From the IMG/VR virus record IMGVR_UViG_3300009183_004565: a stretch of DNA of 64,000 nt. The stretch is one strand, 5' to 3'. The notes below the pieces were generated by a model that ran no database searches, was not told the DNA's origin, and saw only the letters and a list, made by a program, of their open reading frames with translations. The DNA comes from a virus. Taxonomy: Duplodnaviria; Caudoviricetes. The translations under genes were made by a program, and so were the position numbers. This document shows positions 1 through 64,000 of this stretch, piece after piece (positions within the stretch are counted from its first letter, which is position 1; each line of letters begins with the position of its first letter).

Positions 1-1
1 T

Positions 2-313
2 TTTAATTATCTAAGCCTAGACAGTATTAAACAATTGTTAATTCAAGCCAACCAATGGTTAAAACCTGGTGGCGTAATGATGTTTACTTATAACAATGCC
101 GACATGAGTGCCAGTGCTGGCATGTGTGAAGGTTACTTTATGACCTATGTTCCAAAAAGCATGTTGGCCCCAATGGTAGAAAGTCTAGGGTACGAAATAA
201 TAAGTGCCCCGGACTATAATCCCTCGACTAGTTGGATTGAAATTAGGAAGCCCGGAATTTTAAAAACTGTCAAAGCTCACCAAGCATTAGGTGAAATAGT
301 ACACAGAGGTTAG
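2..313 (+). CDS. Class I SAM-dependent methyltransferase, C-terminal part (5'-truncated by window edge)
   Basis: Frame is open from base 2 (FNYLSLDSIKQLLIQANQWLKPGGVMMFTY). The LKPGGxxxF motif is typical of class I MTases. Confidence 0.6.
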   Translation, partial: FNYLSLDSIKQLLIQANQWLKPGGVMMFTYNNADMSASAGMCEGYFMTYVPKSMLAPMVESLGYEIISAPDYNPSTSWIEIRKPGILKTVKAHQALGEIVHRG

Positions 314-342
314 TTGACTTTTCTAAATACAATAGTTACAAT
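314..342 (+). promoter_or_regulatory. Sigma70-like promoter upstream of the sliding-clamp-like gene
   Basis: TTGACT-17 bp-TACAAT; AGGAG RBS at ~356-360. Confidence 0.6.
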
Positions 343-366
343 TACAAATATTCTTAGGAGAAATAA

Positions 367-1098
367 ATGCGAGATTACTTACTCGATATAGTATCACACA
401 CTCATAGTTTGGGTGTTATTGATTTAGTTAAAATTACCGGTACTGATTCGTTGACTCTTGTTAACGCAGTTGGCGAAGAACGTGTGGCTATTGTGGAAGC
501 ACAATTTCATAATCCTGTTCCAGAGTTTATGGGTACCTTTGGTATGCCTAATCTGGGCAAACTTAATACCATTCTTAATATTCCTGAGTACAAGGAAGAT
601 GCCAAACTGTCTATTATCTCTAAAGACGTCGAAGGTGTCAAGACACCCGAAGGCATTCATTTTGAAAACAAAGAAGGAGATTTTAAAAATAGTTATCGAT
701 TCATGAGTGCCAATGTAGTAAACAACACTTTGCAAACAGTTAAGTTTAAAGGTGTTAAATGGGGAGTAGAAATTGAACCCAGCGTGACTTCGATACAGAA
801 ACTTCGATTTCAAGCACAAGCCAATAGTGAAGAAACAAGTTTTATTGCCAAAGTTGAAAATGGTAATTTAGTATTCTATTTTGGTGATCATAGTAGTCAT
901 GCTGGTAACTTTGTGTTTGCACACGATGTAGCAGGAACATTGACCAAAGCATGGCATTGGCCAATTGCTGCTGTAATTAGTATTTTGGCATTGCCTGGTG
1001 ATAAAATGATTAGATTCAGTGACGAAGGTGCAGCTCAAATTACGGTGGATTCTGGATTAGCCGTTTATAATTATATCTTGCCAGCACAAACCAAGTGA
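367..1098 (+). CDS. Putative sliding clamp (gp45/PCNA-like DNA polymerase accessory protein)
   Basis: 243 aa, clamp-sized. Segments VAIVEAQF...FGMPNLGKLNTILNIPEY and IHFENKEGDFKNSYRFMS resemble T4 gp45 organisation. Recognition by eye only. Confidence 0.5.
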   Translation: MRDYLLDIVSHTHSLGVIDLVKITGTDSLTLVNAVGEERVAIVEAQFHNPVPEFMGTFGMPNLGKLNTILNIPEYKEDAKLSIISKDVEGVKTPEGIHFENKEGDFKNSYRFMSANVVNNTLQTVKFKGVKWGVEIEPSVTSIQKLRFQAQANSEETSFIAKVENGNLVFYFGDHSSHAGNFVFAHDVAGTLTKAWHWPIAAVISILALPGDKMIRFSDEGAAQITVDSGLAVYNYILPAQTK

Positions 1099-1739
1099 TA
1101 GATTTTATAGAATATTATAAAACAAAGGGTCATGTGTTCGGCGAATGTATGAGTAAAGCCGACACTGACCTTATGTACGTTAATATTCCTAAAAATGCCA
1201 GTTCATGGACCAAACCTAATTTAAAAGATTGGGGATGGGAGAATTACAACTATCATACTGATAATTTGTATCATAAACATGCTATAATAGTTTTGCGTAA
1301 TCCAGTTGAACGTTGGTTAAGTGGCATTGCTGAATACATGTATCTGTACCATAGAAATTTAGATACAGCACATTTTTCAAATTGTTTTTTTGATTTAGTA
1401 TTTGATAGAATAGCATTTGACGATCACACCGAACAACAAGTATTATTCTTAGAAGGATTGAATCTTACTAACTGTACTTTCTTTTGGTGTGGATCTCAAT
1501 ATAGAGAACTATTCAGTCATTTTTTAAATAATCGCGGAATGAGTAATAGATATTTCAATTACGATTATCAACATGTGACACAAGATGATCCTATCAGAAG
1601 TCAATTCAAACAAACTTTTAAACAGGTACTAGATAAAAATTCTAAATACACTACGAATTTGGATAATTTTTTTTCTAAAGACTACAAACTAATTAGATCT
1701 ATTAATTTTTATGACAATCATTCAATCTTTTCAAATTAG
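1095..1739 (+). CDS. Sulfotransferase (Sulfotransfer_2-like), copy 1
   Basis: 5'-PSB-like YVNIPKNASSW, 3'-PB-like LRNPVERWLSG, DDHTEQQ and C-terminal DYKLI. Confidence 0.75.
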   Translation: MIDFIEYYKTKGHVFGECMSKADTDLMYVNIPKNASSWTKPNLKDWGWENYNYHTDNLYHKHAIIVLRNPVERWLSGIAEYMYLYHRNLDTAHFSNCFFDLVFDRIAFDDHTEQQVLFLEGLNLTNCTFFWCGSQYRELFSHFLNNRGMSNRYFNYDYQHVTQDDPIRSQFKQTFKQVLDKNSKYTTNLDNFFSKDYKLIRSINFYDNHSIFSN

Positions 1740-2361
1740 AGGACTAATTGACCCAACAGAAAAATTTATATTCCTGGATGTATCAAAAAATGCCTCTACA
1801 AAGATTCTAAATACTCTGCGTAATGCCGAATGGACCAATTTGCCTGTTATGGAACGAAAAGAAAAAAATAATTTTCTTAACGACAAAATACTTTTTTCTG
1901 TACTAAGGGAACCATATGAGAGATGGGTAAGCGGATTTACAACATATGCTAAGTTGCCAGGAGCCAGGGGAACTCTTAATCTCTCGTTGTATAGATTATT
2001 AAACTCAGATCATTGGTACATTACTTTACAATCAATATTTGACTTTAGTGATAATTTTGAATTTGATATTCATACTCAATTACAATGCAATTGTTTTGAC
2101 AGTTATAATGATACAAATACAGATATTAACTTTTTTCTACTTAACGAAAATGTTTGGTCCAATTTGCAAAATTGGTGCGATACTGTTAATTTAGAAATAT
2201 TTTTTAACGATCGTTATGTAAATCAAACAGCCAAATCAAATTTAATATATAATCGAATAGTATCGTTTCTAGATACAAATCCTCGTTATAAAGAAAAATT
2301 AATGACTTGGTTACAACCTGATTACGATTTTTTTAACTCAGTGAAATTTGTTGCCCAATGA
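1711..2361 (+). CDS. Sulfotransferase (Sulfotransfer_2-like), copy 2
   Basis: FLDVSKNASTK, LREPYERWVSG, DIHTQLQ, DYDFF. Confidence 0.7.
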   Translation: MTIIQSFQIRGLIDPTEKFIFLDVSKNASTKILNTLRNAEWTNLPVMERKEKNNFLNDKILFSVLREPYERWVSGFTTYAKLPGARGTLNLSLYRLLNSDHWYITLQSIFDFSDNFEFDIHTQLQCNCFDSYNDTNTDINFFLLNENVWSNLQNWCDTVNLEIFFNDRYVNQTAKSNLIYNRIVSFLDTNPRYKEKLMTWLQPDYDFFNSVKFVAQ

Positions 2362-3002
2362 AATTAATAAAATACTGGTACGCGGACTCTCTAATAGATC
2401 CAGATCAAAAATTTTGGTATCTTCCAATATATAAAAATGCCAGCACTAAGATTACCTCATGTTTAAAAAGAAAGAATTGGGATACACTAATTCGCACCAA
2501 TATAATCAACGAAGATAAGTTTGTTAATAAATCTGTGCAATTTGCAATACTTCGCGACCCATACGAGCGTTGGATCTCTACTTATGTTTCTTATATTAAA
2601 AATCCTATATTTGATCAATCTTCTTTGAATTCTCTGTTAGCATCAAAAAATAAAGATGATTTTGTTGAATTGCTATTTAATCGTGCACCTATTCAAGAAT
2701 TTGATATGTATACCAATTTACAATCTGTAGCACTTTTAGATCATCCAGACTTAAAAAAAATTAACTTTTTTTGGCTCAATGGTCAGACTGGATATCAATT
2801 AAATAAATGGCTTCAGTCTCATAATGAAATAACATCATTGAATAACAGTATAGAAAACGGGATTGATAAAAAAGACCCACTATACCGAGAAGTAATTTCT
2901 TTTTTATTTAATTACAAGAATCATAAAATTAAAAACAAAATAATGGATTATTTACAACCAGACTACGATTTTATAAGCGGAATTAATTTTTATGCAAGAT
3001 AA
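2358..3002 (+). CDS. Sulfotransferase (Sulfotransfer_2-like), copy 3
   Basis: YLPIYKNASTK, LRDPYERWIST, DMYTNLQ, DYDFI. Confidence 0.7.
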   Translation: MKLIKYWYADSLIDPDQKFWYLPIYKNASTKITSCLKRKNWDTLIRTNIINEDKFVNKSVQFAILRDPYERWISTYVSYIKNPIFDQSSLNSLLASKNKDDFVELLFNRAPIQEFDMYTNLQSVALLDHPDLKKINFFWLNGQTGYQLNKWLQSHNEITSLNNSIENGIDKKDPLYREVISFLFNYKNHKIKNKIMDYLQPDYDFISGINFYAR

Positions 3003-4539
3003 TTTAACAAGTAAACAAAATGATTACGCAGTATTCTTACCTGCTATCTCGGGCTTCTATGCAACTTTTATAGGAAAGCAGCGTGTTAACAACGACTATG
3101 TTGACCCTGCACGTTTTCCTGTAGGACTAACTGACTTAGAGCAAATGAATTGGCTTAACAGTCAGCAATCTTGGTTTCCGTATCGCTGGAGTTTGTATTC
3201 AGGTGGTCATGCCAATTTGGATTTAACCAAAGACGATCCAAGCGAGGACATGGTTCGTAAACGCGAACCGGGTACATTCATGTTAGGTGACTCAGGTGGA
3301 TTCCAAATTGCCAAGGGTTTATGGGAAGGTGATTGGAAAGCCAACTCAGGTTGCCCCAAGGCTCAAGGTAAACGCGAAGCGGTACTTAAATGGCTGGATG
3401 GCATTGCTGATTACGGCATGATTCTTGATATACCTACCTGGGTAACTAAAGATCCCAAGGCCAGCGCCGCCTGTCAAATCAAAACAGTTCCTGAAGCTAT
3501 TGCAGCAACAAAGTTTAACAATGAATACTTTATTGCAAACAGAAAAGGCAAAGACAACGGTGGTGCCAAGTTCTTAAATGTGTTACAAGGTTCTACACAC
3601 ACCAATGCAGAATCTTGGTATCAAGAAATGAAAAAGTATTGCGATCCTGCACAGTATCCTGGCAAACACTTTGATGGGTGGGCAATGGGCGGACAGAACA
3701 TGTGTGATGTACATTTAATCCTAAAGCGATTGATTGCATTACGTTACGACAATTTACTACAAGAAGGTGTTCATGATTGGATGCACTTCTTGGGTACTTC
3801 AAAACTAGAGTGGGCATTACTACTCACAGATATACAGAGATCAATACGCCGATATGTTAACCCTTCTTTTACTATTTCCTTTGACTGTGCTAGTCCTTTC
3901 CTTGCTACGGCGAATGGACAAGTCTACCACGAAATTGACCTTACCCCAGGACAAAAATGGTCCTATAGAATGAATCCCAGTGCCGACGATAAAAAATATT
4001 CCACAGATACTCGCAGTTACAAAGACGGCACTATACAAGACGGTTTCTGGAAACATTTTGACGAAAGTCCGATTAGCCAACGTTTACAAATGAAAGATAT
4101 TTGTATATATAAACCCGGCGACCTAAATAAGAATGGCAAGGAAGGCAAGACTTCTTGGGATAGTTTCAGTTATGCATTGCTAATGGGGCATAACGTATGG
4201 ACGCACATTGAATCAGTTCAACGTGCCAATCGTGAATATGATGCCGGCAACTATCCTGCTATGATGCAGTATAGTGGCCCCGGACAAGATAAGTTTAAAG
4301 ATATCATTGATAGTATTTTTGCTGCGCCTGACAAACAAACAGCACTTGATATCGTTGAACATTATAGTAAGTATTGGATGGAAATTGTTGGCACTAGAGG
4401 CAACAAAGGTAAAAAAGCGTTGAATTCTGAAACAATGATGGATGTGCATTTTGAATTAGAAGGCAGTAGTGTTAAAGTAGAGAAGTCCAAGAAAGAAAAA
4501 CCCTTGGCAATTTTAAATCCAGATCTTTTTGAGGTATAA
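2992..4539 (+). CDS. dpdA: tRNA-guanine transglycosylase-like protein, probably DpdA-type 7-deazaguanine DNA transglycosylase
   Basis: TGT motifs GDSGGFQ, MILDIP, WAMGG, HFLG, SFDCASP and late HN; clustered with folE/queD/queE. Confidence 0.8.
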   Translation: MQDNLTSKQNDYAVFLPAISGFYATFIGKQRVNNDYVDPARFPVGLTDLEQMNWLNSQQSWFPYRWSLYSGGHANLDLTKDDPSEDMVRKREPGTFMLGDSGGFQIAKGLWEGDWKANSGCPKAQGKREAVLKWLDGIADYGMILDIPTWVTKDPKASAACQIKTVPEAIAATKFNNEYFIANRKGKDNGGAKFLNVLQGSTHTNAESWYQEMKKYCDPAQYPGKHFDGWAMGGQNMCDVHLILKRLIALRYDNLLQEGVHDWMHFLGTSKLEWALLLTDIQRSIRRYVNPSFTISFDCASPFLATANGQVYHEIDLTPGQKWSYRMNPSADDKKYSTDTRSYKDGTIQDGFWKHFDESPISQRLQMKDICIYKPGDLNKNGKEGKTSWDSFSYALLMGHNVWTHIESVQRANREYDAGNYPAMMQYSGPGQDKFKDIIDSIFAAPDKQTALDIVEHYSKYWMEIVGTRGNKGKKALNSETMMDVHFELEGSSVKVEKSKKEKPLAILNPDLFEV

Positions 4540-4746
4540 ATGTACAAAGCTAAAATTAAACAACTTGAAGAATCTCATCGTGTGTTAAACAAACAGATAG
4601 ACGACATGGAACGTAATCATCCTCATGTTGAAGTTGATCGACTTGCTGAAATGAAAAAGAAAAAACTACTTGTTAAAGACGAAATCAGCCGTCTTAATAA
4701 GTTACAATGGGATCACGATCATGAAACGGTACACGGCGATGAATAG
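4540..4746 (+). CDS. Small coiled-coil protein, YdcH/DUF465-like
   Basis: LEESHRVLNKQI...LAEMKKKKLLVKDEI pattern. Confidence 0.55.
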   Translation: MYKAKIKQLEESHRVLNKQIDDMERNHPHVEVDRLAEMKKKKLLVKDEISRLNKLQWDHDHETVHGDE

Positions 4747-5248
4747 AAACGGACATAACAATGCAAGCCTTTTTGTAGGCACTGAAGTAGAACATACACC
4801 TGCATTTGATTTAAAGACACTATTTGTTGTTGATATACAATCTATAGAATTAATCGAAGCCGCATACCTTGCACATAAATGCGAACACATATACTTTGGT
4901 GCTAATCAAAGTTTTGCACCCAACGGTACTGCTAATTATTTTACTTTATGGGAAGAAATGATTACCCATTTTCTTAAGAAAGATCGTTTGTGTACGTTGG
5001 ATTTTGATGTATCCCATGTTGAATATGTATTGGAATATGGGTTCACCGAATATCATAATTTTATCCCAATGATTTCGGTTAAATTGCCCTATATACAACA
5101 ATTAGGATATAATGCTATAATTAAGCTCGACGATAAAGATTTTAATGCAACCAATCCTGGTGTATGGTGTCATAGTGTACACAAGTTACAAAATCGTCGA
5201 GTGTTCACTGACTGGTCTAAATACACCAAAGACGAGATTATTAAATGA
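4739..5248 (+). CDS. Hypothetical protein between dpdA and the DpdL-like gene
   Basis: Clean ORF overlapping both neighbours. The ATG at 4739 is more plausible than 4670. No family recognised. Confidence 0.6.
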   Translation: MNRNGHNNASLFVGTEVEHTPAFDLKTLFVVDIQSIELIEAAYLAHKCEHIYFGANQSFAPNGTANYFTLWEEMITHFLKKDRLCTLDFDVSHVEYVLEYGFTEYHNFIPMISVKLPYIQQLGYNAIIKLDDKDFNATNPGVWCHSVHKLQNRRVFTDWSKYTKDEIIK

Positions 5249-5673
5249 ATCAAGAACAAAGACAAACAGCAGATAGAATTATAGAACGTGCCGAAAGACA
5301 AATTTGGGTAACTTTTAGGCGCGAAGGTATCCATAAATACCCAGCAGCATTGGAGGAACCACAACTTGCGGATGTATCTTTTCTTGGCTATCCTCATCGC
5401 CATATCTTTCATTTCCGGGTGTCAATTGATGTGTTCCACAATGACCGGGACATCGAATTCATCCAATTCAAACGCTGGCTCGAAGGGCTGTATAGTGCTA
5501 GTACACTCATTTTAGATTATAAAAGTTGCGAAATGATTGCTGATGACTTATATGTCCAAATTGCTAGTAAATTTCCCGGACGTAATGTTATAATCAACGT
5601 GAGTGAAGACGGCGAAAATGGCTGTACTATCACTTACAATACACACCAACCTTATCAATCAATGAAAATTTAA
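5245..5673 (+). CDS. dpdL: T-fold QueD paralogue, DpdL-like (candidate CDG decarboxylase)
   Basis: FLGYPHRHIFHFRV = LxxxHRHxF, plus RDIEFIQFKRWL and SCEMIA; QueD-like size; next to dpdA. Confidence 0.65.
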   Translation: MNQEQRQTADRIIERAERQIWVTFRREGIHKYPAALEEPQLADVSFLGYPHRHIFHFRVSIDVFHNDRDIEFIQFKRWLEGLYSASTLILDYKSCEMIADDLYVQIASKFPGRNVIINVSEDGENGCTITYNTHQPYQSMKI

Positions 5674-5674
5674 T

Positions 5675-6049
5675 ATGGTTAAAGCTCCTCCATGTATAGT
5701 ATTAGGGTGCGGAAGATCTTCTTCTTACATTAATAGAAACCAAGATGGCACAAAAAAATATCGAAATACCTGTAGCAAACATCATAAAACGAATTTAAAC
5801 ATGTCTAAAAAAGATTATTGCGAAAATATTGATGGTCGCCTTGGATTTAAATGTACCACTACTATCTTAGGTCCGTATCAATTACAAGTAGATCACGTTG
5901 ACGGAGATCGTTACAATAACGATCCAAAAAATCTTCAGACTTTGTGTGCTTGTTGTCACGCTCATAAAACGCATAAAGAAAAAAATCATCTTAGACGTTA
6001 CAATAAAAAAATACAAACTACATTTAATTCAATTTTCAACTTTCAATAA
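5675..6049 (+). CDS. Free-standing HNH endonuclease
   Basis: LQVDHVDGDRYNNDPKNLQTLCACCHAHKT (HNH core with CxxCH). Confidence 0.8.
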   Translation: MVKAPPCIVLGCGRSSSYINRNQDGTKKYRNTCSKHHKTNLNMSKKDYCENIDGRLGFKCTTTILGPYQLQVDHVDGDRYNNDPKNLQTLCACCHAHKTHKEKNHLRRYNKKIQTTFNSIFNFQ

Positions 6050-6066
6050 AAATCTAAGGAGCAACT

Positions 6067-6990
6067 ATGCCCCGAGTAAAAAAGTCTGCTGCACTAGATG
6101 CCGAGCACGAAAAACTCATTGCGGTTTTAAAGTTTACACCACGTACCTATAAAATTTCATTGTGGGGATATGGTGGCGAATCTGTTATGGGTACCGTACC
6201 TCGCGAAATCTACGATTACTTTAAACAGCGTAGACTTGATGTTAGTGGCTTTGCATGGGACAGCGACTACGCCGAAGAAAACAATATTCCCGAAGCGATG
6301 TGGCCATTCTCTCCTGGTTCATGGTACGAGTGTGATGATATAGCACATGTCAATGGTGTTGTATTAGATAGTGGCACTGTACACATTGAAGATGAAAACG
6401 GTGACGAAATTCTCCAGTGTGGGATTGATGCTTTCCAAGACGAAGACTGTCCTGAATTAGATTACACAGACGAAACCTTTATTGACGATAAGCCGCCAGG
6501 CACTATAGTATTCATTGGCAACAGTAACGAAAAAGGTACGTTCTTTGAAGGCAGTATTGATCTTAGTGCCCCGTTTGATATCAACAAACTAACTTTCAAA
6601 ATTGAAGACGTAGACGGCAGTGAAGTTGTCTGCGGAATAGAATACGACGGCGAGTCGATTGATAACTATGGTGGCGATACCACTGGCAAGAGTTCAGAAT
6701 TTGGATTCTATGTTGCAGGATCAATGAAGAATGGTAAGTGGGAACGTTATCGTAACGAAGATGATTGCACTTACGAAATGACTGCATGGTTTCCAAAAAA
6801 CACCAAACCTGTGCGCGAAGGTGTTTATGAAATTGATGCAGGTAATAAAGAAAAATGGCCAAACTTTAGTCCAACTACAGCACGATGGACAGGCACACGA
6901 TGGCTCAGTGTCTGGGCAGATGACACTCCCGAAACACCAGAAGTAAAAATAAAACAATGGCGTGGCATTGCCTACGATCCAAACAACTAA
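6067..6990 (+). CDS. Hypothetical acidic protein
   Basis: 307 aa ORF with AGGAG RBS; strongly D/E-rich; no family recognised. Confidence 0.6.
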   Translation: MPRVKKSAALDAEHEKLIAVLKFTPRTYKISLWGYGGESVMGTVPREIYDYFKQRRLDVSGFAWDSDYAEENNIPEAMWPFSPGSWYECDDIAHVNGVVLDSGTVHIEDENGDEILQCGIDAFQDEDCPELDYTDETFIDDKPPGTIVFIGNSNEKGTFFEGSIDLSAPFDINKLTFKIEDVDGSEVVCGIEYDGESIDNYGGDTTGKSSEFGFYVAGSMKNGKWERYRNEDDCTYEMTAWFPKNTKPVREGVYEIDAGNKEKWPNFSPTTARWTGTRWLSVWADDTPETPEVKIKQWRGIAYDPNN

Positions 6991-7012
6991 CCTTAATAAC
7001 TAGGAGAATAAA

Positions 7013-7231
7013 ATGGCCGCAGCATGGCTCAAGAAGTATCTAAAGATGAAACCCGAAGTCAATCAAATCTTTGAAGACCTCGAGAAATACAAAGAGTTTT
7101 GTGTAACATACGGTTACATCTACGACGAGCGTCACTTGTACAACGAAAAAACACCTTGGGGCGAGTTCGAACGTGTACAACGTGGCAAATGGCCCAAGAT
7201 GAATTGGTATGCCAAGAAGGAACGTACCTAA
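7013..7231 (+). CDS. Hypothetical protein
   Basis: AGGAG RBS, 72 aa ORF. Confidence 0.55.
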   Translation: MAAAWLKKYLKMKPEVNQIFEDLEKYKEFCVTYGYIYDERHLYNEKTPWGEFERVQRGKWPKMNWYAKKERT

Positions 7232-7235
7232 TTAA

Positions 7236-7781
7236 ATGAACGTTTTAACTTACGATCATGTACTCCCAACTTGGTTAGAGGAGTCTGGAGAAAATCAGTT
7301 CTATAGATTTCCTTTAGAATATAATCATCGCACAAAAGATGAAAATCCTCCATTTTTTGGTAAGTGTCTATACAACAAAAAAACAGGAGTATATGTTCAA
7401 TCTCCTTATTTTGTAGATGCTTTGTGTGATTGTATTAGGTATGACCTTGTGAATAAAATTGACCCAAGTGCAACATTCAATGAATTTCAAAGAGTGATTG
7501 TAAACGGGCAGATAGGTGGTATGTCTCCTGGTAGACATCCTGACTATGATGATCGTAATATGTGGACTGCTGTTTATTTCCTGTTAGGAAATTCAGGAGA
7601 CCTAGTATTTTATCTTGATAACACTACTAAGAAGATCAAGTTTAGAAAACATAGATTGGTAGTGTTTAATAGTCGTATAGAACACGAAGCACTAGCACCC
7701 AATGAAGGTGATTGGAGAATGAGCATTGGTATCAATTGGTATATGGATACCAAATTTAATGAAATTGTAAAAGGAAAATAA
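7236..7781 (+). CDS. 2OG-Fe(II) oxygenase (prolyl-hydroxylase-like)
   Basis: HxD (RHPDYDD), distal His (IEHEALAP) and RxS (WRMSIG). Confidence 0.75.
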   Translation: MNVLTYDHVLPTWLEESGENQFYRFPLEYNHRTKDENPPFFGKCLYNKKTGVYVQSPYFVDALCDCIRYDLVNKIDPSATFNEFQRVIVNGQIGGMSPGRHPDYDDRNMWTAVYFLLGNSGDLVFYLDNTTKKIKFRKHRLVVFNSRIEHEALAPNEGDWRMSIGINWYMDTKFNEIVKGK

Positions 7782-8974
7782 TGCGTAAATTATGGTATAT
7801 GGGTCTAGAACCCTATAAAGCACGATACACTCTACAGTTACAAGAGTGGAATCGTGCTGTATTTGACCGCCGTGGCATCAACTACGAAATAGTAGAAGGC
7901 GAAACGCTAAGTAACGACCAAGCCATTGTAACCGGACAAGTGCTAGATGCACATGGTCGTACATACTTTGGTATGAGCCAACTGATGAATCTTGTTCGCA
8001 AGATGAAAGCAGGAGAAGTTACCAATGAAGATGTTGTATACTTCGAAGACATGTTTCAACCTGGTATCGAGAGCTTGCCTTATATCATGCAGCAGTGCGA
8101 TCCTGCTATGCGTCCCAAGATTGCTGTTCGTTGTCTTGCACAAAGCATTGACCCAGATGACTTTGTTCATGTCTGGGGCATGCAACAGTGGATGGGGCAT
8201 TATGAAAAGATGGTAGATAGTTTTGCCGATATCGTTCTTGCCAGTAACGAAGAAATGGTTATGCACATGAAGGTTGCAGGATGGCAGGCTCCTGTGTATA
8301 ATATTAGTGGACTGGCATTTGGCAAAGAGGAAGTACGTGGTCGTGTGGCCGGTGCACTAAAGCCATTCCATGGTCGTAAGTATCGTGTGGGATTTGCTGC
8401 CCGATGGGATCAAGAGAAGCAACCAGACTTTTACATGGATCTAATAGAAGAATATCACCGTCGTGCCAGTTTTGTGTTTAATGATTGGCCCAATGTTGAG
8501 TTCTGCGTATTCAGTGGCAGTAAACTAAAAAGCAATAACGACAGTTACATGGCTCGTACTCGACGTATGCAGGCTGAAGGTAAACTTGTCGTTCATGAGG
8601 ACTTGGAAAAAAATGATTATTATAATTTACTCAATGATACTCGTGTGTTATTCAATTGCGCTTTACAAGACTGGGTTAGTAACACTGTCAGCGAAGCCGA
8701 CACTCTGGGATGTAATGTGTTATATCCCGCATATCGTAGTTTTCCTGAGTCTTTTGCTAACGATCATGAAAGACTTTACATTCCTTGGAGTATAGATGAC
8801 GCAATTACTAAACTTAATAAGCTATTGGAGCATCCTCATCCCGGTATGGGCACCATTAGTGATTGGACTGGGGGTACCATTGATCGCATTGTGGACATTC
8901 TAGAAGGCAAGGGCGAACAGTGGCAGCGCATGAGTACCGACTATCGTAAACATACACACGAGCACAAGTATTAA
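7781..8974 (+). CDS. GT-B (GT4-like) glycosyltransferase
   Basis: VGFAARWDQEKQP, YYNLLNDTRVLFNCALQDWVSNTVSEADTLGCNVL (GT4-type C-terminal nucleotide-sugar-binding segment). Confidence 0.75.
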   Translation: MRKLWYMGLEPYKARYTLQLQEWNRAVFDRRGINYEIVEGETLSNDQAIVTGQVLDAHGRTYFGMSQLMNLVRKMKAGEVTNEDVVYFEDMFQPGIESLPYIMQQCDPAMRPKIAVRCLAQSIDPDDFVHVWGMQQWMGHYEKMVDSFADIVLASNEEMVMHMKVAGWQAPVYNISGLAFGKEEVRGRVAGALKPFHGRKYRVGFAARWDQEKQPDFYMDLIEEYHRRASFVFNDWPNVEFCVFSGSKLKSNNDSYMARTRRMQAEGKLVVHEDLEKNDYYNLLNDTRVLFNCALQDWVSNTVSEADTLGCNVLYPAYRSFPESFANDHERLYIPWSIDDAITKLNKLLEHPHPGMGTISDWTGGTIDRIVDILEGKGEQWQRMSTDYRKHTHEHKY

Positions 8975-9948
8975 TGAAAATAGTTATCACAGGAGGATGT
9001 GGCTACATTGGTAGTCACATCGCACGAGCACTAAAACAACACAATGCAGATAATTGTGTATACATTATTGACCGTGTGCGTAGAGATCATACACTTCAAG
9101 ATGTAGACGGCTACCTACACGAAGATTATGCCAGCAAGAACAGTTTGCTATGGATTACGGAACTAGAACCTGATGTTATTGTGCATTGTGCAGGCAGCAG
9201 TCTTGTTGGCGAGAGTATGACCAATCCTGCTGAGTATTATGAAAACAATATTGCAAAGACTATTACTCTATTGTCGCATGTAAAAGATCTACGTAAGAAA
9301 CCTTTGATACTGTTTAGTAGTAGTGCCAGTGTGTACGGCAATCCTGCGACTGTTCCGGTATATGAGTCAGATCCCAAACTGCCTATCAGTCCATATGGTG
9401 TTAGCAAACATGTTACTGAACGACTATTAAGTGACTATCATGCAGCATACGGTGTTCCTAGTGTGTGCTTTAGATATTTTAATGCAGCCGGAGCAGAACC
9501 TTTTGCACATGACCTTGGGCAAGCACCTGGTGCCAGTCATATCGTTGCTAGAATACTAGAAGCCAAACTTGCTGGGAAATCGTTTACGCTTAATGGTGCA
9601 GATTATAACACACCGGATCGTACTTGTATTCGTGATTACATACACGTATGGGATTTGGCTGACGCACACATACGTGCCATTGAGTGGATGAACAATGAGA
9701 ATGAGAAACGTGCTGCAGTGATGAATCTTGGTACTCAACATGGTATTAGCAATCAAGAGATTATTGATTATGTAACAGTAAACTACGGTGGCATTGATGT
9801 TGTAGTTGGGCCAAGGCGCCCCGGAGATCCAGATCGACTTGTTGCTGATGCAAGTGTAGCATATGCTTTATTAAAATGGAAACCTGTCTACTCAACGATC
9901 AATCAAATTGTTGATAGTGCATACAAATGGTATACTCGTGAGCTTTGA
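8974..9948 (+). CDS. galE: UDP-glucose 4-epimerase
   Basis: GGCGYIGSH, FSSSASVYG, YGVSK (YxxxK), RYFNAAGA, IRDYIHVWDLA. Confidence 0.9.
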   Translation: MKIVITGGCGYIGSHIARALKQHNADNCVYIIDRVRRDHTLQDVDGYLHEDYASKNSLLWITELEPDVIVHCAGSSLVGESMTNPAEYYENNIAKTITLLSHVKDLRKKPLILFSSSASVYGNPATVPVYESDPKLPISPYGVSKHVTERLLSDYHAAYGVPSVCFRYFNAAGAEPFAHDLGQAPGASHIVARILEAKLAGKSFTLNGADYNTPDRTCIRDYIHVWDLADAHIRAIEWMNNENEKRAAVMNLGTQHGISNQEIIDYVTVNYGGIDVVVGPRRPGDPDRLVADASVAYALLKWKPVYSTINQIVDSAYKWYTREL

Positions 9949-10522
9949 TCGCATATTGGAGTTTGAACAAGCACTGGCCGAATACACAGGTGCGCCATAC
10001 GCAATCATGACTGATTGTTGTACTCATGCTATTGAGTTGTGTCTAAGATTTCAAAAGCCCACTCATTGTGCATTTACTGCTTTTACCTATCTGTCTGTGC
10101 CAATGACCATGCACAAACTAGGAATTGAGTACAGATTGATTCCCGAAGTATGGACTGGCGAATATCAATTCCACGGAACCACAATTTGGGATAGCGCACG
10201 TAGGCTAGAGCGAGGAATGTATCGAGCAGGACAGATGCAATGTCTCAGCTTCGGTTACACTAAGCCTTTACAAATAGGCCGTGGTGGTGCTATACTGTTA
10301 GACAATGAACAAGCATACAACACTATAACGGAACAACGATATGATGGGCGCAAATTATCAGTTACACCCTGGCAGGAACAAAAAACCTTCATGGTGGGCT
10401 ATCATTATAGACCGACTCCGGAAGAAGCTGCGATTGGATTAATAAAATTGCGCGATGTTAATGAACTGCCTAAATATCACGAATATCCTGATCTAAGAGA
10501 TATTAAAATTATTGGAGAATAA
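9938..10522 (+). CDS. Compact DegT/DnrJ/EryC1/StrS-family PLP aminotransferase-like protein
   Basis: FEQALAEYTG, TDCCTHAIEL, WDSA, SFGYTKPLQIGRGG (PLP lysine). Only ~195 aa. GTG at 9938 is the likely start. Confidence 0.7.
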   Translation: MSFDRILEFEQALAEYTGAPYAIMTDCCTHAIELCLRFQKPTHCAFTAFTYLSVPMTMHKLGIEYRLIPEVWTGEYQFHGTTIWDSARRLERGMYRAGQMQCLSFGYTKPLQIGRGGAILLDNEQAYNTITEQRYDGRKLSVTPWQEQKTFMVGYHYRPTPEEAAIGLIKLRDVNELPKYHEYPDLRDIKIIGE

Positions 10523-11354
10523 GTTGACCACAAAAGAATTTACACCAAATCCAGTATTAAACGAAACACCTGATAAAGAATTTGTTCCTATGGAACTGGA
10601 ATCTATGTATGTGGCTTTACCACAAAAGGTATATGTGAAAGCTGGCGAAGCTGCTGCCGCTAAACAATCATATTTGTCGGATGCTATTCGTGCCAGGATG
10701 AAACGTGACGGTAAAAGATACTGGGCAGGAGATAACATCAGTGACTATCTAGCGGACAGTGACAAAGAACATCTAATCAGCGAAGCCGCAGAAGCATTTG
10801 AACTAGTACTAGACCGTTTGCTGATTGATCGCGAAAATGATCCTAACAGTCGAGGTACAGCACGACGCCTGGCTAAAATGTACTTCAACGAAATAATGGC
10901 AGGTAGATATGAAACGGCACCAGACGCAACGGCTTTTCCAAATGATTCGGAGGAAAGATATGAAGGTATGCTTGTGGTTAGAAGTGAACTTCGCAGTATG
11001 TGTAGCCATCATCACCAGCCCGTTACTGGTGTTGCTTATATTGGTATTATCGCCGCTAATAAACTTATCGGTCTTAGTAAGTATACTCGTATTGCTCAGT
11101 GGTGCGCTCGTCGTGGCACACTACAAGAAGAGCTGTGTAATGATATCGCTAGAGAGATTATGAAGGCCACTGATGCTAAAGATGTAGCAGTATATGTACA
11201 AGCGATACATGGATGTTGCGAAAATCGCGGCATTATGGCACATAGTTCGTTAACTCAAACTACAGTATTAAAGGGAACATTCAAAGATGATCCTCATACT
11301 AAGAAGGAATTCTTCGACAACATTAAACTACAACAAGAATTTGCACCAAGGTAA
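10512..11354 (+). CDS. folE: GTP cyclohydrolase I
   Basis: TARRLAKMY, SMCSHH, GLSKYTRIAQWCARRGTLQEEL, HGCCENRG. Confidence 0.93.
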   Translation: MENKLTTKEFTPNPVLNETPDKEFVPMELESMYVALPQKVYVKAGEAAAAKQSYLSDAIRARMKRDGKRYWAGDNISDYLADSDKEHLISEAAEAFELVLDRLLIDRENDPNSRGTARRLAKMYFNEIMAGRYETAPDATAFPNDSEERYEGMLVVRSELRSMCSHHHQPVTGVAYIGIIAANKLIGLSKYTRIAQWCARRGTLQEELCNDIAREIMKATDAKDVAVYVQAIHGCCENRGIMAHSSLTQTTVLKGTFKDDPHTKKEFFDNIKLQQEFAPR

Positions 11355-11394
11355 TTTGCTCCAACCGCCTTAAATATAAGGTAAAGGAGCAAAA

Positions 11395-11724
11395 ATGTCA
11401 GACGAACAAGAAGAGTTTAAAAAAAAATTACAAGCCCTAAAGCCCAAAAAAAAGAAGTTAGCCGTTCCTGAAGGTTTCTTAGACGATGCTAAAAGTTACG
11501 AAGGCAAATTAGAAGCTGTTAAAATAATCTCAGAGCGAGAAAAAGATCGAGTTATTTTGATATTTAAAAAAATGATTGCACAAGGTAAAGAAGATGCAAT
11601 ACGTATTGAACGAGAAAAACTAGAAGCTAAACGAGCAGCTGAAGCTAAAGAAGCATTAGAAAGAGCAGCAAAGATAGCAAAAGAAAAGTTAGCCAAAAAA
11701 TCATTATTTGGTAAAAAGAAGTAA
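11395..11724 (+). CDS. Basic coiled-coil hypothetical protein
   Basis: AGGAG RBS, K/E/A-rich helical sequence; preceded by TTAAATA box at 11370-11376. Confidence 0.55.
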   Translation: MSDEQEEFKKKLQALKPKKKKLAVPEGFLDDAKSYEGKLEAVKIISEREKDRVILIFKKMIAQGKEDAIRIEREKLEAKRAAEAKEALERAAKIAKEKLAKKSLFGKKK

Positions 11725-11742
11725 ATTCAATTAATCAAGGAG

Positions 11743-11937
11743 ATGTATATGAAACTCAACGACAAGCTAGTAAAATGCAACGATCATTTTACTGTCTATA
11801 TGTACGACAATGGCTATATGGTTGAAATTGGTGGACGTGACGACAACGACGAATGGGTTACTGCCAAAGTTCTTTGCACAGATTTTAAAGAACTAACCAA
11901 TCTTATCGAAGAAGCTACCATAATGGAACGTGACTAA
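11743..11937 (+). CDS. Hypothetical protein
   Basis: AGGAG RBS, 64 aa ORF. Confidence 0.55.
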   Translation: MYMKLNDKLVKCNDHFTVYMYDNGYMVEIGGRDDNDEWVTAKVLCTDFKELTNLIEEATIMERD

Positions 11938-12470
11938 TGAAAAAGTTAATTATCTCGGATGCTGAATTTAAAAAATTAGTTCACAAGCTCTGCAGAGATA
12001 TTGCCAATAGCGATTGGCGACCTGACTATGTTGTAGGTTTAACTCGTGGTGGACTTACTGCTGCTGCCATGATCAGTCATTATTTTGATGTTCCTATGGA
12101 AACATTGAAGCCAAGATCGGAAAGCAATTGCTGGATGGCTGAAGATGCATTTGGATATATTCCAGACGGTCCGCTACGTGAAGGCATAGATAAACGCAGT
12201 GACGCTACATTTAAAAAGAAAATTCTTGTTGTCGATGACATTAACGATACCGGTTCTACACTTGAATGGATACGTGAAGATTGGCAATCAAGTTGTTTGC
12301 CCAACGACGAATCTTGGAAATATGTATGGAACAAGAACGTGCGTTTTGCTGTATTAATCAATAACGAATCCAGTAACTATGAGCATGTGGATTATTCAGG
12401 TCGTAACATTAATAAACTTGATGATCCGTGTTGGGTAGTGTTCCCCTGGGAAAATTGGTGGGAGGCATGA
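11937..12470 (+). CDS. Type I phosphoribosyltransferase (xanthine/guanine PRT-like)
   Basis: VVGLTRGG, PRPP loop ILVVDDINDTGSTL, C-terminal WVVFPWE. Confidence 0.85.
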   Translation: MKKLIISDAEFKKLVHKLCRDIANSDWRPDYVVGLTRGGLTAAAMISHYFDVPMETLKPRSESNCWMAEDAFGYIPDGPLREGIDKRSDATFKKKILVVDDINDTGSTLEWIREDWQSSCLPNDESWKYVWNKNVRFAVLINNESSNYEHVDYSGRNINKLDDPCWVVFPWENWWEA

Positions 12471-12805
12471 TTGCCTTACCGCCAGGCTGTACTGTTACCT
12501 ATGCTGTTTGGGTCGATGTAAATCGACTCACCAACGAAATGGTTGAATGGTATCGTCAAGTTGATGGCAAGGTTTACGAAGATCGTTGGTATGATACTCG
12601 AGGTAGAGAACAAACAGTAAACTACGTGAGTTATGGCAAGAGCAAACGATGCCATCATCATCACAACGGTCAAGGTGGTACTAGGTTACACTTCCACGGT
12701 GATGATGCTAGTGCGGCCAGTATGTTTATATTAAAGTTTTTCAATCACGTAACTAGTAATAATTTACAAGACGTAATGGAACGTCATGCTCACGAGGTTG
12801 ACTAA
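12467..12805 (+). CDS. Hypothetical protein
   Basis: GGAGG RBS then ATG 12467 overlapping the PRT stop. Confidence 0.55.
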   Translation: MIALPPGCTVTYAVWVDVNRLTNEMVEWYRQVDGKVYEDRWYDTRGREQTVNYVSYGKSKRCHHHHNGQGGTRLHFHGDDASAASMFILKFFNHVTSNNLQDVMERHAHEVD

Positions 12806-12812
12806 GTAAATT

Positions 12813-13382
12813 ATGATCAATGTAGGAATATATCTAGAATCTAAGCCATTTAATGATAATTGGCCAAAAATTAAAATCTATCATAACAATAGTCTACTCG
12901 ACGATGTAATTTGTCATCAGTCACTAGAGTTACATTATCAAATTAAACCTAGCGTTGATAACCTTCTCTCAATTGAGATGTACGGAAAAAGATTCGGCGA
13001 TGGCGGAATATATGATGTGGACAGTAACGGACAAGGACAAGAAATTCAAATTAAAGATATTACTTTTGATGATGTGTCAATTGATCACTTGTTGTCAAAA
13101 GTTGAATTTGAAACCCACTGGACTGAACACCAGCTTTCTTCACACAACGAAGAATTTAGATCTAAATATAATAGATATCAATCCAACGGTATGATAGTCT
13201 TTAACGGAAGACTGAATTTTAATTTTTCAACTCCTATATATGATTTTTTAATTGATAAAAAGTATAAAGTTGATCATAACAAAGACATTGCTTATTTTAG
13301 TAACAGCACGGAACTATTTAATTTTCATCTTGGATTAAGTAAATTAGAAGAAATTAAAAAAATTATTACAGAAAATGAATAA
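12813..13382 (+). CDS. Hypothetical protein (predicted beta-rich), partner of the B12 radical SAM gene
   Basis: 189 aa ORF overlapping the next gene; AT-rich like it. Confidence 0.55.
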   Translation: MINVGIYLESKPFNDNWPKIKIYHNNSLLDDVICHQSLELHYQIKPSVDNLLSIEMYGKRFGDGGIYDVDSNGQGQEIQIKDITFDDVSIDHLLSKVEFETHWTEHQLSSHNEEFRSKYNRYQSNGMIVFNGRLNFNFSTPIYDFLIDKKYKVDHNKDIAYFSNSTELFNFHLGLSKLEEIKKIITENE

Positions 13383-14880
13383 AAAAGTTTTAGTATTATC
13401 AGTTCCGCGACTCGAACCACATCGCCCCCCAATTAGTGCTACTCTTGTTGCTACTGTATGCAAAAATCACGGTTGTGATGTTAAGTTACGAGATCTAAAT
13501 ATTGAATTTTATCATTATTGTAAATTAAATAATATAGAATATCAAAAATTTGATCCAATTTGGGATAGATATGTAGAACCATCAAATTTAGAACTATCAC
13601 ATATACACACTCATATAGATAATTTTATTGCAACTGAAGATTTGCATTCTTACGATATCATTATGATCAGTGTATTTGGCTCAAGTAGCCATTACTTCAC
13701 TGAAATGTTATTAAAAAAAATTGCAGTAGATAGATCTTATAAAATTTTATTAGGTGGTTCGGGAGCATTTGTGTCTATTATGAATCGTGGGCATAATTCT
13801 TTTGTTGTGGAGATGCAAAAACAAAATCTAATAGACGATTTTATAAAAGGCGAGTGCGAAGAATCCTTAAAATATTATTTAGACGGTAAAGAATATCCAG
13901 GAATTAATAACTATGATCCTGTGCAGATTGATGATTTAGATTCATTACCGTTAATTGATTATAGTTTTGTTGACTTAGATGCTTATGAATATCTCACTGA
14001 AACTAAAGATGTTTATGTAGAAGGTAGTAGGGGATGTGTACGTAAATGTACTTATTGTGATGTTCAGAAATTTTGGCCAAAATATCGTTTCAGAAGTGGT
14101 CAGCATATTGCACACGAGCTTATTAACAATTACGAAAAATTTGGCATTAAAAAATTTTACTTTACTGATAGCTTAGTTAACGGAAGTTTAAAATCATTCA
14201 ATCAGATGTGCGATATTCTTGCTAATTACCCATATAGCAAAGAAATTAGCTGGGGAGGACAATTTATTTTCAGAAATGAAAGAACTGTGCCACCGGAGCA
14301 TTTTGAAATGATCGCTAAGGCCGGCGGTACTAATACTTTTTACGTAGGAATAGAAACTGGCAGTGATCAAGTTAGAAAACAAATGGGTAAAAATTTTACC
14401 AACGAAGATATTAGTTATCAACTTGAAGAATTTAAAAAGAATAAATTGAAATGTACTTTTTTAATGTTTCCTGGCTATATTACAGAAACTGAAAAGGATC
14501 ATCAAGACACATTAGATATGTTTTTAAGATGGCAAAAGTATGTAGCCAGTGGAACTATCAATGGTTTAGAATTAGGTAGTCCTTTGATAGTTCTCGAAGG
14601 AACCCCACTAGCTAGTATGATTGATGAGTATCAAATTGCATTTTTAGAGAGTGATAGAATTACTACTGGTAATTTCTGGGTATCAAAATTAAATCCAAGT
14701 TTTGATTTTGAGCAGCGAGCTATTAGGCAAATCAGACTATACGAAGAAGCTGCAAAATATAAATGGCCTATTTGGAGATTTGAATCAAGAGCTGAAGAAT
14801 TAAAACAAACTCTAATTAGATTTTATGAAATAAAAGAAAAAAATCCAACATATAAGATAACACCAATTAAAATTAATTAA
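13375..14880 (+). CDS. Cobalamin-binding-domain radical SAM enzyme (class B methyltransferase-like)
   Basis: N-terminal PPIS...DLN B12-binding-type region; EGSRGCVRKCTYCD (CxxxCxxC), FTDSLVNG, GIETGS, PGYITET. Confidence 0.8.
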   Translation: MNKKVLVLSVPRLEPHRPPISATLVATVCKNHGCDVKLRDLNIEFYHYCKLNNIEYQKFDPIWDRYVEPSNLELSHIHTHIDNFIATEDLHSYDIIMISVFGSSSHYFTEMLLKKIAVDRSYKILLGGSGAFVSIMNRGHNSFVVEMQKQNLIDDFIKGECEESLKYYLDGKEYPGINNYDPVQIDDLDSLPLIDYSFVDLDAYEYLTETKDVYVEGSRGCVRKCTYCDVQKFWPKYRFRSGQHIAHELINNYEKFGIKKFYFTDSLVNGSLKSFNQMCDILANYPYSKEISWGGQFIFRNERTVPPEHFEMIAKAGGTNTFYVGIETGSDQVRKQMGKNFTNEDISYQLEEFKKNKLKCTFLMFPGYITETEKDHQDTLDMFLRWQKYVASGTINGLELGSPLIVLEGTPLASMIDEYQIAFLESDRITTGNFWVSKLNPSFDFEQRAIRQIRLYEEAAKYKWPIWRFESRAEELKQTLIRFYEIKEKNPTYKITPIKIN

Positions 14881-14973
14881 TAAATACTGTTCTACACAGC
14901 GGCCTTTCTGGCATTCATCCCGCTTTACAAATTCTGCAAGCCTATGCTAAAATCTTAACATAGGAGAAAAACA
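14880..14973 (+). promoter_or_regulatory. Late-promoter-like box plus structured 5' leader of queD (candidate preQ1-I-like riboswitch)
   Basis: ATAAATA at 14880-14886. Stem AGCGG (14898-14902)/CCGCT (14920-14924) encloses GCC-TTTCT-GGC, then an A-rich linker. CCTATG (14941-14946)/CATAGG (14959-14964) overlaps the AGGAG RBS. Confidence 0.5.
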
Positions 14974-15471
14974 ATGCAACCTGTTGTATATAAATTTACT
15001 AGTACCAAAGAGTATCACGACGCCTTTCCTTGCGCTTACCGGCAATGGCGTGCCGATAGTCATTGTAATCTAATACACGGCTATTCATTTAGTATGAAGT
15101 TCTACTTTGGTACTAACGACTTAGACGTTCGTAATTGGGCAGCTGACTACGGTGGACTTAAAGAACTTAAAAAGATTCTTGAAGATCAATTTGACCACAC
15201 ATTAATTGTAGCCGAGGACGATCCCGAACTTGCAACATTTAAGTTGTTACAAGAACGGAACATGGCCAAGATTGTCATACTACCACGTTTAGGCTGTGAA
15301 GGCCTAGCTGACTCGCTGTACAAATATGTGAATGGTGTTTATATTCCTGATATGTGGGGACCTAGTGAAGCTGAACGCTTATGGTGTTATCGTGTAGAGG
15401 TTAGAGAGACACAAGCAAACATGGCGTACCGAGAAGGTCACCGTGAATGGAACGAGGATCTGTTTGCGTAA
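14974..15471 (+). CDS. queD: 6-carboxy-5,6,7,8-tetrahydropterin synthase
   Basis: HCNLIHGYSF (CxxxHG), DYGGLKELKKILEDQFDH, GCEGLA, VEVRET. Confidence 0.88.
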   Translation: MQPVVYKFTSTKEYHDAFPCAYRQWRADSHCNLIHGYSFSMKFYFGTNDLDVRNWAADYGGLKELKKILEDQFDHTLIVAEDDPELATFKLLQERNMAKIVILPRLGCEGLADSLYKYVNGVYIPDMWGPSEAERLWCYRVEVRETQANMAYREGHREWNEDLFA

Positions 15472-16285
15472 GTTCGTTATACGATGTGCCCGGAATCCGG
15501 ATGGTCAAGAATTCTTAGACTTAGAATTCAATATTCGTCCGGGCTCTTACTCCGGCAAATGGATAGACTGCATACGTAGTGTGGAACACTTACCTCCACA
15601 TCAATACGGATTTCCCAAATGGCTAGAACACGATGCCGGTGTATACGAGCAACGTATTGCAGATGCATTAAACAACAACACAGATATACAAGAGTTTTTA
15701 TTAGACTCTAACATTGATAGAACCGTGATCAATCAAGACTTGGTCAATGCTGTCCATAGATATATTGAGCACAATCATCAACATGCCGCCGAACATCTTG
15801 TGTTACACAATGACATACATTACTTAGAAAGTATTTGGGAAGGTGCAACTGATGTTGTGTTCAAGAAGTTACAGTGGGTACCACCAGGGCTAATAATTGA
15901 CATGACCTTGGATGACTATAAAGAATTTACTACAGAACCATGCACTAACTTTATACAAGACGATTTTAGTCATGTAGGACGTAGTCCACATAACAGTTAC
16001 CTATATCAAGATGACTCCAGTCTGTACACTAGTTGTGTTATACAACATAAAGTTGGTTCAGGTGCTAAATGGTTTATTCCTGATGATAGTCATATCTTTA
16101 AGGACGAACGTGGATTCAGATCGTGGGTCAGTGAACATCAAGCGTTTTTTAAAAAGCAATGGGCGATAGAAACTAATAACGATCCTAGGCTTTGTTTTGG
16201 CCGTATTATTATTGCCGAAGGTGTGGAAGATTATAGTCGGATTGATAGGACATTTGACTTCGTAGTAAAAGCTTTTATTATCTAA
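15443..16285 (+). CDS. Hypothetical protein, His/Glu-motif family (paralogue of 45334-46458 and 47697-48488)
   Basis: VHRYIE...IHYLE; SHVGRSP; FRSW...DPRLCFGRIII shared with the two paralogues. Confidence 0.6.
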   Translation: MNGTRICLRKFVIRCARNPDGQEFLDLEFNIRPGSYSGKWIDCIRSVEHLPPHQYGFPKWLEHDAGVYEQRIADALNNNTDIQEFLLDSNIDRTVINQDLVNAVHRYIEHNHQHAAEHLVLHNDIHYLESIWEGATDVVFKKLQWVPPGLIIDMTLDDYKEFTTEPCTNFIQDDFSHVGRSPHNSYLYQDDSSLYTSCVIQHKVGSGAKWFIPDDSHIFKDERGFRSWVSEHQAFFKKQWAIETNNDPRLCFGRIIIAEGVEDYSRIDRTFDFVVKAFII

Positions 16286-16306
16286 ATATTTGTAGTATAA
16301 TACATT

Positions 16307-17149
16307 ATGTCAAAAATTAAAATTGCAGAGCTGTTTTACAGCATACAAGGAGAAGGTCGTTACATGGGTGTGCCTAGTGTGTTCTTGCGAACATTTGGGT
16401 GTAACTTTAAATGTGCCGGCTTTGGTATGCCTCGAGGACAATTAAGTACAGAGGCAGATTTGGTTGATCCGGAAAAATATAAATTCTACGATAAACTACC
16501 TTTAGTTAGCACAGGTTGCGATAGTTACGCTAGTTGGGATCCAAGATTTAAAGATCTTAGTCCCATGCTCGAAAGCGATGCTATTGCGGATCGTATCATG
16601 GAGATATTGCCTTTTAACGAGTGGCGAGATGAACACTTGGTTATTACAGGTGGAGAACCTTTACTAGGGTGGCAACGTGCTTATCCGGACTTGTTAAATC
16701 ATCCTCGGATGGCAGGACTTAAAGAAATTACCTTTGAAACTAATGGTACTCAAAAGCTAACTCCAGAATTTAAACATTATTTAGGAGAGTGGACTGCTGA
16801 AAACTGGGATAGAGAAGTTACATTTAGTGTAAGTGCTAAACTAAGTTGTAGCGGCGAAAGTAGAGAAGAAGCACTACAACCAGAAGTTGTTTGCGAATAT
16901 CAATCTGTAGGAAATACCTATCTTAAATTTGTTGTAGCAACAGACGACGATGTAGAAGAAGCATTATGGACCGTACAAGTTTATAGACAAGCAGGATTTA
17001 CAGGGCATGTATATCTGATGCCCACAGGTGGTGTTGAGAGTGTGTATGCATTAAACAATCGTCGTGTAGCAGAACTTGCTATGAAACACGGATTAAGATA
17101 CAGCGATAGATTACAAGTACCGCTATTTAAAAATGAATGGGGTACTTAA
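16307..17149 (+). CDS. queE: 7-carboxy-7-deazaguanine synthase (radical SAM)
   Basis: ELFYSIQGEGRYMGVPSVFLRTFGCNFKC...CDS, ITGGEP, FETNGT, SVSAKL. Confidence 0.92.
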   Translation: MSKIKIAELFYSIQGEGRYMGVPSVFLRTFGCNFKCAGFGMPRGQLSTEADLVDPEKYKFYDKLPLVSTGCDSYASWDPRFKDLSPMLESDAIADRIMEILPFNEWRDEHLVITGGEPLLGWQRAYPDLLNHPRMAGLKEITFETNGTQKLTPEFKHYLGEWTAENWDREVTFSVSAKLSCSGESREEALQPEVVCEYQSVGNTYLKFVVATDDDVEEALWTVQVYRQAGFTGHVYLMPTGGVESVYALNNRRVAELAMKHGLRYSDRLQVPLFKNEWGT

Positions 17150-17322
17150 TGGAATCGCATAAAAGAACTATAGCAAGATCAATAGTGTGGAGGATCATTG
17201 CTACGCTAGTAACCGCTATATGGGCAGGATGGTCTGGTGCTATTCTTGCTAACATTGTTTTGACAGTACTACATTACATACATGAGCGTGTATGGTTAAA
17301 AATTAAATGGGGAAGAGAATGA
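17149..17322 (+). CDS. DUF2061-like small membrane protein
   Basis: ESHKRTIARSIVWRIIAT...HYIHERVWLKIKWG; ATG overlaps the queE stop. Confidence 0.7.
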   Translation: MESHKRTIARSIVWRIIATLVTAIWAGWSGAILANIVLTVLHYIHERVWLKIKWGRE

Positions 17323-17717
17323 TTTTTGATTGGCTAACACGTAAACCTAAACAAGAACCTAAAGAAGAGAAACCCAAGACACATAAGATTAAGGCAAAGA
17401 CTGCTAAAGAACTCGCAACAGAAGCGGGTGAACCTTATGTGAGTGTGGTCACTGTGGAACTAGATCCTGATGATGTAGGCAATGGTGCATTTGAATTAGA
17501 CTGGAATGAAATTTTTATTGCACGATTAGTAAAGGCCGGGTTCCAGCAGAAAAAAGATGATACTGATGCTGATATTGTGGATCGTTGGTTTCAAACAGTA
17601 TGTAAAAATATCATTGCAGAAAACTACGAACAATGGGAAGTTAATCAACCGTTAGATGCTCGACCACGTATGGTTGATCGAAGAGACCTTGGCGGAGGAA
17701 GAACCGAAGTCTCATGA
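17319..17717 (+). CDS. Hypothetical protein
   Basis: Clean ORF overlapping both neighbours. Confidence 0.6.
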   Translation: MIFDWLTRKPKQEPKEEKPKTHKIKAKTAKELATEAGEPYVSVVTVELDPDDVGNGAFELDWNEIFIARLVKAGFQQKKDDTDADIVDRWFQTVCKNIIAENYEQWEVNQPLDARPRMVDRRDLGGGRTEVS

Positions 17718-18391
17718 TTTTGTACGTGAATGGTGACAGTCATAGTGCAGGTGCCGAAGCAGTTAATGATTTTGGCTTTGCCGAGGACGACGGTTTGTAT
17801 TACGGACTAGGTAGACAACCTCATCCTGACAACTTGCAGGTCAGTTATGGATGCAATATTGCTAACGAACTATCGGCTATATTGCATTGTGATGCCGAAT
17901 CGGCCAGTTCAAATACGAGAATTATAAGAACCACAAGACAATATCTTACGGAATATACTCCAGATGCCGTTATAATTGGGTGGAGTACCTGGGAAAGAGA
18001 AGAGTGGTTACACGAAGATGTTTATTGGCAGGTCAATGCCGGCGGTGTTGGACATGATTGGCCTGGCCCAATAAAAGAACGATACAAAGAATATGTTGTC
18101 AACTTAGATTGGGACTTGGCAGAACAGCAGGCCCATAAAGCAATATACGAACTACATACTGAATTATCAGATCTCAAAATTCCTCATTTGTTTTTTAATA
18201 CTTACAGTTATTTTAAACAACCAGTCGTTGATTGGCACGAGAATTATTTTTATCCGTACGACCAAAACTTAACTTATTATAAATGGTTAACCGATTACGG
18301 CTTTGAATCAAAACCAAGCTACCATTTTGGAGCTGCTGCTCATAGAAAATGGGCAGAATTTCTTTTACCGCACTTGACACGATTGTTATAA
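17714..18391 (+). CDS. SGNH/GDSL-like protein
   Basis: LYVNGDSHSAG (block I), SSNTRI, C-terminal YHFG. Confidence 0.6.
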   Translation: MILYVNGDSHSAGAEAVNDFGFAEDDGLYYGLGRQPHPDNLQVSYGCNIANELSAILHCDAESASSNTRIIRTTRQYLTEYTPDAVIIGWSTWEREEWLHEDVYWQVNAGGVGHDWPGPIKERYKEYVVNLDWDLAEQQAHKAIYELHTELSDLKIPHLFFNTYSYFKQPVVDWHENYFYPYDQNLTYYKWLTDYGFESKPSYHFGAAAHRKWAEFLLPHLTRLL

Positions 18392-18988
18392 TTATTTCTT
18401 ATATCCTAAATTAGGTTTACCCAACTTAGCTTGGCGTATCTTTTCTTTAGTTTCATCTGATATTGGTCCTTTGATTTTACCTGACCAATGTCCAATTCTG
18501 TTTAATGCCTTACCTGTTTTTGAAATTTTATCTTTTATTTCTTGTGATTTTGGTCCGTGGGATTTGCCTTTGTTTGAAGAGGTACAGCCAGTCATTATTT
18601 GTCGTAAATGCTCTTTTTGTTCTTCTGACATAGGTTTACCTTTGTTATGTGCTGGCTTTGATTTCTTTACACCTTTAAGTAATCCGCTAGTGCCACCGAT
18701 GCCGCCTGCTGCAAGATTCCAACCAATGTGTATTGTCGGTCTTAATTCTTTTTCAAAATCATAACAGGATTCTTCTGTACCAATGTAAATAATATCGTAT
18801 ATTATTTCAGACTCATTATTTTTGATTTCCTCATGCAATCTATAACGTTGTTTTGAACTTTGATGTTCGGTAAATCGTCTTGATGGATCTATAGATACCC
18901 CAATATATCCATCATTCCAAGAATGATTTGATAAATGGATCCAATAAACTGAACAGATAAATTTTTGATGTAAATACATTGCTGACAT
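18392..18988 (-). mobile_element. Free-standing GIY-YIG homing endonuclease with NUMOD3-type tail
   Basis: SVYWI...GYIGVSIDPSRRFTEH, E...N, and basic repeats HNKGKPMSEEQKEHL / SQEIKDKISK / SDETKEKIRQAKLG; antisense to flanking genes. Confidence 0.8.
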
Positions 18989-19005
18989 TGCTCCATAATG
19001 TTAGA

Positions 19006-19047
19006 GTAGTTGGGAACGCCAATTCCGCGAACTACAATCTTATTTAT
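19006..19047 (-). promoter_or_regulatory. ATAAATA box plus hairpin upstream of the GIY-YIG gene
   Basis: On the - strand: ATAAATA (19047-19041), then GTAGTT...AACTAC outer stem with inner GGAA-6nt-TTCC. Confidence 0.45.
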
Positions 19048-19065
19048 CCAAAATTTATTTTTTTG

Positions 19066-19094
19066 TTGACATTATTCAAATTAAATGCTACTAT
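19066..19094 (+). promoter_or_regulatory. Sigma70-like promoter for RNase H
   Basis: TTGACA-17 bp-TACTAT. Confidence 0.65.
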
Positions 19095-19100
19095 TATTAA

Positions 19101-20096
19101 ATGAAAAAAAGATTCTTGGTCGTAGATACCGCAAATACATTCTTCCGAGCCAGACACAGTGCCCATCGTCAAAGCGATACTTGGGATAAACTGGGTTTTG
19201 CTATTCATGTAACACTTGGTAGTGTTAATAAAGCATGGCGCGATCAGAAAGCCGATCATGTTGTATTCTGCTTAGAAGGTCGCAGTTGGCGCAAAGACTT
19301 TTACGAACCGTATAAAAAGAATCGTGCTGTTGCCCGTGCCGCACTTACCGAAGCCGAAGCAGAAGAAGATCGACTGTTCTGGGAAACCTTTGATGAACTT
19401 AAAACATTCTTAAGCGAAAAAACTAACTGTACAGTATTGCGTCACGAAAACTTAGAAGCAGATGATCTTATTGCTGGTTGGATACAAAGTCATCCCGAGG
19501 ATCATCATACTATTGTCAGCAGCGACACTGACTTCTATCAACTACTGGCATCAAATGTAAATCAGTACAATGGTATCAGTGATGAGCTTCATACACTAGC
19601 GGGTATCCTGGACAAAAAGGGTAAACCGGTAATTGATAAAAAGACAAAAGAACCTAAAAAAATTCCAGATCCTTCGTGGATCTTGTTTGAGAAATGTATG
19701 CGTGGTGATCCCACTGACAATGTGTTCTCGGCATATCCTGGTGTTAGGACCAAAGGCTCCAAGAACAAGGTTGGGCTCCAAGAGGCCTATGAGGATAGAG
19801 ATAAAAAAGGATTCAACTGGAACAATCTGATGTTACAGCGGTGGACTGATCATAATGGCGAAGAACATCGTGTACTAGATGATTATCAACGCAATGTACA
19901 GCTAGTAGATCTTACTGCACAGCCCGACGAAGTCAAAGCCAAAATTGCAGCAACTATTGCCGAAGGCGCAGTAAAGCGAAGTCGTCCCATGGTAGGCGCA
20001 CAGTTCTTGAAGTTCTGTGGCAAGTATGAGTTGAATAAATTAAGCGAACACAGTCAACACTATGCAGAAATGCTAGGTACGGAGTATCCTGGATGA
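19101..20096 (+). CDS. rnh: T4-type RNase H / 5'-3' (flap) exonuclease
   Basis: VVDTAN, YKKNR, LEADDLIA, IVSSDTDFYQL, RGDPTDNV..YPGV. Confidence 0.88.
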   Translation: MKKRFLVVDTANTFFRARHSAHRQSDTWDKLGFAIHVTLGSVNKAWRDQKADHVVFCLEGRSWRKDFYEPYKKNRAVARAALTEAEAEEDRLFWETFDELKTFLSEKTNCTVLRHENLEADDLIAGWIQSHPEDHHTIVSSDTDFYQLLASNVNQYNGISDELHTLAGILDKKGKPVIDKKTKEPKKIPDPSWILFEKCMRGDPTDNVFSAYPGVRTKGSKNKVGLQEAYEDRDKKGFNWNNLMLQRWTDHNGEEHRVLDDYQRNVQLVDLTAQPDEVKAKIAATIAEGAVKRSRPMVGAQFLKFCGKYELNKLSEHSQHYAEMLGTEYPG

Positions 20097-20467
20097 CCAC
20101 GTGGTTGGTATTGACTTTATTGTTAGTTAAACACTGTCTGGCTGATTTTTGCTGGCAAACCAATCGTATGCTAAAAGACAAAGGACACTTTGGTAGACTT
20201 GGTGGCTTTCAACATGCTGGACTTCACGGTGCATTGACCTATGTTATCCTAATGCATTTTTTAAATCTGCAGGCCTGCGTTATGTTGGCTGCATTTGATA
20301 TGATTATACACTATGTCATTGATTGGGCTAATAGACGTATATCTGTTAGGTTAACTACAGAAGATAATGCGTATTGGGTATGGTTTGGCATTGACCAATT
20401 ACTACACTATTTGACTTATCTATTGATTGGGTTTACAGTTTCAATTTTATTAACAGAATATATATGA
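20093..20467 (+). CDS. DUF3307-like membrane protein
   Basis: KHCLADFCWQT, HAGLHG, HYVIDWA, GIDQLLH. Confidence 0.7.
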   Translation: MTTWLVLTLLLVKHCLADFCWQTNRMLKDKGHFGRLGGFQHAGLHGALTYVILMHFLNLQACVMLAAFDMIIHYVIDWANRRISVRLTTEDNAYWVWFGIDQLLHYLTYLLIGFTVSILLTEYI

Positions 20468-20820
20468 TTAAATCAATTGGTGGTGGAGAGTATGTAATGG
20501 TACAAGGTGGTGTAACCATACCAAATAGTCTCCTTCACAGCAACGTACAGAACGAATTAAGAGTCACAGGCAATTTACGATATAATGCCAATGTTAGTCA
20601 ACTTGAAGTATATGATGGCCACGATTGGCGCATGTTCAATACCTCGCATGCCGCTGTGGATCTAACTGCTCAAGCTAAAGAAATTCTTGGCTGGGCAGAA
20701 CATAAAATGCACGAAGAAAAGAAACTACGGGCGATGATGGAGCGGCATCCAGGACTAAAAGACTTGCACGACAAGTTAGAAATGATGAAGATACTTTGTT
20801 ACAAAGAGGATAAAAAATAA
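20464..20820 (+). CDS. Hypothetical protein
   Basis: ORF coupled to neighbours by overlapping start/stop. Confidence 0.55.
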   Translation: MIKSIGGGEYVMVQGGVTIPNSLLHSNVQNELRVTGNLRYNANVSQLEVYDGHDWRMFNTSHAAVDLTAQAKEILGWAEHKMHEEKKLRAMMERHPGLKDLHDKLEMMKILCYKEDKK

Positions 20821-21176
20821 TGAAATGGTTTAGACGAATTGTTTGGCGAATGACCAAACGTGCCTGGGAAGACAATGACGAGTTCGAACATGAACAACAG
20901 CACAAAATATCAAGTAATTCACATTCAGTTTCTGTGCGGCGTAGTCGTGGCAATCTGTCAAGAATGTTTGATGAAGCTGATTCGGAACCTGCTCGACTAC
21001 GTGCATCAAGTATGAACTTTAGACTGTATGCCTGTGTTGGTGGACACATACTTGAAACTTCTATCTATAATGAAAAAGACGATGAAACTGATCATACCTT
21101 GTATATGATCAAAGACGATGAGGATTTTGCCAAACAAGTATCACAATCTATTATGTTGGAGATGATGAAACGATGA
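20820..21176 (+). CDS. Hypothetical protein (paralogue of the next gene)
   Basis: FRLYACVGGHILE...LYMIKDDEDF. Confidence 0.55.
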   Translation: MKWFRRIVWRMTKRAWEDNDEFEHEQQHKISSNSHSVSVRRSRGNLSRMFDEADSEPARLRASSMNFRLYACVGGHILETSIYNEKDDETDHTLYMIKDDEDFAKQVSQSIMLEMMKR

Positions 21177-21439
21177 GTAATTATAATATGTCTGCAACAG
21201 CAGTTGGTCCGTTGACTATGGGACAGATATCACCAATTGACATCGGAGGTTACTCTGACAAATCTAAATTACCTAATAAAAAAATATCCTTTGATGTACA
21301 TACTGCACACGGTGGTTATGTTATTAAAGTGTCAAAGGGATACGGTGCAGAAGATGATATGTATGTTGTCTCAGATGATCAAGACCTAGGCCAAGAACTT
21401 GGTAAAATTGTTACACATCACACACTGGCAAAAGAATGA
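21173..21439 (+). CDS. Hypothetical protein (paralogue of the previous gene)
   Basis: FDVHTAHGGYVIK...MYVVSDDQDL. Confidence 0.55.
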   Translation: MSNYNMSATAVGPLTMGQISPIDIGGYSDKSKLPNKKISFDVHTAHGGYVIKVSKGYGAEDDMYVVSDDQDLGQELGKIVTHHTLAKE

Positions 21440-21912
21440 TAAACGAACGAATTGCAAAACCTGTTGTTAAAGATAAATTCTGGGTAGTCGAAGATCAAGG
21501 ACAAAAGATTGCTACCATCCAAGCACGTAACGATGGGGGTTTTGTTTACGTACACGACGATTTAAGAGAATACTTTCCATCAGTGAAAATTCTAAAACAA
21601 AAGTATCAGATTAAATTTTCCACTGTTGATAAAAATAAAACAAAAACTAATAATACAGTGTATGATTATCCAGTAACTGGGCGAGTGTACAATCAAGTAT
21701 TCGATATCCTAAGACGATTACCTATCTATACTAAAACACCCAAGAGTAAAAGTTTTTTCTGTGCAGGATATTACCTAATAGAATTAAACAATGCATGGAC
21801 CGTACAATACTGTCCAAAAAATATTACCTTGTGTAGATACGACTTTGTTGGACCATACAAAAGTGAAGAAGAAGTTAACCAAGTGTTAAAGGAAAAAAAT
21901 GCAAAATATTAG
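21436..21912 (+). CDS. Hypothetical protein
   Basis: 158 aa ORF in operon context. Confidence 0.55.
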   Translation: MINERIAKPVVKDKFWVVEDQGQKIATIQARNDGGFVYVHDDLREYFPSVKILKQKYQIKFSTVDKNKTKTNNTVYDYPVTGRVYNQVFDILRRLPIYTKTPKSKSFFCAGYYLIELNNAWTVQYCPKNITLCRYDFVGPYKSEEEVNQVLKEKNAKY

Positions 21913-22114
21913 TCTAGCAATTCAAAACTTCAACAATCGTGTCAAGCAAATGAATCAAAGTGGTAGTAAACAACTTGTACTTAACATTGATGAAGCTCGT
22001 AATTTGCACTCGGATATATATGCTTTACTGGCCAATTTGGCAGAAGCAGTATCTACTCCTAGAAATACAGAAGAACCAGTCACACCCGGACTCGATGGCG
22101 GGGGCTTTAAGTAA
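21899..22114 (+). CDS. Hypothetical protein
   Basis: 71 aa ORF in operon context. Confidence 0.5.
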   Translation: MQNISLAIQNFNNRVKQMNQSGSKQLVLNIDEARNLHSDIYALLANLAEAVSTPRNTEEPVTPGLDGGGFK

Positions 22115-22161
22115 TCTACGCCGTTTAAAGTCATAAATACACAGTTCAAGGAAAGTCTACG

Positions 22162-22449
22162 ATGTCCAGACCTAAACCAACAGTGTTGTTAGAACACGTT
22201 AATAAAACTAACTTCAAGAGCGATCAGGTATTAAGCAGCGAAGGAATCTGGGCGGTTTTCTACGACAATAAACCCATTAATCTTAAAACTCATAATATTC
22301 TATTGCACTATCCTGGTCCAAAATACAAAAAGGTCTCTTTTAGTAATAGCGGACATGCTATCAATCTTTGCAAAAAACTTAACACATTGTTCAAGACCGA
22401 TAAATTCACCGTGGTCTTAATGAAACAAGGTGACCAAATCTACCCTTAA
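22162..22449 (+). CDS. Hypothetical protein
   Basis: Preceded by ATAAATA (22133-22139) and AAGGA. Confidence 0.55.
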   Translation: MSRPKPTVLLEHVNKTNFKSDQVLSSEGIWAVFYDNKPINLKTHNILLHYPGPKYKKVSFSNSGHAINLCKKLNTLFKTDKFTVVLMKQGDQIYP

Positions 22450-22795
22450 TCAATCGCATTATACTCGTGTCTTTTTAGAAGCTGCGGGTATAGGAATGGA
22501 CAACTTTGAGTATTATCGTCGGGATTGGTGGTTTAATCATACTGTTCCCGCCAATCTCAGACTAAGCAAATCCGGCATCGTGTTTGTTGAAAAGTATGCC
22601 AAAATTACAACGTATCAAATTGAACTTGCCAACCCATTACTAAGCAGAACATTCGTACAATTGTCACGCCTGTTTACTTGTCCTTACTATATTAAAAAAA
22701 ATAATAAAATTGTATTACTTGGAGAAGAAGAAACTGTGTTGCTAAGTTTGCATGCCAACAATCTACAGCAATATTTGGATAACTTGCAACTTTAG
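22430..22795 (+). CDS. Hypothetical protein
   Basis: 121 aa ORF overlapping the previous gene. Confidence 0.5.
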   Translation: MTKSTLNQSHYTRVFLEAAGIGMDNFEYYRRDWWFNHTVPANLRLSKSGIVFVEKYAKITTYQIELANPLLSRTFVQLSRLFTCPYYIKKNNKIVLLGEEETVLLSLHANNLQQYLDNLQL

Positions 22796-22801
22796 CAACG
22801 G

Positions 22802-22830
22802 TTGACAGTAATTTTCTTTTTTTATATACT
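22802..22830 (+). promoter_or_regulatory. Sigma70-like early promoter
   Basis: TTGACA-17 bp-TATACT; AAGGAG RBS before 22866. Confidence 0.7.
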
Positions 22831-22865
22831 ACACTTCTTTAAATAACTTCATTAAAGGAGTAGCA

Positions 22866-24038
22866 ATGTCTGCGGATAATGTAAATCAATTGCGTACAGT
22901 GGTTCGAGGAGCAAATCCTTTTGCTCCTATTGCAAAAATTAAAAATCAACAGTTGTCAAATAAAAAAGGCAAATACGAAGCATTGCCACAACGAGCACAA
23001 CCGTTAATTGCTTCTTCTAAAATTCAAGAAGCAATTAATATTCTGAAACAACGACTAAACGGTGAAGTATATATTCAAGAACATTTTGGACGTCTGATGG
23101 AAGTTGATGAAAGTTTAATTGACATCAATATTGATATACAAAGGTTTTTGGAAGAACTTCATATTGCTGATAATATTATTACTTTATTTGATCCGCGTAT
23201 TATGCAACCTCTTAATGTTATCTTTATTAAAGAGACTGGACGTTACAGTTCATGGGAGGGGCAACAAAGTGGTACAGCGTTTTATCTCATGAAACATTTT
23301 GGATTAATTGCACCTGGTACTAAGATTCAATGTAAGGTAGTTGACGACGATCTTGTTGTGCCAGGAAGCACTGATGTTGGAGAAGCTGTTGGTAATTATG
23401 GATTTAGACGGCTTGGCGGCAGTGGTCGTAAATCTATTGATGCTTTCTTTGTCCATCGTAGTCGTGTTAACGGCAAAAGACTTTACGGATCAAATTTGAC
23501 CGAAGATGTACAGAGCCACGAGTTACAAGAGATACTAGAGAAAAATAATATGTTTCCTGCTCCTGCAGTAGAAGCAAAAGGTCAGCAGGCACAGCCAGGA
23601 ATGGTTACTTATATTACTGGTGTAAACAATATCGGACATCACGGTGCAGAAACAGAAGAAATCTTTGAAATGGGTAAGGAAGATTTACAATGGGCACTAA
23701 ACTGGCATAATACTTATTTTGCTAACGAAAAAGGTGTTGATGGTGGTTTTATTCTTGCATTTGGTCGTTTAAGTGCAGAAGCTCGTGATGAGAATGTTGA
23801 ACTTACTCCCGAACTTGAACTTGATTTATATAATCATATTCGTGCTACTTACGGAAGCCCAAAAGGATTTCATGCAGACTGCAAAACTAGACTCAAGAAA
23901 TTTCAAATTGCAAATAATCTTAAAGATTCCTGGTCTGATTCCTGTCTTACTCCTATTTTAATTATTGATTATCTAAATGCGGGCGGACAATGTGCTGTTC
24001 CTCAAGTGAAAGGCATGACAACATATGGTGGAATCTAA
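22866..24038 (+). CDS. Hypothetical protein with possible ParB/Srx-like N-terminal domain
   Basis: DIQRFL...FDPRIMQPL...YSSWEGQQ resembles the ParB-like QR...DGQH pattern (weak). Confidence 0.4.
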   Translation: MSADNVNQLRTVVRGANPFAPIAKIKNQQLSNKKGKYEALPQRAQPLIASSKIQEAINILKQRLNGEVYIQEHFGRLMEVDESLIDINIDIQRFLEELHIADNIITLFDPRIMQPLNVIFIKETGRYSSWEGQQSGTAFYLMKHFGLIAPGTKIQCKVVDDDLVVPGSTDVGEAVGNYGFRRLGGSGRKSIDAFFVHRSRVNGKRLYGSNLTEDVQSHELQEILEKNNMFPAPAVEAKGQQAQPGMVTYITGVNNIGHHGAETEEIFEMGKEDLQWALNWHNTYFANEKGVDGGFILAFGRLSAEARDENVELTPELELDLYNHIRATYGSPKGFHADCKTRLKKFQIANNLKDSWSDSCLTPILIIDYLNAGGQCAVPQVKGMTTYGGI

Positions 24039-24396
24039 TTTAGATTATTACTTTTACCTTTGGCGTAATCGGATTGTGCTAGATGATGATCTTATAGTCA
24101 CTCGAACCTGTTTCGGAATTACTGGCAATCCGTTTGGCCCAAACGGTCGTCTCAACGGATACGAAGGACACAACGGAAAATTAATTCAGTTTGCAGATAT
24201 GTGGATTGGTCCAAAACGTCCTATTAAAGATCTTGAAGACCATATAAAGGCAGAATTCTATGATTATGCAGTCACGGGCCATTTAGGATTTAGATACGAA
24301 TGGATAAACGAAGAAGTCGAGTACGATCAAATTAAATCTTGGGTAGAGTGGGAAGTTAGTGGACATCCAAGCATTAGCAAATATGTAATAGTGTAA
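24025..24396 (+). CDS. Hypothetical protein, possibly GIY-YIG/T5orf172-like
   Basis: YFYLW...FGITGN...RLNGY pattern (weak). Confidence 0.35.
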   Translation: MVESNLDYYFYLWRNRIVLDDDLIVTRTCFGITGNPFGPNGRLNGYEGHNGKLIQFADMWIGPKRPIKDLEDHIKAEFYDYAVTGHLGFRYEWINEEVEYDQIKSWVEWEVSGHPSISKYVIV

Positions 24397-24408
24397 AATT
24401 AACAACCG

Positions 24409-24437
24409 TTGACCAAAAATGCCCGTTTTGCTATAAT
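24409..24437 (+). promoter_or_regulatory. Sigma70-like early promoter, copy 1
   Basis: TTGACC-17 bp-TATAAT. Confidence 0.7.
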
Positions 24438-24494
24438 AATAGAGTAGTAAAGCGGGCATTGCTTTTGTAGCAACTAGTTGTTAAAAAGTAACCG

Positions 24495-24523
24495 TTGCAC
24501 ATAATTCCCCGTTTTGCTATAAT
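24495..24523 (+). promoter_or_regulatory. Sigma70-like early promoter, copy 2
   Basis: TTGCAC-17 bp-TATAAT; shares AACCGTTG and CCCGTTTTGCTATAAT with copy 1. Confidence 0.7.
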
Positions 24524-24553
24524 GTTTGTACGTTAACTAATAAGGAGTCGTAA

Positions 24554-24934
24554 ATGTCTAAACTTTTTACTTTTGCCGGCACTTGTACAGAAAAAGGCGC
24601 TACTGTTTACAAATTTGCTAACGACGCTAAACGTGCCAAAGCATTAGAGCGTTTTGGTTGCACAGATGTTAACATGATTGAGCTGCCGTTTGCAATGGGT
24701 AAAGAAGCGGCTGTTGATTATCTTGGTACACAAGGCATTACAGCAGGCAAAATGCCCCGTGTTGCTAAAACTGCAACTGTTGCTAAAGTAGCAAAGGTTG
24801 CTAAAACTGCAACTGTTGTTAAAACGGCAAAGCGTGTTGGCGACAAGCCGCGCAAAAATCAAAGCCCAGAGGATTTTGCTATTGCATGGTTTGCAGACAA
24901 AGAAGCTCGCGTTAATGCAAAATTTGGATTCTAA
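24554..24934 (+). CDS. Early protein with Lys/Ala/Thr/Val-rich repeat linker
   Basis: AAGGAG RBS; RVAKTATVAKVAKVAKTATVVKTAKRV; 22-bp direct repeat at 24761-24782 and 24797-24818. Confidence 0.65.
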   Translation: MSKLFTFAGTCTEKGATVYKFANDAKRAKALERFGCTDVNMIELPFAMGKEAAVDYLGTQGITAGKMPRVAKTATVAKVAKVAKTATVVKTAKRVGDKPRKNQSPEDFAIAWFADKEARVNAKFGF

Positions 24935-24944
24935 TAGTTTGATA

Positions 24945-24971
24945 GTCTGTGGTGTAACAGCCACAGACTTT
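24945..24971 (+). terminator. Putative intrinsic terminator
   Basis: GTCTGTGG-8nt-CCACAGAC followed by TTT. Confidence 0.55.
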
Positions 24972-25023
24972 AATTCACTGTTTAACTATAATATGTTTTC
25001 ACATGTTGACAAGGAGAACTTAA

Positions 25024-26130
25024 ATGGCAGTAACTGAAAGTCGTACTGTAACACCCGAAGAAGCACGTAGTCGTATGTTGCGCTGCTTCAAGCATAAGCG
25101 TCCTGTGTTCCTCTGGGGGCCGCCAGGCGTAGGCAAATCCGAAGTAGTAGCAGACATTGCTACAGAGCTCGGTGGCTACATGATTGACTTGCGACTATCG
25201 CAAATGGAGCCAACTGACATTCGCGGCATCCCGTTCTTTAACAAGAACAACGAGAAGATGGATTGGGCACCACCCATTGACTTGCCCGACGACGAGCTCG
25301 CTGCACAGTATCCTATTGTTGTGTTGTTGCTTGACGAGATGAACTCAGCGGCACCTGCAGTGCAGGCAGCGGCCTATCAGTTGATTCTGAATCGACGCAT
25401 TGGCAAATACAAGTTGCCGGACAATGTTGTTATGGTAGCTGCAGGCAATCGTGACAGCGACAAAGGTGTTACGTTCCGTATGCCTAGTCCGTTGGCAAAT
25501 CGTTTCTTGCACTTAGAAGTACGTCCAGACTTTCAATCATGGCAGAACTGGGCTGTTAAAAACAAGATCCACTCGGATGTTGTTGGTTACTTGAGTTTTG
25601 CCAAAGCCGACATGTTTGACTTTGATCCACGTAGTAACAGTCGTTCATTCGCTACACCACGTACTTGGACCTTTGCTAGCGAGTTCTGTCATGACAAGGA
25701 TATGTCTGACGCAGAATTGACTGACTTGATTGCAGGTTGTGTTGGCGAAGGTACTGCTGTTAAGTTTATGGCGCATCGCAAACATGCTGCTAACTTGCCC
25801 AAGCCCGAAGACATTCTGGCAGGCAAGGTCAAAGAGTTAAAGACCAAAGAAGTTTCGGCAATGTATTCTTTGACTACGAGTATGTGTTATGAGTTGCAAG
25901 ACTACTACACCAAGAACGGCAAAGACAAGTTGGCTGAGTTCCACAAAATGGCAGACAACTTCCTGCGATTTATGATGGATAACTTTACAACTGAAGTTAC
26001 TGTTATGGGTGCTCGTGTTGCATTGACTACATACAATCTGCCAATGGTTCCTGGCAAGATGCCTAGCTTTGACGAGTTCCATCAGCGTTTTGGCAAGTAT
26101 GTTTTAGCAGCAGCAGGCAGTTCTAAATAA
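25024..26130 (+). CDS. MoxR-like AAA+ ATPase
   Basis: Walker A GPPGVGKS, Walker B LLLDEMN, AAGNR, PLANRF. Confidence 0.88.
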   Translation: MAVTESRTVTPEEARSRMLRCFKHKRPVFLWGPPGVGKSEVVADIATELGGYMIDLRLSQMEPTDIRGIPFFNKNNEKMDWAPPIDLPDDELAAQYPIVVLLLDEMNSAAPAVQAAAYQLILNRRIGKYKLPDNVVMVAAGNRDSDKGVTFRMPSPLANRFLHLEVRPDFQSWQNWAVKNKIHSDVVGYLSFAKADMFDFDPRSNSRSFATPRTWTFASEFCHDKDMSDAELTDLIAGCVGEGTAVKFMAHRKHAANLPKPEDILAGKVKELKTKEVSAMYSLTTSMCYELQDYYTKNGKDKLAEFHKMADNFLRFMMDNFTTEVTVMGARVALTTYNLPMVPGKMPSFDEFHQRFGKYVLAAAGSSK

Positions 26131-26184
26131 TCTGAGTCGCGTGTGAGGCAGGGGCAGGACCTGGTCCGTAAGACCCTTTTTATT

Positions 26185-26514
26185 ATGCAATTTATTCTTG
26201 AAAAATTAGACGGGAGGCATACCGGACACGAACTGTGGAAGTATCGTGTGTATATGCTACAGTATGTGTTATACCAGCACAGCAACGATAGATTCAAAGG
26301 TTTTCACGATTTGAGAGTTTGGATGACCGAGCAATATGGTCCGAGTTGTGAACGAAATTACTATATAAACACAGCCGAAGCACATAAAGCCTACAAAGGG
26401 CACGAACTGTTTAATCCGCCTTGGTGTTGGCACATAGATGTCAGCCAAGGAGACTTGTACATCTACATTAAAGATGATGCAACATTGAGTAATATCCAAT
26501 TAAAATGGCTTTGA
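26185..26514 (+). CDS. Hypothetical protein
   Basis: ORF between MoxR and VWA genes; ATG 26185 preferred. Confidence 0.5.
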   Translation: MQFILEKLDGRHTGHELWKYRVYMLQYVLYQHSNDRFKGFHDLRVWMTEQYGPSCERNYYINTAEAHKAYKGHELFNPPWCWHIDVSQGDLYIYIKDDATLSNIQLKWL

Positions 26515-26539
26515 CAGTAAATCCATTTTGTTATATAAT
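26511..26539 (+). promoter_or_regulatory. Sigma70-like early promoter
   Basis: TTGACA-17 bp-TATAAT; AAGGAGG RBS before 26564. Confidence 0.75.
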
Positions 26540-26563
26540 ATGTTTACACGTTAAGGAGGCGAC

Positions 26564-27823
26564 ATGGCAGAATCTACTGTAATTGACAAAGCAAAAGTTA
26601 AGACTGTAACTAACCCAAAGACGGACGCGGCTGCTCGCGAAAAACTTACTACTGCTCGCATTGGCTTGCTGCTAAAGGCTCCGTTCTTTGGACAGTTGGC
26701 TACACGTATGACGCTTACTAATGCCGACGAATGGTGCGGTACTGCTGCTACAGACGGACGCAAGTTCTATTACAATAGCGAGTTTGTTAACAACATGCCG
26801 CTTAAACAACTTGAGTTCTTGGTTGGACACGAGATCCTGCATGCTGTATATGATCACATGGGACGCCGCGGCGACCGACTGCCTCGGCTGAGTAATATTG
26901 CTGCTGATTATTGTGTTAACCAAGACTTGGTTGAACAACGTATTGGCGAAAAGATTAGTGTAGTACCTATCTTGTTTGATTCTAAGTTCAAAGGGCAAAG
27001 CTACGAAGAAGTATATGATTACTTGTACGAGAACGCAGACAAGATCAATATGGAACAGCTGGAGCAGATGATTCTCGACGAGCACTTGGAAGATGACGGT
27101 GACGGTGACGGTGACGGCGACGGTGAAGATGGCAAAGGTCGCCCTCGACTGAGCAAAGAAGAAGCACAGGCTATCCGCGATGAGATCAAAGGTGCTGTTA
27201 TTGCTGCGGCACAGAGTGCAGGTGCAGGTAACTTGCCTAGCGGTGTCAAGCGTTTACTCAAAGACATGACTGAGCCAGTAATTGGCTGGAAGGAATTATT
27301 ACAGCAACAGATTCAAAGTGTTGTCAAGAATGACTTTAGCTGGGCACGGCCAAGTCGTAGGGGTTGGCACATGGATGCCATATTGCCTGGCTTGAAGCCC
27401 GGTGAGATGATTGATGTGTGCATTGCCATGGACCAGTCGGGCAGTATCAGCGAAGAAGATAGCAAGGCATTTTTGGGTGAGATCAAAGGTATCATGGAAG
27501 CATTCGACGAGTACAAGATTACACTGTGGTGCTTTGACACAGACATCTATAACGTGCAGACATACACGTCAGACAACATTGACGACATCATGGAGTATGA
27601 ACCTCAAGGCGGTGGCGGCACTGACTTTATGGCCAATTGGGAGTTCATGAAAGCGAATGCGATTGAACCCAAGAAGTTCATTATGTTTACTGATGGTATG
27701 CCGTTTGGTGAGTGGGGCGAAGAGCAGTATTGCGAAACTGTTTGGATCATTAAAGGTAACCCAGGTTGCGAACCACCATGGGGCATTTGGGCACATTACG
27801 AAGAAGCAGCGAAAGGACGTTGA
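26564..27823 (+). CDS. DUF2201-type metallopeptidase-like domain fused to VWA domain (MoxR partner)
   Basis: TAATDG, GHEILH (HExxH), MIDAS DQSGS, GGGTDF, FTDG. Confidence 0.85.
   Translation: MAESTVIDKAKVKTVTNPKTDAAAREKLTTARIGLLLKAPFFGQLATRMTLTNADEWCGTAATDGRKFYYNSEFVNNMPLKQLEFLVGHEILHAVYDHMGRRGDRLPRLSNIAADYCVNQDLVEQRIGEKISVVPILFDSKFKGQSYEEVYDYLYENADKINMEQLEQMILDEHLEDDGDGDGDGDGEDGKGRPRLSKEEAQAIRDEIKGAVIAAAQSAGAGNLPSGVKRLLKDMTEPVIGWKELLQQQIQSVVKNDFSWARPSRRGWHMDAILPGLKPGEMIDVCIAMDQSGSISEEDSKAFLGEIKGIMEAFDEYKITLWCFDTDIYNVQTYTSDNIDDIMEYEPQGGGGTDFMANWEFMKANAIEPKKFIMFTDGMPFGEWGEEQYCETVWIIKGNPGCEPPWGIWAHYEEAAKGR
27095..27124 (+). repeat. In-frame hexanucleotide microsatellite (GACGGT/C)x5 encoding (DG)5
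   Basis: gacggt gacggt gacggt gacggc gacggt in the inter-domain linker. Confidence 0.85.
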
Positions 27824-27824
27824 T

Positions 27825-28100
27825 ATGAAACGAGCTTGGCGATTTATTAAATGGTGTTTTGTTGGTATGGGGTTGGCTGAATGGTACCTGCTGTCAGGAA
27901 GTTTTTGTTTAGGCTCCGGACTAGCTGCAATAGCACAAGGTGACAATGAGTCTAAGCAATTTTGGTTTGGTGCTGCTGCAGTTATAGCAATAATTGCTAT
28001 GCTTAGTTTTATCTTACAAGGTATCAAGTCAATGTGGAATCGTTTCAAAGAAGATGACGAACGAGCCTTTAACATACTTAAAGATAAAGATCTAAAATGA
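27825..28100 (+). CDS. Small membrane protein
   Basis: Two hydrophobic segments. Confidence 0.5.
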   Translation: MKRAWRFIKWCFVGMGLAEWYLLSGSFCLGSGLAAIAQGDNESKQFWFGAAAVIAIIAMLSFILQGIKSMWNRFKEDDERAFNILKDKDLK

Positions 28101-28288
28101 AAGAATCAACAATTATATGGATTGCTGTTGTGCTATTAATAGCAACATTGTGTGTAGTTCATTTAATGAATAAACCTCAAGGTATGTGGATTAATTGTGA
28201 CATAGCAGAAATTAGTCCAGACTATACCAACGCAATCAAGGAAGCCTGTAGAAAAGCAAGGAGTGATAATGATTATAGACCTAAATAA
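28097..28288 (+). CDS. Small protein with N-terminal TM helix
   Basis: IIWIAVVLLIATLCVV. Confidence 0.5.
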   Translation: MKESTIIWIAVVLLIATLCVVHLMNKPQGMWINCDIAEISPDYTNAIKEACRKARSDNDYRPK

Positions 28289-28487
28289 TGAAGCAGTGGA
28301 TGGCCTTATTAAAAGCATCTTGATTCAAGACTACAAAGGATTACTTGAAGATACTGATCGTTTAAACAAGCTCAAAAATAAAGGAGCACATCAACTAAAA
28401 GATATCGAACACAACTTGCGTTATATTGAGGCAATGGAAACACTAATGGAATATTATGTTGGATTCCAATGGAAGGATCAACTGTGA
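28269..28487 (+). CDS. Hypothetical protein
   Basis: ORF in coupled series. Confidence 0.45.
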   Translation: MIIDLNNEAVDGLIKSILIQDYKGLLEDTDRLNKLKNKGAHQLKDIEHNLRYIEAMETLMEYYVGFQWKDQL

Positions 28488-28888
28488 AACACGTAGGCAT
28501 AGCTGTTGGTATGGACATGTTCGAACGTATTGATCGTGTTCGCGAACTGGCTGATCATTATGGATTCAGACTAGGCAAGATACCATATAACAGTTATGGT
28601 GCAACTGACAATATTGACAATATTGCACTATATCCAAAAGATCAAAGTCTACCTGTGTACAGTCGTGATGCTTGTTTTTTTAGTGGCAACTTGGTCGAAC
28701 TTGAAAACTTCTTCGAAGGTATTCGTTGGTCAAGAAACTATGATCAAATGATTGGTGCAATGTCTGCACAACGTCGCGAACAGTTTGAAGCAAAAGAGAT
28801 TGCAAGATTAGCCAAAATACAGTATAATCAAGAACGTGCAGAAACTTTTAAAACACTTAAAAAGGAATTTGATAATGGAACCGATTGA
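28484..28888 (+). CDS. Hypothetical protein
   Basis: GTG start overlapping the previous stop. Confidence 0.5.
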   Translation: MKHVGIAVGMDMFERIDRVRELADHYGFRLGKIPYNSYGATDNIDNIALYPKDQSLPVYSRDACFFSGNLVELENFFEGIRWSRNYDQMIGAMSAQRREQFEAKEIARLAKIQYNQERAETFKTLKKEFDNGTD

Positions 28889-29168
28889 CTTCAACAATGT
28901 TAAAGCCAGCAAAAAAGTAAAGAAGTTGATTGCTGAATTGCAATATCGTGTACTGCAAACAGAGGATGCACTCGAAGATATTGCTCGTGCTGCTGAGATT
29001 GCCGAAGTAACCGGACAAGTTGAAATGATGAGTATCTTTGTACAACAGGCAAATGAATTACTTCGAGATCGTATTGTTCGCCCGGATTCAAGTATTGCTG
29101 CCGACAATTATAAAATGACTATTGTTACAGACGACGATCCGGTAGAGGACAATAAGAATGTTACGTAA
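28875..29168 (+). CDS. Hypothetical coiled-coil protein
   Basis: ATG 28875 after AAGGA. Confidence 0.5.
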   Translation: MEPIDFNNVKASKKVKKLIAELQYRVLQTEDALEDIARAAEIAEVTGQVEMMSIFVQQANELLRDRIVRPDSSIAADNYKMTIVTDDDPVEDNKNVT

Positions 29169-29448
29169 CGGTGAAGCTAATCCGTTAAATGTACACGGGC
29201 TTCGCGAACTAGAGCGTTGCCCGCCTCATTTTGTACAAGTACAATTTGATCTAAGGTGTTCCCGTAAACAAATCACTGATTGGATTTGGGAAAACTTTGA
29301 AGGTCGTTTTTGGTTTGGTGATTGGTTTTATACTAACAATACTGGTGTCATTGCAATGGATACTTGTGCCGCATTTGAACTACCTGGCGAAGCAAGTATG
29401 TTTGGATTATGTTTGGACCAAATACAGGCTAATACCTACTACAAATAA
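29158..29448 (+). CDS. Hypothetical protein
   Basis: 96 aa ORF in coupled series. Confidence 0.5.
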   Translation: MLRNGEANPLNVHGLRELERCPPHFVQVQFDLRCSRKQITDWIWENFEGRFWFGDWFYTNNTGVIAMDTCAAFELPGEASMFGLCLDQIQANTYYK

Positions 29449-29504
29449 AAATATTCCTGTGGTTATTGTTTGAGTAAATAATAGTAGTTATTTACGGAGA
29501 ACAT

Positions 29505-29735
29505 ATGGAACAAGAAACTCAACCAGAAGCACCAAGTTTATCACTAAACGATTTGGTACTTCTTCTTAATCTAGTCAGAGTCACTGCAGACCGCGGTGCA
29601 ATCAAAGCAGAAGAAATGTCAGCTGTGGGCGCAGTCTACGAAAAGCTGGGCAAATTTCTGCAAGCAAGTGGTGCATTAAATCAATCTGCACCTACACCCC
29701 CAGAATCTGAAGCATCAGACGATTCAAACGCATAA
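29505..29735 (+). CDS. Hypothetical protein
   Basis: GTAAATA at 29474-29480, GGAG RBS. Confidence 0.55.
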   Translation: MEQETQPEAPSLSLNDLVLLLNLVRVTADRGAIKAEEMSAVGAVYEKLGKFLQASGALNQSAPTPPESEASDDSNA

Positions 29736-29751
29736 TACCTAGGAGACTTAT

Positions 29752-30450
29752 ATGTTAAAGCACGTTGGCAAACACAACGATAAAAGATGTGTTATTGTAT
29801 TTCGAAAGATACCTGAACTTGAGCATATGGCTCTTGTTGTTTACAGTGATCTATTACCACGTATGACACACGATGAAATTATGCGGGCAGTTGAAAGTCC
29901 TCAAGGACAAGAGGCAATGGACATCTCCGAAGTTCTATTTAGAACTATCATGGCAGACGGAAACAACTGCCTAGAGAGTCTACATCGCAACGGACTAATG
30001 AAAAAAGTTCCAACTAATCAAGTGTTAGTGACACCTACCACTACTTCAAGTGTACGTCTTGATGAACTCAACGACATCTTAGATGAAATGGCCAAAGGTA
30101 AAGAAGCAATGGAACGATTACAGAACATCGATTCTAATCGCGGATTTACAGGTAAAAAGAATAACACTGACAAGAATCAACCACGACGTGCCGAAATCCA
30201 AGAACTTGGTGAGCGTAAAATGCGTGAAGCCCAAGGAAATACTAGCGCAGCCGACATGCTAGCTGGTATGCTAAGTGACAACGATCTAGCCGTACAACGA
30301 CTAGAACAAGCACAAAGAATGGAAGCTAGTGCTAAACAACTTTTAGAAGAAGCAGCACGTCTTAAAGCAGAAGCAGGCAGTCTAGATCCTAAGGTAAACA
30401 ATGTCGGAACAAAAACCAAAAAAACCACGACAAAAAAGCAAACGGCTTAA
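29752..30450 (+). CDS. Hypothetical protein with C-terminal coiled coil
   Basis: AGGAG RBS, 232 aa. Confidence 0.6.
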   Translation: MLKHVGKHNDKRCVIVFRKIPELEHMALVVYSDLLPRMTHDEIMRAVESPQGQEAMDISEVLFRTIMADGNNCLESLHRNGLMKKVPTNQVLVTPTTTSSVRLDELNDILDEMAKGKEAMERLQNIDSNRGFTGKKNNTDKNQPRRAEIQELGERKMREAQGNTSAADMLAGMLSDNDLAVQRLEQAQRMEASAKQLLEEAARLKAEAGSLDPKVNNVGTKTKKTTTKKQTA

Positions 30451-30742
30451 CTTAAACAGCAAAGCAAAATGGGAATCTATTTTAAAATCCGTAGAGAAAA
30501 AAGAGATCCCAATTGCTATGCTGGAAAGTATAAATGTTAATCTTGCAGACGGTACTATAGTTAAAATCAATATACGTGAACTATTATCCGAAGGTGCTGA
30601 TCCTGATGATCTAGAGCATGAGATAAAAGATAAACTCAGAGCACTAGACAATATAATTGATGATATTGATTTTTTCATCAGTGTAAAAGAGGTAGCCAAG
30701 ATTGTTCAACCAGCTACCGACGAACTATTAAAAAATTTATGA
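30401..30742 (+). CDS. Hypothetical protein
   Basis: 113 aa ORF coupled to DHFR. Confidence 0.55.
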   Translation: MSEQKPKKPRQKSKRLNLNSKAKWESILKSVEKKEIPIAMLESINVNLADGTIVKINIRELLSEGADPDDLEHEIKDKLRALDNIIDDIDFFISVKEVAKIVQPATDELLKNL

Positions 30743-31248
30743 TTTGTACTATATTTGCTACAGACCAAATGGGAACATTTGGTAACCGAGGTACTTTACC
30801 TTGGCCAATGGATCCTGAGGATATGTCTTGGTTTCGAGAACATACTCATGATCAAATTGTTGTAATGGGACGACGTACATGGGACGATCCTAAAATGAAG
30901 AAGCCGTTACCTAATAGAGTTAATTGTGTTATTAGCAATAGCCCTATTGTAGGGTACCCTAGTGTACGACGACTGTCGGGTGATTATAAAAAACAAATCA
31001 AGGATCTACAAACGTTATTCCCAAATAAAAATATTTTTATACTCGGCGGTCCTGAACTCATAATGGACTGTAAAGATTTAATAGACTATGCTTATGTAAC
31101 ACATCGCAAAGGTGCAGCACATAGTGACGTTCGTATTGATCTTCGAGCGTTTATGACCGGAATGCGAATAACTAGTAGTCGACCTAGCACAGATAAAATG
31201 TTAAACTTTAGTATCTACAAAAATATAGATATCTTCAGACCTTTATAA
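30739..31248 (+). CDS. folA: Dihydrofolate reductase
   Basis: GNRGTLPW, VVMGRRTW, PLPNRVNCVIS, ILGG. Confidence 0.92.
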   Translation: MICTIFATDQMGTFGNRGTLPWPMDPEDMSWFREHTHDQIVVMGRRTWDDPKMKKPLPNRVNCVISNSPIVGYPSVRRLSGDYKKQIKDLQTLFPNKNIFILGGPELIMDCKDLIDYAYVTHRKGAAHSDVRIDLRAFMTGMRITSSRPSTDKMLNFSIYKNIDIFRPL

Positions 31249-32166
31249 ATGGAACAACAATACTTAACAGCATTGCGTGAAGTTTTAGAAACTGGAACAC
31301 GCAGAGATGATCGCACGGGTGTGGGTACCATATCTAAATTTGGTATGCAGCAACGATACGATCTGTCCCAGGGATTTCCTGCTGTCACTACCAAGAAATT
31401 AGCGTGGCGGGCTTGTGTAGGTGAACTACTTTGGTTCATCGAAGGCAGTGGTAGCGAGCGCAGGCTTGCAGAACTCACACACGGCATTGCTGACGGTAAG
31501 GCGACTATATGGACTCCCAATGCACTTGCTCCTTATTGGAAACCCCGGGCCAAATTTGATGGTGACTTGGGTCGGGTATACGGAGTACAATGGCGTCATT
31601 GGCGTACAATTAAACCGCGTGAACCAAATGCTACATTCAAAGACGGTTTTGGATCTACTTATCGTAGGATAGGTAGTGAAGTAGAATTACGAGAAGTAGA
31701 CCAATTACGCCAATTGATTGACGGTATTCGCAAAGACCCATATGGTCGTAGACATATATTAACAGCATGGAATCCTGGTGAGCTAGATCAAATGGCTCTA
31801 CCACCTTGTCATTGCTTTGCGCAGTTTTATGTCTCCGACGGTCGGTTGTCGTGCCAAATGTACCAGCGTTCTTGTGATATGTTTTTAGGTGTACCTTTTA
31901 ACATAGCAAGCTATAGTTTACTAACACATATGATTGCTCATGTGTGCGGTCTTCAGGTAGGCGAGTTCGTTCACGTACTCGGCGACGCACATATATATTT
32001 GGATCATATAGATCAGGTAAACGAACAATTGAAGCGTGAACCATTACCTGCTCCACGACTACTGCTAAGTCCGGGTATACAAGAAATCACAGAGTTTACC
32101 ATGGGTGATATTGTGCTACATGACTATCAATCGCATGGTGCTATTAAAGCCCAAATGGCGGTATAA
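31249..32166 (+). CDS. thyA: Thymidylate synthase
   Basis: DRTGVGT, ELLWF, LGRVYGVQWR, MALPPCH, YQRSCDMFLGVPFNIASY, GDAHIY. Confidence 0.96.
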   Translation: MEQQYLTALREVLETGTRRDDRTGVGTISKFGMQQRYDLSQGFPAVTTKKLAWRACVGELLWFIEGSGSERRLAELTHGIADGKATIWTPNALAPYWKPRAKFDGDLGRVYGVQWRHWRTIKPREPNATFKDGFGSTYRRIGSEVELREVDQLRQLIDGIRKDPYGRRHILTAWNPGELDQMALPPCHCFAQFYVSDGRLSCQMYQRSCDMFLGVPFNIASYSLLTHMIAHVCGLQVGEFVHVLGDAHIYLDHIDQVNEQLKREPLPAPRLLLSPGIQEITEFTMGDIVLHDYQSHGAIKAQMAV

Positions 32167-33128
32167 TGATTACTATGCTAGTGGGCGATACAACAGAATA
32201 TCTATCTGTTGCGGCAAAAAAATATAGTAATAATGCAAGTTTGATTACCGAAGATAATTTCAGAAATATTTCAAACGGAGTTTATTATATTAGTCTTGGC
32301 GATTTTACATCTATTAAAAATTTTGTATTGGCTTTACATAGCGCAAATAGATTAATTTATTGTCCACCAAAATACTGGACCGACACTGATAGAAATAATT
32401 TTAGTTATATGCAAAAGTGGACGGAATTTTACTTACATGCATATAGTGGTTATAAAAAAGTCGAGGGAATAGAGCAAGTATCTAATATCAGTGACACTGA
32501 TGCAATGTTGTCACTTGTTGATACTAGAAAAGTTGATTCTCAGCAATTATGGGTTGCAGGATGTAGTGTGTCTGCCGGTGACTGGTTAAACCCCGAAGAC
32601 AGATATGGTCAAATATTATCGAACAAATTAGAAATTCCTGTATCATTTTTAGCGAAAAGCGGAAGTTCTATTAAATGGGCTTCGGATCAGATTTTACGTT
32701 CTGATATACGAAAAGATGATATTGTAATTTTTGGATTGACTTCTGCATGCAGATTCAATTATTATCAAAATAAAAAAGTTCTACATGTCAATAGTTCTTT
32801 TTATGAATCATTTCCAGAATTTAATAATTTAATTAATATTACCACACTTGACAGCGAAAATAGTATATATCAATCAATAATAAGTGTTTATCAGGTAATT
32901 AATTTTTGCAAGGCAATTGATGCCAAATTGATACTGGCGGGAATATTCGTTGAAAATGAAGAACTATCACACTTTTCGTCTATACCAGGTTATCGTCACT
33001 TGTACGGATTTTTTGGCCTAAATATCGACGACATGTTTATTGATTTTGCGGACGACAATCTGCATCCTGGGCCACTAATGCACCAATGGTACGCAGACCA
33101 AATATTGAATTTTATAAAAGAAAAATAA
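32166..33128 (+). CDS. Protein with C-terminal SGNH-like domain
   Basis: WVAGCSVSAG, GSSIKW, DNLHPG. Confidence 0.55.
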   Translation: MITMLVGDTTEYLSVAAKKYSNNASLITEDNFRNISNGVYYISLGDFTSIKNFVLALHSANRLIYCPPKYWTDTDRNNFSYMQKWTEFYLHAYSGYKKVEGIEQVSNISDTDAMLSLVDTRKVDSQQLWVAGCSVSAGDWLNPEDRYGQILSNKLEIPVSFLAKSGSSIKWASDQILRSDIRKDDIVIFGLTSACRFNYYQNKKVLHVNSSFYESFPEFNNLINITTLDSENSIYQSIISVYQVINFCKAIDAKLILAGIFVENEELSHFSSIPGYRHLYGFFGLNIDDMFIDFADDNLHPGPLMHQWYADQILNFIKEK

Positions 33129-33132
33129 CTTT

Positions 33133-33363
33133 ATGGTACTACATTCATTTACAATGGGAGATGTAGAAGATCCTTATCTCTACGCAGGGTTCCCAATCTC
33201 TGAATGGCAGCAAACAGAAATGGGACAATGGGTTATGGCGAATGTAATAGAAGAACCAGTGTTTACTATAGCACCTGATATTCTTAGCATGGGGCATCGT
33301 GTAGTAATAACAGGTAAACTTACCCCCGAAGCAGAAACTTATTTCACACTAAAATATCGATGA
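33133..33363 (+). CDS. Hypothetical protein
   Basis: 76 aa ORF in coupled series. Confidence 0.5.
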   Translation: MVLHSFTMGDVEDPYLYAGFPISEWQQTEMGQWVMANVIEEPVFTIAPDILSMGHRVVITGKLTPEAETYFTLKYR

Positions 33364-34331
33364 AAATACTTGTAACTGGTGCTGCTGGTTTTATTGGGCA
33401 TAACGTTGTTCGTTTTTTAGAGCAACAAGAAAACGAAATCTTTGGATTAGATAATAGAACAAACTATGGATTTATTCCCAAAGACGAAGCAGAATATTTG
33501 TTTAAAGAACGTGCTAAAAGAATACATACGTTTCCAATGGTTGGGGATATACGCAATAACGATGATATACAACAGCGTGTAGGAATGTTTGGTATTAAGA
33601 CTATTGTTCATCTTGCCAGTTTTCCAAGACAGAAGGTAGTAGAACAAAATCCAGCACTAGCCAGTGAAGTTATGAGTACCGGATTAATTAATTTACTTGA
33701 GGCTGCTAGAACACATCGGATTAAACGTTTTGTATACATTAGTAGCAGCATGGTATACGGAGACTTTGAAAATGATGTTGATGAAGCTTCCCCGTGTAAT
33801 CCAATTGGCCAATATGGCATCATGAAGTACATGGGCGAGAAGTTGGTTGAAGATTATGCTCGCAAATACGGATTTGAATATGTAATTATACGTCCCAGTG
33901 CTGTATACGGTGAATATGATGTAGAGGATCGTGTGGTCAGTAAGTTTATGTTAGGTGCCATGCGTGGCGAAACATTACGAGTTAAAGGTGCCGGAGAAGT
34001 ATTAGACTTTACCTATGTAGAAGATGCTGCAATGGGCATTGCACAGGCCACTACAAATAACCTAGCTGCAAATAAAATTTATAATATCACTCGCAGCGAT
34101 ACAAAATTAACTACATTACGCGAAGCAGCAGAAATAGCAATCGCAATAGCAGGCAAAGGCTCAATTGAAATACAAGATAGAGATCTGAGTTTTCCTAAAC
34201 GTGGTCGTTTAAATATTGAACGTGCAGTGAAAGATTTTAATTATAACCCAACAGTTAATGTAGAAGAAGGATTCCGTCGTTACTACGATTGGTTTCAGAG
34301 ATCATATTACTGGCAGCAAAAAATAGGATAA
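33360..34331 (+). CDS. NAD-dependent nucleotide-sugar epimerase/dehydratase (extended SDR)
   Basis: TGAAGFIG, YISSSMVYG, YGIMK, RPSAVYG, DFTYVED. Confidence 0.88.
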   Translation: MKILVTGAAGFIGHNVVRFLEQQENEIFGLDNRTNYGFIPKDEAEYLFKERAKRIHTFPMVGDIRNNDDIQQRVGMFGIKTIVHLASFPRQKVVEQNPALASEVMSTGLINLLEAARTHRIKRFVYISSSMVYGDFENDVDEASPCNPIGQYGIMKYMGEKLVEDYARKYGFEYVIIRPSAVYGEYDVEDRVVSKFMLGAMRGETLRVKGAGEVLDFTYVEDAAMGIAQATTNNLAANKIYNITRSDTKLTTLREAAEIAIAIAGKGSIEIQDRDLSFPKRGRLNIERAVKDFNYNPTVNVEEGFRRYYDWFQRSYYWQQKIG

Positions 34332-34334
34332 TAT

Positions 34335-34925
34335 ATGAATAAATTGTCGTACGACTGGTGGTTAGATATGTCAGATATGGAGTTCTTTGCTTGGTACGAA
34401 GATATTTTTACTAACGAAGAACTAGATACAATAGAAAAATTAGTGTCCGATAATGATCTTTATATTGGGGAAATATCAGGCGACACTAAAGATACTACTA
34501 TTAGAGATAGTAAAATTAATTTTATAGAATCTAACATTGAATCTAATAAATGGATATTTGAAAGATTTACTGGATTAATCAACAATGCCAATGAACGATT
34601 TTTTAAATTTGAATTAAGTCGATTAGAATCATTACAATACACTGTGTATAACAAAGGACAATTTTATCGGGATCATATGGATCTTGGATATAAAAATCCA
34701 AATAATGCTATTCGTAAATTGAGCTTTACTATGCAATTATCTAATCCTGCTGATTACGATGGTGGCGAACTATTGATCAAACATGGATCAACTCCTGACG
34801 TTGCACGTAAAAATCGAGGTGCTATTACAGTCTTTCCTTCGTATATTATGCATGAAGTGACTCCTGTTACACGAGGTACACGTAAAAGTATTGTTGGTTG
34901 GGTAACTGGTCCTCGCTGGCGATGA
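34335..34925 (+). CDS. 2OG-Fe(II) oxygenase (PKHD/P4H-like)
   Basis: FYRDHMD, RKLS, YDGGEL, MHEVTPVTRGTRKSIVGW. Confidence 0.85.
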   Translation: MNKLSYDWWLDMSDMEFFAWYEDIFTNEELDTIEKLVSDNDLYIGEISGDTKDTTIRDSKINFIESNIESNKWIFERFTGLINNANERFFKFELSRLESLQYTVYNKGQFYRDHMDLGYKNPNNAIRKLSFTMQLSNPADYDGGELLIKHGSTPDVARKNRGAITVFPSYIMHEVTPVTRGTRKSIVGWVTGPRWR

Positions 34926-36022
34926 GCATAATTCCTTTTTTTGGTGTTGCTAGACAATATGCAAACTTGCGAGAGGAAATACTTGATGTTACTGATCGTG
35001 TATACTCTACTGGTCGGGTTTTAGACGGCGAATACACTAGAGAGTTTGAATTACAGATAGCAAGACGATGCCAGAGAGCGTATGCACTTGCAGTCAACTC
35101 CGGCACTCAGGCCTTAATCTTTGCACAGATGGCCACCATGGATCGCCCGCCATATTCAGTTTTAATTCCCACAGTTAGTTTTGTAGCCACTATTAATAGT
35201 GTGCTTATGAATAATCATACCCCGGTATTCTGCGATGTTGATTATAAAGGATTACTGGATCTTGATTCATATTCGTATAAGCTAGATCAAAGTGTTGGTG
35301 CAGTTATGTATGTAAATCTATTTGGTAACTGCCTTGACTGGGATAGATTCCAAATGCATACCAAGTTCTTTAATGATGATCTAGTTATAATCGAAGATGC
35401 TGCACAAAGCTTTGGTGCCAGTTATAAAGGTACGCCTAGTGGCAAGATGGGTGATGTAAGTGTGTTAAGTTTTGACCCAACCAAGAATCTAAACAACTAC
35501 GGATCGGGTGGTATGATACTTACAGACGATTTTCAAATATACGAAACCGTTCGCGGACTTAGAGACAACGGCAAAATCATACACGACACCCCAGGCACTA
35601 ACAGTAAGATGAGCGAGGCTGACTGTGCTCAGATGTTGATTAAACTAGGACACTTTGACGCATGGCAGCGTCGTAGATCGGAAATTGCCAACTACTACAT
35701 ACAAGAACTATATCAATACGTAGACATTCTTACTTCCAACGAAGGAGTAGAACATGCCTGGCATAAGTTTGTTATTAGAACAGAACATAGATCTGCATTA
35801 ATGAGTCACTTATCATATCAAGGAATTGAAACCAAGGTACACTACGACTATGCATTATACGATCTAGGTGTAGGATTTAATTATGTAGATTATAGTCGAG
35901 ATTTATACACAGAAACAAGTACTTTTACTAGAGAATGTTTAAGTTTACCCGTATATCCTGAACTGTCCGATGCAGAAGTAGAAACTGTAGTAGAAAAAAT
36001 TAAGCAGTATATAGATTATTAA
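34922..36022 (+). CDS. DegT/DnrJ/EryC1/StrS aminotransferase (amino-sugar biosynthesis)
   Basis: VNSGTQAL, IEDAAQSFG, SFDPTKNLNNYGSGG, LSLPVYP. Confidence 0.9.
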   Translation: MSIIPFFGVARQYANLREEILDVTDRVYSTGRVLDGEYTREFELQIARRCQRAYALAVNSGTQALIFAQMATMDRPPYSVLIPTVSFVATINSVLMNNHTPVFCDVDYKGLLDLDSYSYKLDQSVGAVMYVNLFGNCLDWDRFQMHTKFFNDDLVIIEDAAQSFGASYKGTPSGKMGDVSVLSFDPTKNLNNYGSGGMILTDDFQIYETVRGLRDNGKIIHDTPGTNSKMSEADCAQMLIKLGHFDAWQRRRSEIANYYIQELYQYVDILTSNEGVEHAWHKFVIRTEHRSALMSHLSYQGIETKVHYDYALYDLGVGFNYVDYSRDLYTETSTFTRECLSLPVYPELSDAEVETVVEKIKQYIDY

Positions 36023-38216
36023 ATCTATTCTTCAACCAAGCCCATTCAAAACTTAACATAAGTTTATCGTAGTCCCCCGCAACTTCTTCGTAGTAATTTA
36101 CAGCATCAGCTGATCCACGCAAGCACCATTCGGCATAATCACCATCTGCTACTGTTAACCAAGTGTTTAATCTGTGCTCAGTCTCTAGTGTAGGTTGTGT
36201 GGCCATAAAGTGTTTTAACTTAACTACTTCACGGAATGCTGTGCGCCAAGTCATCCAAGGATCTTGATTGAATCGTGCTATTCCACTTAATAAAGGTACA
36301 CTCTCATGAGGCTGACTTAATGTAAAGTCAATACCAGGATTGTTATTCTCTAGTACTAGTTTCTTATTATACGCAATCATACCTTGATGTCCATACACCA
36401 ATCCGTTGACAGGATTTTGTGCATTAAAGATATAGTGTTTGGGCTCTTGCCAATAGTCTGGTTGCCAATCATACCAAGGAAAACTTCCGCCCGCTACTTC
36501 AAGTTTGGCAAATACAGCAAAGAACCAAGGCGTGGCGCTTGCACGGGCTGCTGCTTGATATGCTGCCACACGGCCGTCGACTCCCTGTATCCATGTAACT
36601 GCACTGTTTGTCATGTATTCAGTGTGACGATACATCATTTCTTCATCAGGTTCGCCGTTACTAATGAATACGATATCCAGCGGTGGCACACTTGAGTAAC
36701 GTTTAATCTCTTTGTTTATGTAAGGATAATCATATACTTGTCGCTTAATATAACTTTTTGCTTCCCTAGGCACAAGAGATGTAGATCCACTTTGACTTAT
36801 TGGAATAATAGTTCTGTCTTCGGCTCTCCAAAGACACGGAACAGTGTAATTATTCATGATATAATCTCCAACACTAGAAAAAATAGCATACGGAAAATCA
36901 AATTGATACTGTTGTATTGCATCAACAATAGTATCTTCAGAATAGTTTACTAACGTGGGAGGAAATCTTTCTACTTGTTGGTCAGTGCAATAATTAATTA
37001 CATTAAACCAATCAAGTATTGCTAATTCATACAATTGGCGTTTAAACGATTCAACGTGAATAAAGAAAGTGTCTCCCCTTCGTTGATTGTCGCTAGCAAA
37101 TACATGAACCATTTCTTTTTGTGATGGATCTGGGTGCCATGTAAAGTCAAAATCTGTGTAATCGCAGATACTACTAATAATCCAAACAAACTCAGTAGTT
37201 GCTAGATTGACTATACGCTTAAAAACATTTAAATGATTATCAACATAACGTGTTAATTTGATATCAGGATAAGATTCTTGTAGTGTTTTGAACTGATTGT
37301 TGCTTTGTGGATTTAAAAAATCCATGTAAAAGATTTGCGTGGCATTGTTACGTATGCGCTGATTACTCATATACTTGATACCTGCGGTTCCGCGATATAC
37401 AGGACCACCATCACGTTGCCATTGTGTAGGAAAATGATATTCGTAGTCCGGTTCATCTAAATCAGGGTGCCATGAATAGTCAAAATCTGAGTCATTGATT
37501 CCGCTAGGAATATCCCAATTGCTGCGATCTTCTAACTTACTTACTTGTTGACTATACACATACTTGATACCTGCAGATCCGGGATATACCGGTCCTCCAT
37601 TACGTTGCCATTGTGTACCAAAACGATATTCGTAGGGCGGATCTAAGGGATTAGGATGCCAGGAATAATCAAAGTTGGTATCATTGATGTTGCTGGGTAT
37701 AATCCAGTTGCGTTTATCTTCAGTGACTGTAACAGTAAAATCATTACATAACTTAATTCCAGTTGCACCTGGTACATGATAAACTAATCCGCAACTGGTT
37801 TGATGTTGACTGGCAAAGTGATACGTGTAAGGAGGGTCGTGCGAATCAGGATGCCAACTACGATCTATGCCCAAGTAGCACAATAGTTTTGGGACAAGTA
37901 ATTTCCAGTTTTCTTCATTGCTCAATCTTGTTACAGATTGTTCTGTGCGCCAATTCCATTCTTTATTATGCGCAGTATCTTTGTTTGCTAGATACACATC
38001 GCCGTTGCGTTGCCACTGACTAGAGAATACATGAACATGATCTTGTTCCCAAGGTGCCGGATTCCAATCAAAATCAAAATTGGTGTAATCATTACCACCA
38101 TAAATATACCAGTAGAATCGAGTTCTACTCTTATCAGCAGCATCCTCTAAACTGTTAGCAGGCTGTTCATGTGCAAATCTATTGGGCTTGGGCCCAAAAT
38201 AAAAAACATCAAACAT
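36000..38216 (-). CDS. Multi-module GT-A-like protein with internal repeats
   Basis: C-terminal module (DIVFISNGEP...GVDGRVAAYQAAA...WRTAFRE.VK) is paralogous to 53710-54639; at least five FD..WHP-type units. Confidence 0.6.
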   Translation of the reverse strand: MFDVFYFGPKPNRFAHEQPANSLEDAADKSRTRFYWYIYGGNDYTNFDFDWNPAPWEQDHVHVFSSQWQRNGDVYLANKDTAHNKEWNWRTEQSVTRLSNEENWKLLVPKLLCYLGIDRSWHPDSHDPPYTYHFASQHQTSCGLVYHVPGATGIKLCNDFTVTVTEDKRNWIIPSNINDTNFDYSWHPNPLDPPYEYRFGTQWQRNGGPVYPGSAGIKYVYSQQVSKLEDRSNWDIPSGINDSDFDYSWHPDLDEPDYEYHFPTQWQRDGGPVYRGTAGIKYMSNQRIRNNATQIFYMDFLNPQSNNQFKTLQESYPDIKLTRYVDNHLNVFKRIVNLATTEFVWIISSICDYTDFDFTWHPDPSQKEMVHVFASDNQRRGDTFFIHVESFKRQLYELAILDWFNVINYCTDQQVERFPPTLVNYSEDTIVDAIQQYQFDFPYAIFSSVGDYIMNNYTVPCLWRAEDRTIIPISQSGSTSLVPREAKSYIKRQVYDYPYINKEIKRYSSVPPLDIVFISNGEPDEEMMYRHTEYMTNSAVTWIQGVDGRVAAYQAAARASATPWFFAVFAKLEVAGGSFPWYDWQPDYWQEPKHYIFNAQNPVNGLVYGHQGMIAYNKKLVLENNNPGIDFTLSQPHESVPLLSGIARFNQDPWMTWRTAFREVVKLKHFMATQPTLETEHRLNTWLTVADGDYAEWCLRGSADAVNYYEEVAGDYDKLMLSFEWAWLKNRFNNLYTA
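37345..37722 (-). repeat. Recent tandem duplication, two ~189-bp (63 aa) units inside the 738-aa gene (boundaries approximate)
   Basis: NWIIPSNINDTNFDYSWHP...QWQRNGGPVYPGSAGIKY vs NWDIPSGINDSDFDYSWHP...QWQRDGGPVYRGTAGIKY; matching DNA 189 bp apart. Confidence 0.85.
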
Positions 38217-39426
38217 GTATAATATTCACAGTCATTACGAACATATCTTTTCTTTTTTAAAAACTGTTGTTAAAGATCCTGTACTTCTAAGTTTTTATCC
38301 ATTTGGCTCTACTAAATTTGAAAATGTTGAATACATGCATTGCAACGGTGATGGAACATCACCGGTAATAGTTTGCTATGATCAAGAACCAATATTGGAT
38401 AGTTGTGTTGAAACATTTAGACAAGTTAAACAAATGTATTCACCGGGCGGAGATCGAAGCATAATACTACTTAATACAGAAACAAATAGCAAAATAAAAA
38501 ACAAACTGCTAGAAGAATTTAAATTTGGCGATTGTTCTTGCTTCTTTCATATCTTTGCTGCAGCAGATTGGTATCGCGGGTACCAGCATTGTGTCGAATT
38601 AATAGACCCTTCAAAGCGTAAAATTAAAAAGAAATACATAACCTTTAATCGTATTACTGGTAACAGTCGAGCTTATCGTAGTCTTTTTGTTGCCGAACTT
38701 GATAAGAATAATCTAATAGAGCACGGGCATGTTAGTTATAGCGATACTTGTCCAGAACACGGACACTATAGCACAAGTATACACGAAATAATTGAAAAAC
38801 ACAATGTTTCTACGGAGTACGTGTTAGCATGTAAAACAATTTTGGATAGTATTACCTTTCCGTTGCGTATTGATTTTAAAGATACTGCTCTTATACCAAA
38901 CGGTAGCCAAACACTAAATGCTATACCAGAAATGATGGAAAGTTTTTTACATGTAGTAACTGAAACATGCTTCTGGGAAACTAAAGATCATTTAACTGAA
39001 AAAATATTTAAACCTATTGTGGCCAGACAACCTTTTGTATTACTTGGGTGTGCCAATAATTTAAAATATTTAAAAAACTACGGATTTAAAACGTTTGATT
39101 CCTGGTGGGATGAGAGTTACGATAAAATTCAAGATCCTGTAGAAAGAATTCAAGCTGTGGTAAAAATTATCAAAGACATATGTGCAATGCCCGAGGACGA
39201 ATTGGAAGCAACGCTTCGTGGCATGCAATATGTTTTAAATTACAATTACAATTTATTTTACAGTAAAGAATTTGTTCAACGTGAGTGGAATAATTTAAAA
39301 CAAAGTCTTACACAGGCAGTTGTTCAACATCCACCCCGCTCGCCTGGAGGAACTCCAATCCTAGATCATCTCTATATTTCTCTTGATAATACACCTGCTG
39401 AATACCAGACTGGTATATCAGTTTAG
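38215..39426 (+). CDS. Putative glycosyltransferase (GT-B, GT10/exostosin-like C-terminus)
   Basis: FLHVVTETCF...LTEKIFKPI...PFVLLG...GFKTF..WWDESYD. Confidence 0.5.
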   Translation: MYNIHSHYEHIFSFLKTVVKDPVLLSFYPFGSTKFENVEYMHCNGDGTSPVIVCYDQEPILDSCVETFRQVKQMYSPGGDRSIILLNTETNSKIKNKLLEEFKFGDCSCFFHIFAAADWYRGYQHCVELIDPSKRKIKKKYITFNRITGNSRAYRSLFVAELDKNNLIEHGHVSYSDTCPEHGHYSTSIHEIIEKHNVSTEYVLACKTILDSITFPLRIDFKDTALIPNGSQTLNAIPEMMESFLHVVTETCFWETKDHLTEKIFKPIVARQPFVLLGCANNLKYLKNYGFKTFDSWWDESYDKIQDPVERIQAVVKIIKDICAMPEDELEATLRGMQYVLNYNYNLFYSKEFVQREWNNLKQSLTQAVVQHPPRSPGGTPILDHLYISLDNTPAEYQTGISV

Positions 39427-39730
39427 CGCATTCAAGACAAGGGCTATGAGTAACAAATAAAGTAGCTTGATCCCCGGAATCGTTTGACTTTGCCAACTTT
39501 GCAATAGCATTTGATTCGGCGTGTAGTACTTCTGCTTTTGTTTTTAATGATCCATCTTCGGATACATCCTCACAAACATTGCTCCATCCGGCTGGCATTC
39601 CATTATATCCAATGGAAATAATTCTATCATCCTTGACTACGATAGCACCAACTTTTAATCTACGTGCGTGACTTAATTCAGCAAATGTGTGTGCTGTCTG
39701 CATATAAGCACGTTTAAACTTTTCCTTCAC
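39308..39730 (-). CDS. dCMP deaminase
   Basis: VGAIVVKDDRIISIGYNG, HAESNAI, SPCLECAK. Confidence 0.92.
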   Translation of the reverse strand: MKEKFKRAYMQTAHTFAELSHARRLKVGAIVVKDDRIISIGYNGMPAGWSNVCEDVSEDGSLKTKAEVLHAESNAIAKLAKSNDSGDQATLFVTHSPCLECAKLIYQSGIQQVYYQEKYRDDLGLEFLQASGVDVEQLPV

Positions 39731-40095
39731 TCTACACCCATTTGCTTTCTAATTGCAGTTGCCGATATTGCCTGTGTGGTATCATCAAACGTTTCTTGTT
39801 CTATTAGGTATCCTACATCTCTACCATACGTAATATTTACAATATTAGGAACCACTAAAATTTCATACATTCCTTTGTAAATAGGATCAAGATCTGCACG
39901 AATATAATTCTTTACTTCTTCTAGACCAAAAGGGTTACTATAGTTCCATCCTTGACAATCTCGTATCATAATGCAGACCTGCCCGGTCTTAGCAATAGCA
40001 CGTTCAAATAATGCACGATGACCTGCATGCCAAGGTTGCCACCGTCCTAGCATTTGTACTGTAGGCTTTTGCCAATCAAAAGTTTTTTCTGTCAT
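39727..40095 (-). CDS. Small HxGH (HIGH-superfamily) nucleotidyltransferase
   Basis: LGRWQPWHAGH, NPF, ISATAIR. Confidence 0.75.
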   Translation of the reverse strand: MTEKTFDWQKPTVQMLGRWQPWHAGHRALFERAIAKTGQVCIMIRDCQGWNYSNPFGLEEVKNYIRADLDPIYKGMYEILVVPNIVNITYGRDVGYLIEQETFDDTTQAISATAIRKQMGVE

Positions 40096-40727
40096 GGTTT
40101 ACCCCATTTAATTTTATGCCATATACGTTCATGAAAATAGTATAAAACAATCTTTGTAAAAAATTCAATGCTGGCTATTCCTGCTGCAAGATGAGGTTGC
40201 CCGGTTAATAACCAACTAACAACAAATGTATCAAGGCTGCCAGTGAATCTCCATGTAACTGCTTTGGTAATAGATCTGATACGACTCTCTTGTCGCTGTT
40301 TAAAATTCATTGCAAGTTTATTTGCAATCGTATTGGCCCAGCGTTCGGCGCTTTTCGCCATAATACGATAATCGTATTGCTCGGGTGCTACAAATACTCT
40401 ATTAGTATCTTCATAACGACTAGTATCAATAGTATCCAACCAGATAACCAAATTGGCTCCATATGCCTCCCTCATTGCAGGTAAAGGAGCAACAAAGTCA
40501 CTAATTACAAAGTCTGCACTAGACTTTTCTGCCAGGTCTCGCATACGGTGCCCTTGGCGTATACGACCTGCTTCACTAAAATCCCAATCGTCGAATCGTT
40601 CACGTACCTCATCAGCATTAAACCATTCAACCGTAAAACCTTTATTGTGTAATTCTGTTTGAAGGGCTGTGGCTAGATAAGTTTTACCCGAACCAGGAAG
40701 TCCCATTATTAATATTCGAACGCTCAT
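40092..40727 (-). CDS. cysC: Adenylylsulfate (APS) kinase-like domain fused to DUF2061-like C-terminus
   Basis: GLPGSGKT, NADEVR, FSEAGRIRQ, DFVAP, VFVAPE; C-terminal ESRIRSITKAVTWR...HERIWHKIKWG. Confidence 0.75.
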   Translation of the reverse strand: MSVRILIMGLPGSGKTYLATALQTELHNKGFTVEWFNADEVRERFDDWDFSEAGRIRQGHRMRDLAEKSSADFVISDFVAPLPAMREAYGANLVIWLDTIDTSRYEDTNRVFVAPEQYDYRIMAKSAERWANTIANKLAMNFKQRQESRIRSITKAVTWRFTGSLDTFVVSWLLTGQPHLAAGIASIEFFTKIVLYYFHERIWHKIKWGKP

Positions 40728-40728
40728 A

Positions 40729-41391
40729 TTAATTCCATTTTTGTATCCATTGATTGGATAATAAATTAAATTTACTTATATCTAAATTAACTTCGCCAAT
40801 CTGATAGTTGCTAATTAACTGAAATAATTGTTGTGCTAACTGGTTATTGTTACTCCTACTAAGGTGATTTGGTCTTTTGTCGTTAACGAGACTGCCATCT
40901 TTAGATGCTATTTCATCTAAGCTGATTGCTGATAAACTCGGAGAGACTTTCATACCATTAAGCACATATTTTTGATTCTGGGGAAACGAAAATAAATGTA
41001 CAACTTTAATGTTATTCCATTGTTGATTTATTTCTTCAAACCATTTTAACTGCGCCCAACTTAAAAACATTTCGTTGTGTATATACTTATAATATAAACC
41101 AATTGCACGATTTAACTCATTGTTTGACTCTAAATTTGAAAAATTTACTTGATTAATTTCCTCATCAGTTGTCGGTATACGTTGTGCATTTGTATGTACA
41201 AATACGATTATTTCACAGTTATCAATATGTTCCGGGGGCAATCTCTCTAAAAAACTTTTTACACTCCACCAAGAGCCTCCAGCTAAACCAAAATTAATAA
41301 GATTCATGTCTAGTGACTTAGCCAGTAGTCTAGGCCAGAAATTTGGAGTAGTACAAAAACTATCACCAACTATAATTATATTTTTCAACAC
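40729..41391 (-). CDS. SGNH-like protein
   Basis: IIVGDSFC, GLAGGS, RPNHLS. Confidence 0.55.
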   Translation of the reverse strand: MLKNIIIVGDSFCTTPNFWPRLLAKSLDMNLINFGLAGGSWWSVKSFLERLPPEHIDNCEIIVFVHTNAQRIPTTDEEINQVNFSNLESNNELNRAIGLYYKYIHNEMFLSWAQLKWFEEINQQWNNIKVVHLFSFPQNQKYVLNGMKVSPSLSAISLDEIASKDGSLVNDKRPNHLSRSNNNQLAQQLFQLISNYQIGEVNLDISKFNLLSNQWIQKWN

Positions 41392-41462
41392 TAAAACCTT
41401 TATTGTCTAATTTCTTTTAAAAGGCTGCTAGACTAGTAGTCCCATTATTAATATTTGAATGC

Positions 41463-42731
41463 TCATTGTTCTTCCAACCATGGAAATAAGCTACGCCAAT
41501 TGGTATTGCGTCTACGATCTATTTCATCTAAATAAATTTTTAATGTTTCGATCATATCATTGTTTGCTGGTGTAGTATCTACTTGTTTGTAAATTCCCGT
41601 CATATGCTCATAGTTTTGATTTTGATAATCTGTGTCTCTTGGCATTAAATTTAAAATTTGTTCAAATTCGTTTTTGAATAATCCAGGAACAAAAATATCA
41701 GGCATCATGTACGGAGGAGCATTTGCTGTCATGAAACTGAAACTGATTTTTCTTTTAGGATCATTGTTCCATGATGCTAGTCTAATGGTATTCCATTCAT
41801 TTATTTTGGCAATATATTCGGGCATTGTTTTAATGCTTAACGCATTAATTGCAGCATTTACACAAAGAACAATATCCTTGTCCAACAGATACTCCATGTT
41901 AGCAGTATACTCATTTAAATCTAATCCGTATCTAATATACTCTTGCTGTGGTCCCCAGCAATCCAAACTTCCGGTAATTTGCAATTCCTTAATTTTTTTA
42001 TCTTGTTTAAGTTTTATCATCTTATTGATAATATTTTTAAACTTATTAGGATTTACTTTTAAATTACTGATCAAAGTAAATCTCATATTAGGTGCTGGAA
42101 ATTTTTCAAAAAAATCTAAACACATTTCTAATTCAGGCTGATGAAAAGGTTCGCCACCCAGTATATGTAGATCTTGTAGGCCATGACCATATTTTTCTAA
42201 CCATTGAAAAAACTTTTCTCGCATTTGGTCATATTCTTTATTAAATCCTACTTGTTCAGTGGTCTTTAAAAGAATCTGCTTATTTTGAAAATTTCCAAAT
42301 CTATTATTTTCTGCTTCCCACATAGAACTAAAATGCGGTCCGCAATATAAACAACTCATGTTACATGTATTAGAAAAATAAACTTCTAGTATTTTTGGAG
42401 TTACAACATTTGTACTATTATCTTCAAGAAGTTCATCCGGAACTTCGTAATGCATGCTAGACAATTGAAATTGTCTGTCGCTAACACCTCCTGCTTCTTC
42501 TATTTTTTGACAGTATTCGCATCCTGCTTTTGGCCATTCGCCTTGGCGCATCATCTCTCGAGTTGCAATTTTACGAGGAGTATTATGAAATGAATCAAAT
42601 GTGTCAACTGTAATTTTATCGTGATTGACTCTATGACAACTGCTAGTGGTTCCTATGTTTAAAAAAACGGTGGACCAAGTCCATTTTAAAAGACACGCTG
42701 TATCTGATTTGATTGGGAATATTTGTTTCAA
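41463..42731 (-). CDS. Radical SAM protein with N-terminal SPASM/twitch-like domain (subtype B)
   Basis: CLLKW...SSCHR...CEYC; CNMSCLYC; GGEP. Confidence 0.85.
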   Translation of the reverse strand: MKQIFPIKSDTACLLKWTWSTVFLNIGTTSSCHRVNHDKITVDTFDSFHNTPRKIATREMMRQGEWPKAGCEYCQKIEEAGGVSDRQFQLSSMHYEVPDELLEDNSTNVVTPKILEVYFSNTCNMSCLYCGPHFSSMWEAENNRFGNFQNKQILLKTTEQVGFNKEYDQMREKFFQWLEKYGHGLQDLHILGGEPFHQPELEMCLDFFEKFPAPNMRFTLISNLKVNPNKFKNIINKMIKLKQDKKIKELQITGSLDCWGPQQEYIRYGLDLNEYTANMEYLLDKDIVLCVNAAINALSIKTMPEYIAKINEWNTIRLASWNNDPKRKISFSFMTANAPPYMMPDIFVPGLFKNEFEQILNLMPRDTDYQNQNYEHMTGIYKQVDTTPANNDMIETLKIYLDEIDRRRNTNWRSLFPWLEEQ

Positions 42732-44212
42732 CTTAATACCTTTACTTTATATAGTTGTTCAAATCTATCTGCGTCTACTCGGTCGTTGACCATTGGCTCA
42801 CCTCGAATATTTAAGCTAGTATTAAGTAACATAGGACAGTCAGTCATTACAAACCATTTCTCTAAGAGTTCTCTAATCCCTGAACCATCTCGTGGTACCG
42901 TTTGTACTCGGCTGGTCCCATCATAATGGCAGATAGCAGGAAACAAGTCAGGATACCAACAACGAGCAACTGACTGCATATAACGGCTAGTAGTCCACCC
43001 AGGGCTGAAATCAAAATACTGATCAGCCATCTCTTCCAATATGACCGGGGCAAAAGGTCTAAATTTTTGACGTCGTTTAATTTCATTTACACGATCCTTT
43101 ATGTCTGCACCGCGTGGATCTGCTAATAAACTACGATTGCCTAAGGCTCTTGGCCCAAATTCTGCACGACCGTTAGCAACACCAACAATGCCATTAGCCA
43201 GTAGGCAATCAAGAAGGGCATTAACTGGATACTGCCCAGGTATATCATGCCCAAGATAAGCATTGCGCCAGTTGAGACGATGACCGTAGGCCAGTGCCGC
43301 AGCACCAAGGCTGCTACCAGCATCACCAGGATTAGGCATAATCCATATATGTTCAAAGTATTCTCCTAAGTTTCTATTTGCTAAACAGTTAAGGGCAACA
43401 CCACCCATATAAACTAAATTTGTGCTCCATTTAAAATTTCTAGCACGACGCATTACATTATATACAAGAGTCTCTAATAGGTCTTGTGCTCCGGCGGCAA
43501 TGTCTGTATTGTGTACGTATTCAAGATAATCAGACGGGATACCAGCATGGAAGTTTTCCTTGAATAAAATGTCAACTTCGTCATGTACAAATCTATGACT
43601 CATTAAATCACTAATGTCTCGTTTACCATATGCACTCATGCCCATTAAGATATATTCATCCTCATTGGGTTTAAGGCCGGCACGTTCGGTCATTGCACTA
43701 TACATTAACCCTATGCTATGTGGATATCGTTGTCCCCATAATTTTTTATAGTGTGCCTGACCTCTACTATCATATTCTGCACCGTATATACTAATAGTGT
43801 CAGACTCGCCAATGGCATCTATTACTACCACTGTGGCACGATCATACGGACTGGTTTGAAAGCCAGCGGCAGCATGACTTAAATGATGGCCAAAGCTGAC
43901 TATGTTCTTGGGTGTATTACGTAACCAAGGTCGTGTTTGATCATGAACAATTTGTTTTACGGTTAACTTGTTTAGTTCGATGCCTTCGCCAGAAACTAAT
44001 CTACGTAATTGTTTACGCCAAGGGATTTCGTAATACGCAACGGTATCAAGTTCATACCCACATATTTCTTCCATTAGATCCGGAGAGATATCTGTATCGT
44101 TTTTTAATTTACTATAACGCTCACTATGTCCGGCAAACAGTATATCACCTCGACGATTAATTACACTAATCGCTGCGTCGTGAAAACCAGCCGAGATGCC
44201 TAATATGTTCAT
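42728..44212 (-). CDS. Carbamoyltransferase (NodU/CmcH family)
   Basis: GISAGFHDAA, HHLSHAAAG, GEYILMG-like DEYILMGMSAYG, GGVALNC, EFGPRALGNRS, RPFAP, LLNTSLN. Confidence 0.92.
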   Translation of the reverse strand: MNILGISAGFHDAAISVINRRGDILFAGHSERYSKLKNDTDISPDLMEEICGYELDTVAYYEIPWRKQLRRLVSGEGIELNKLTVKQIVHDQTRPWLRNTPKNIVSFGHHLSHAAAGFQTSPYDRATVVVIDAIGESDTISIYGAEYDSRGQAHYKKLWGQRYPHSIGLMYSAMTERAGLKPNEDEYILMGMSAYGKRDISDLMSHRFVHDEVDILFKENFHAGIPSDYLEYVHNTDIAAGAQDLLETLVYNVMRRARNFKWSTNLVYMGGVALNCLANRNLGEYFEHIWIMPNPGDAGSSLGAAALAYGHRLNWRNAYLGHDIPGQYPVNALLDCLLANGIVGVANGRAEFGPRALGNRSLLADPRGADIKDRVNEIKRRQKFRPFAPVILEEMADQYFDFSPGWTTSRYMQSVARCWYPDLFPAICHYDGTSRVQTVPRDGSGIRELLEKWFVMTDCPMLLNTSLNIRGEPMVNDRVDADRFEQLYKVKVLS

Positions 44213-44741
44213 TTATTTTTTCTGCTATTCGTTGATGTCCTAGTTCCAACGGATGACCACCAACACCCTTAGGACAGTCTCCCATCCATTCAACTAGTCC
44301 TTCTTTGGGCCATCCTGGCCATGGTAAGTTTGTTTCCCCTTGTGCCCACGTTTGTATACCAAATGCACTAACAAAAAAATGCGGCACTAAGCGCATATAC
44401 AAAAATTCATGCAGTAATTGAACTTGGGTTAAGAATTTCTTTTGAGCCCATTCTTCGTCCCAATCATGAAATACTTCATCAACTACTGCATTACCGTACC
44501 GACGATTACTAGTTGGTGTTAGGTGTTTATTTGATATTTCAATCCTGTTAGGAGTTGTCCAGGCTACAATAACTTTTAATTGATAATTGCTAGTGTCATT
44601 GACATAATCTACTGTACTACGCAATATATAATCATTACTGGCTCCTGCAACTGCAATATTAACAGAATTCTGTATCAGACTTGGCCAGGCGATAGGGCTT
44701 TCTTCGCCACTGGTAAAGCTACACCCGTTTACTAAAATCAT
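44166..44741 (-). CDS. SGNH-like protein
   Basis: LVNGCSFTSG, GASND, GGHPLELGH. Confidence 0.6.
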   Translation of the reverse strand: MILVNGCSFTSGEESPIAWPSLIQNSVNIAVAGASNDYILRSTVDYVNDTSNYQLKVIVAWTTPNRIEISNKHLTPTSNRRYGNAVVDEVFHDWDEEWAQKKFLTQVQLLHEFLYMRLVPHFFVSAFGIQTWAQGETNLPWPGWPKEGLVEWMGDCPKGVGGHPLELGHQRIAEKINEHIRHLGWFSRRSD

Positions 44742-44810
44742 TTGTAAATAAATGGATCTCTTTTACGTAATTCACGTAGTTTACGTCGATACTTGATTTC
44801 TAGTTTAATT

Positions 44811-45359
44811 CTATTGTAAACGTTTCGTAACCAGTTCATTGAATTTTCCTTTTATAAGGTCTGCTGCATCAGAATGGGCTTGTTCCAATGGATGTTGTTG
44901 TATACCGCACTTGTACTTATTCTCCACAGCCCACTGGTAAAAACCTCTTGGACTTTCTGTTTGGTCCTCCCCTTGGCCCGGAGGAAAGAAAAACCAGTTA
45001 CGGTAATCTAAGTTATCTGTTACTACGCAATTATCTGCACATGTAAACAAATACGGAATATTGTGATACAACAAATATTCTTCTAAATTTTTAATATGAA
45101 AATCACTGTCTAATGTATAATCTCTACTGGGCCAAGTCCAACACACAATAACAATGTCAACTTTGGACCAGGTCAAGTAATCACGTACACGTTGAGCTAT
45201 TTCTCTATTACCCAGTCCAGGGTATGCTGCACACAAGTAATCGTCGGCCAACAATGCAGGAAAGGTTCGACGACTGTACCCATCAGGGCCGCCATTGGGA
45301 CTATCAGCAAGTTCACTACCCCATACAAAACTATCACCTCCAGCTAGAACTGTAGTCAT
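44811..45359 (-). CDS. SGNH-like protein
   Basis: AGGDSFVWG, GLGNREI, QHPLEQAH. Confidence 0.6.
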   Translation of the reverse strand: MTTVLAGGDSFVWGSELADSPNGGPDGYSRRTFPALLADDYLCAAYPGLGNREIAQRVRDYLTWSKVDIVIVCWTWPSRDYTLDSDFHIKNLEEYLLYHNIPYLFTCADNCVVTDNLDYRNWFFFPPGQGEDQTESPRGFYQWAVENKYKCGIQQHPLEQAHSDAADLIKGKFNELVTKRLQ

Positions 45360-46458
45360 ATCCTGGCTTCATCATATCTATTTGCATCTGTTTATAATTA
45401 TTGTCCGACCAGCTATAATCAAATGTACTACTAACTCCATCTACTTCAATTTTATAGATATCCAAGTGACTGCTTAGTGTATTCCAAACATCTTGATAAT
45501 CTGTTGTACCAAAACTTGATTGTAAATCTATTTGTCCAATTGGTAAATACCCGCAACTTAATTTTGGGTCGCGATAATCTCTACCGTTGTCTGTTAACCA
45601 TTTTCTAAATTTATCTTGTTCAATGTTGTGCCACGGATGAGGGCCACCATACACAACATCATTTCCCCATTCAACATCAAATTCGCCGCTGTAATATTTT
45701 AACTCAGTAATTGCTTCGCACACTGTCGCTGTTAGTGGAGGTGCATCTTCATCACGGAACACTTCGTATACTGTTTTTCCTATTTGTGTCCAATGCATAT
45801 ATACTCCACCCAATACACGGTCATATCCATTAACAGAAAATAGTTTTCTATGTTCATCAGTTAATTCATATCGTTGAGCATTAATAAATGTTGTAATTTG
45901 ACTAGGACGCACCCAGAACGGCAATGTTGCAGCTTTACGCTGACTTAGAATCAAGTTTTCCATTTCATGGCAGATATTGTTTAACTGCCGAATAGCATAC
46001 TTTGTTTCATAGTCTGCCTTGCGATAGTACTCACTTAAATCCCAAACTGTACCTTGTAGTATTTCAAAATGATTATGCAATTTATTTAAGACTTCATGAT
46101 TGAGACCATTGTCTGCGTAATCAAATGCTACAACATTTTCTGTTGTATATACATCATCAATTTGATAATCCGTGAAAAAGTTATTGATAGTCGCTACGGC
46201 AGAATTTAATTCATTGCAAAGGTATTCTAGAGTTCTTGCTGTTTGCGGAAACCCCATAAAACAAAAATTCTTTTCTAGTAGATTTTTGTTAGTTAATAAC
46301 ACTTTTAACGCATCAATCCAATTTTTAGATAATTCGTTATTATGCGAGATTATATTATAATCAAATTGATCGTTATAATCCAATGGGTTGCGTAATACAA
46401 CTTTAACTGATGGCGTTCCACCACTCATATACATCTGCTCTTTTTGAAAGTATTTCAT
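45334..46458 (-). CDS. Hypothetical protein, His/Glu-motif family
   Basis: LHNHFE...CHEME; HWTQIGKT; FRKW...DPKLSCGYLPIG. Confidence 0.65.
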   Translation of the reverse strand: MKYFQKEQMYMSGGTPSVKVVLRNPLDYNDQFDYNIISHNNELSKNWIDALKVLLTNKNLLEKNFCFMGFPQTARTLEYLCNELNSAVATINNFFTDYQIDDVYTTENVVAFDYADNGLNHEVLNKLHNHFEILQGTVWDLSEYYRKADYETKYAIRQLNNICHEMENLILSQRKAATLPFWVRPSQITTFINAQRYELTDEHRKLFSVNGYDRVLGGVYMHWTQIGKTVYEVFRDEDAPPLTATVCEAITELKYYSGEFDVEWGNDVVYGGPHPWHNIEQDKFRKWLTDNGRDYRDPKLSCGYLPIGQIDLQSSFGTTDYQDVWNTLSSHLDIYKIEVDGVSSTFDYSWSDNNYKQMQIDMMKPGYDYSSSWR

Positions 46459-47719
46459 CCATAGTAATAGATTGACTACGAATAGCTTCTAATTGTAACA
46501 CGCGAGCCTTACCTCGAGCAATACCTAAACGGTATGCTTCTTCACCATATTGCTCTTGAAAAGTAGGGCGTGTTTTAAGTTGAACTAGTATATCCTTTAA
46601 CGGGCCGAGGGGTGTGGTTGGGCCATCCAAAATTTCATCTACCCATACATTTAATATCTTTCTAGGTAGTACTAAAGGTGACATAACTATGTCCGGGCTA
46701 AAACTAAAGACAACTTTGGCTAGTATGTCTACGCCCAAATCGTTACCTAACTGCTGTATATTACCAACTTCAAACATACCCGGAAGGGTAAGTGTAAAGT
46801 CCAATCTCATTTGACGTCTGTTTGTAGCGAGGCCAACTCCTCTTTTAAAGTTTTCAAGCCATTCTGTATAGTTAAGGCCTGTTCGTATATACTCTCCAAT
46901 TCTTTCTGTGCCATCGATGCTTGCACATATCTGCCAATCCCGTAACCTACAAAGTATATCACTGTACAAATCAATATTCCGATACCGTACGCGGCTAAGG
47001 TTTGTGTTATATCTTGCATAGACATTTGGTCCATCTCCTAGTTCAATTATACGCTGCATATACCGCCAATGTTGTTCGTACATTAACGGTTCTCCTCCCA
47101 CCCAGTACACTTCTTCGATACGGTGGTCCTCTACTGCTGCTGCGAACTCGGCTTCAATTTGAGTTGTTTGGAATTTTTCAATTTGATGTTTGATCTCGGG
47201 TTTCATCCAATTATTCTTTGGATCCGCCCAGTTGATCATGTTGTGTTGGCGTTGCTCACTTTCCCAAGCACTGCTTAACATGTCTCCACACATGCGACAT
47301 TTGAAGTTACAGAGATTACTGAATCTGTAATCCCACGATACTGGCTTCATTGTGGTATAGCCAGTTGCGTCTGTTTCTTCTACTATTTTATCATACTTAT
47401 GTCCGAATAATTGATTAAAATAACTGCGGTAAACGTCAGTGTTTAATAGTTTATCGTTACATACTTCACACTCAGATAATGTTTCACCGGCCATCATGCG
47501 GCGGCGCACACTGCGCATACGATCACTGTTCCAGTGTTGTTCTAATGTAACGGGAATATATTTTCCAGTACCAGCACTGGTATCAATATACTGTTCAAAG
47601 TTTTGTGCAGGCTCACGACTGGCGCAGCATAGCCTACGTTCAGTTTGCGGACTTAGATACGTATGCGTCCACGGTGCCATGCATAATGTAGTAGGTTTAG
47701 TTGAATTCAAGTTTTTCAA
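46403..47719 (-). CDS. Radical SAM protein with N-terminal SPASM/twitch-like domain (subtype A)
   Basis: CMAPW...LCC...CEVC; CNFKCRMC; GGEP; YNTN. Confidence 0.85.
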   Translation of the reverse strand: MKNLNSTKPTTLCMAPWTHTYLSPQTERRLCCASREPAQNFEQYIDTSAGTGKYIPVTLEQHWNSDRMRSVRRRMMAGETLSECEVCNDKLLNTDVYRSYFNQLFGHKYDKIVEETDATGYTTMKPVSWDYRFSNLCNFKCRMCGDMLSSAWESEQRQHNMINWADPKNNWMKPEIKHQIEKFQTTQIEAEFAAAVEDHRIEEVYWVGGEPLMYEQHWRYMQRIIELGDGPNVYARYNTNLSRVRYRNIDLYSDILCRLRDWQICASIDGTERIGEYIRTGLNYTEWLENFKRGVGLATNRRQMRLDFTLTLPGMFEVGNIQQLGNDLGVDILAKVVFSFSPDIVMSPLVLPRKILNVWVDEILDGPTTPLGPLKDILVQLKTRPTFQEQYGEEAYRLGIARGKARVLQLEAIRSQSITMDEILSKRADVYEWWNAIS

Positions 47720-48488
47720 ATTCTAAAATTGGTTGTTTTACGATATACATTAAGTCATCTAAATTTGTAACTTTTCCAATTACAGGATAGCCTGTGTATC
47801 TTAAGATTTTTTCTGGGCCATGTAGATGGTAAAAATTATTATCGTTCTTCTTAATATCGTCTAATAATTTTTGATGCTCTGTAAATTTTTTAAAATTATT
47901 AATGACAATATTGATCCCGGGTCTAATAACACTATGAAATTTACACGTCTGTGATATTTTTTGATAATCTTTTTCTAAATAAAGTTGCAACGGGCTTGCA
48001 CCAACAAATGGATATTGTAGTTTAATATCACCAATTGTTGTTGAATCTTGAAATTTAAAAAAATCGTCGATTGGTATTGTATTATTGTTATACCATTCAA
48101 TTTGTAACCAATCTTGTCTTGTCACTAAGTGATTTCTTCCTTCATTTAGTAAATGCAAGCACTGATGAATTTCGTGTACCAATTCGTCGCAATCTGCAGG
48201 TATACTATCAAACCCTTTTTCTAATAATACTTCAATGTCTTTATGTAACCTAGATGCAACTTCATGGTCGCCAGGTGTATAATCCCAATCCCAGCCAAGT
48301 TTATAGTTGGCTTCCTTAACTAAATCACTCATGTACTCAATGGTATATTTTGCTGGATCCCTAAAAATAGGCATTTGATTATTATAATTTTTGTAAAGTA
48401 AATTATAATAATTCTTGCCAGTTACAGAATCTTCTAATTCTACTGTTAGTGCAGGTAGATCCTTAAAAAAAATTTTAAAATCAAACAT
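47697..48488 (-). CDS. Hypothetical protein, His/Glu-motif family
   Basis: LHKDIE...IHQCLH; YPFVGASP; YTGYPVIGKV. Confidence 0.6.
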   Translation of the reverse strand: MFDFKIFFKDLPALTVELEDSVTGKNYYNLLYKNYNNQMPIFRDPAKYTIEYMSDLVKEANYKLGWDWDYTPGDHEVASRLHKDIEVLLEKGFDSIPADCDELVHEIHQCLHLLNEGRNHLVTRQDWLQIEWYNNNTIPIDDFFKFQDSTTIGDIKLQYPFVGASPLQLYLEKDYQKISQTCKFHSVIRPGINIVINNFKKFTEHQKLLDDIKKNDNNFYHLHGPEKILRYTGYPVIGKVTNLDDLMYIVKQPILEFEKLEFN

Positions 48489-49695
48489 AGCCCATTGCCC
48501 GTGCTATTTCCGGATGCGTATTAATAAAGTTCTGTTTTCTGTATGCATCAGTCTGTTGCATCTTACGACAAAATTCTTTACCATCGCTTCCAGCGCCATT
48601 TTTAATAAAGTTTATTATATTATTAATTTCAAGTTGATAACGATTAGATGACCAGAAAGTAGTTGTTAATTTATCAAGCACCAATTCTTGTGCAGTCTGA
48701 GTCATATATTGTATACTCATATGATCCGGACTATGCATCATATTAAAGTAAACGTCGCCAAAATTCTTAGTGTCTGCCCACGCTAACAATTCATCAAGAT
48801 AATACACATTTTGTATATTAACTGTAAAACATAATTGTGTAGTTATGTTGGGATACAGCAGTTGCATGCCATGAACTGAATCAATTATCGAATTAGCAGT
48901 ACCCCACTTTGCGCCGTATCTTTCGTATTCAAATCTATTGTTTACATTATCAATACTAAATGCAACGTCAACACGCCCAAAGTCTCTCCAAATTTCAACA
49001 AGATCCTGGGGCCATTGTGTAGCATTAGTGTTATAATGTATATCAATATTTTTGCTGTATCCTTGTGCTACTGCGTATTTTAATAGCTCAATATGTTCTT
49101 GTATTAACCAAGGTTCACCACCAGTAAACTCAAGATACTTAATATTGGGCAATAGTCTCTTTAAGTTTTCCCAGAAGTTCGTATCTGGATTACGCGGCCA
49201 CGAACCTTGTTTTAACCATTGATAAGCAATATGTTGTTTCTTATCAAAGTCTTTGGGCATGTACTCTAATTCTTCTACTGCCCATTTACTGCTAGACCAG
49301 GATCCACATATACGGCACTTAAGATTACAAATATTACCAAGTTTCAAATCAAGAAACCATAATTGGTCTGGATTATCATTATCCCAGTCGACGTCATGAT
49401 ACAATTCTTTTAAACGTATACGACTATTCATGCGTTTACTTGTTCTGCCGGCAGACTCCTCGTCCCAACATAGTTTACAAGTTTCTGGTTGTTCGCCAGC
49501 ACGAAATTGCCTACGAAGACGTTGCATGTATTCGCTATGATAAATTGTTTCTAAATTGTCTTTATTTAAATCAAACTTATCACCGTTGCTGTTTGTTATT
49601 TCCTCTCTGGCCAAACAACACGGTCTAGCAGTTCCGACTGGACTAGTTTCTATACTAATCCACGGCAACATACAAATTGTATTAGGCAAGATCAT
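48481..49695 (-). CDS. Radical SAM protein with N-terminal SPASM/twitch-like domain (subtype A)
   Basis: CMLPW...RPCC...CKLC; CNLKCRIC; GGEP; YNTN. Confidence 0.87.
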   Translation of the reverse strand: MILPNTICMLPWISIETSPVGTARPCCLAREEITNSNGDKFDLNKDNLETIYHSEYMQRLRRQFRAGEQPETCKLCWDEESAGRTSKRMNSRIRLKELYHDVDWDNDNPDQLWFLDLKLGNICNLKCRICGSWSSSKWAVEELEYMPKDFDKKQHIAYQWLKQGSWPRNPDTNFWENLKRLLPNIKYLEFTGGEPWLIQEHIELLKYAVAQGYSKNIDIHYNTNATQWPQDLVEIWRDFGRVDVAFSIDNVNNRFEYERYGAKWGTANSIIDSVHGMQLLYPNITTQLCFTVNIQNVYYLDELLAWADTKNFGDVYFNMMHSPDHMSIQYMTQTAQELVLDKLTTTFWSSNRYQLEINNIINFIKNGAGSDGKEFCRKMQQTDAYRKQNFINTHPEIARAMGYV

Positions 49696-51001
49696 TTAGT
49701 TCTGGGAATACCTTCCAAAAATTTTCTTTTCTTAATATATCTAATTTTTCTATTTCTTCTCTAAATCTTGGTAATAAGTGACTGGCATCATTTGCTTGCA
49801 TTAGATTAATTAAACTCTTATACCCAGTGGTTGCACGTTGCAATGTATCCTGTGGTTCTAACCATTCAATATGTTTTTGATACGCAGGTATCACTACAGT
49901 ATCTTTAAACTTGGGTGGCAGAATATCTACACGATACCACTCAGGGCCTTGGCATACGTTAACATTAAAATCTTTGGCTTTAATAAGACCTAAATCTGTC
50001 CACTCACGATGAAAATCTAATATATGCAGTACATTCATTGCACTAATTGTTGCAGCAACATAAAAATCAACATGCGGAACTTCTTCTATCATTCTTCTTC
50101 TGTTATTAATTGCCTGTTCCCAGTCAGTTCCTTTACGCATTAATTCTGCACGTTCTCCTGATGCATCTAAACTAGCACCAACACTAATATTTTTAAAATG
50201 TTTCCAGTAATTAAAAACGTGTTTATCTTTAAATGCAAGTTCACTAAAGTTTGTGTTATACTGAATACGTACATCTGTTTTTCCGTGCTCGATAAGTTTC
50301 TCTAACATGAAATAATGTTCTTTCATTATCAGCGGTTCACCGCCGGCAAAATAAACTTGTTCAAGGTATGGAATATGCGGAAGCATTTGCTCGAGCATAG
50401 AATCTTCGTCCCCGGCAGTGTATTCAACTCTTGCCATTTCTCTTCCAAGTACATCAGGTTTAGTGTTGTATAGTTTGACATGATCGTTATACCAGTTGCT
50501 GCTGAATATAGGACCACAGCTCCGGCAACTAAAATTGCATAAATTACTAAACCTAACATCCCAATATCTTATTTTAAATTCTGGGTGTGTTCCGTCTGCT
50601 TCTGTTTGATTTATCTCATTTATTAAATGTCCATAGTTACGATTACTATCATTTCGCATACTAAAAAATCCATTTTTTTCTTGCTCGTAACACTTGGTAC
50701 ATTCTTTACATGATCGATCGTTCAACATGTTTGTTCGGATTGTTTTATATGGATCTTGGTTCCATACTTCAATCATTTTATTCTTTCTAAGGTCACCTAA
50801 CGGTTCCCAATATTCTGCTAAACAACAAGGATAGACTCTACCATCGGGATATGCATGCATATGCACCCACGGTAGCATACAAAATGTTTTACTTTTGGTT
50901 AATTTATATAATTGATCATCGCTAAGTTTATCTTGATCAATGAAATAAGGAACACGTTCATTATAGACATATCCTTTGTTATAGAATCCTTTTACACTCA
51001 T
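49682..51001 (-). CDS. Radical SAM protein with N-terminal SPASM/twitch-like domain (subtype A)
   Basis: CMLPW...YPCC...CTKC; CNFSCRSC; GGEP; YNTN. Confidence 0.87.
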   Translation of the reverse strand: MSVKGFYNKGYVYNERVPYFIDQDKLSDDQLYKLTKSKTFCMLPWVHMHAYPDGRVYPCCLAEYWEPLGDLRKNKMIEVWNQDPYKTIRTNMLNDRSCKECTKCYEQEKNGFFSMRNDSNRNYGHLINEINQTEADGTHPEFKIRYWDVRFSNLCNFSCRSCGPIFSSNWYNDHVKLYNTKPDVLGREMARVEYTAGDEDSMLEQMLPHIPYLEQVYFAGGEPLIMKEHYFMLEKLIEHGKTDVRIQYNTNFSELAFKDKHVFNYWKHFKNISVGASLDASGERAELMRKGTDWEQAINNRRRMIEEVPHVDFYVAATISAMNVLHILDFHREWTDLGLIKAKDFNVNVCQGPEWYRVDILPPKFKDTVVIPAYQKHIEWLEPQDTLQRATTGYKSLINLMQANDASHLLPRFREEIEKLDILRKENFWKVFPELNDLA

Positions 51002-52350
51002 AATGAATTATACCAATCTGCTATAGCAGGAAATGTTTCTGTAAAATTTTTATTGCGCCGTTGATTATACTGTTGATGAAATTGTTTAAAGTCGTTACGC
51101 AACTTGGGCAAGTCAAATGCCTCGCTGTGTGGAGTTTTAACTACATCAAGATAGTCTATCAGGCGTTGTACATGATTACGTTCGTGTTCGTGTAACCATT
51201 CGTTATCGTTGGCTGCTAACCATGCTTCTAGATTATTTTTGTGTCGTGTTCTGTGTTCGTCAGGCAATACCAATGGACTTTGAAAACTAGGAAAACGTAA
51301 AATATTTAGTGTAAAGTTCGGAAAGTCTTTTCCGTAACACATTTTCCACTGTACCATACAGTCCAAGAACTCAGTTAAACTTTCCAAACACAATGCATTA
51401 ATGGTACACATAATGTGTAATCCACGCAATTTAACTACACTGTAGTTGTCGCATATGAGTTCTATACTATTAGCCCAATCGTCCCAAACCAATCCGTCTC
51501 TAATATACTCTGCATGACTTCCGATAGATTCGTTACTAGTGTATAGGTCAATTGGTGCGTCCACACTATTAAATAAGCGATCGATATCAACTTGTGTTCC
51601 CAAATTACTGTTAATTGCTAATCTTGTTTTACTTTTACCACGATTAGTCTTAAACCAATCTAGCAGTTGCCAGGTATATCCTGACATTAAAGGCTCACCA
51701 CCGGTGATACGCAATTCGTCTAGTGTACTATGGAGATCCGACTCCCACCACTTAAAAAACGCTTCCACATACGGATTACTCTCGCCAAATCTATAAAGTT
51801 GACTACTGTCATGAGTGTGAGTAAAGTGATTCCTACCGTCTGACACCAAACCAGTGTAGGGTCCATTATCTCTGATATCTTTAACCCATGTTGAACTGAA
51901 AGCAGGATTGCAGTAAGAGCAAGCAAATTGGCAAGTACGGTCAAAACTAATTTCAAGAGTGCGAAGATTAATATCTTCGGTGTATGATGTTTTGTATGCA
52001 TGATTTAAATCCTCGTCTGAATATATTACTGTTTTGTATACTCGATCGCTAATGTTATCTCTACCTATATCCTCTATTTTCCAACAATACTCACAGCCTT
52101 CAGGTCTGTCGCCTTTTTGCATTAGGCGTCGCTCTGCTTTCTTTTTGTGTGTATTATGTAATGTTCGAGGATTTTCAATCACATCTTCTACTTCAATCTT
52201 GTGTGGCAATGGGTGATGACAACTTGTGGTCATACCGCTGCCCAACCATATAGTAGCGTTGTACCATTTTGCTCCGCAGAATGAATCTGACTTGATGTCA
52301 ATCACTCTACGCTTATATTGTAAATCTGTTTCGTTATTAATTCTGGGCAT
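50998..52350 (-). CDS. Radical SAM protein with N-terminal SPASM/twitch-like domain (subtype B)
   Basis: CGAKW...TSCHH...CEYC; CQFACSYC; GGEP. Confidence 0.87.
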   Translation of the reverse strand: MPRINNETDLQYKRRVIDIKSDSFCGAKWYNATIWLGSGMTTSCHHPLPHKIEVEDVIENPRTLHNTHKKKAERRLMQKGDRPEGCEYCWKIEDIGRDNISDRVYKTVIYSDEDLNHAYKTSYTEDINLRTLEISFDRTCQFACSYCNPAFSSTWVKDIRDNGPYTGLVSDGRNHFTHTHDSSQLYRFGESNPYVEAFFKWWESDLHSTLDELRITGGEPLMSGYTWQLLDWFKTNRGKSKTRLAINSNLGTQVDIDRLFNSVDAPIDLYTSNESIGSHAEYIRDGLVWDDWANSIELICDNYSVVKLRGLHIMCTINALCLESLTEFLDCMVQWKMCYGKDFPNFTLNILRFPSFQSPLVLPDEHRTRHKNNLEAWLAANDNEWLHEHERNHVQRLIDYLDVVKTPHSEAFDLPKLRNDFKQFHQQYNQRRNKNFTETFPAIADWYNSL

Positions 52351-53716
52351 GATATCTACATTCCTCCCAGAACTCTCGCATTTCCGGGAACGTTTTTAAA
52401 AAGTCTGTTTCTCTACGTTTATCGTGCTCGTTAAAGAATCTATAAAAGTCAGCACGTTGTAGTTTAACATATTCTGGATCTAATTTGCTACCTTCCTTCA
52501 TCCAATCAATAGTTCTCCGCATACGCTGTACTTCATAATCTTTGAATCCTTGAAATGGACGGTCAGGTCGTTCTAAATTTTCTTCCATCCAATTGGCTAC
52601 ATCAGTTAATCGTTGTGCATAAACCGGCGGAAGTATTTGTAAACTTTGCCACGTGGGTTGTCTCAATAGTGGTGTATCAAACCAAACACGCTGATACGTA
52701 TCACTATGTAATCGTCTATAATTTAAAATATCCTGTAGTAAATTTTTAATACCTAATACACTAAGATTGTTCATTGTTATAATAAAAGTAAGACTGTTTC
52801 TTTTTGTTACTTCTATTAGATACTTTGCACAATTATATTGAAGTCTAGAATAATTTAATCCATGCCTTATATATTCTGCATGTTCAGGAATTCCGGAGTC
52901 TACACTAACATACTGCATGAAATGTTCAATTTGTGTGTCACATAATCTTTGAACGTAGTCAATATACTTGTTCATTAACTGTGGATCTACACTAAAATTA
53001 CTAGTAACATCAATATGCAAATCCGGTTTAGGCAATGCCAATACATAATCAAATACCTTAAAGGTATTACGATCCATCAACGGTTCACCACCAGTCATCC
53101 TAAAATGTTTTAGTTTTGGGTAAAGAGTGGGCCACCACGCCCAAAAAGCATCTACATAGGGGTTGTCATTGCGAACAGGTATAGGCTTGCGGCGGCCATT
53201 AAAATGGATCGGGTCATTATGAGGTTTACTAGTAGGGTAGGCTCCCCATCGTTGGATTTCGTCTTCCCACGACGAACTAAACTGTGGACTACAGTAACTA
53301 CAGCGAAGGTTACAAGCATGATTAAAATTAACTTCCACATAGGAAGGAACGGCATCTTCATCTCCTGTCAAATTTAGTATTGTATCAAAGTGTTCAGCTG
53401 CCCAGGGCTCACCACTACGGTAATGTCTGTCACTTAGGTTACCTAAGTCTTCTTGTGTCCAGCAATAACTACATTCTTGTGGACGTTCATTGCGTAACAT
53501 AATTTTACGCTGCTCTTTTTTATATGGTGTATTGTGTAATGCACCAGGATTATCTTTTAGTAATGTGGCATCTATTTCGTGTAGCGGAGGATGATAGCAA
53601 CTGTTGGTTAATCCTGTAGGTAGGTGTAGGCTAACCTGCTGCCACTTGGCAAGGCACAGAGCTTCGCCCAGTTTCGCCTTCATCTGCTCTGCAGCAGACA
53701 TGAAGTCACTTACCAT
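52337..53716 (-). CDS. Radical SAM protein with N-terminal SPASM/twitch-like domain (subtype B)
   Basis: CLAKW...NSCYH...CSYC; CNLRCSYC; GGEP. Confidence 0.87.
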   Translation of the reverse strand: MVSDFMSAAEQMKAKLGEALCLAKWQQVSLHLPTGLTNSCYHPPLHEIDATLLKDNPGALHNTPYKKEQRKIMLRNERPQECSYCWTQEDLGNLSDRHYRSGEPWAAEHFDTILNLTGDEDAVPSYVEVNFNHACNLRCSYCSPQFSSSWEDEIQRWGAYPTSKPHNDPIHFNGRRKPIPVRNDNPYVDAFWAWWPTLYPKLKHFRMTGGEPLMDRNTFKVFDYVLALPKPDLHIDVTSNFSVDPQLMNKYIDYVQRLCDTQIEHFMQYVSVDSGIPEHAEYIRHGLNYSRLQYNCAKYLIEVTKRNSLTFIITMNNLSVLGIKNLLQDILNYRRLHSDTYQRVWFDTPLLRQPTWQSLQILPPVYAQRLTDVANWMEENLERPDRPFQGFKDYEVQRMRRTIDWMKEGSKLDPEYVKLQRADFYRFFNEHDKRRETDFLKTFPEMREFWEECRYHAQN

Positions 53717-54639
53717 CCTTCAATCTTTCTAATAACATCAATCTCTGTCATCATAATCTCACTGTTACGTTGACCAGTACTATAATGGTGTTTAAAGAAC
53801 TTACTTTGTTCTGCGGTGTATGTGACTATAGGTAATCCTAAACGTTTAGTCAATGACTCTTCTATATTATTACAGCCTTCTACCGGATCTTCTTTACTAA
53901 AACTTGCCCATAGTTTTTCTAATACATCAAAATCTTGTACATAATGATGATCCCAGTTTTCAAGCATAATCATAAATGTACCGAGCCTTGCACCATACAT
54001 AGCCCATAGACCGTTTTCAACATCGGCACCAACACTTTGCCATATACACAAATGATCGTAGTTACGATTGTTAACTTTTTCTTCAAATTCTGCCAGTGTG
54101 GGTTTGTGTCCACGATCCAAACACATCTTAACACCTTCACGGAATCCTGCTCGCCAGGCCTGCTTAGGACTGCCATTGGGATATGTAGTGCTATAACAAT
54201 TATGCATTGCTATATACTTTGGATCAAAGCAAAACTCTACACTGGTTTCTTCATCTCCAAGACTGGCTTCATGTGTACGCATTGTATTAACAAAGTCTTT
54301 TGTCCAACAACTTAGACCACCATTACCGTATCGAAGCCCATTGATAACATTACGTGCCTTCCATCTAAAAACTTGGTCATGATTCTTTTCGTTAAGAGAT
54401 AATTGTAAATTAAAAAACTCAGGATCTGGAATGTTATCTCCATCAATAAGAACAAATCGTTCTGTGTCACTTGCAGCCGCTGCCGCTTTATGTGCAGCAT
54501 CACTTCCTTTAATTCCGTCAACACGTTTAGCCCACGGTATCATGTTTTGAATTTTGATCCAAAACTCTTCTTTTTTAGGTTCATCATATGTTAAAAATAT
54601 GCAATCTAAGTCTGCTATATCAACTATTTGTTTGTTCAT
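53710..54639 (-). CDS. GT-A-like glycosyltransferase
   Basis: DCIFLTYDEP, GSDAAHKAAA, VLIDGD (DxD), GNGG, WRAGFREGVK. Confidence 0.6.
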   Translation of the reverse strand: MNKQIVDIADLDCIFLTYDEPKKEEFWIKIQNMIPWAKRVDGIKGSDAAHKAAAAASDTERFVLIDGDNIPDPEFFNLQLSLNEKNHDQVFRWKARNVINGLRYGNGGLSCWTKDFVNTMRTHEASLGDEETSVEFCFDPKYIAMHNCYSTTYPNGSPKQAWRAGFREGVKMCLDRGHKPTLAEFEEKVNNRNYDHLCIWQSVGADVENGLWAMYGARLGTFMIMLENWDHHYVQDFDVLEKLWASFSKEDPVEGCNNIEESLTKRLGLPIVTYTAEQSKFFKHHYSTGQRNSEIMMTEIDVIRKIEGW

Positions 54640-55003
54640 AAAATTCTATTTCTAAATATTCCTCATTGAGGCCTAAGGCTATTGCTGCATATCCCTTTAC
54701 TACTGGTTGCCCTGCATTACTCTTTTTTAATTTTACACGATTTGGTGTATGCGGATCAAGTATCTTTAGTTGATTGTTTACTACACGTAGCAGTTGAGTA
54801 TTTTGTCTTTGATACTCGTCGGGGTGAGTTAGTATAATATAGTTACTTCCCTCTGGATGGCTTGTTTCCCATAATCCAATTATGGTTCCATCTTCATTGT
54901 AGTACAATCTATATTCTTTAATTAGCCGAGGACGGTTACGATCCATTTCCTCAGCTAATTGTAACCCTTTAATGAATTCCTGCCATGGATCTAAAGTAGT
55001 CAA
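54620..55003 (-). CDS. Hypothetical protein
   Basis: 127 aa ORF in coupled series. Confidence 0.5.
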   Translation of the reverse strand: MTTLDPWQEFIKGLQLAEEMDRNRPRLIKEYRLYYNEDGTIIGLWETSHPEGSNYIILTHPDEYQRQNTQLLRVVNNQLKILDPHTPNRVKLKKSNAGQPVVKGYAAIALGLNEEYLEIEFYEQTNS

Positions 55004-55811
55004 TCATTTCCTCCTTTGGAAAAGCTTTATCGTGGTAGTGTAGTGGATGATATTGATTTATGTTATTGATACGTACAATACCATCTGTGAACTCTGTAAC
55101 AAACACATCAGTGAAACTACAATCCTCTGTGTAACCATTAATAGCAGGTTTCATATGCACAAAATTAATAAAGTCTGCAGATGGTATTGTACACCATTCT
55201 GTACCAATTATGTTTGCTGCTAATGCATACACCACATCTGTACTAGGATAGTCATCGTCGCAATGTGCCAATGCCGTTTTTACTGTGGACCAATTTTCAA
55301 ATATCTGAGCTGCTGTGCTAAAAAAGTTTGTTGCAGTCTGGCTGAATCTAAAATACATTAGTCCATTATACACATCAGGTAAATGATTATCATCGAATAG
55401 TTTTCTATACTTTCTGGATGTGGCTGTTTCTTGTTTATAATTTTTGCATCCCGTACTTAGTACAACATCACGTAATCTAAATGTGGTCCACCAATGGTCA
55501 ATTGATCTTGGCAGTAACAAATCACTTTCAAGTTTAATTGTTTCTTTAAACGGTGTGTGCCAAAATGCTTGTACTTCTAATCCATATGGACCTGTTGTAC
55601 TATCCGGAACTTCAATAATATAATCAAATACTGCCTGATGCTGTTCAGTTATTATTGCTGCTGTGCTAGTATCGACTATTACAGCAAAAGATTTAATTTT
55701 TTGCGTAGCCTTTACATTCAATGCTTGCAGATATGCCAAACGTAGATAATCAACGTCCTCTGTGTTAGCGGCAATAGTTAAAAATCCTTGTTGCTCTTTA
55801 TGTCTACTCAT
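54969..55811 (-). CDS. GT8-like glycosyltransferase
   Basis: TIKLESDLL (DxD position), VYNGLMYF, STDVVYA, HMKP. Confidence 0.55.
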   Translation of the reverse strand: MSRHKEQQGFLTIAANTEDVDYLRLAYLQALNVKATQKIKSFAVIVDTSTAAIITEQHQAVFDYIIEVPDSTTGPYGLEVQAFWHTPFKETIKLESDLLLPRSIDHWWTTFRLRDVVLSTGCKNYKQETATSRKYRKLFDDNHLPDVYNGLMYFRFSQTATNFFSTAAQIFENWSTVKTALAHCDDDYPSTDVVYALAANIIGTEWCTIPSADFINFVHMKPAINGYTEDCSFTDVFVTEFTDGIVRINNINQYHPLHYHDKAFPKEEMIDYFRSMAGIH

Positions 55812-56577
55812 TGATAAATTTAATGAAGTCTTCGCTTTGCAAATATTTCTTGCTCATCACATGTAAGTTAGTAACAGGTACTACGTATGCACGATCAACA
55901 TCGCGTATAATTAATTGATTATCTTTTTTAACAATTGATTCTATAGTTTGATCAACTGCTAACATACTACCAGGTATACTGTTTGTGCCAATTGTATATC
56001 CGTTTAATATGATATCAGCCATTGCAAATGCGTAATCATTGCGATAATTGCGTTCTTGTACATTAAACAGTAATTTGTAGTATCTGTAATTTTCTTGTAT
56101 CCTGGCAACTAAATTAAAAAACTGTTCGGCACGATCTGTTTTTCTAAATGCAAATACAGTGGCCCATATATATGGTAAACTGTTTGGGCCCATTGTAGTT
56201 GGCCATTCAACTGTTAACGCATGACTGTTTCTTTGTAGTATATAATCCCAATCAGTTTGGAATATTTGTAATAACGAATTGTCAAGTATCAAGTAATCTG
56301 CATCAATGACTATAGTTTCATCATATGGACTTAGTTCGTATGCTGCATGCCTTCCAAAGTTTTTCCACTCTACAAACTTTCCAAGATCAATATCATAGCG
56401 TGTATTTTGTAAACTTGTATTGATGTCTGTAATTAAAGTTGTAGGTAACTTTAAGATTTTCTCGGCTAGTTTTAAAGTCTTTTCTGCAATGCTTATGTAA
56501 TCTGTTGTTTCTGTATTACAAGCAAAAGCAACTATACCTCTAGACTTTTCGGATCTTTTTGAGTTGCTCATATTCAT
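55804..56577 (-). CDS. GT8-like glycosyltransferase
   Basis: SPYDETIVIDADYL, WATVFAF, RNDYAFA, HVMSK. Confidence 0.65.
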   Translation of the reverse strand: MNMSNSKRSEKSRGIVAFACNTETTDYISIAEKTLKLAEKILKLPTTLITDINTSLQNTRYDIDLGKFVEWKNFGRHAAYELSPYDETIVIDADYLILDNSLLQIFQTDWDYILQRNSHALTVEWPTTMGPNSLPYIWATVFAFRKTDRAEQFFNLVARIQENYRYYKLLFNVQERNYRNDYAFAMADIILNGYTIGTNSIPGSMLAVDQTIESIVKKDNQLIIRDVDRAYVVPVTNLHVMSKKYLQSEDFIKFINE

Positions 56578-56851
56578 TATGCCAACGATTCATTACTTGT
56601 TGATAGTGCTGTTGTGCTGTAACTAGAAATACTTGTCGATCTACAGCAATAGGATTTTGATACGCATCTTCTATATATAATTCGTCAATTGGCCACGTTT
56701 TTACAAACGCAATCAATTCCGGAGTAATTTTAAATAACCCCCCGGCATGTGCTAGATGTAAATCCGTTTGAATTTTTTCCCGCAGAATTTTTTTATTAAT
56801 TTGAAAATCAGTTGCCTGGCGGACTTCACTGACTAAAGATTCAATATTCAT
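56540..56851 (-). CDS. Hypothetical protein
   Basis: First ORF after the promoter at 56880-56909. Confidence 0.55.
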   Translation of the reverse strand: MNIESLVSEVRQATDFQINKKILREKIQTDLHLAHAGGLFKITPELIAFVKTWPIDELYIEDAYQNPIAVDRQVFLVTAQQHYQQVMNRWHNEYEQLKKIRKV

Positions 56852-56879
56852 AGTGTAAATGTAGAAACTGGTTAGCGTA

Positions 56880-56909
56880 ATTATACACTAACCAGCACAA
56901 GAATGTAAA
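56880..56909 (-). promoter_or_regulatory. Sigma70-like promoter heading the GT/radical SAM cluster, overlapped by a hairpin
   Basis: On the - strand TTTACA-18 bp-TATAAT. Inverted repeat CTGGTTAG (56868-56875)/CTAACCAG (56888-56895) followed by TTT could also terminate tail transcripts. Confidence 0.5.
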
Positions 56910-56916
56910 GAGTTTT

Positions 56917-57861
56917 TTAGGTACCTTGGCGGGTAACTGTAACAGCACCCCAGGTATTAGATAAATTGGTAATTTCTGGGTATGATACATCCACCGACAC
57001 AGTCGGAGTAAGACTAAGCGAATCATCAAATGATAATGCACCTGTGCCTTGGGTTGAATTTATGGTTGCCCAAAAACTAATAATGTCACCATTATCGTTA
57101 AATGCTCCTCTGGTACCGTTAGTGCGTACTGTAATAGTGCCAGTGTCGCCGGTATAAGAAGCTGTAGTACTAGTTACCGATACTACAGTAACATTGGCAA
57201 TAGTTAAATTGTAGTAACCAATGTTTGTGGTATTTGTGGCTGTTCCGCCTGCGCCTGTTCTTCCACTGTTAGTATTCGAACGAAATAACGCAATGCCTCC
57301 CATATTATCAACTACTGCTTTTGCAGCTACAGATCTTGCTGCTGCATCCGCTGTAGCGGTAATATTAAATTTTAATCTTCCGCCGGCGTTAAAGAAAAAT
57401 CTTGCTTTATCTGGACTTTCAAATGCCACGTTTGCACCAAAAGATCTAGTAAGTGTAGCTGCAGTTGAGGCGCTAGTCCATGCTGCATATGCCTGACCTG
57501 CTCCTGCTACCGTTGCAGAATTTGATGCGAATGTCAGTCTATCAGTATTGACTCCATTAATTTTGGTTTGTAACGAGCTTACATAGGTAATAACTTGTCC
57601 GGCTGTGTTTGCTGTTAATCCTGAACTGGAACCATTAATGTGTGTATTGGCTGAATTTAATGCATTAACCAAACTGGCCCATTGTGTAGCAGTGACAGTG
57701 CTCAGGGCCGAGACTTGAGATATACTGGTTTGTCCGTACCCTCTACTATTAGCACCCCACGCCCAAGCTCCGTTTAAACTAGTACCAGTGACACTGGTAT
57801 TTGTGCCAACTAAATTATTGTAGTCTACGGCTTCGATTAACCCACCTGATGCATATGACAT
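56917..57861 (-). CDS. Virion structural protein (tail-fibre-associated)
   Basis: T/S/A/G/N-rich; GGLIEAVDYNNL start; within tail block. Confidence 0.6.
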   Translation of the reverse strand: MSYASGGLIEAVDYNNLVGTNTSVTGTSLNGAWAWGANSRGYGQTSISQVSALSTVTATQWASLVNALNSANTHINGSSSGLTANTAGQVITYVSSLQTKINGVNTDRLTFASNSATVAGAGQAYAAWTSASTAATLTRSFGANVAFESPDKARFFFNAGGRLKFNITATADAAARSVAAKAVVDNMGGIALFRSNTNSGRTGAGGTATNTTNIGYYNLTIANVTVVSVTSTTASYTGDTGTITVRTNGTRGAFNDNGDIISFWATINSTQGTGALSFDDSLSLTPTVSVDVSYPEITNLSNTWGAVTVTRQGT

Positions 57862-57875
57862 TTAACTCGTCCTTA

Positions 57876-59378
57876 TTAACTATTTAACTTGACAATAGCT
57901 TCAATGGTTCCTTCGCTACTATCCAGTTTATCTTCGAGACTCCGACCAATGACGTTCCACGGAGTTAACTCATTTTTAGATGCAGCTCTGGCAATGCCAT
58001 TACCAGCCGAAACTAATCTATCACCTTTTTTGATTTTACCAATTACACGAACCGGAACTCGGCCACTTACTGCCACCGGGGGATGAGTGTCATCCGATCC
58101 TGCGCCGCCATTCATTAGATATGCTGCTCGTGTACTTATGACACCAAATACTTCTTCACTTAAATCTGCTGTCACTCTAGTAATCTCAGCCGAGCCACCC
58201 AGCTCAACTACAGTGCCTGCCGAGTACGGCTGGTCTGCTTCAAATCTTTCGGCCAAGTCAGCATATTGAGCTGTAATTGATGTACCACGGAATGTGCCTG
58301 CCCATACATTAGCAAACCAACTTGTTGAGCTTCCTAAACTATATGTTAAGTTGGCTGATGGTAAGATGTTAGCAGCAAATGAGCTTGTGCCAGTTCCTCC
58401 GCCTAATACTGTATCAACATAATCTTTGGTTGCAAAACTGTATCCATTTGATGCAGCAGTTGGATTAGCATATGCTTCTGCCAGACCAGAAGTTGAGTTG
58501 CCTCTCAAGAAAGGAGAGTTTGTTGAGGATCTTTTAACACTTAATACAAGATCTTTATTATTGGTTACATTTCGTAATGTTACTACTCCGCTACTGACAA
58601 ATCCTTCAAAGTCACTTGCTGCTCCAAATTTTAGGCCTGTGTCGTTGGTCAATGTTAGTGATCCATTGATTACTCCACTTTGATCGTTTCTTAAGAAGCT
58701 TGATGCCGGGATACTAACGCCACTGACATTTAAATTATTTGCTAAGTCGGCATTACCATAAAATGCTTGGGAAATTGCTGTGCTCAGATTTAGACCACGG
58801 TTGATAACTGAAAATCCTGACACAGCAGTAGTAAATGATGATTCCTTGCTCCAAATACCAACTAGTGTATTGTCAATATAAAATTTTAAAACTACGTAAG
58901 TAGCGGCAGGGGATAAAGAAACAATAGTGTCAGGAATAGCACCGCTATTACCTGTAGCAGCCGCAGCAGCCGGACCAATTGTTGTCCAAGTTGATCCGTT
59001 CCACACTTTTAGCTGAGTATTAACAGTATCCCACCATTGCTCGCCGGTAATTGGACTACTAGGTGCACTAGAACTAGCAGCCATTGTGACCATGGTTTTC
59101 CATGCAGCATTGGCAGTTCCTTTTGTGGTAGCAACATTTATTTTTAAATACTTGCCACTAGAATCCCACCATAGTTGCCCTGGTACAGGTGCAGTAGGTG
59201 CGCTTGATTTTGCAAAATTTTCCATTAGTTGCACAAAATTTTGATTTAAAAATACACCGTATCCGGGGTAGTTTTTACCAACTAATGTTAAACTAGAACT
59301 TGTAGTGTCAATTGTACCATCAGCTAATCCACCTGAGATAAGTGCAGTACCGTTTGACAAATTAATGTTATAAGCCAT
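57876..59378 (-). CDS. Tail fibre protein with C-terminal chaperone/auto-cleavage-like domain
   Basis: N-terminal anchor (NFVQLMENFA..P..P..GQLWWD); C-terminal YADLAERFEAD...GTVVELGG...GRVPVRVIG..KKGDRLVS. Confidence 0.75.
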   Translation of the reverse strand: MAYNINLSNGTALISGGLADGTIDTTSSSLTLVGKNYPGYGVFLNQNFVQLMENFAKSSAPTAPVPGQLWWDSSGKYLKINVATTKGTANAAWKTMVTMAASSSAPSSPITGEQWWDTVNTQLKVWNGSTWTTIGPAAAAATGNSGAIPDTIVSLSPAATYVVLKFYIDNTLVGIWSKESSFTTAVSGFSVINRGLNLSTAISQAFYGNADLANNLNVSGVSIPASSFLRNDQSGVINGSLTLTNDTGLKFGAASDFEGFVSSGVVTLRNVTNNKDLVLSVKRSSTNSPFLRGNSTSGLAEAYANPTAASNGYSFATKDYVDTVLGGGTGTSSFAANILPSANLTYSLGSSTSWFANVWAGTFRGTSITAQYADLAERFEADQPYSAGTVVELGGSAEITRVTADLSEEVFGVISTRAAYLMNGGAGSDDTHPPVAVSGRVPVRVIGKIKKGDRLVSAGNGIARAASKNELTPWNVIGRSLEDKLDSSEGTIEAIVKLNS

Positions 59379-59422
59379 TTTTTATATTCTCCGACTTTGT
59401 TATTTATGCATTTATAATCGAC

Positions 59423-61261
59423 TCAACTATGAGTTCTTGCCACTGAGCCGTAATTTGTAGTTTGTTCCGTAAATTCTGTTAAAGTTTTATCGCCTGTACT
59501 GCGAATTGGGTACCAAAAGCCGTTTTGCTTGATGTACGCAGTTGTTATTGATCGCCAAGCACCCGACACTTTTACATAAGCAGCGGTAACTTGACGCCAT
59601 GTTCCTGCAACTTTGACTGCAGATACCGCTACAGAATCAGCTTCTGCTGTAAAGACTAGTACCGCGTAACCAGGATTACCTTTATTATTATTGGTTCCCC
59701 CGGATGCCACACCAGAAACATAGTATTGCAAGTTTGTTCCAGTTTGTGCAATCGAAGATGGCAGATTGCCACCAGTTTGTCCAGCCTCTGCTCCCGAATC
59801 TCCTGAATTACATCTACCGCCCTCGCCTCCAGGATATCCGCCCCCACCAGCTCCACCAGTGCCGCCATCGTCTCCTCTACTCTGTCCGTTTTCTCCTCGC
59901 CATTCTGTTGGGACTGTTATTCCAACGTTAAATGATGCTGAAATTGTTGCAGTAAGAGATGTCTTTTCTACTGCAGGAGTGGATCCATTCTTGATCCCAA
60001 TAAAAATATGAGAGTTTCTTGCACTACTCCAAGTTTGTGTTGAGGTACCCCCAAATTGGGAATTTAACAATGTACGTGTGCCAGAACTTAATGATGATGC
60101 GTCCCACTGAACAATAACCACTATTTTTCCATTTGATACCAAAGTTAGTGCAGAAGTAAGTGCATTTGAATTTCCGGCTGCGTATGTATCGTATGTTGTT
60201 TTACTCTCTAATGCTAGTGTACTGGGATTAAAAACAGCTAGAGTATGACCTCTGGTTAAACCATAGATCACATAACTGTCATTAACTGACACCCATCCTT
60301 GACTTGTATCACGGTTTACATTAAAATTACTAGTTTGTACTTTTATTGCTCCGGTTGTTGCCATTGCATTATTTTCAATCGAGGCATGTTTGCCATTGAC
60401 ATTGGTTTTACTTCCGGCTCCGCCGCCGCCACCGCCGCCTCCGGCAACAGCAACAACTTGTCCGTTGACTAATACTGCAGATGCACCGCCACCGCCGCCT
60501 CCGGCGCCGGACACTGGGCCATTTCCACCAGTTCCACCGTTAAAGGACTTACTGCTTTGACTATCAATGTTAATTCTACTTTTGCCGCCCGCTCCGCCTA
60601 TTTGCGGCCTTCCGCTTATACCTGGTTGTCCGCCAGAACCAATTATCACTTCAATTACAGCATTTTTACTAAAGTCGACTGTATGCGTGTTATATAACCC
60701 CGGACTGCCGTTACCACCAACGTAATAATCATTACTACCGCCACCTCCTCCGCCGCCCCATAAGTGCATAGTCACACTGCCATTAAATGGCATTGTTAAC
60801 GTATATCTACCAACGTCAGGATCGGGGGTCACTGATGCATAAGTTCTGGTATCCCATATAAGTGTGTCGCTGCTATTACTAATAGTCACTGCAATGCCAG
60901 CAACATCTCCACCATTTGAAACAACAAATTTTAGTACATGGGCACCTGCTGTTAAAGTTTTTGCCACTCTAGTGGGAGTTTGATTAAAGTTAGCAGTATC
61001 ACCAATTAATACGTCATCAACGTAAATTGATGCCGAATTGTCAACCGTTGATCTAAAGTAGTAAGTGCCTGTGTATGTGGCTGTAAAAGTTCTTTTAATA
61101 GTAAAGCTGGCAACTTGATTATCAGTGGTAGGCCAAACTGCGTAAGTATTTTGGAAGCTGCCCCAACGACCGTCGGACCGTGGATATAAAGTACTGGGAG
61201 TATTTTCTCCATTGCCTGGTTGAAAAGTAAATTTTTTGACTATAGGGCGTGGTGCTGTCAT
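59423..61261 (-). CDS. Tail/receptor-binding protein: PA14-like domain, Gly-rich segments, ILEI/PANDER-like domain
   Basis: GTYYFRSTVDNSASIYVDD (PA14-like); RGHTLAVFNP...YDTY...SHIFIG (ILEI-like); poly-Gly runs. Confidence 0.6.
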   Translation of the reverse strand: MTAPRPIVKKFTFQPGNGENTPSTLYPRSDGRWGSFQNTYAVWPTTDNQVASFTIKRTFTATYTGTYYFRSTVDNSASIYVDDVLIGDTANFNQTPTRVAKTLTAGAHVLKFVVSNGGDVAGIAVTISNSSDTLIWDTRTYASVTPDPDVGRYTLTMPFNGSVTMHLWGGGGGGGSNDYYVGGNGSPGLYNTHTVDFSKNAVIEVIIGSGGQPGISGRPQIGGAGGKSRINIDSQSSKSFNGGTGGNGPVSGAGGGGGGASAVLVNGQVVAVAGGGGGGGGAGSKTNVNGKHASIENNAMATTGAIKVQTSNFNVNRDTSQGWVSVNDSYVIYGLTRGHTLAVFNPSTLALESKTTYDTYAAGNSNALTSALTLVSNGKIVVIVQWDASSLSSGTRTLLNSQFGGTSTQTWSSARNSHIFIGIKNGSTPAVEKTSLTATISASFNVGITVPTEWRGENGQSRGDDGGTGGAGGGGYPGGEGGRCNSGDSGAEAGQTGGNLPSSIAQTGTNLQYYVSGVASGGTNNNKGNPGYAVLVFTAEADSVAVSAVKVAGTWRQVTAAYVKVSGAWRSITTAYIKQNGFWYPIRSTGDKTLTEFTEQTTNYGSVARTHS

Positions 61262-61264
61262 GGG

Positions 61265-62380
61265 TTAGCTATATTTTAACCAAAGATCACCATCACTTCC
61301 ATCTGTAGATGTTGGATCGTCTGTAGATACAAATTTCTGACTACCGTCCCAGTAAATTTCTCTAGCACGAACGTATGCAGTAGTTGCAACTACAGTTGAG
61401 TTTTCAGAACTTGACGGAGTTGGTGCACGGACTGTGCCTGTAAAAGTAGGACCAGCTATGTTAGCTTTATCAGACACAGCAGTTGAAATATTTGATTGTA
61501 CAGCAATTCCAAGCGCAGTAATTGATGCATTAGCAGCGATAACATTTGCATTAATTAGATTAATATTTGCTTGCACCAGAGCAACATTGGCCAGCATTGC
61601 AGTTTCAACTGCCTTGGTCTGATTGACTCTAATTCCTAAATTGGCATTGATAGTGTTAACATTTGCTTGTATTGCTGTGCTAATTGCACTATTAATTGAG
61701 TCAACTCGTGTAATAGTATCCTTGAGTGCAATCTGTACATTTGCTGCAGTTATACGTGCCAGTAAACTATTTTCTTCTCCAACACGAACAACCAAATTTG
61801 CATTAATAATAGCGACGTTTGCTGCCAATGCAACATTTGCTCCGCTACTGGATTTTGCAATTTCGCTATCAACATAAATTTTAGTTGTTACACCAAAACT
61901 ATTAGTGGCGTTAGCATTAACTGTAATCAATCCAGTAGAGCCATCTAAATGTAAAGTATTTGTATAAGTGCCACCGGCGTTACTAAAAAAACTAATATTA
62001 CCGTTTGACACTTTGTTGCTTATAGTTACATTGCCATCATAATCTTGTATCTTAAAACTGTTAGGTCCAATTAATAAATTTCCAGATAACGCAATATTTC
62101 CAACAATGTCGCTGCCCACAGTGGTCCATGTACCTAAACTTGCATCGTATACTTTAAGATTATTAATTGATGTATCATACCAGGCTTGCCCGGTTAATGG
62201 GTTTGCTGGAGCTGTATCTAGTGCAAAATTTTCTAACAGCCAAACAAAATTTTCATTGGTGTTTTCGCCATATGATTGCACTAATCTACCAAACAAGGTT
62301 AAACTAGTTGAGGATGTATCTTTAGTGCCATCTAAGACTAATATAGAGGTGCCGTCGGTTTTGTTTACATAGTAAGCCAT
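61265..62380 (-). CDS. Tail fibre/baseplate protein with coiled-coil stalk
   Basis: N-terminus paralogous to 57876-59378 (NFVWLLENFA..P..P..GQAWYD); A/N/I/V heptad-like stretch. Confidence 0.65.
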   Translation of the reverse strand: MAYYVNKTDGTSILVLDGTKDTSSTSLTLFGRLVQSYGENTNENFVWLLENFALDTAPANPLTGQAWYDTSINNLKVYDASLGTWTTVGSDIVGNIALSGNLLIGPNSFKIQDYDGNVTISNKVSNGNISFFSNAGGTYTNTLHLDGSTGLITVNANATNSFGVTTKIYVDSEIAKSSSGANVALAANVAIINANLVVRVGEENSLLARITAANVQIALKDTITRVDSINSAISTAIQANVNTINANLGIRVNQTKAVETAMLANVALVQANINLINANVIAANASITALGIAVQSNISTAVSDKANIAGPTFTGTVRAPTPSSSENSTVVATTAYVRAREIYWDGSQKFVSTDDPTSTDGSDGDLWLKYS

Positions 62381-62384
62381 AATA

Positions 62385-63053
62385 TTATCCTATAGAACTT
62401 AAATTGGTTAATGTCTGGATTCTTACAGTATAATCAATTTGAATTAATCTATTCAGTGACTTTTGAACCGGATGAAAAATCACGTGCGTAAGTAACTTAC
62501 CTGTTGTAAGTAGTCCTGATGTTCCGTCAGTACTTCTTGCTTTTAGTCCTAGTTCATCAAATGTATAGGTATCTTCAAGTGTGGTTGAATTATCAAAAGC
62601 AGATTGTCCTGAGGGTTCGCCATAATCTAATGAACAACTAATCACAATGTCTGTGTACACTCTACCAGGTGTGTGTCTAATTTCAATTTTGTTACGAGCA
62701 GGGTCAGAATTTAGTGCGCTTGTATTATCTACAATTTTGGCGAAAGTTGGATTGTATAAGTTGCTGTTACTTGTATTTGTGTTTGACGGGAGATAGTTGA
62801 TAATACCGGTGGGATCAATGCTGGTCCCACCATTACCAAAATGCATCTCATATATGTAACTTTGTCCTTTATTGGCCAAGCAATAGGCTATTGCTTCAGA
62901 AATATTTTCGTAATGAATGGCATTTCGTTTGTTAACAAAAACCTCTCCAGATTCTGGATCAAATATTTTAATATGTCCTTCAACATGAAGGCCGCTATTT
63001 TCGTCAGGCGTTGACAGTGTATCTTGGGGTAAAGTTTCCATTTTTTCTTCCAT
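62385..63053 (-). CDS. Putative baseplate/tail structural protein
   Basis: ATAAATA at 63065-63059 just upstream of ATG 63053; located in tail block. Confidence 0.5.
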   Translation of the reverse strand: MEEKMETLPQDTLSTPDENSGLHVEGHIKIFDPESGEVFVNKRNAIHYENISEAIAYCLANKGQSYIYEMHFGNGGTSIDPTGIINYLPSNTNTSNSNLYNPTFAKIVDNTSALNSDPARNKIEIRHTPGRVYTDIVISCSLDYGEPSGQSAFDNSTTLEDTYTFDELGLKARSTDGTSGLLTTGKLLTHVIFHPVQKSLNRLIQIDYTVRIQTLTNLSSIG

Positions 63054-63076
63054 ATCATTATTTATCTGTGGGTTTA

Positions 63077-64000
63077 TCATGGTATATAACTTGGCTCCAC
63101 TCTAATAAATTGTGCTCCTGTTGTGGTGCTGTTTTGTAATGTAGTACCAAATTGTTCCCAAATATTACTTCTAAATACGCTTACTGAGTTAAGAACTACA
63201 TTGCCATTTGAGTTTATTGTGCCTAACGGAACCAATGCTAATATATTCGCAGTAGTGGTGGTTGTACTGGTTGTAGAAAGAACATTTACTCTAAACATTG
63301 CAGCATTTGCAGCCACTGGTGCTGTATAAGTTGTTGTGGTATAGGTATAAGTGAAAGTATTAGCGTATGTTGTGAAAGTGTCGTATGCACTAATTTGATC
63401 TAAGTTACTATCAGATATAAACACACGGGTGCCGTCCGGCTTCCAAAATATACCTGTAGGAGTTGGGCCACTAGATAACACTACTGAGCTATCTATTAAT
63501 GTAATTGTAGCAGGATCCCATGCTGTGGCTAGATCATATTCTCTTATACGATCGTTTACACTACCCACAACGAACATTTTTAGTCCATCTGGGTGGAAGT
63601 GTAATCCAGTCGGAGTTGTTTCAATTGAAGAGATCGAAGCACTTTGTGAGTAATAGGCAGCGGTATTAACTTGCCATGGCGTGGTCATATCGTAACGCTT
63701 GACTATGTCTGCGCTTGAGCCAACAATATAATAACTTGAGCCGTCTGGTCTAAAGAACAACGCCTGCGGACTAGTTTCGCTGGTACCACCTGATGTTGTT
63801 TGTATTGAGGCACCCACATTGCTGGCTGTGTTCACTCGCCATGGTGTGCTCAATGTGTACTCGTATACTCTGTCGTTACTACTTCCCGTTATGTACATCT
63901 TGGTACCATCTGACTTGAAGAACAGTCCGGTGCCTGTGGACTCTTGTGAACTTATACTGATGAGCGCCACATAGTTGGCTGTGGTTACGTCCCAGGCTGA
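63077..64000 (-). CDS. Structural protein with beta-propeller repeats (5'-truncated by window edge)
   Basis: Repeated FxPDGxxxY/F..G...D.V..Y.LxTPW units; frame open to base 64000. Confidence 0.7.
   Translation of the reverse strand, partial: SAWDVTTANYVALISISSQESTGTGLFFKSDGTKMYITGSSNDRVYEYTLSTPWRVNTASNVGASIQTTSGGTSETSPQALFFRPDGSSYYIVGSSADIVKRYDMTTPWQVNTAAYYSQSASISSIETTPTGLHFHPDGLKMFVVGSVNDRIREYDLATAWDPATITLIDSSVVLSSGPTPTGIFWKPDGTRVFISDSNLDQISAYDTFTTYANTFTYTYTTTTYTAPVAANAAMFRVNVLSTTSTTTTTANILALVPLGTINSNGNVVLNSVSVFRSNIWEQFGTTLQNSTTTGAQFIRVEPSYIP

Follow-up and report, generated by a model that had tools for sequence, protein, structure and literature searches.

Six NF033640 radical SAM paralogues in one operon of a giant lake phage and their possible role in sugar tailoring

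Why should a phage carry six related radical SAM enzymes side by side, and on what substrate would they act? We addressed this in an uncultured giant lake phage, of which a stretch of 64,000 nucleotides (the window) was analysed. Six minus-strand genes for proteins of 404-459 aa were found exactly where the original prediction had placed enzymes of about 400-460 aa: R1 (41463-42731, 422 aa), R2 (46403-47719, 438 aa), R3 (48481-49695, 404 aa), R4 (49682-51001, 439 aa), R5 (50998-52350, 450 aa) and R6 (52337-53716, 459 aa). Overlaps of 4-14 nt join R6, R5, R4 and R3, and R2 lies one ORF further on, in agreement with the earlier description of five nearly contiguous copies; R1 follows another 3.7 kb on from R2. 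The window had also been said to hold eight radical SAM genes. That count is plausible, as the gene at 13375-14880 has B12-binding and Radical_SAM domains, but the eighth, at 16307-17149 and presumably the QueE of that prediction, gave a weak Radical_SAM match (E 1e-4) below the Pfam cut-off.

Family membership and cysteine motifs of R1-R6

The NCBIfam model NF033640 (N_Twi_rSAM) has 398 positions and a curated cut-off of 170 bits. All six proteins scored above it (233.8, 281.3, 333.5, 405.1, 278.1 and 307.8 bits for R1 to R6, respectively), with matches running from model position 1-3 to 385-398. A cysteine cluster ahead of the CxxxCxxC core had been reported for each protein, and since the matches are end to end in 6/6 at 234-405 bits, this observation is not due to chance. 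Each protein possesses a single CxxxCxxC (residues 123-155) and a GGEP motif, which includes the GGE motif for SAM binding, and in the six-way alignment C137, C141, C144 and G208-G209-E210-P211 were invariant, showing that the radical SAM core motifs are intact. Four more invariant cysteines (C13, C32, C84 and C87 in R2 numbering) precede the core. They lie in an auxiliary twitch domain at residues about 5-105, where the Pfam SPASM model also matched R2, R3 (residues 8-77) and R4 (residues 41-104), all within residues 8-104. The pattern C-x17-18-C ... CxxC is predicted to form a single four-Cys [4Fe-4S] site. The core occupies residues of about 120-350 and is followed by some 75 additional residues that form a helical domain at the C-terminus; the AF2 model of R4 had a pLDDT of 93.

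Both of the subtypes proposed earlier are real. Subtype A, with the motif CM(A/L)PW...CC, comprises R2 (CMAPW...CC), R3 and R4 (both CMLPW...CC) and conserves five cysteines outside the core. Subtype B, with C(L/G)(L/A)KW...SC(H/Y)(H/R), comprises R1 (CLLKW...SCHR), R5 (CGAKW...SCHH) and R6 (CLAKW...SCYH) and conserves four; the KW..SC type formed one monophyletic clade in the tree, within which R1 was the most divergent copy, on a long branch.

The twitch-first order, which had been presented as unusual, is not a novelty, being the very architecture of the curated family, from which R1-R6 show no family-level difference. They are thus new members of a catalogued family, six in one operon, and a seventh member is present in the same viral record beyond the window limits. 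The family is large (9,928 clusters at 50% identity, E up to 1e-3), and NF033640 is a subfamily-level model that carries no function label; a literature search found no paper citing it. Because NF033640 has no known function, R1-R6 do not map to a known single-function family, an outcome that would have spoken against the original prediction.

Conservation and natural fusions of the paralogues

It had been conceded that the paralogues might be redundant. Identity among R1-R6 is only 17-25%, yet R2 to R6 each have separate orthologues (45-95% identity) on contigs of related jumbo phages, where their order is unchanged, which argues against redundancy. The order R6-R5-R4-R3-x-R2-(374 aa)-...-carbamoyltransferase is common to loci L001, L007 and L008, and the Bacteriovoracaceae genome L032 carries copies like R2, R3, R4, R5 and R6. 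Orthologues of R2 were 89% identical in L001, 68-71% in L007/L008 and 42% in L032, the corresponding values for R5 being 95%, 63-66% and 53-56%. R6 fell in one clade with the copies of all four loci and has hundreds of orthologues at 77-95% in metagenomes. R4 has >5,600 homologues, the best 120 at 77-98% identity. For R1, 3,294 homologues were found (range 50-87%, mostly 50-65% identity), several of them on 240-350 kb contigs. These comparisons support the view that the six copies are old, distinct, individually conserved paralogues, each under selection.

In four natural fusions (P0121, P0124, P0126 and P0262) an R4-like enzyme makes up the N-terminal half and an R3-like enzyme the C-terminal half; R3 is 47% identical to residues 404-805 of P0121, which is positioned behind an R5-like gene. 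These fusions count in favour of a functional linkage between paralogues. The A/B heterodimers suggested earlier did not gain from them, as the fusions found join two A-type enzymes, and nothing else points to such pairs.

Operon organization and gene neighbourhoods

Intergenic gaps between 41391 and 57876 measure only 71, 69, 65 and 14 nt, and therefore a short precursor gene would not fit into the operon, in line with the original prediction, which had found no obvious one. Ahead of the operon, a gap of 65 nt contains a candidate minus-strand sigma-70-like promoter, TTTACA-18-TATAAT (56880..56909). It has the best score of the region (11/12) and lies inside one of three gaps of 65-71 nt, although the total number of sigma-70-like sites in the region is not above chance.

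Several minus-strand neighbours of the array may act on sugars. Directly upstream of R6, a 309-aa ORF (53710..54639) is 92%, 64% and 60% identical to its counterparts in L001, L007 and L008, respectively. A LIDGDN motif was read from its sequence, and its three nearest Atlas clusters all scored 0.99, one being viral and named 'Glycosyltransferase 2-like' and the other two unnamed; a GT-A (GT2-like) glycosyltransferase is probable, and we treat this as a lead, not proof. Two paralogous ORFs (54969-55811 and 55804-56577) are possibly GT8-like, a profile of both with their phage orthologues giving a weak N-terminal match to glycogenin (E 0.07). The 263-aa ORF between R3 and R2 (47697..48488) had no Pfam, NCBIfam or PHROG match and no homologue in the fetched loci. 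The 374-aa protein directly after R2 (45334..46458) occupies this same place in L001, L007 and L008 (39-60% identity), with relatives in Bacteriovoracaceae L065 and L067; family and fold searches gave no assignment for it. Next come two paralogous SGNH-like (DUF6071-like) proteins (44811-45359 and 44166-44741), whose N-terminal GDSF/GCSF and C-terminal HP...GH motifs were read from sequence and whose DUF6071 match (E 3.6e-5) is under the Pfam cut-off. The gene that overlaps R1 by 4 nt (42728..44212) encodes a carbamoyltransferase of the NodU/CmcH/TobZ type, with Carbam_trans_N and Carbam_trans_C domains in Pfam.

The plus strand adds a nucleotide-sugar epimerase (33360-34331), a 2OG-Fe(II) oxygenase (34335-34925) and a DegT-like aminotransferase (34898-36022), assigned by PHROG and Pfam matches. 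A 403-aa ORF (38215..39426) is conserved in L007, L008 and L001 with T-E-K invariant; its HLTEKTFKP, which we take to be a fucosyltransferase-like motif, makes it a possible glycosyltransferase, and the profile match to fucosyltransferases was very weak (E 1.5). Cytidylyltransferase-like and APS-kinase-like genes also belong to this sugar context.

A similar context was found in other genomes. A carbamoyltransferase gene lies <=6 kb from an N_Twi_rSAM gene in 14 loci (the window and 13 others) of phages, Gammaproteobacteria, Bdellovibrionota and Bacteroidota, and the SGNH-like family accompanies N_Twi_rSAM genes in nine loci besides the window, including those of Ralstonia phage RsoM2USA and of four Bacteroidota genomes. 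Jackhmmer linked the SGNH-like pair to RsoM2USA gp200/201/203, to L010, L007 and L008, and to Bacteroidota neighbours of N_Twi_rSAM genes. Near bacterial homologues we counted GT1/GT4 (10 loci), PhyH (8), carbamoyltransferase (7), epimerase/dehydratase (5), Wzm (4) and Wzt (3) genes, besides DegT and WelO5-like genes; the GT1/GT4, Wzm/Wzt and DegT genes adjoin Bacteroidota homologues, whose loci are mutually related, so these counts are not independent. Multi-copy arrays of Bdellovibrionota form islands amid housekeeping genes and have few sugar genes around them, and the small ORFs that flank bacterial arrays seem to be spurious frames of low complexity. Reduced modules occur in the cultured phages RsoM2USA (gp199-203) and Vibrio phage K566 (gp303-308); gp202, the sole family member of RsoM2USA, is near kin of R5.

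The neighbourhood also bears on whether the enzymes hypermodify phage DNA or nucleotides, together with the 7-deazaguanine locus of the window and its QueE and B12 radical SAM genes. A dCMP deaminase gene at the operon end, thymidylate synthase and DHFR genes nearby, and weak viperin-like profile matches would fit such a role. However, the array and the deazaguanine genes are ~25 kb apart and on different strands, the bacterial homologues of the array occur in polysaccharide-type loci or alone, without DNA-modification genes, and the viperin matches are limited to the generic radical SAM core; we regard DNA hypermodification as highly improbable.

Fold comparisons and the likely substrate

BtrN, the butirosin 2-deoxy-scyllo-inosamine dehydrogenase, is the archetypal twitch enzyme. 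When a profile was made from the PW..CC type, its positions 6-84 aligned with residues 161-242 of BtrN (PDB 4M7S/4M7T; E 1.6e-6), the four twitch cysteines of BtrN and their spacing matching the invariant N-terminal cysteines of the phage enzymes. The twitch domain of BtrN comes after the core whereas that of R1-R6 comes before it, a circular permutation; moreover, the cores are only distantly alike and the C-terminal helical domain is extra in the phage enzymes. All four twitch cysteines of BtrN reportedly ligate its auxiliary cluster, and the similarly full ligation predicted for R1-R6 suggests, by analogy, an electron-transfer role for theirs.

Fold searches returned generic SPASM/twitch neighbours only. 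The top VIA-align match was BlsE (Z 12.8, rmsd 3.4 over 218 residues), with DesII at Z 10.9; both are radical SAM enzymes of sugar-tailoring pathways, with nucleoside or nucleotide sugars as substrates. Their scores were tied with those of MoaA, CteB, viperin and others, and they differ from R1-R6 in sequence (16% identity) and in carrying the auxiliary domain elsewhere in the chain. The SPASM maturases anSME, CteB, SkfB, SuiB, PqqE and MftC were also among the best core matches (Foldseek E 4e-6 to 1e-3, TM 0.29-0.38; VIA-align Z 9.4-12.4). That CteB, anSME and SkfB reach the same Z as BlsE and DesII counts against a sugar substrate.

The maturase matches, with CteB, SkfB, anSME and SuiB among the best, would suit modification of proteins after translation, in tail fibres, other virion proteins or host proteins, by chemistry like that of anSME (formylglycine) or of thioether- or epimer-forming SPASM enzymes. 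So would the position of the array beside tail-fibre-like genes (57876-62380), in a "host recognition" region. TPR, Sel1 and ankyrin repeats usually bind proteins; such repeats are fused to many NF033640 members, and a Sel1-like ORF lies within the L032 array, as would also suit a protein substrate. Nevertheless, peptide-maturase folds scored no better than BlsE, MoaA or DesII, and the seven-Cys two-cluster SPASM motif is replaced here by four or five cysteines, enough for one cluster. R1-R6 also differ from these maturases in having neither an RRE nor a C-terminal auxiliary domain nor a precursor gene, and no PqqD match was obtained in R1-R6 at E up to 0.1. One family member (P0150) is fused to a GT2 domain, and the family is repeatedly accompanied by carbamoyltransferase, SGNH-like and glycosyltransferase genes, the characterised enzymes of which all act, to our knowledge, on sugars or small molecules. 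We therefore consider protein modification unlikely.

Could the product of the operon be a free small compound built from a sugar or aminocyclitol, of aminoglycoside- or nucleoside-like kind, with R1-R6 in BtrN-, DesII- or BlsE-type roles, and not a polymer-bound glycan? The twitch alignment with BtrN, the BlsE and DesII matches and the presence of a TobZ/NodU-type carbamoyltransferase with a DegT-type aminotransferase would agree with this, and in cyanophage S-SCSM2R a radical SAM gene stands next to an inosamine amidinotransferase and a DegT/AHBA-synthase-like gene (PMC12801897). Yet the operon has several glycosyltransferase-like genes, the Wzm/Wzt exporters near bacterial homologues point instead to a polymer, neither an inositol/cyclitol synthase nor a phage exporter was seen, and unrelated radical SAM enzymes score equally well in the fold comparison, all of which makes a free small molecule quite improbable.

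Tailoring of a sugar is the most likely role, as judged from the gene context in phage and bacteria. We put at about one half the probability that R1-R6 are distinct, active NF033640 enzymes that tailor a sugar-derived substrate made by the operon. Since the function of NF033640 enzymes has never been assayed, the substrate class is read from the neighbourhood alone, and the few sugar neighbours of the Bdellovibrionota arrays and the weak glycosyltransferase assignments of the operon weigh against it. The sugar-modifying assembly line of the original prediction is thus favoured in part, by the sugar-gene neighbourhood, the distinct paralogues and the BtrN alignment, with its heterodimers left aside.

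In such tailoring, the CxxxCxxC [4Fe-4S] cluster would cleave SAM to yield the 5'-deoxyadenosyl radical, while a second [4Fe-4S] cluster would be held by four cysteines of the twitch domain permuted to the N-terminus. In BtrN the electron passes to the fully ligated auxiliary cluster; by analogy, the chemistry of R1-R6 is likely to start with removal of a hydrogen atom from a sugar carbon, and oxidation, epimerisation, dehydration or decarboxylation would come next. R1-R6 may act in sequence on one substrate, or at different positions of it, whether this is a nucleotide-sugar, a glycan (lipid-linked or polymeric) or a unit of aminocyclitol type from the same operon. Its assembly and decoration, for display on the host surface or the virion, would be the task of the glycosyltransferase-like proteins, the SGNH-like esterases/acyltransferases, the carbamoyltransferase, and the nearby epimerase, aminotransferase and 2OG oxygenase. 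More tentatively, R6-R5-R4-R3-R2 (with R1) could form a radical tailoring line in which each enzyme makes a different new C-H functionalisation on one glycan, with R4 and R3 as a physically coupled pair, so that a heavily rearranged sugar is placed on the infected cell or the virion.

Aquatic T4-like myophages have a hypervariable 'host recognition cluster' with tail fibres, glycosyltransferases and radical SAM cassettes, and a marine T4-like genome with 12 radical SAM genes has been reported (Zaragoza-Solas et al. 2020, PMC7029224; Nishimura et al. 2017, PMC5332604). The likeness of those cassettes to the present array is one of genomic setting; the family, permuted architecture, conserved paralogue set and fusions are not named in those papers. 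The array could help explain these long-noted "radical SAM cassettes". In the operon, six or seven strongly conserved paralogues come as a compact set together with the enzymes that probably partner them, and the reduced modules of RsoM2USA and K566 give enzymologists a tractable entry to NF033640 chemistry. If the glycan tailoring line is true, NF033640, with its roughly 10,000 sequence clusters, would gain a first function, and a rearranged sugar would be carried by a lineage that ranks among the most abundant freshwater jumbo phages.

Architecture of six N-terminal-twitch radical SAM proteins

Six genes on the minus strand of the window encode radical SAM paralogues, designated R1 (41463-42731), R2 (46403-47719), R3 (48481-49695), R4 (49682-51001), R5 (50998-52350) and R6 (52337-53716). 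The original prediction had placed six ORFs at these positions, each with a Cys cluster before the CxxxCxxC core, and the sequence confirmed both points. Overlaps of 4-14 nt join R6, R5, R4 and R3, a single ORF of 263 aa lies between R3 and R2, and R1 is located 3.7 kb beyond R2, where it overlaps a NodU/CmcH/TobZ-type carbamoyltransferase gene by 4 nt. CxxxCxxC occurs once per protein (residues 123-155), along with a GGEP motif, and a six-way alignment revealed four more invariant Cys N-terminal to this core, common to R1-R6. R2, R3 and R4 carry CM(A/L)PW...CC (subtype A, PW...CC type), and R1, R5 and R6 carry CxxKW...SC(H/Y) (subtype B, KW..SC type), exactly the two motif types that had been described.

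All six proteins scored 234-405 bits against NF033640 ("N_Twi_rSAM, twitch domain-containing radical SAM protein"), above its curated cut-off of 170 bits, and their matches cover almost the entire model. The Pfam SPASM model matches the N-terminus of R2-R4. When a profile of R4-like sequences was compared with BtrN, positions 6-84 aligned with BtrN residues 161-242 (E 1.6e-6), and all four Cys of the profile paired with BtrN Cys. In the N_Twi_rSAM architecture, circular permutation has brought the twitch domain to the N-terminus. The reversed order of Cys motifs, on which the original prediction had remarked, is thus real but not novel, as NF033640 already catalogues it. Four or five auxiliary Cys leave room for one auxiliary cluster; the domain would therefore differ from SPASM, which holds two.

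The AF2 model of R4 was confident (pLDDT 93, pTM 0.90) and showed an additional C-terminal helical domain. VIA scores of this model were tied among BlsE (Z 12.8), CteB (12.4), MoaA (11.8), SkfB (11.8), anSME (11.5) and DesII (10.9). Foldseek searches of the PDB and the Swiss-Prot AFDB, and the wide VIA comparison, returned the generic SPASM/twitch group and no specific fold neighbour. No protein of the same architecture was found among reviewed or solved proteins, and the literature yielded no paper citing NF033640. A conserved N-terminal extension of ~140 aa, with the motif ERII..D...LQ..LN..DISNFFV, is present in P0125, P0128, P0133 and about 16 more family proteins (alignment A11). It had no Pfam match and no clear PDB family, Arf GTPases being matched weakly and partially. 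Nor did it match the small ORFs of the operon.

Conservation of the paralogues and links between them

Pairwise identity among R1-R6 is 17-25%. R4 and R6 have hundreds of metagenomic orthologues each (77-98% identity, contigs up to 368 kb), and R1 homologues number in the thousands (50-87%). The gene order R6-R5-R4-R3-x-R2-(374-aa protein)-...-carbamoyltransferase recurs in L001, a 368-kb JGI contig with nine radical SAM genes, and on L007 and L008 (NZ_JBBAKG010000001.1, ...003.1), contigs of 183 and 148 kb which are binned as a Haliscomenobacter MAG and contain the entire phage operon. Since L007 has a homologue of the tail-fibre-like gene at 57876-59378 of the window, both are probably jumbo-phage contigs, and their binning may or may not point to the host. 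A megablast comparison of the 12-kb region with cultured phages gave no match.

A tree built from 149 proteins of the family placed each of R2-R6 in a well-supported clade of its own with the L001, L007 and L008 orthologues, next to which came bacterial copies. Eight members occur in L032, a Bacteriovoracaceae MAG, including copies like R2, R3, R4, R5 and R6. The KW..SC type formed one clade of 21 rows with a single A/B motif change on the tree, so that subtypes A and B are real lineages. Motif variants besides these two also exist in the family. A seventh member, R7 (384 aa, CPDLF..CC; L082:4176-5330 = G000:C1, minus strand; NF033640, 203 bits), lies about 3.9 kb past the window end and adjoins a DNA polymerase gene. 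Low mutual identity, orthologues for individual copies and separate clades answer the refuting condition set originally, that the paralogues be redundant or inactive: the six are not redundant, and none has decayed.

R4-like and R3-like halves are fused, in the order of the adjacent genes here, in several independent proteins of the 50%-identity library. One of these, P0121 (805 aa), shows 60% identity to R4 and 47% to R3 and is encoded behind an R5-like gene; P0124, P0126 and P0262 are similar fusions. This Rosetta-stone evidence suggests that R4 and R3 act together. The fusions join two subtype A enzymes, and no support was found for the A/B pairing proposed originally. The AF2 model of P0121 (8-row alignment) had both halves folded (pLDDT 84), with a pTM of only 0.54 and hence low confidence in their packing, and the R4 + R3 complex prediction scored 0.00, which speaks neither for nor against binding.

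Operon partners and genomic neighbourhood

Besides the carbamoyltransferase, the operon encodes two SGNH-like proteins, an APS-kinase-like protein, a cytidylyltransferase-like protein (weak match), two paralogues with weak glycogenin/GT8 matches, and a 309-aa protein upstream of R6, for which one of the three nearest Atlas clusters has a GT2-like name and a PDB profile search gave no matches. The 374-aa protein that follows R2 had no matches in an Atlas search (its model pLDDT 0.36) or a PDB profile search. Tail-fibre-like genes flank the operon, and immediately upstream of it the opposite strand carries genes for a nucleotide-sugar epimerase, a 2OG oxygenase and a DegT-like aminotransferase. 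Two further SGNH-like family members are present in the window, at 17714-18391 by the 7-deazaguanine locus and at 32166-33128 by the epimerase gene. A 297-aa ORF just upstream of R7 has scattered motifs in common with the 374-aa protein (hhalign E 0.03). A single family of partner proteins, made up of the 263-aa, 374-aa and 297-aa ORFs beside R2, R3 and R7, was suspected but not established by hhalign (E 0.03-0.09, probability <2%) or by jackhmmer, which did not join them.

Of the sigma-70-like sites in this region, the best one, TTTACA-18-TATAAT, falls within a gap of 65 nt that precedes 56540-56851. It hints that the operon may be one long transcription unit read by host RNA polymerase; sigma-70-like sites overall were not enriched. 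The T4-type late-promoter motif TATAAATA was absent from both strands of the window (1-64000), for which shuffles expect 8.7 ± 2.9, despite the tail-fibre genes there.

A census of 452 neighbouring genes at 76 genomic loci with homologues revealed GT1/GT4 at 10 loci, PhyH at 8, carbamoyltransferase at 7, C-terminal SPASM radical SAMs at 6, epimerase/dehydratase at 5, Wzm at 4 and Wzt at 3, as well as WelO5-like, GDSL, B12-rSAM, SDR and DegT genes. A carbamoyltransferase gene was found ≤6 kb from an N_Twi_rSAM gene at 14 loci, in phages, Gammaproteobacteria, Bdellovibrionota and Bacteroidota. The SGNH-like family occurs alongside N_Twi_rSAM in RsoM2USA, L010, L007, L008 and four Bacteroidota genomes. 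Both associations span deep lineages. A minimal module is present in RsoM2USA, a cultured jumbo phage of Ralstonia (MG752970.1, 123467-129043), where a B-type N_Twi_rSAM (gp202) is accompanied by SGNH-like gp203, gp201 and gp200 and carbamoyltransferase gp199. All five are annotated as hypothetical proteins, and the genome paper does not mention them. The family includes one protein with a fused GT2 domain; P0150 and P0129 lie on short contigs without useful neighbourhood. Within Halobacteriovoraceae and Oligoflexia arrays, an ORF of 227-234 aa (L024:11218-11922, L063:11215-11898) has by eye a degenerate GT2 look (LIINEASTDRS, FINEGWED) and no Pfam match.

Candidate substrates and relation to earlier work

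To our knowledge, characterised enzymes of the partner families (carbamoyltransferase, SGNH-like, GT) work on sugars or small molecules, not on proteins, and a sugar-derived substrate is therefore favoured for R1-R6. Sugar tailoring is the best-supported role, to which we give a probability of about one half. The interpretation offered originally is partly supported, as regards distinct paralogues and a role in sugar tailoring, but not as regards A/B pairing. As a caveat, the multi-copy arrays of Bdellovibrionota are islands amid housekeeping genes.

N_Twi_rSAM enzymes may possibly act on a protein instead, because many proteins of the family contain repeats of the TPR, Sel1 or ankyrin type, which usually bind proteins. 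In Elusimicrobia MAG MJ-2014_bin-0981, N_Twi_rSAM is present in about 40 copies, arranged head to tail in arrays on 14 contigs (L029-L079). Many of these copies are in ORFs far exceeding the 400-aa domain, and the one scanned (L077:4373-7609, 1,078 aa) is a TPR fusion with a long N-terminal TPR region. Against a protein substrate stand the sugar and small-molecule families of the partners. Maturation of a RiPP by R1-R6 is unlikely: operon gaps are ≤71 nt, in keeping with the original remark that no obvious precursor peptide was seen, no RRE was found in R1-R6, and small ORFs adjoining the bacterial arrays look spurious. DNA modification was the least supported role.

"Radical SAM cassettes" have been described in the tail-fibre/glycosyltransferase hypervariable region of pelagimyophages (PMC7029224), and 12 radical SAM genes in a marine T4-like genome (PMC5332604), without deeper analysis of these genes in either report. 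What is new here is the Cys-for-Cys alignment with BtrN, the R4-R3 fusions, the set of bacterial orthologues, the association with carbamoyltransferase and SGNH-like genes across lineages, the survey of fusion partners and the minimal module of cultured phages. R1-R6 are added members of a known family whose chemistry is functionally unexplored.
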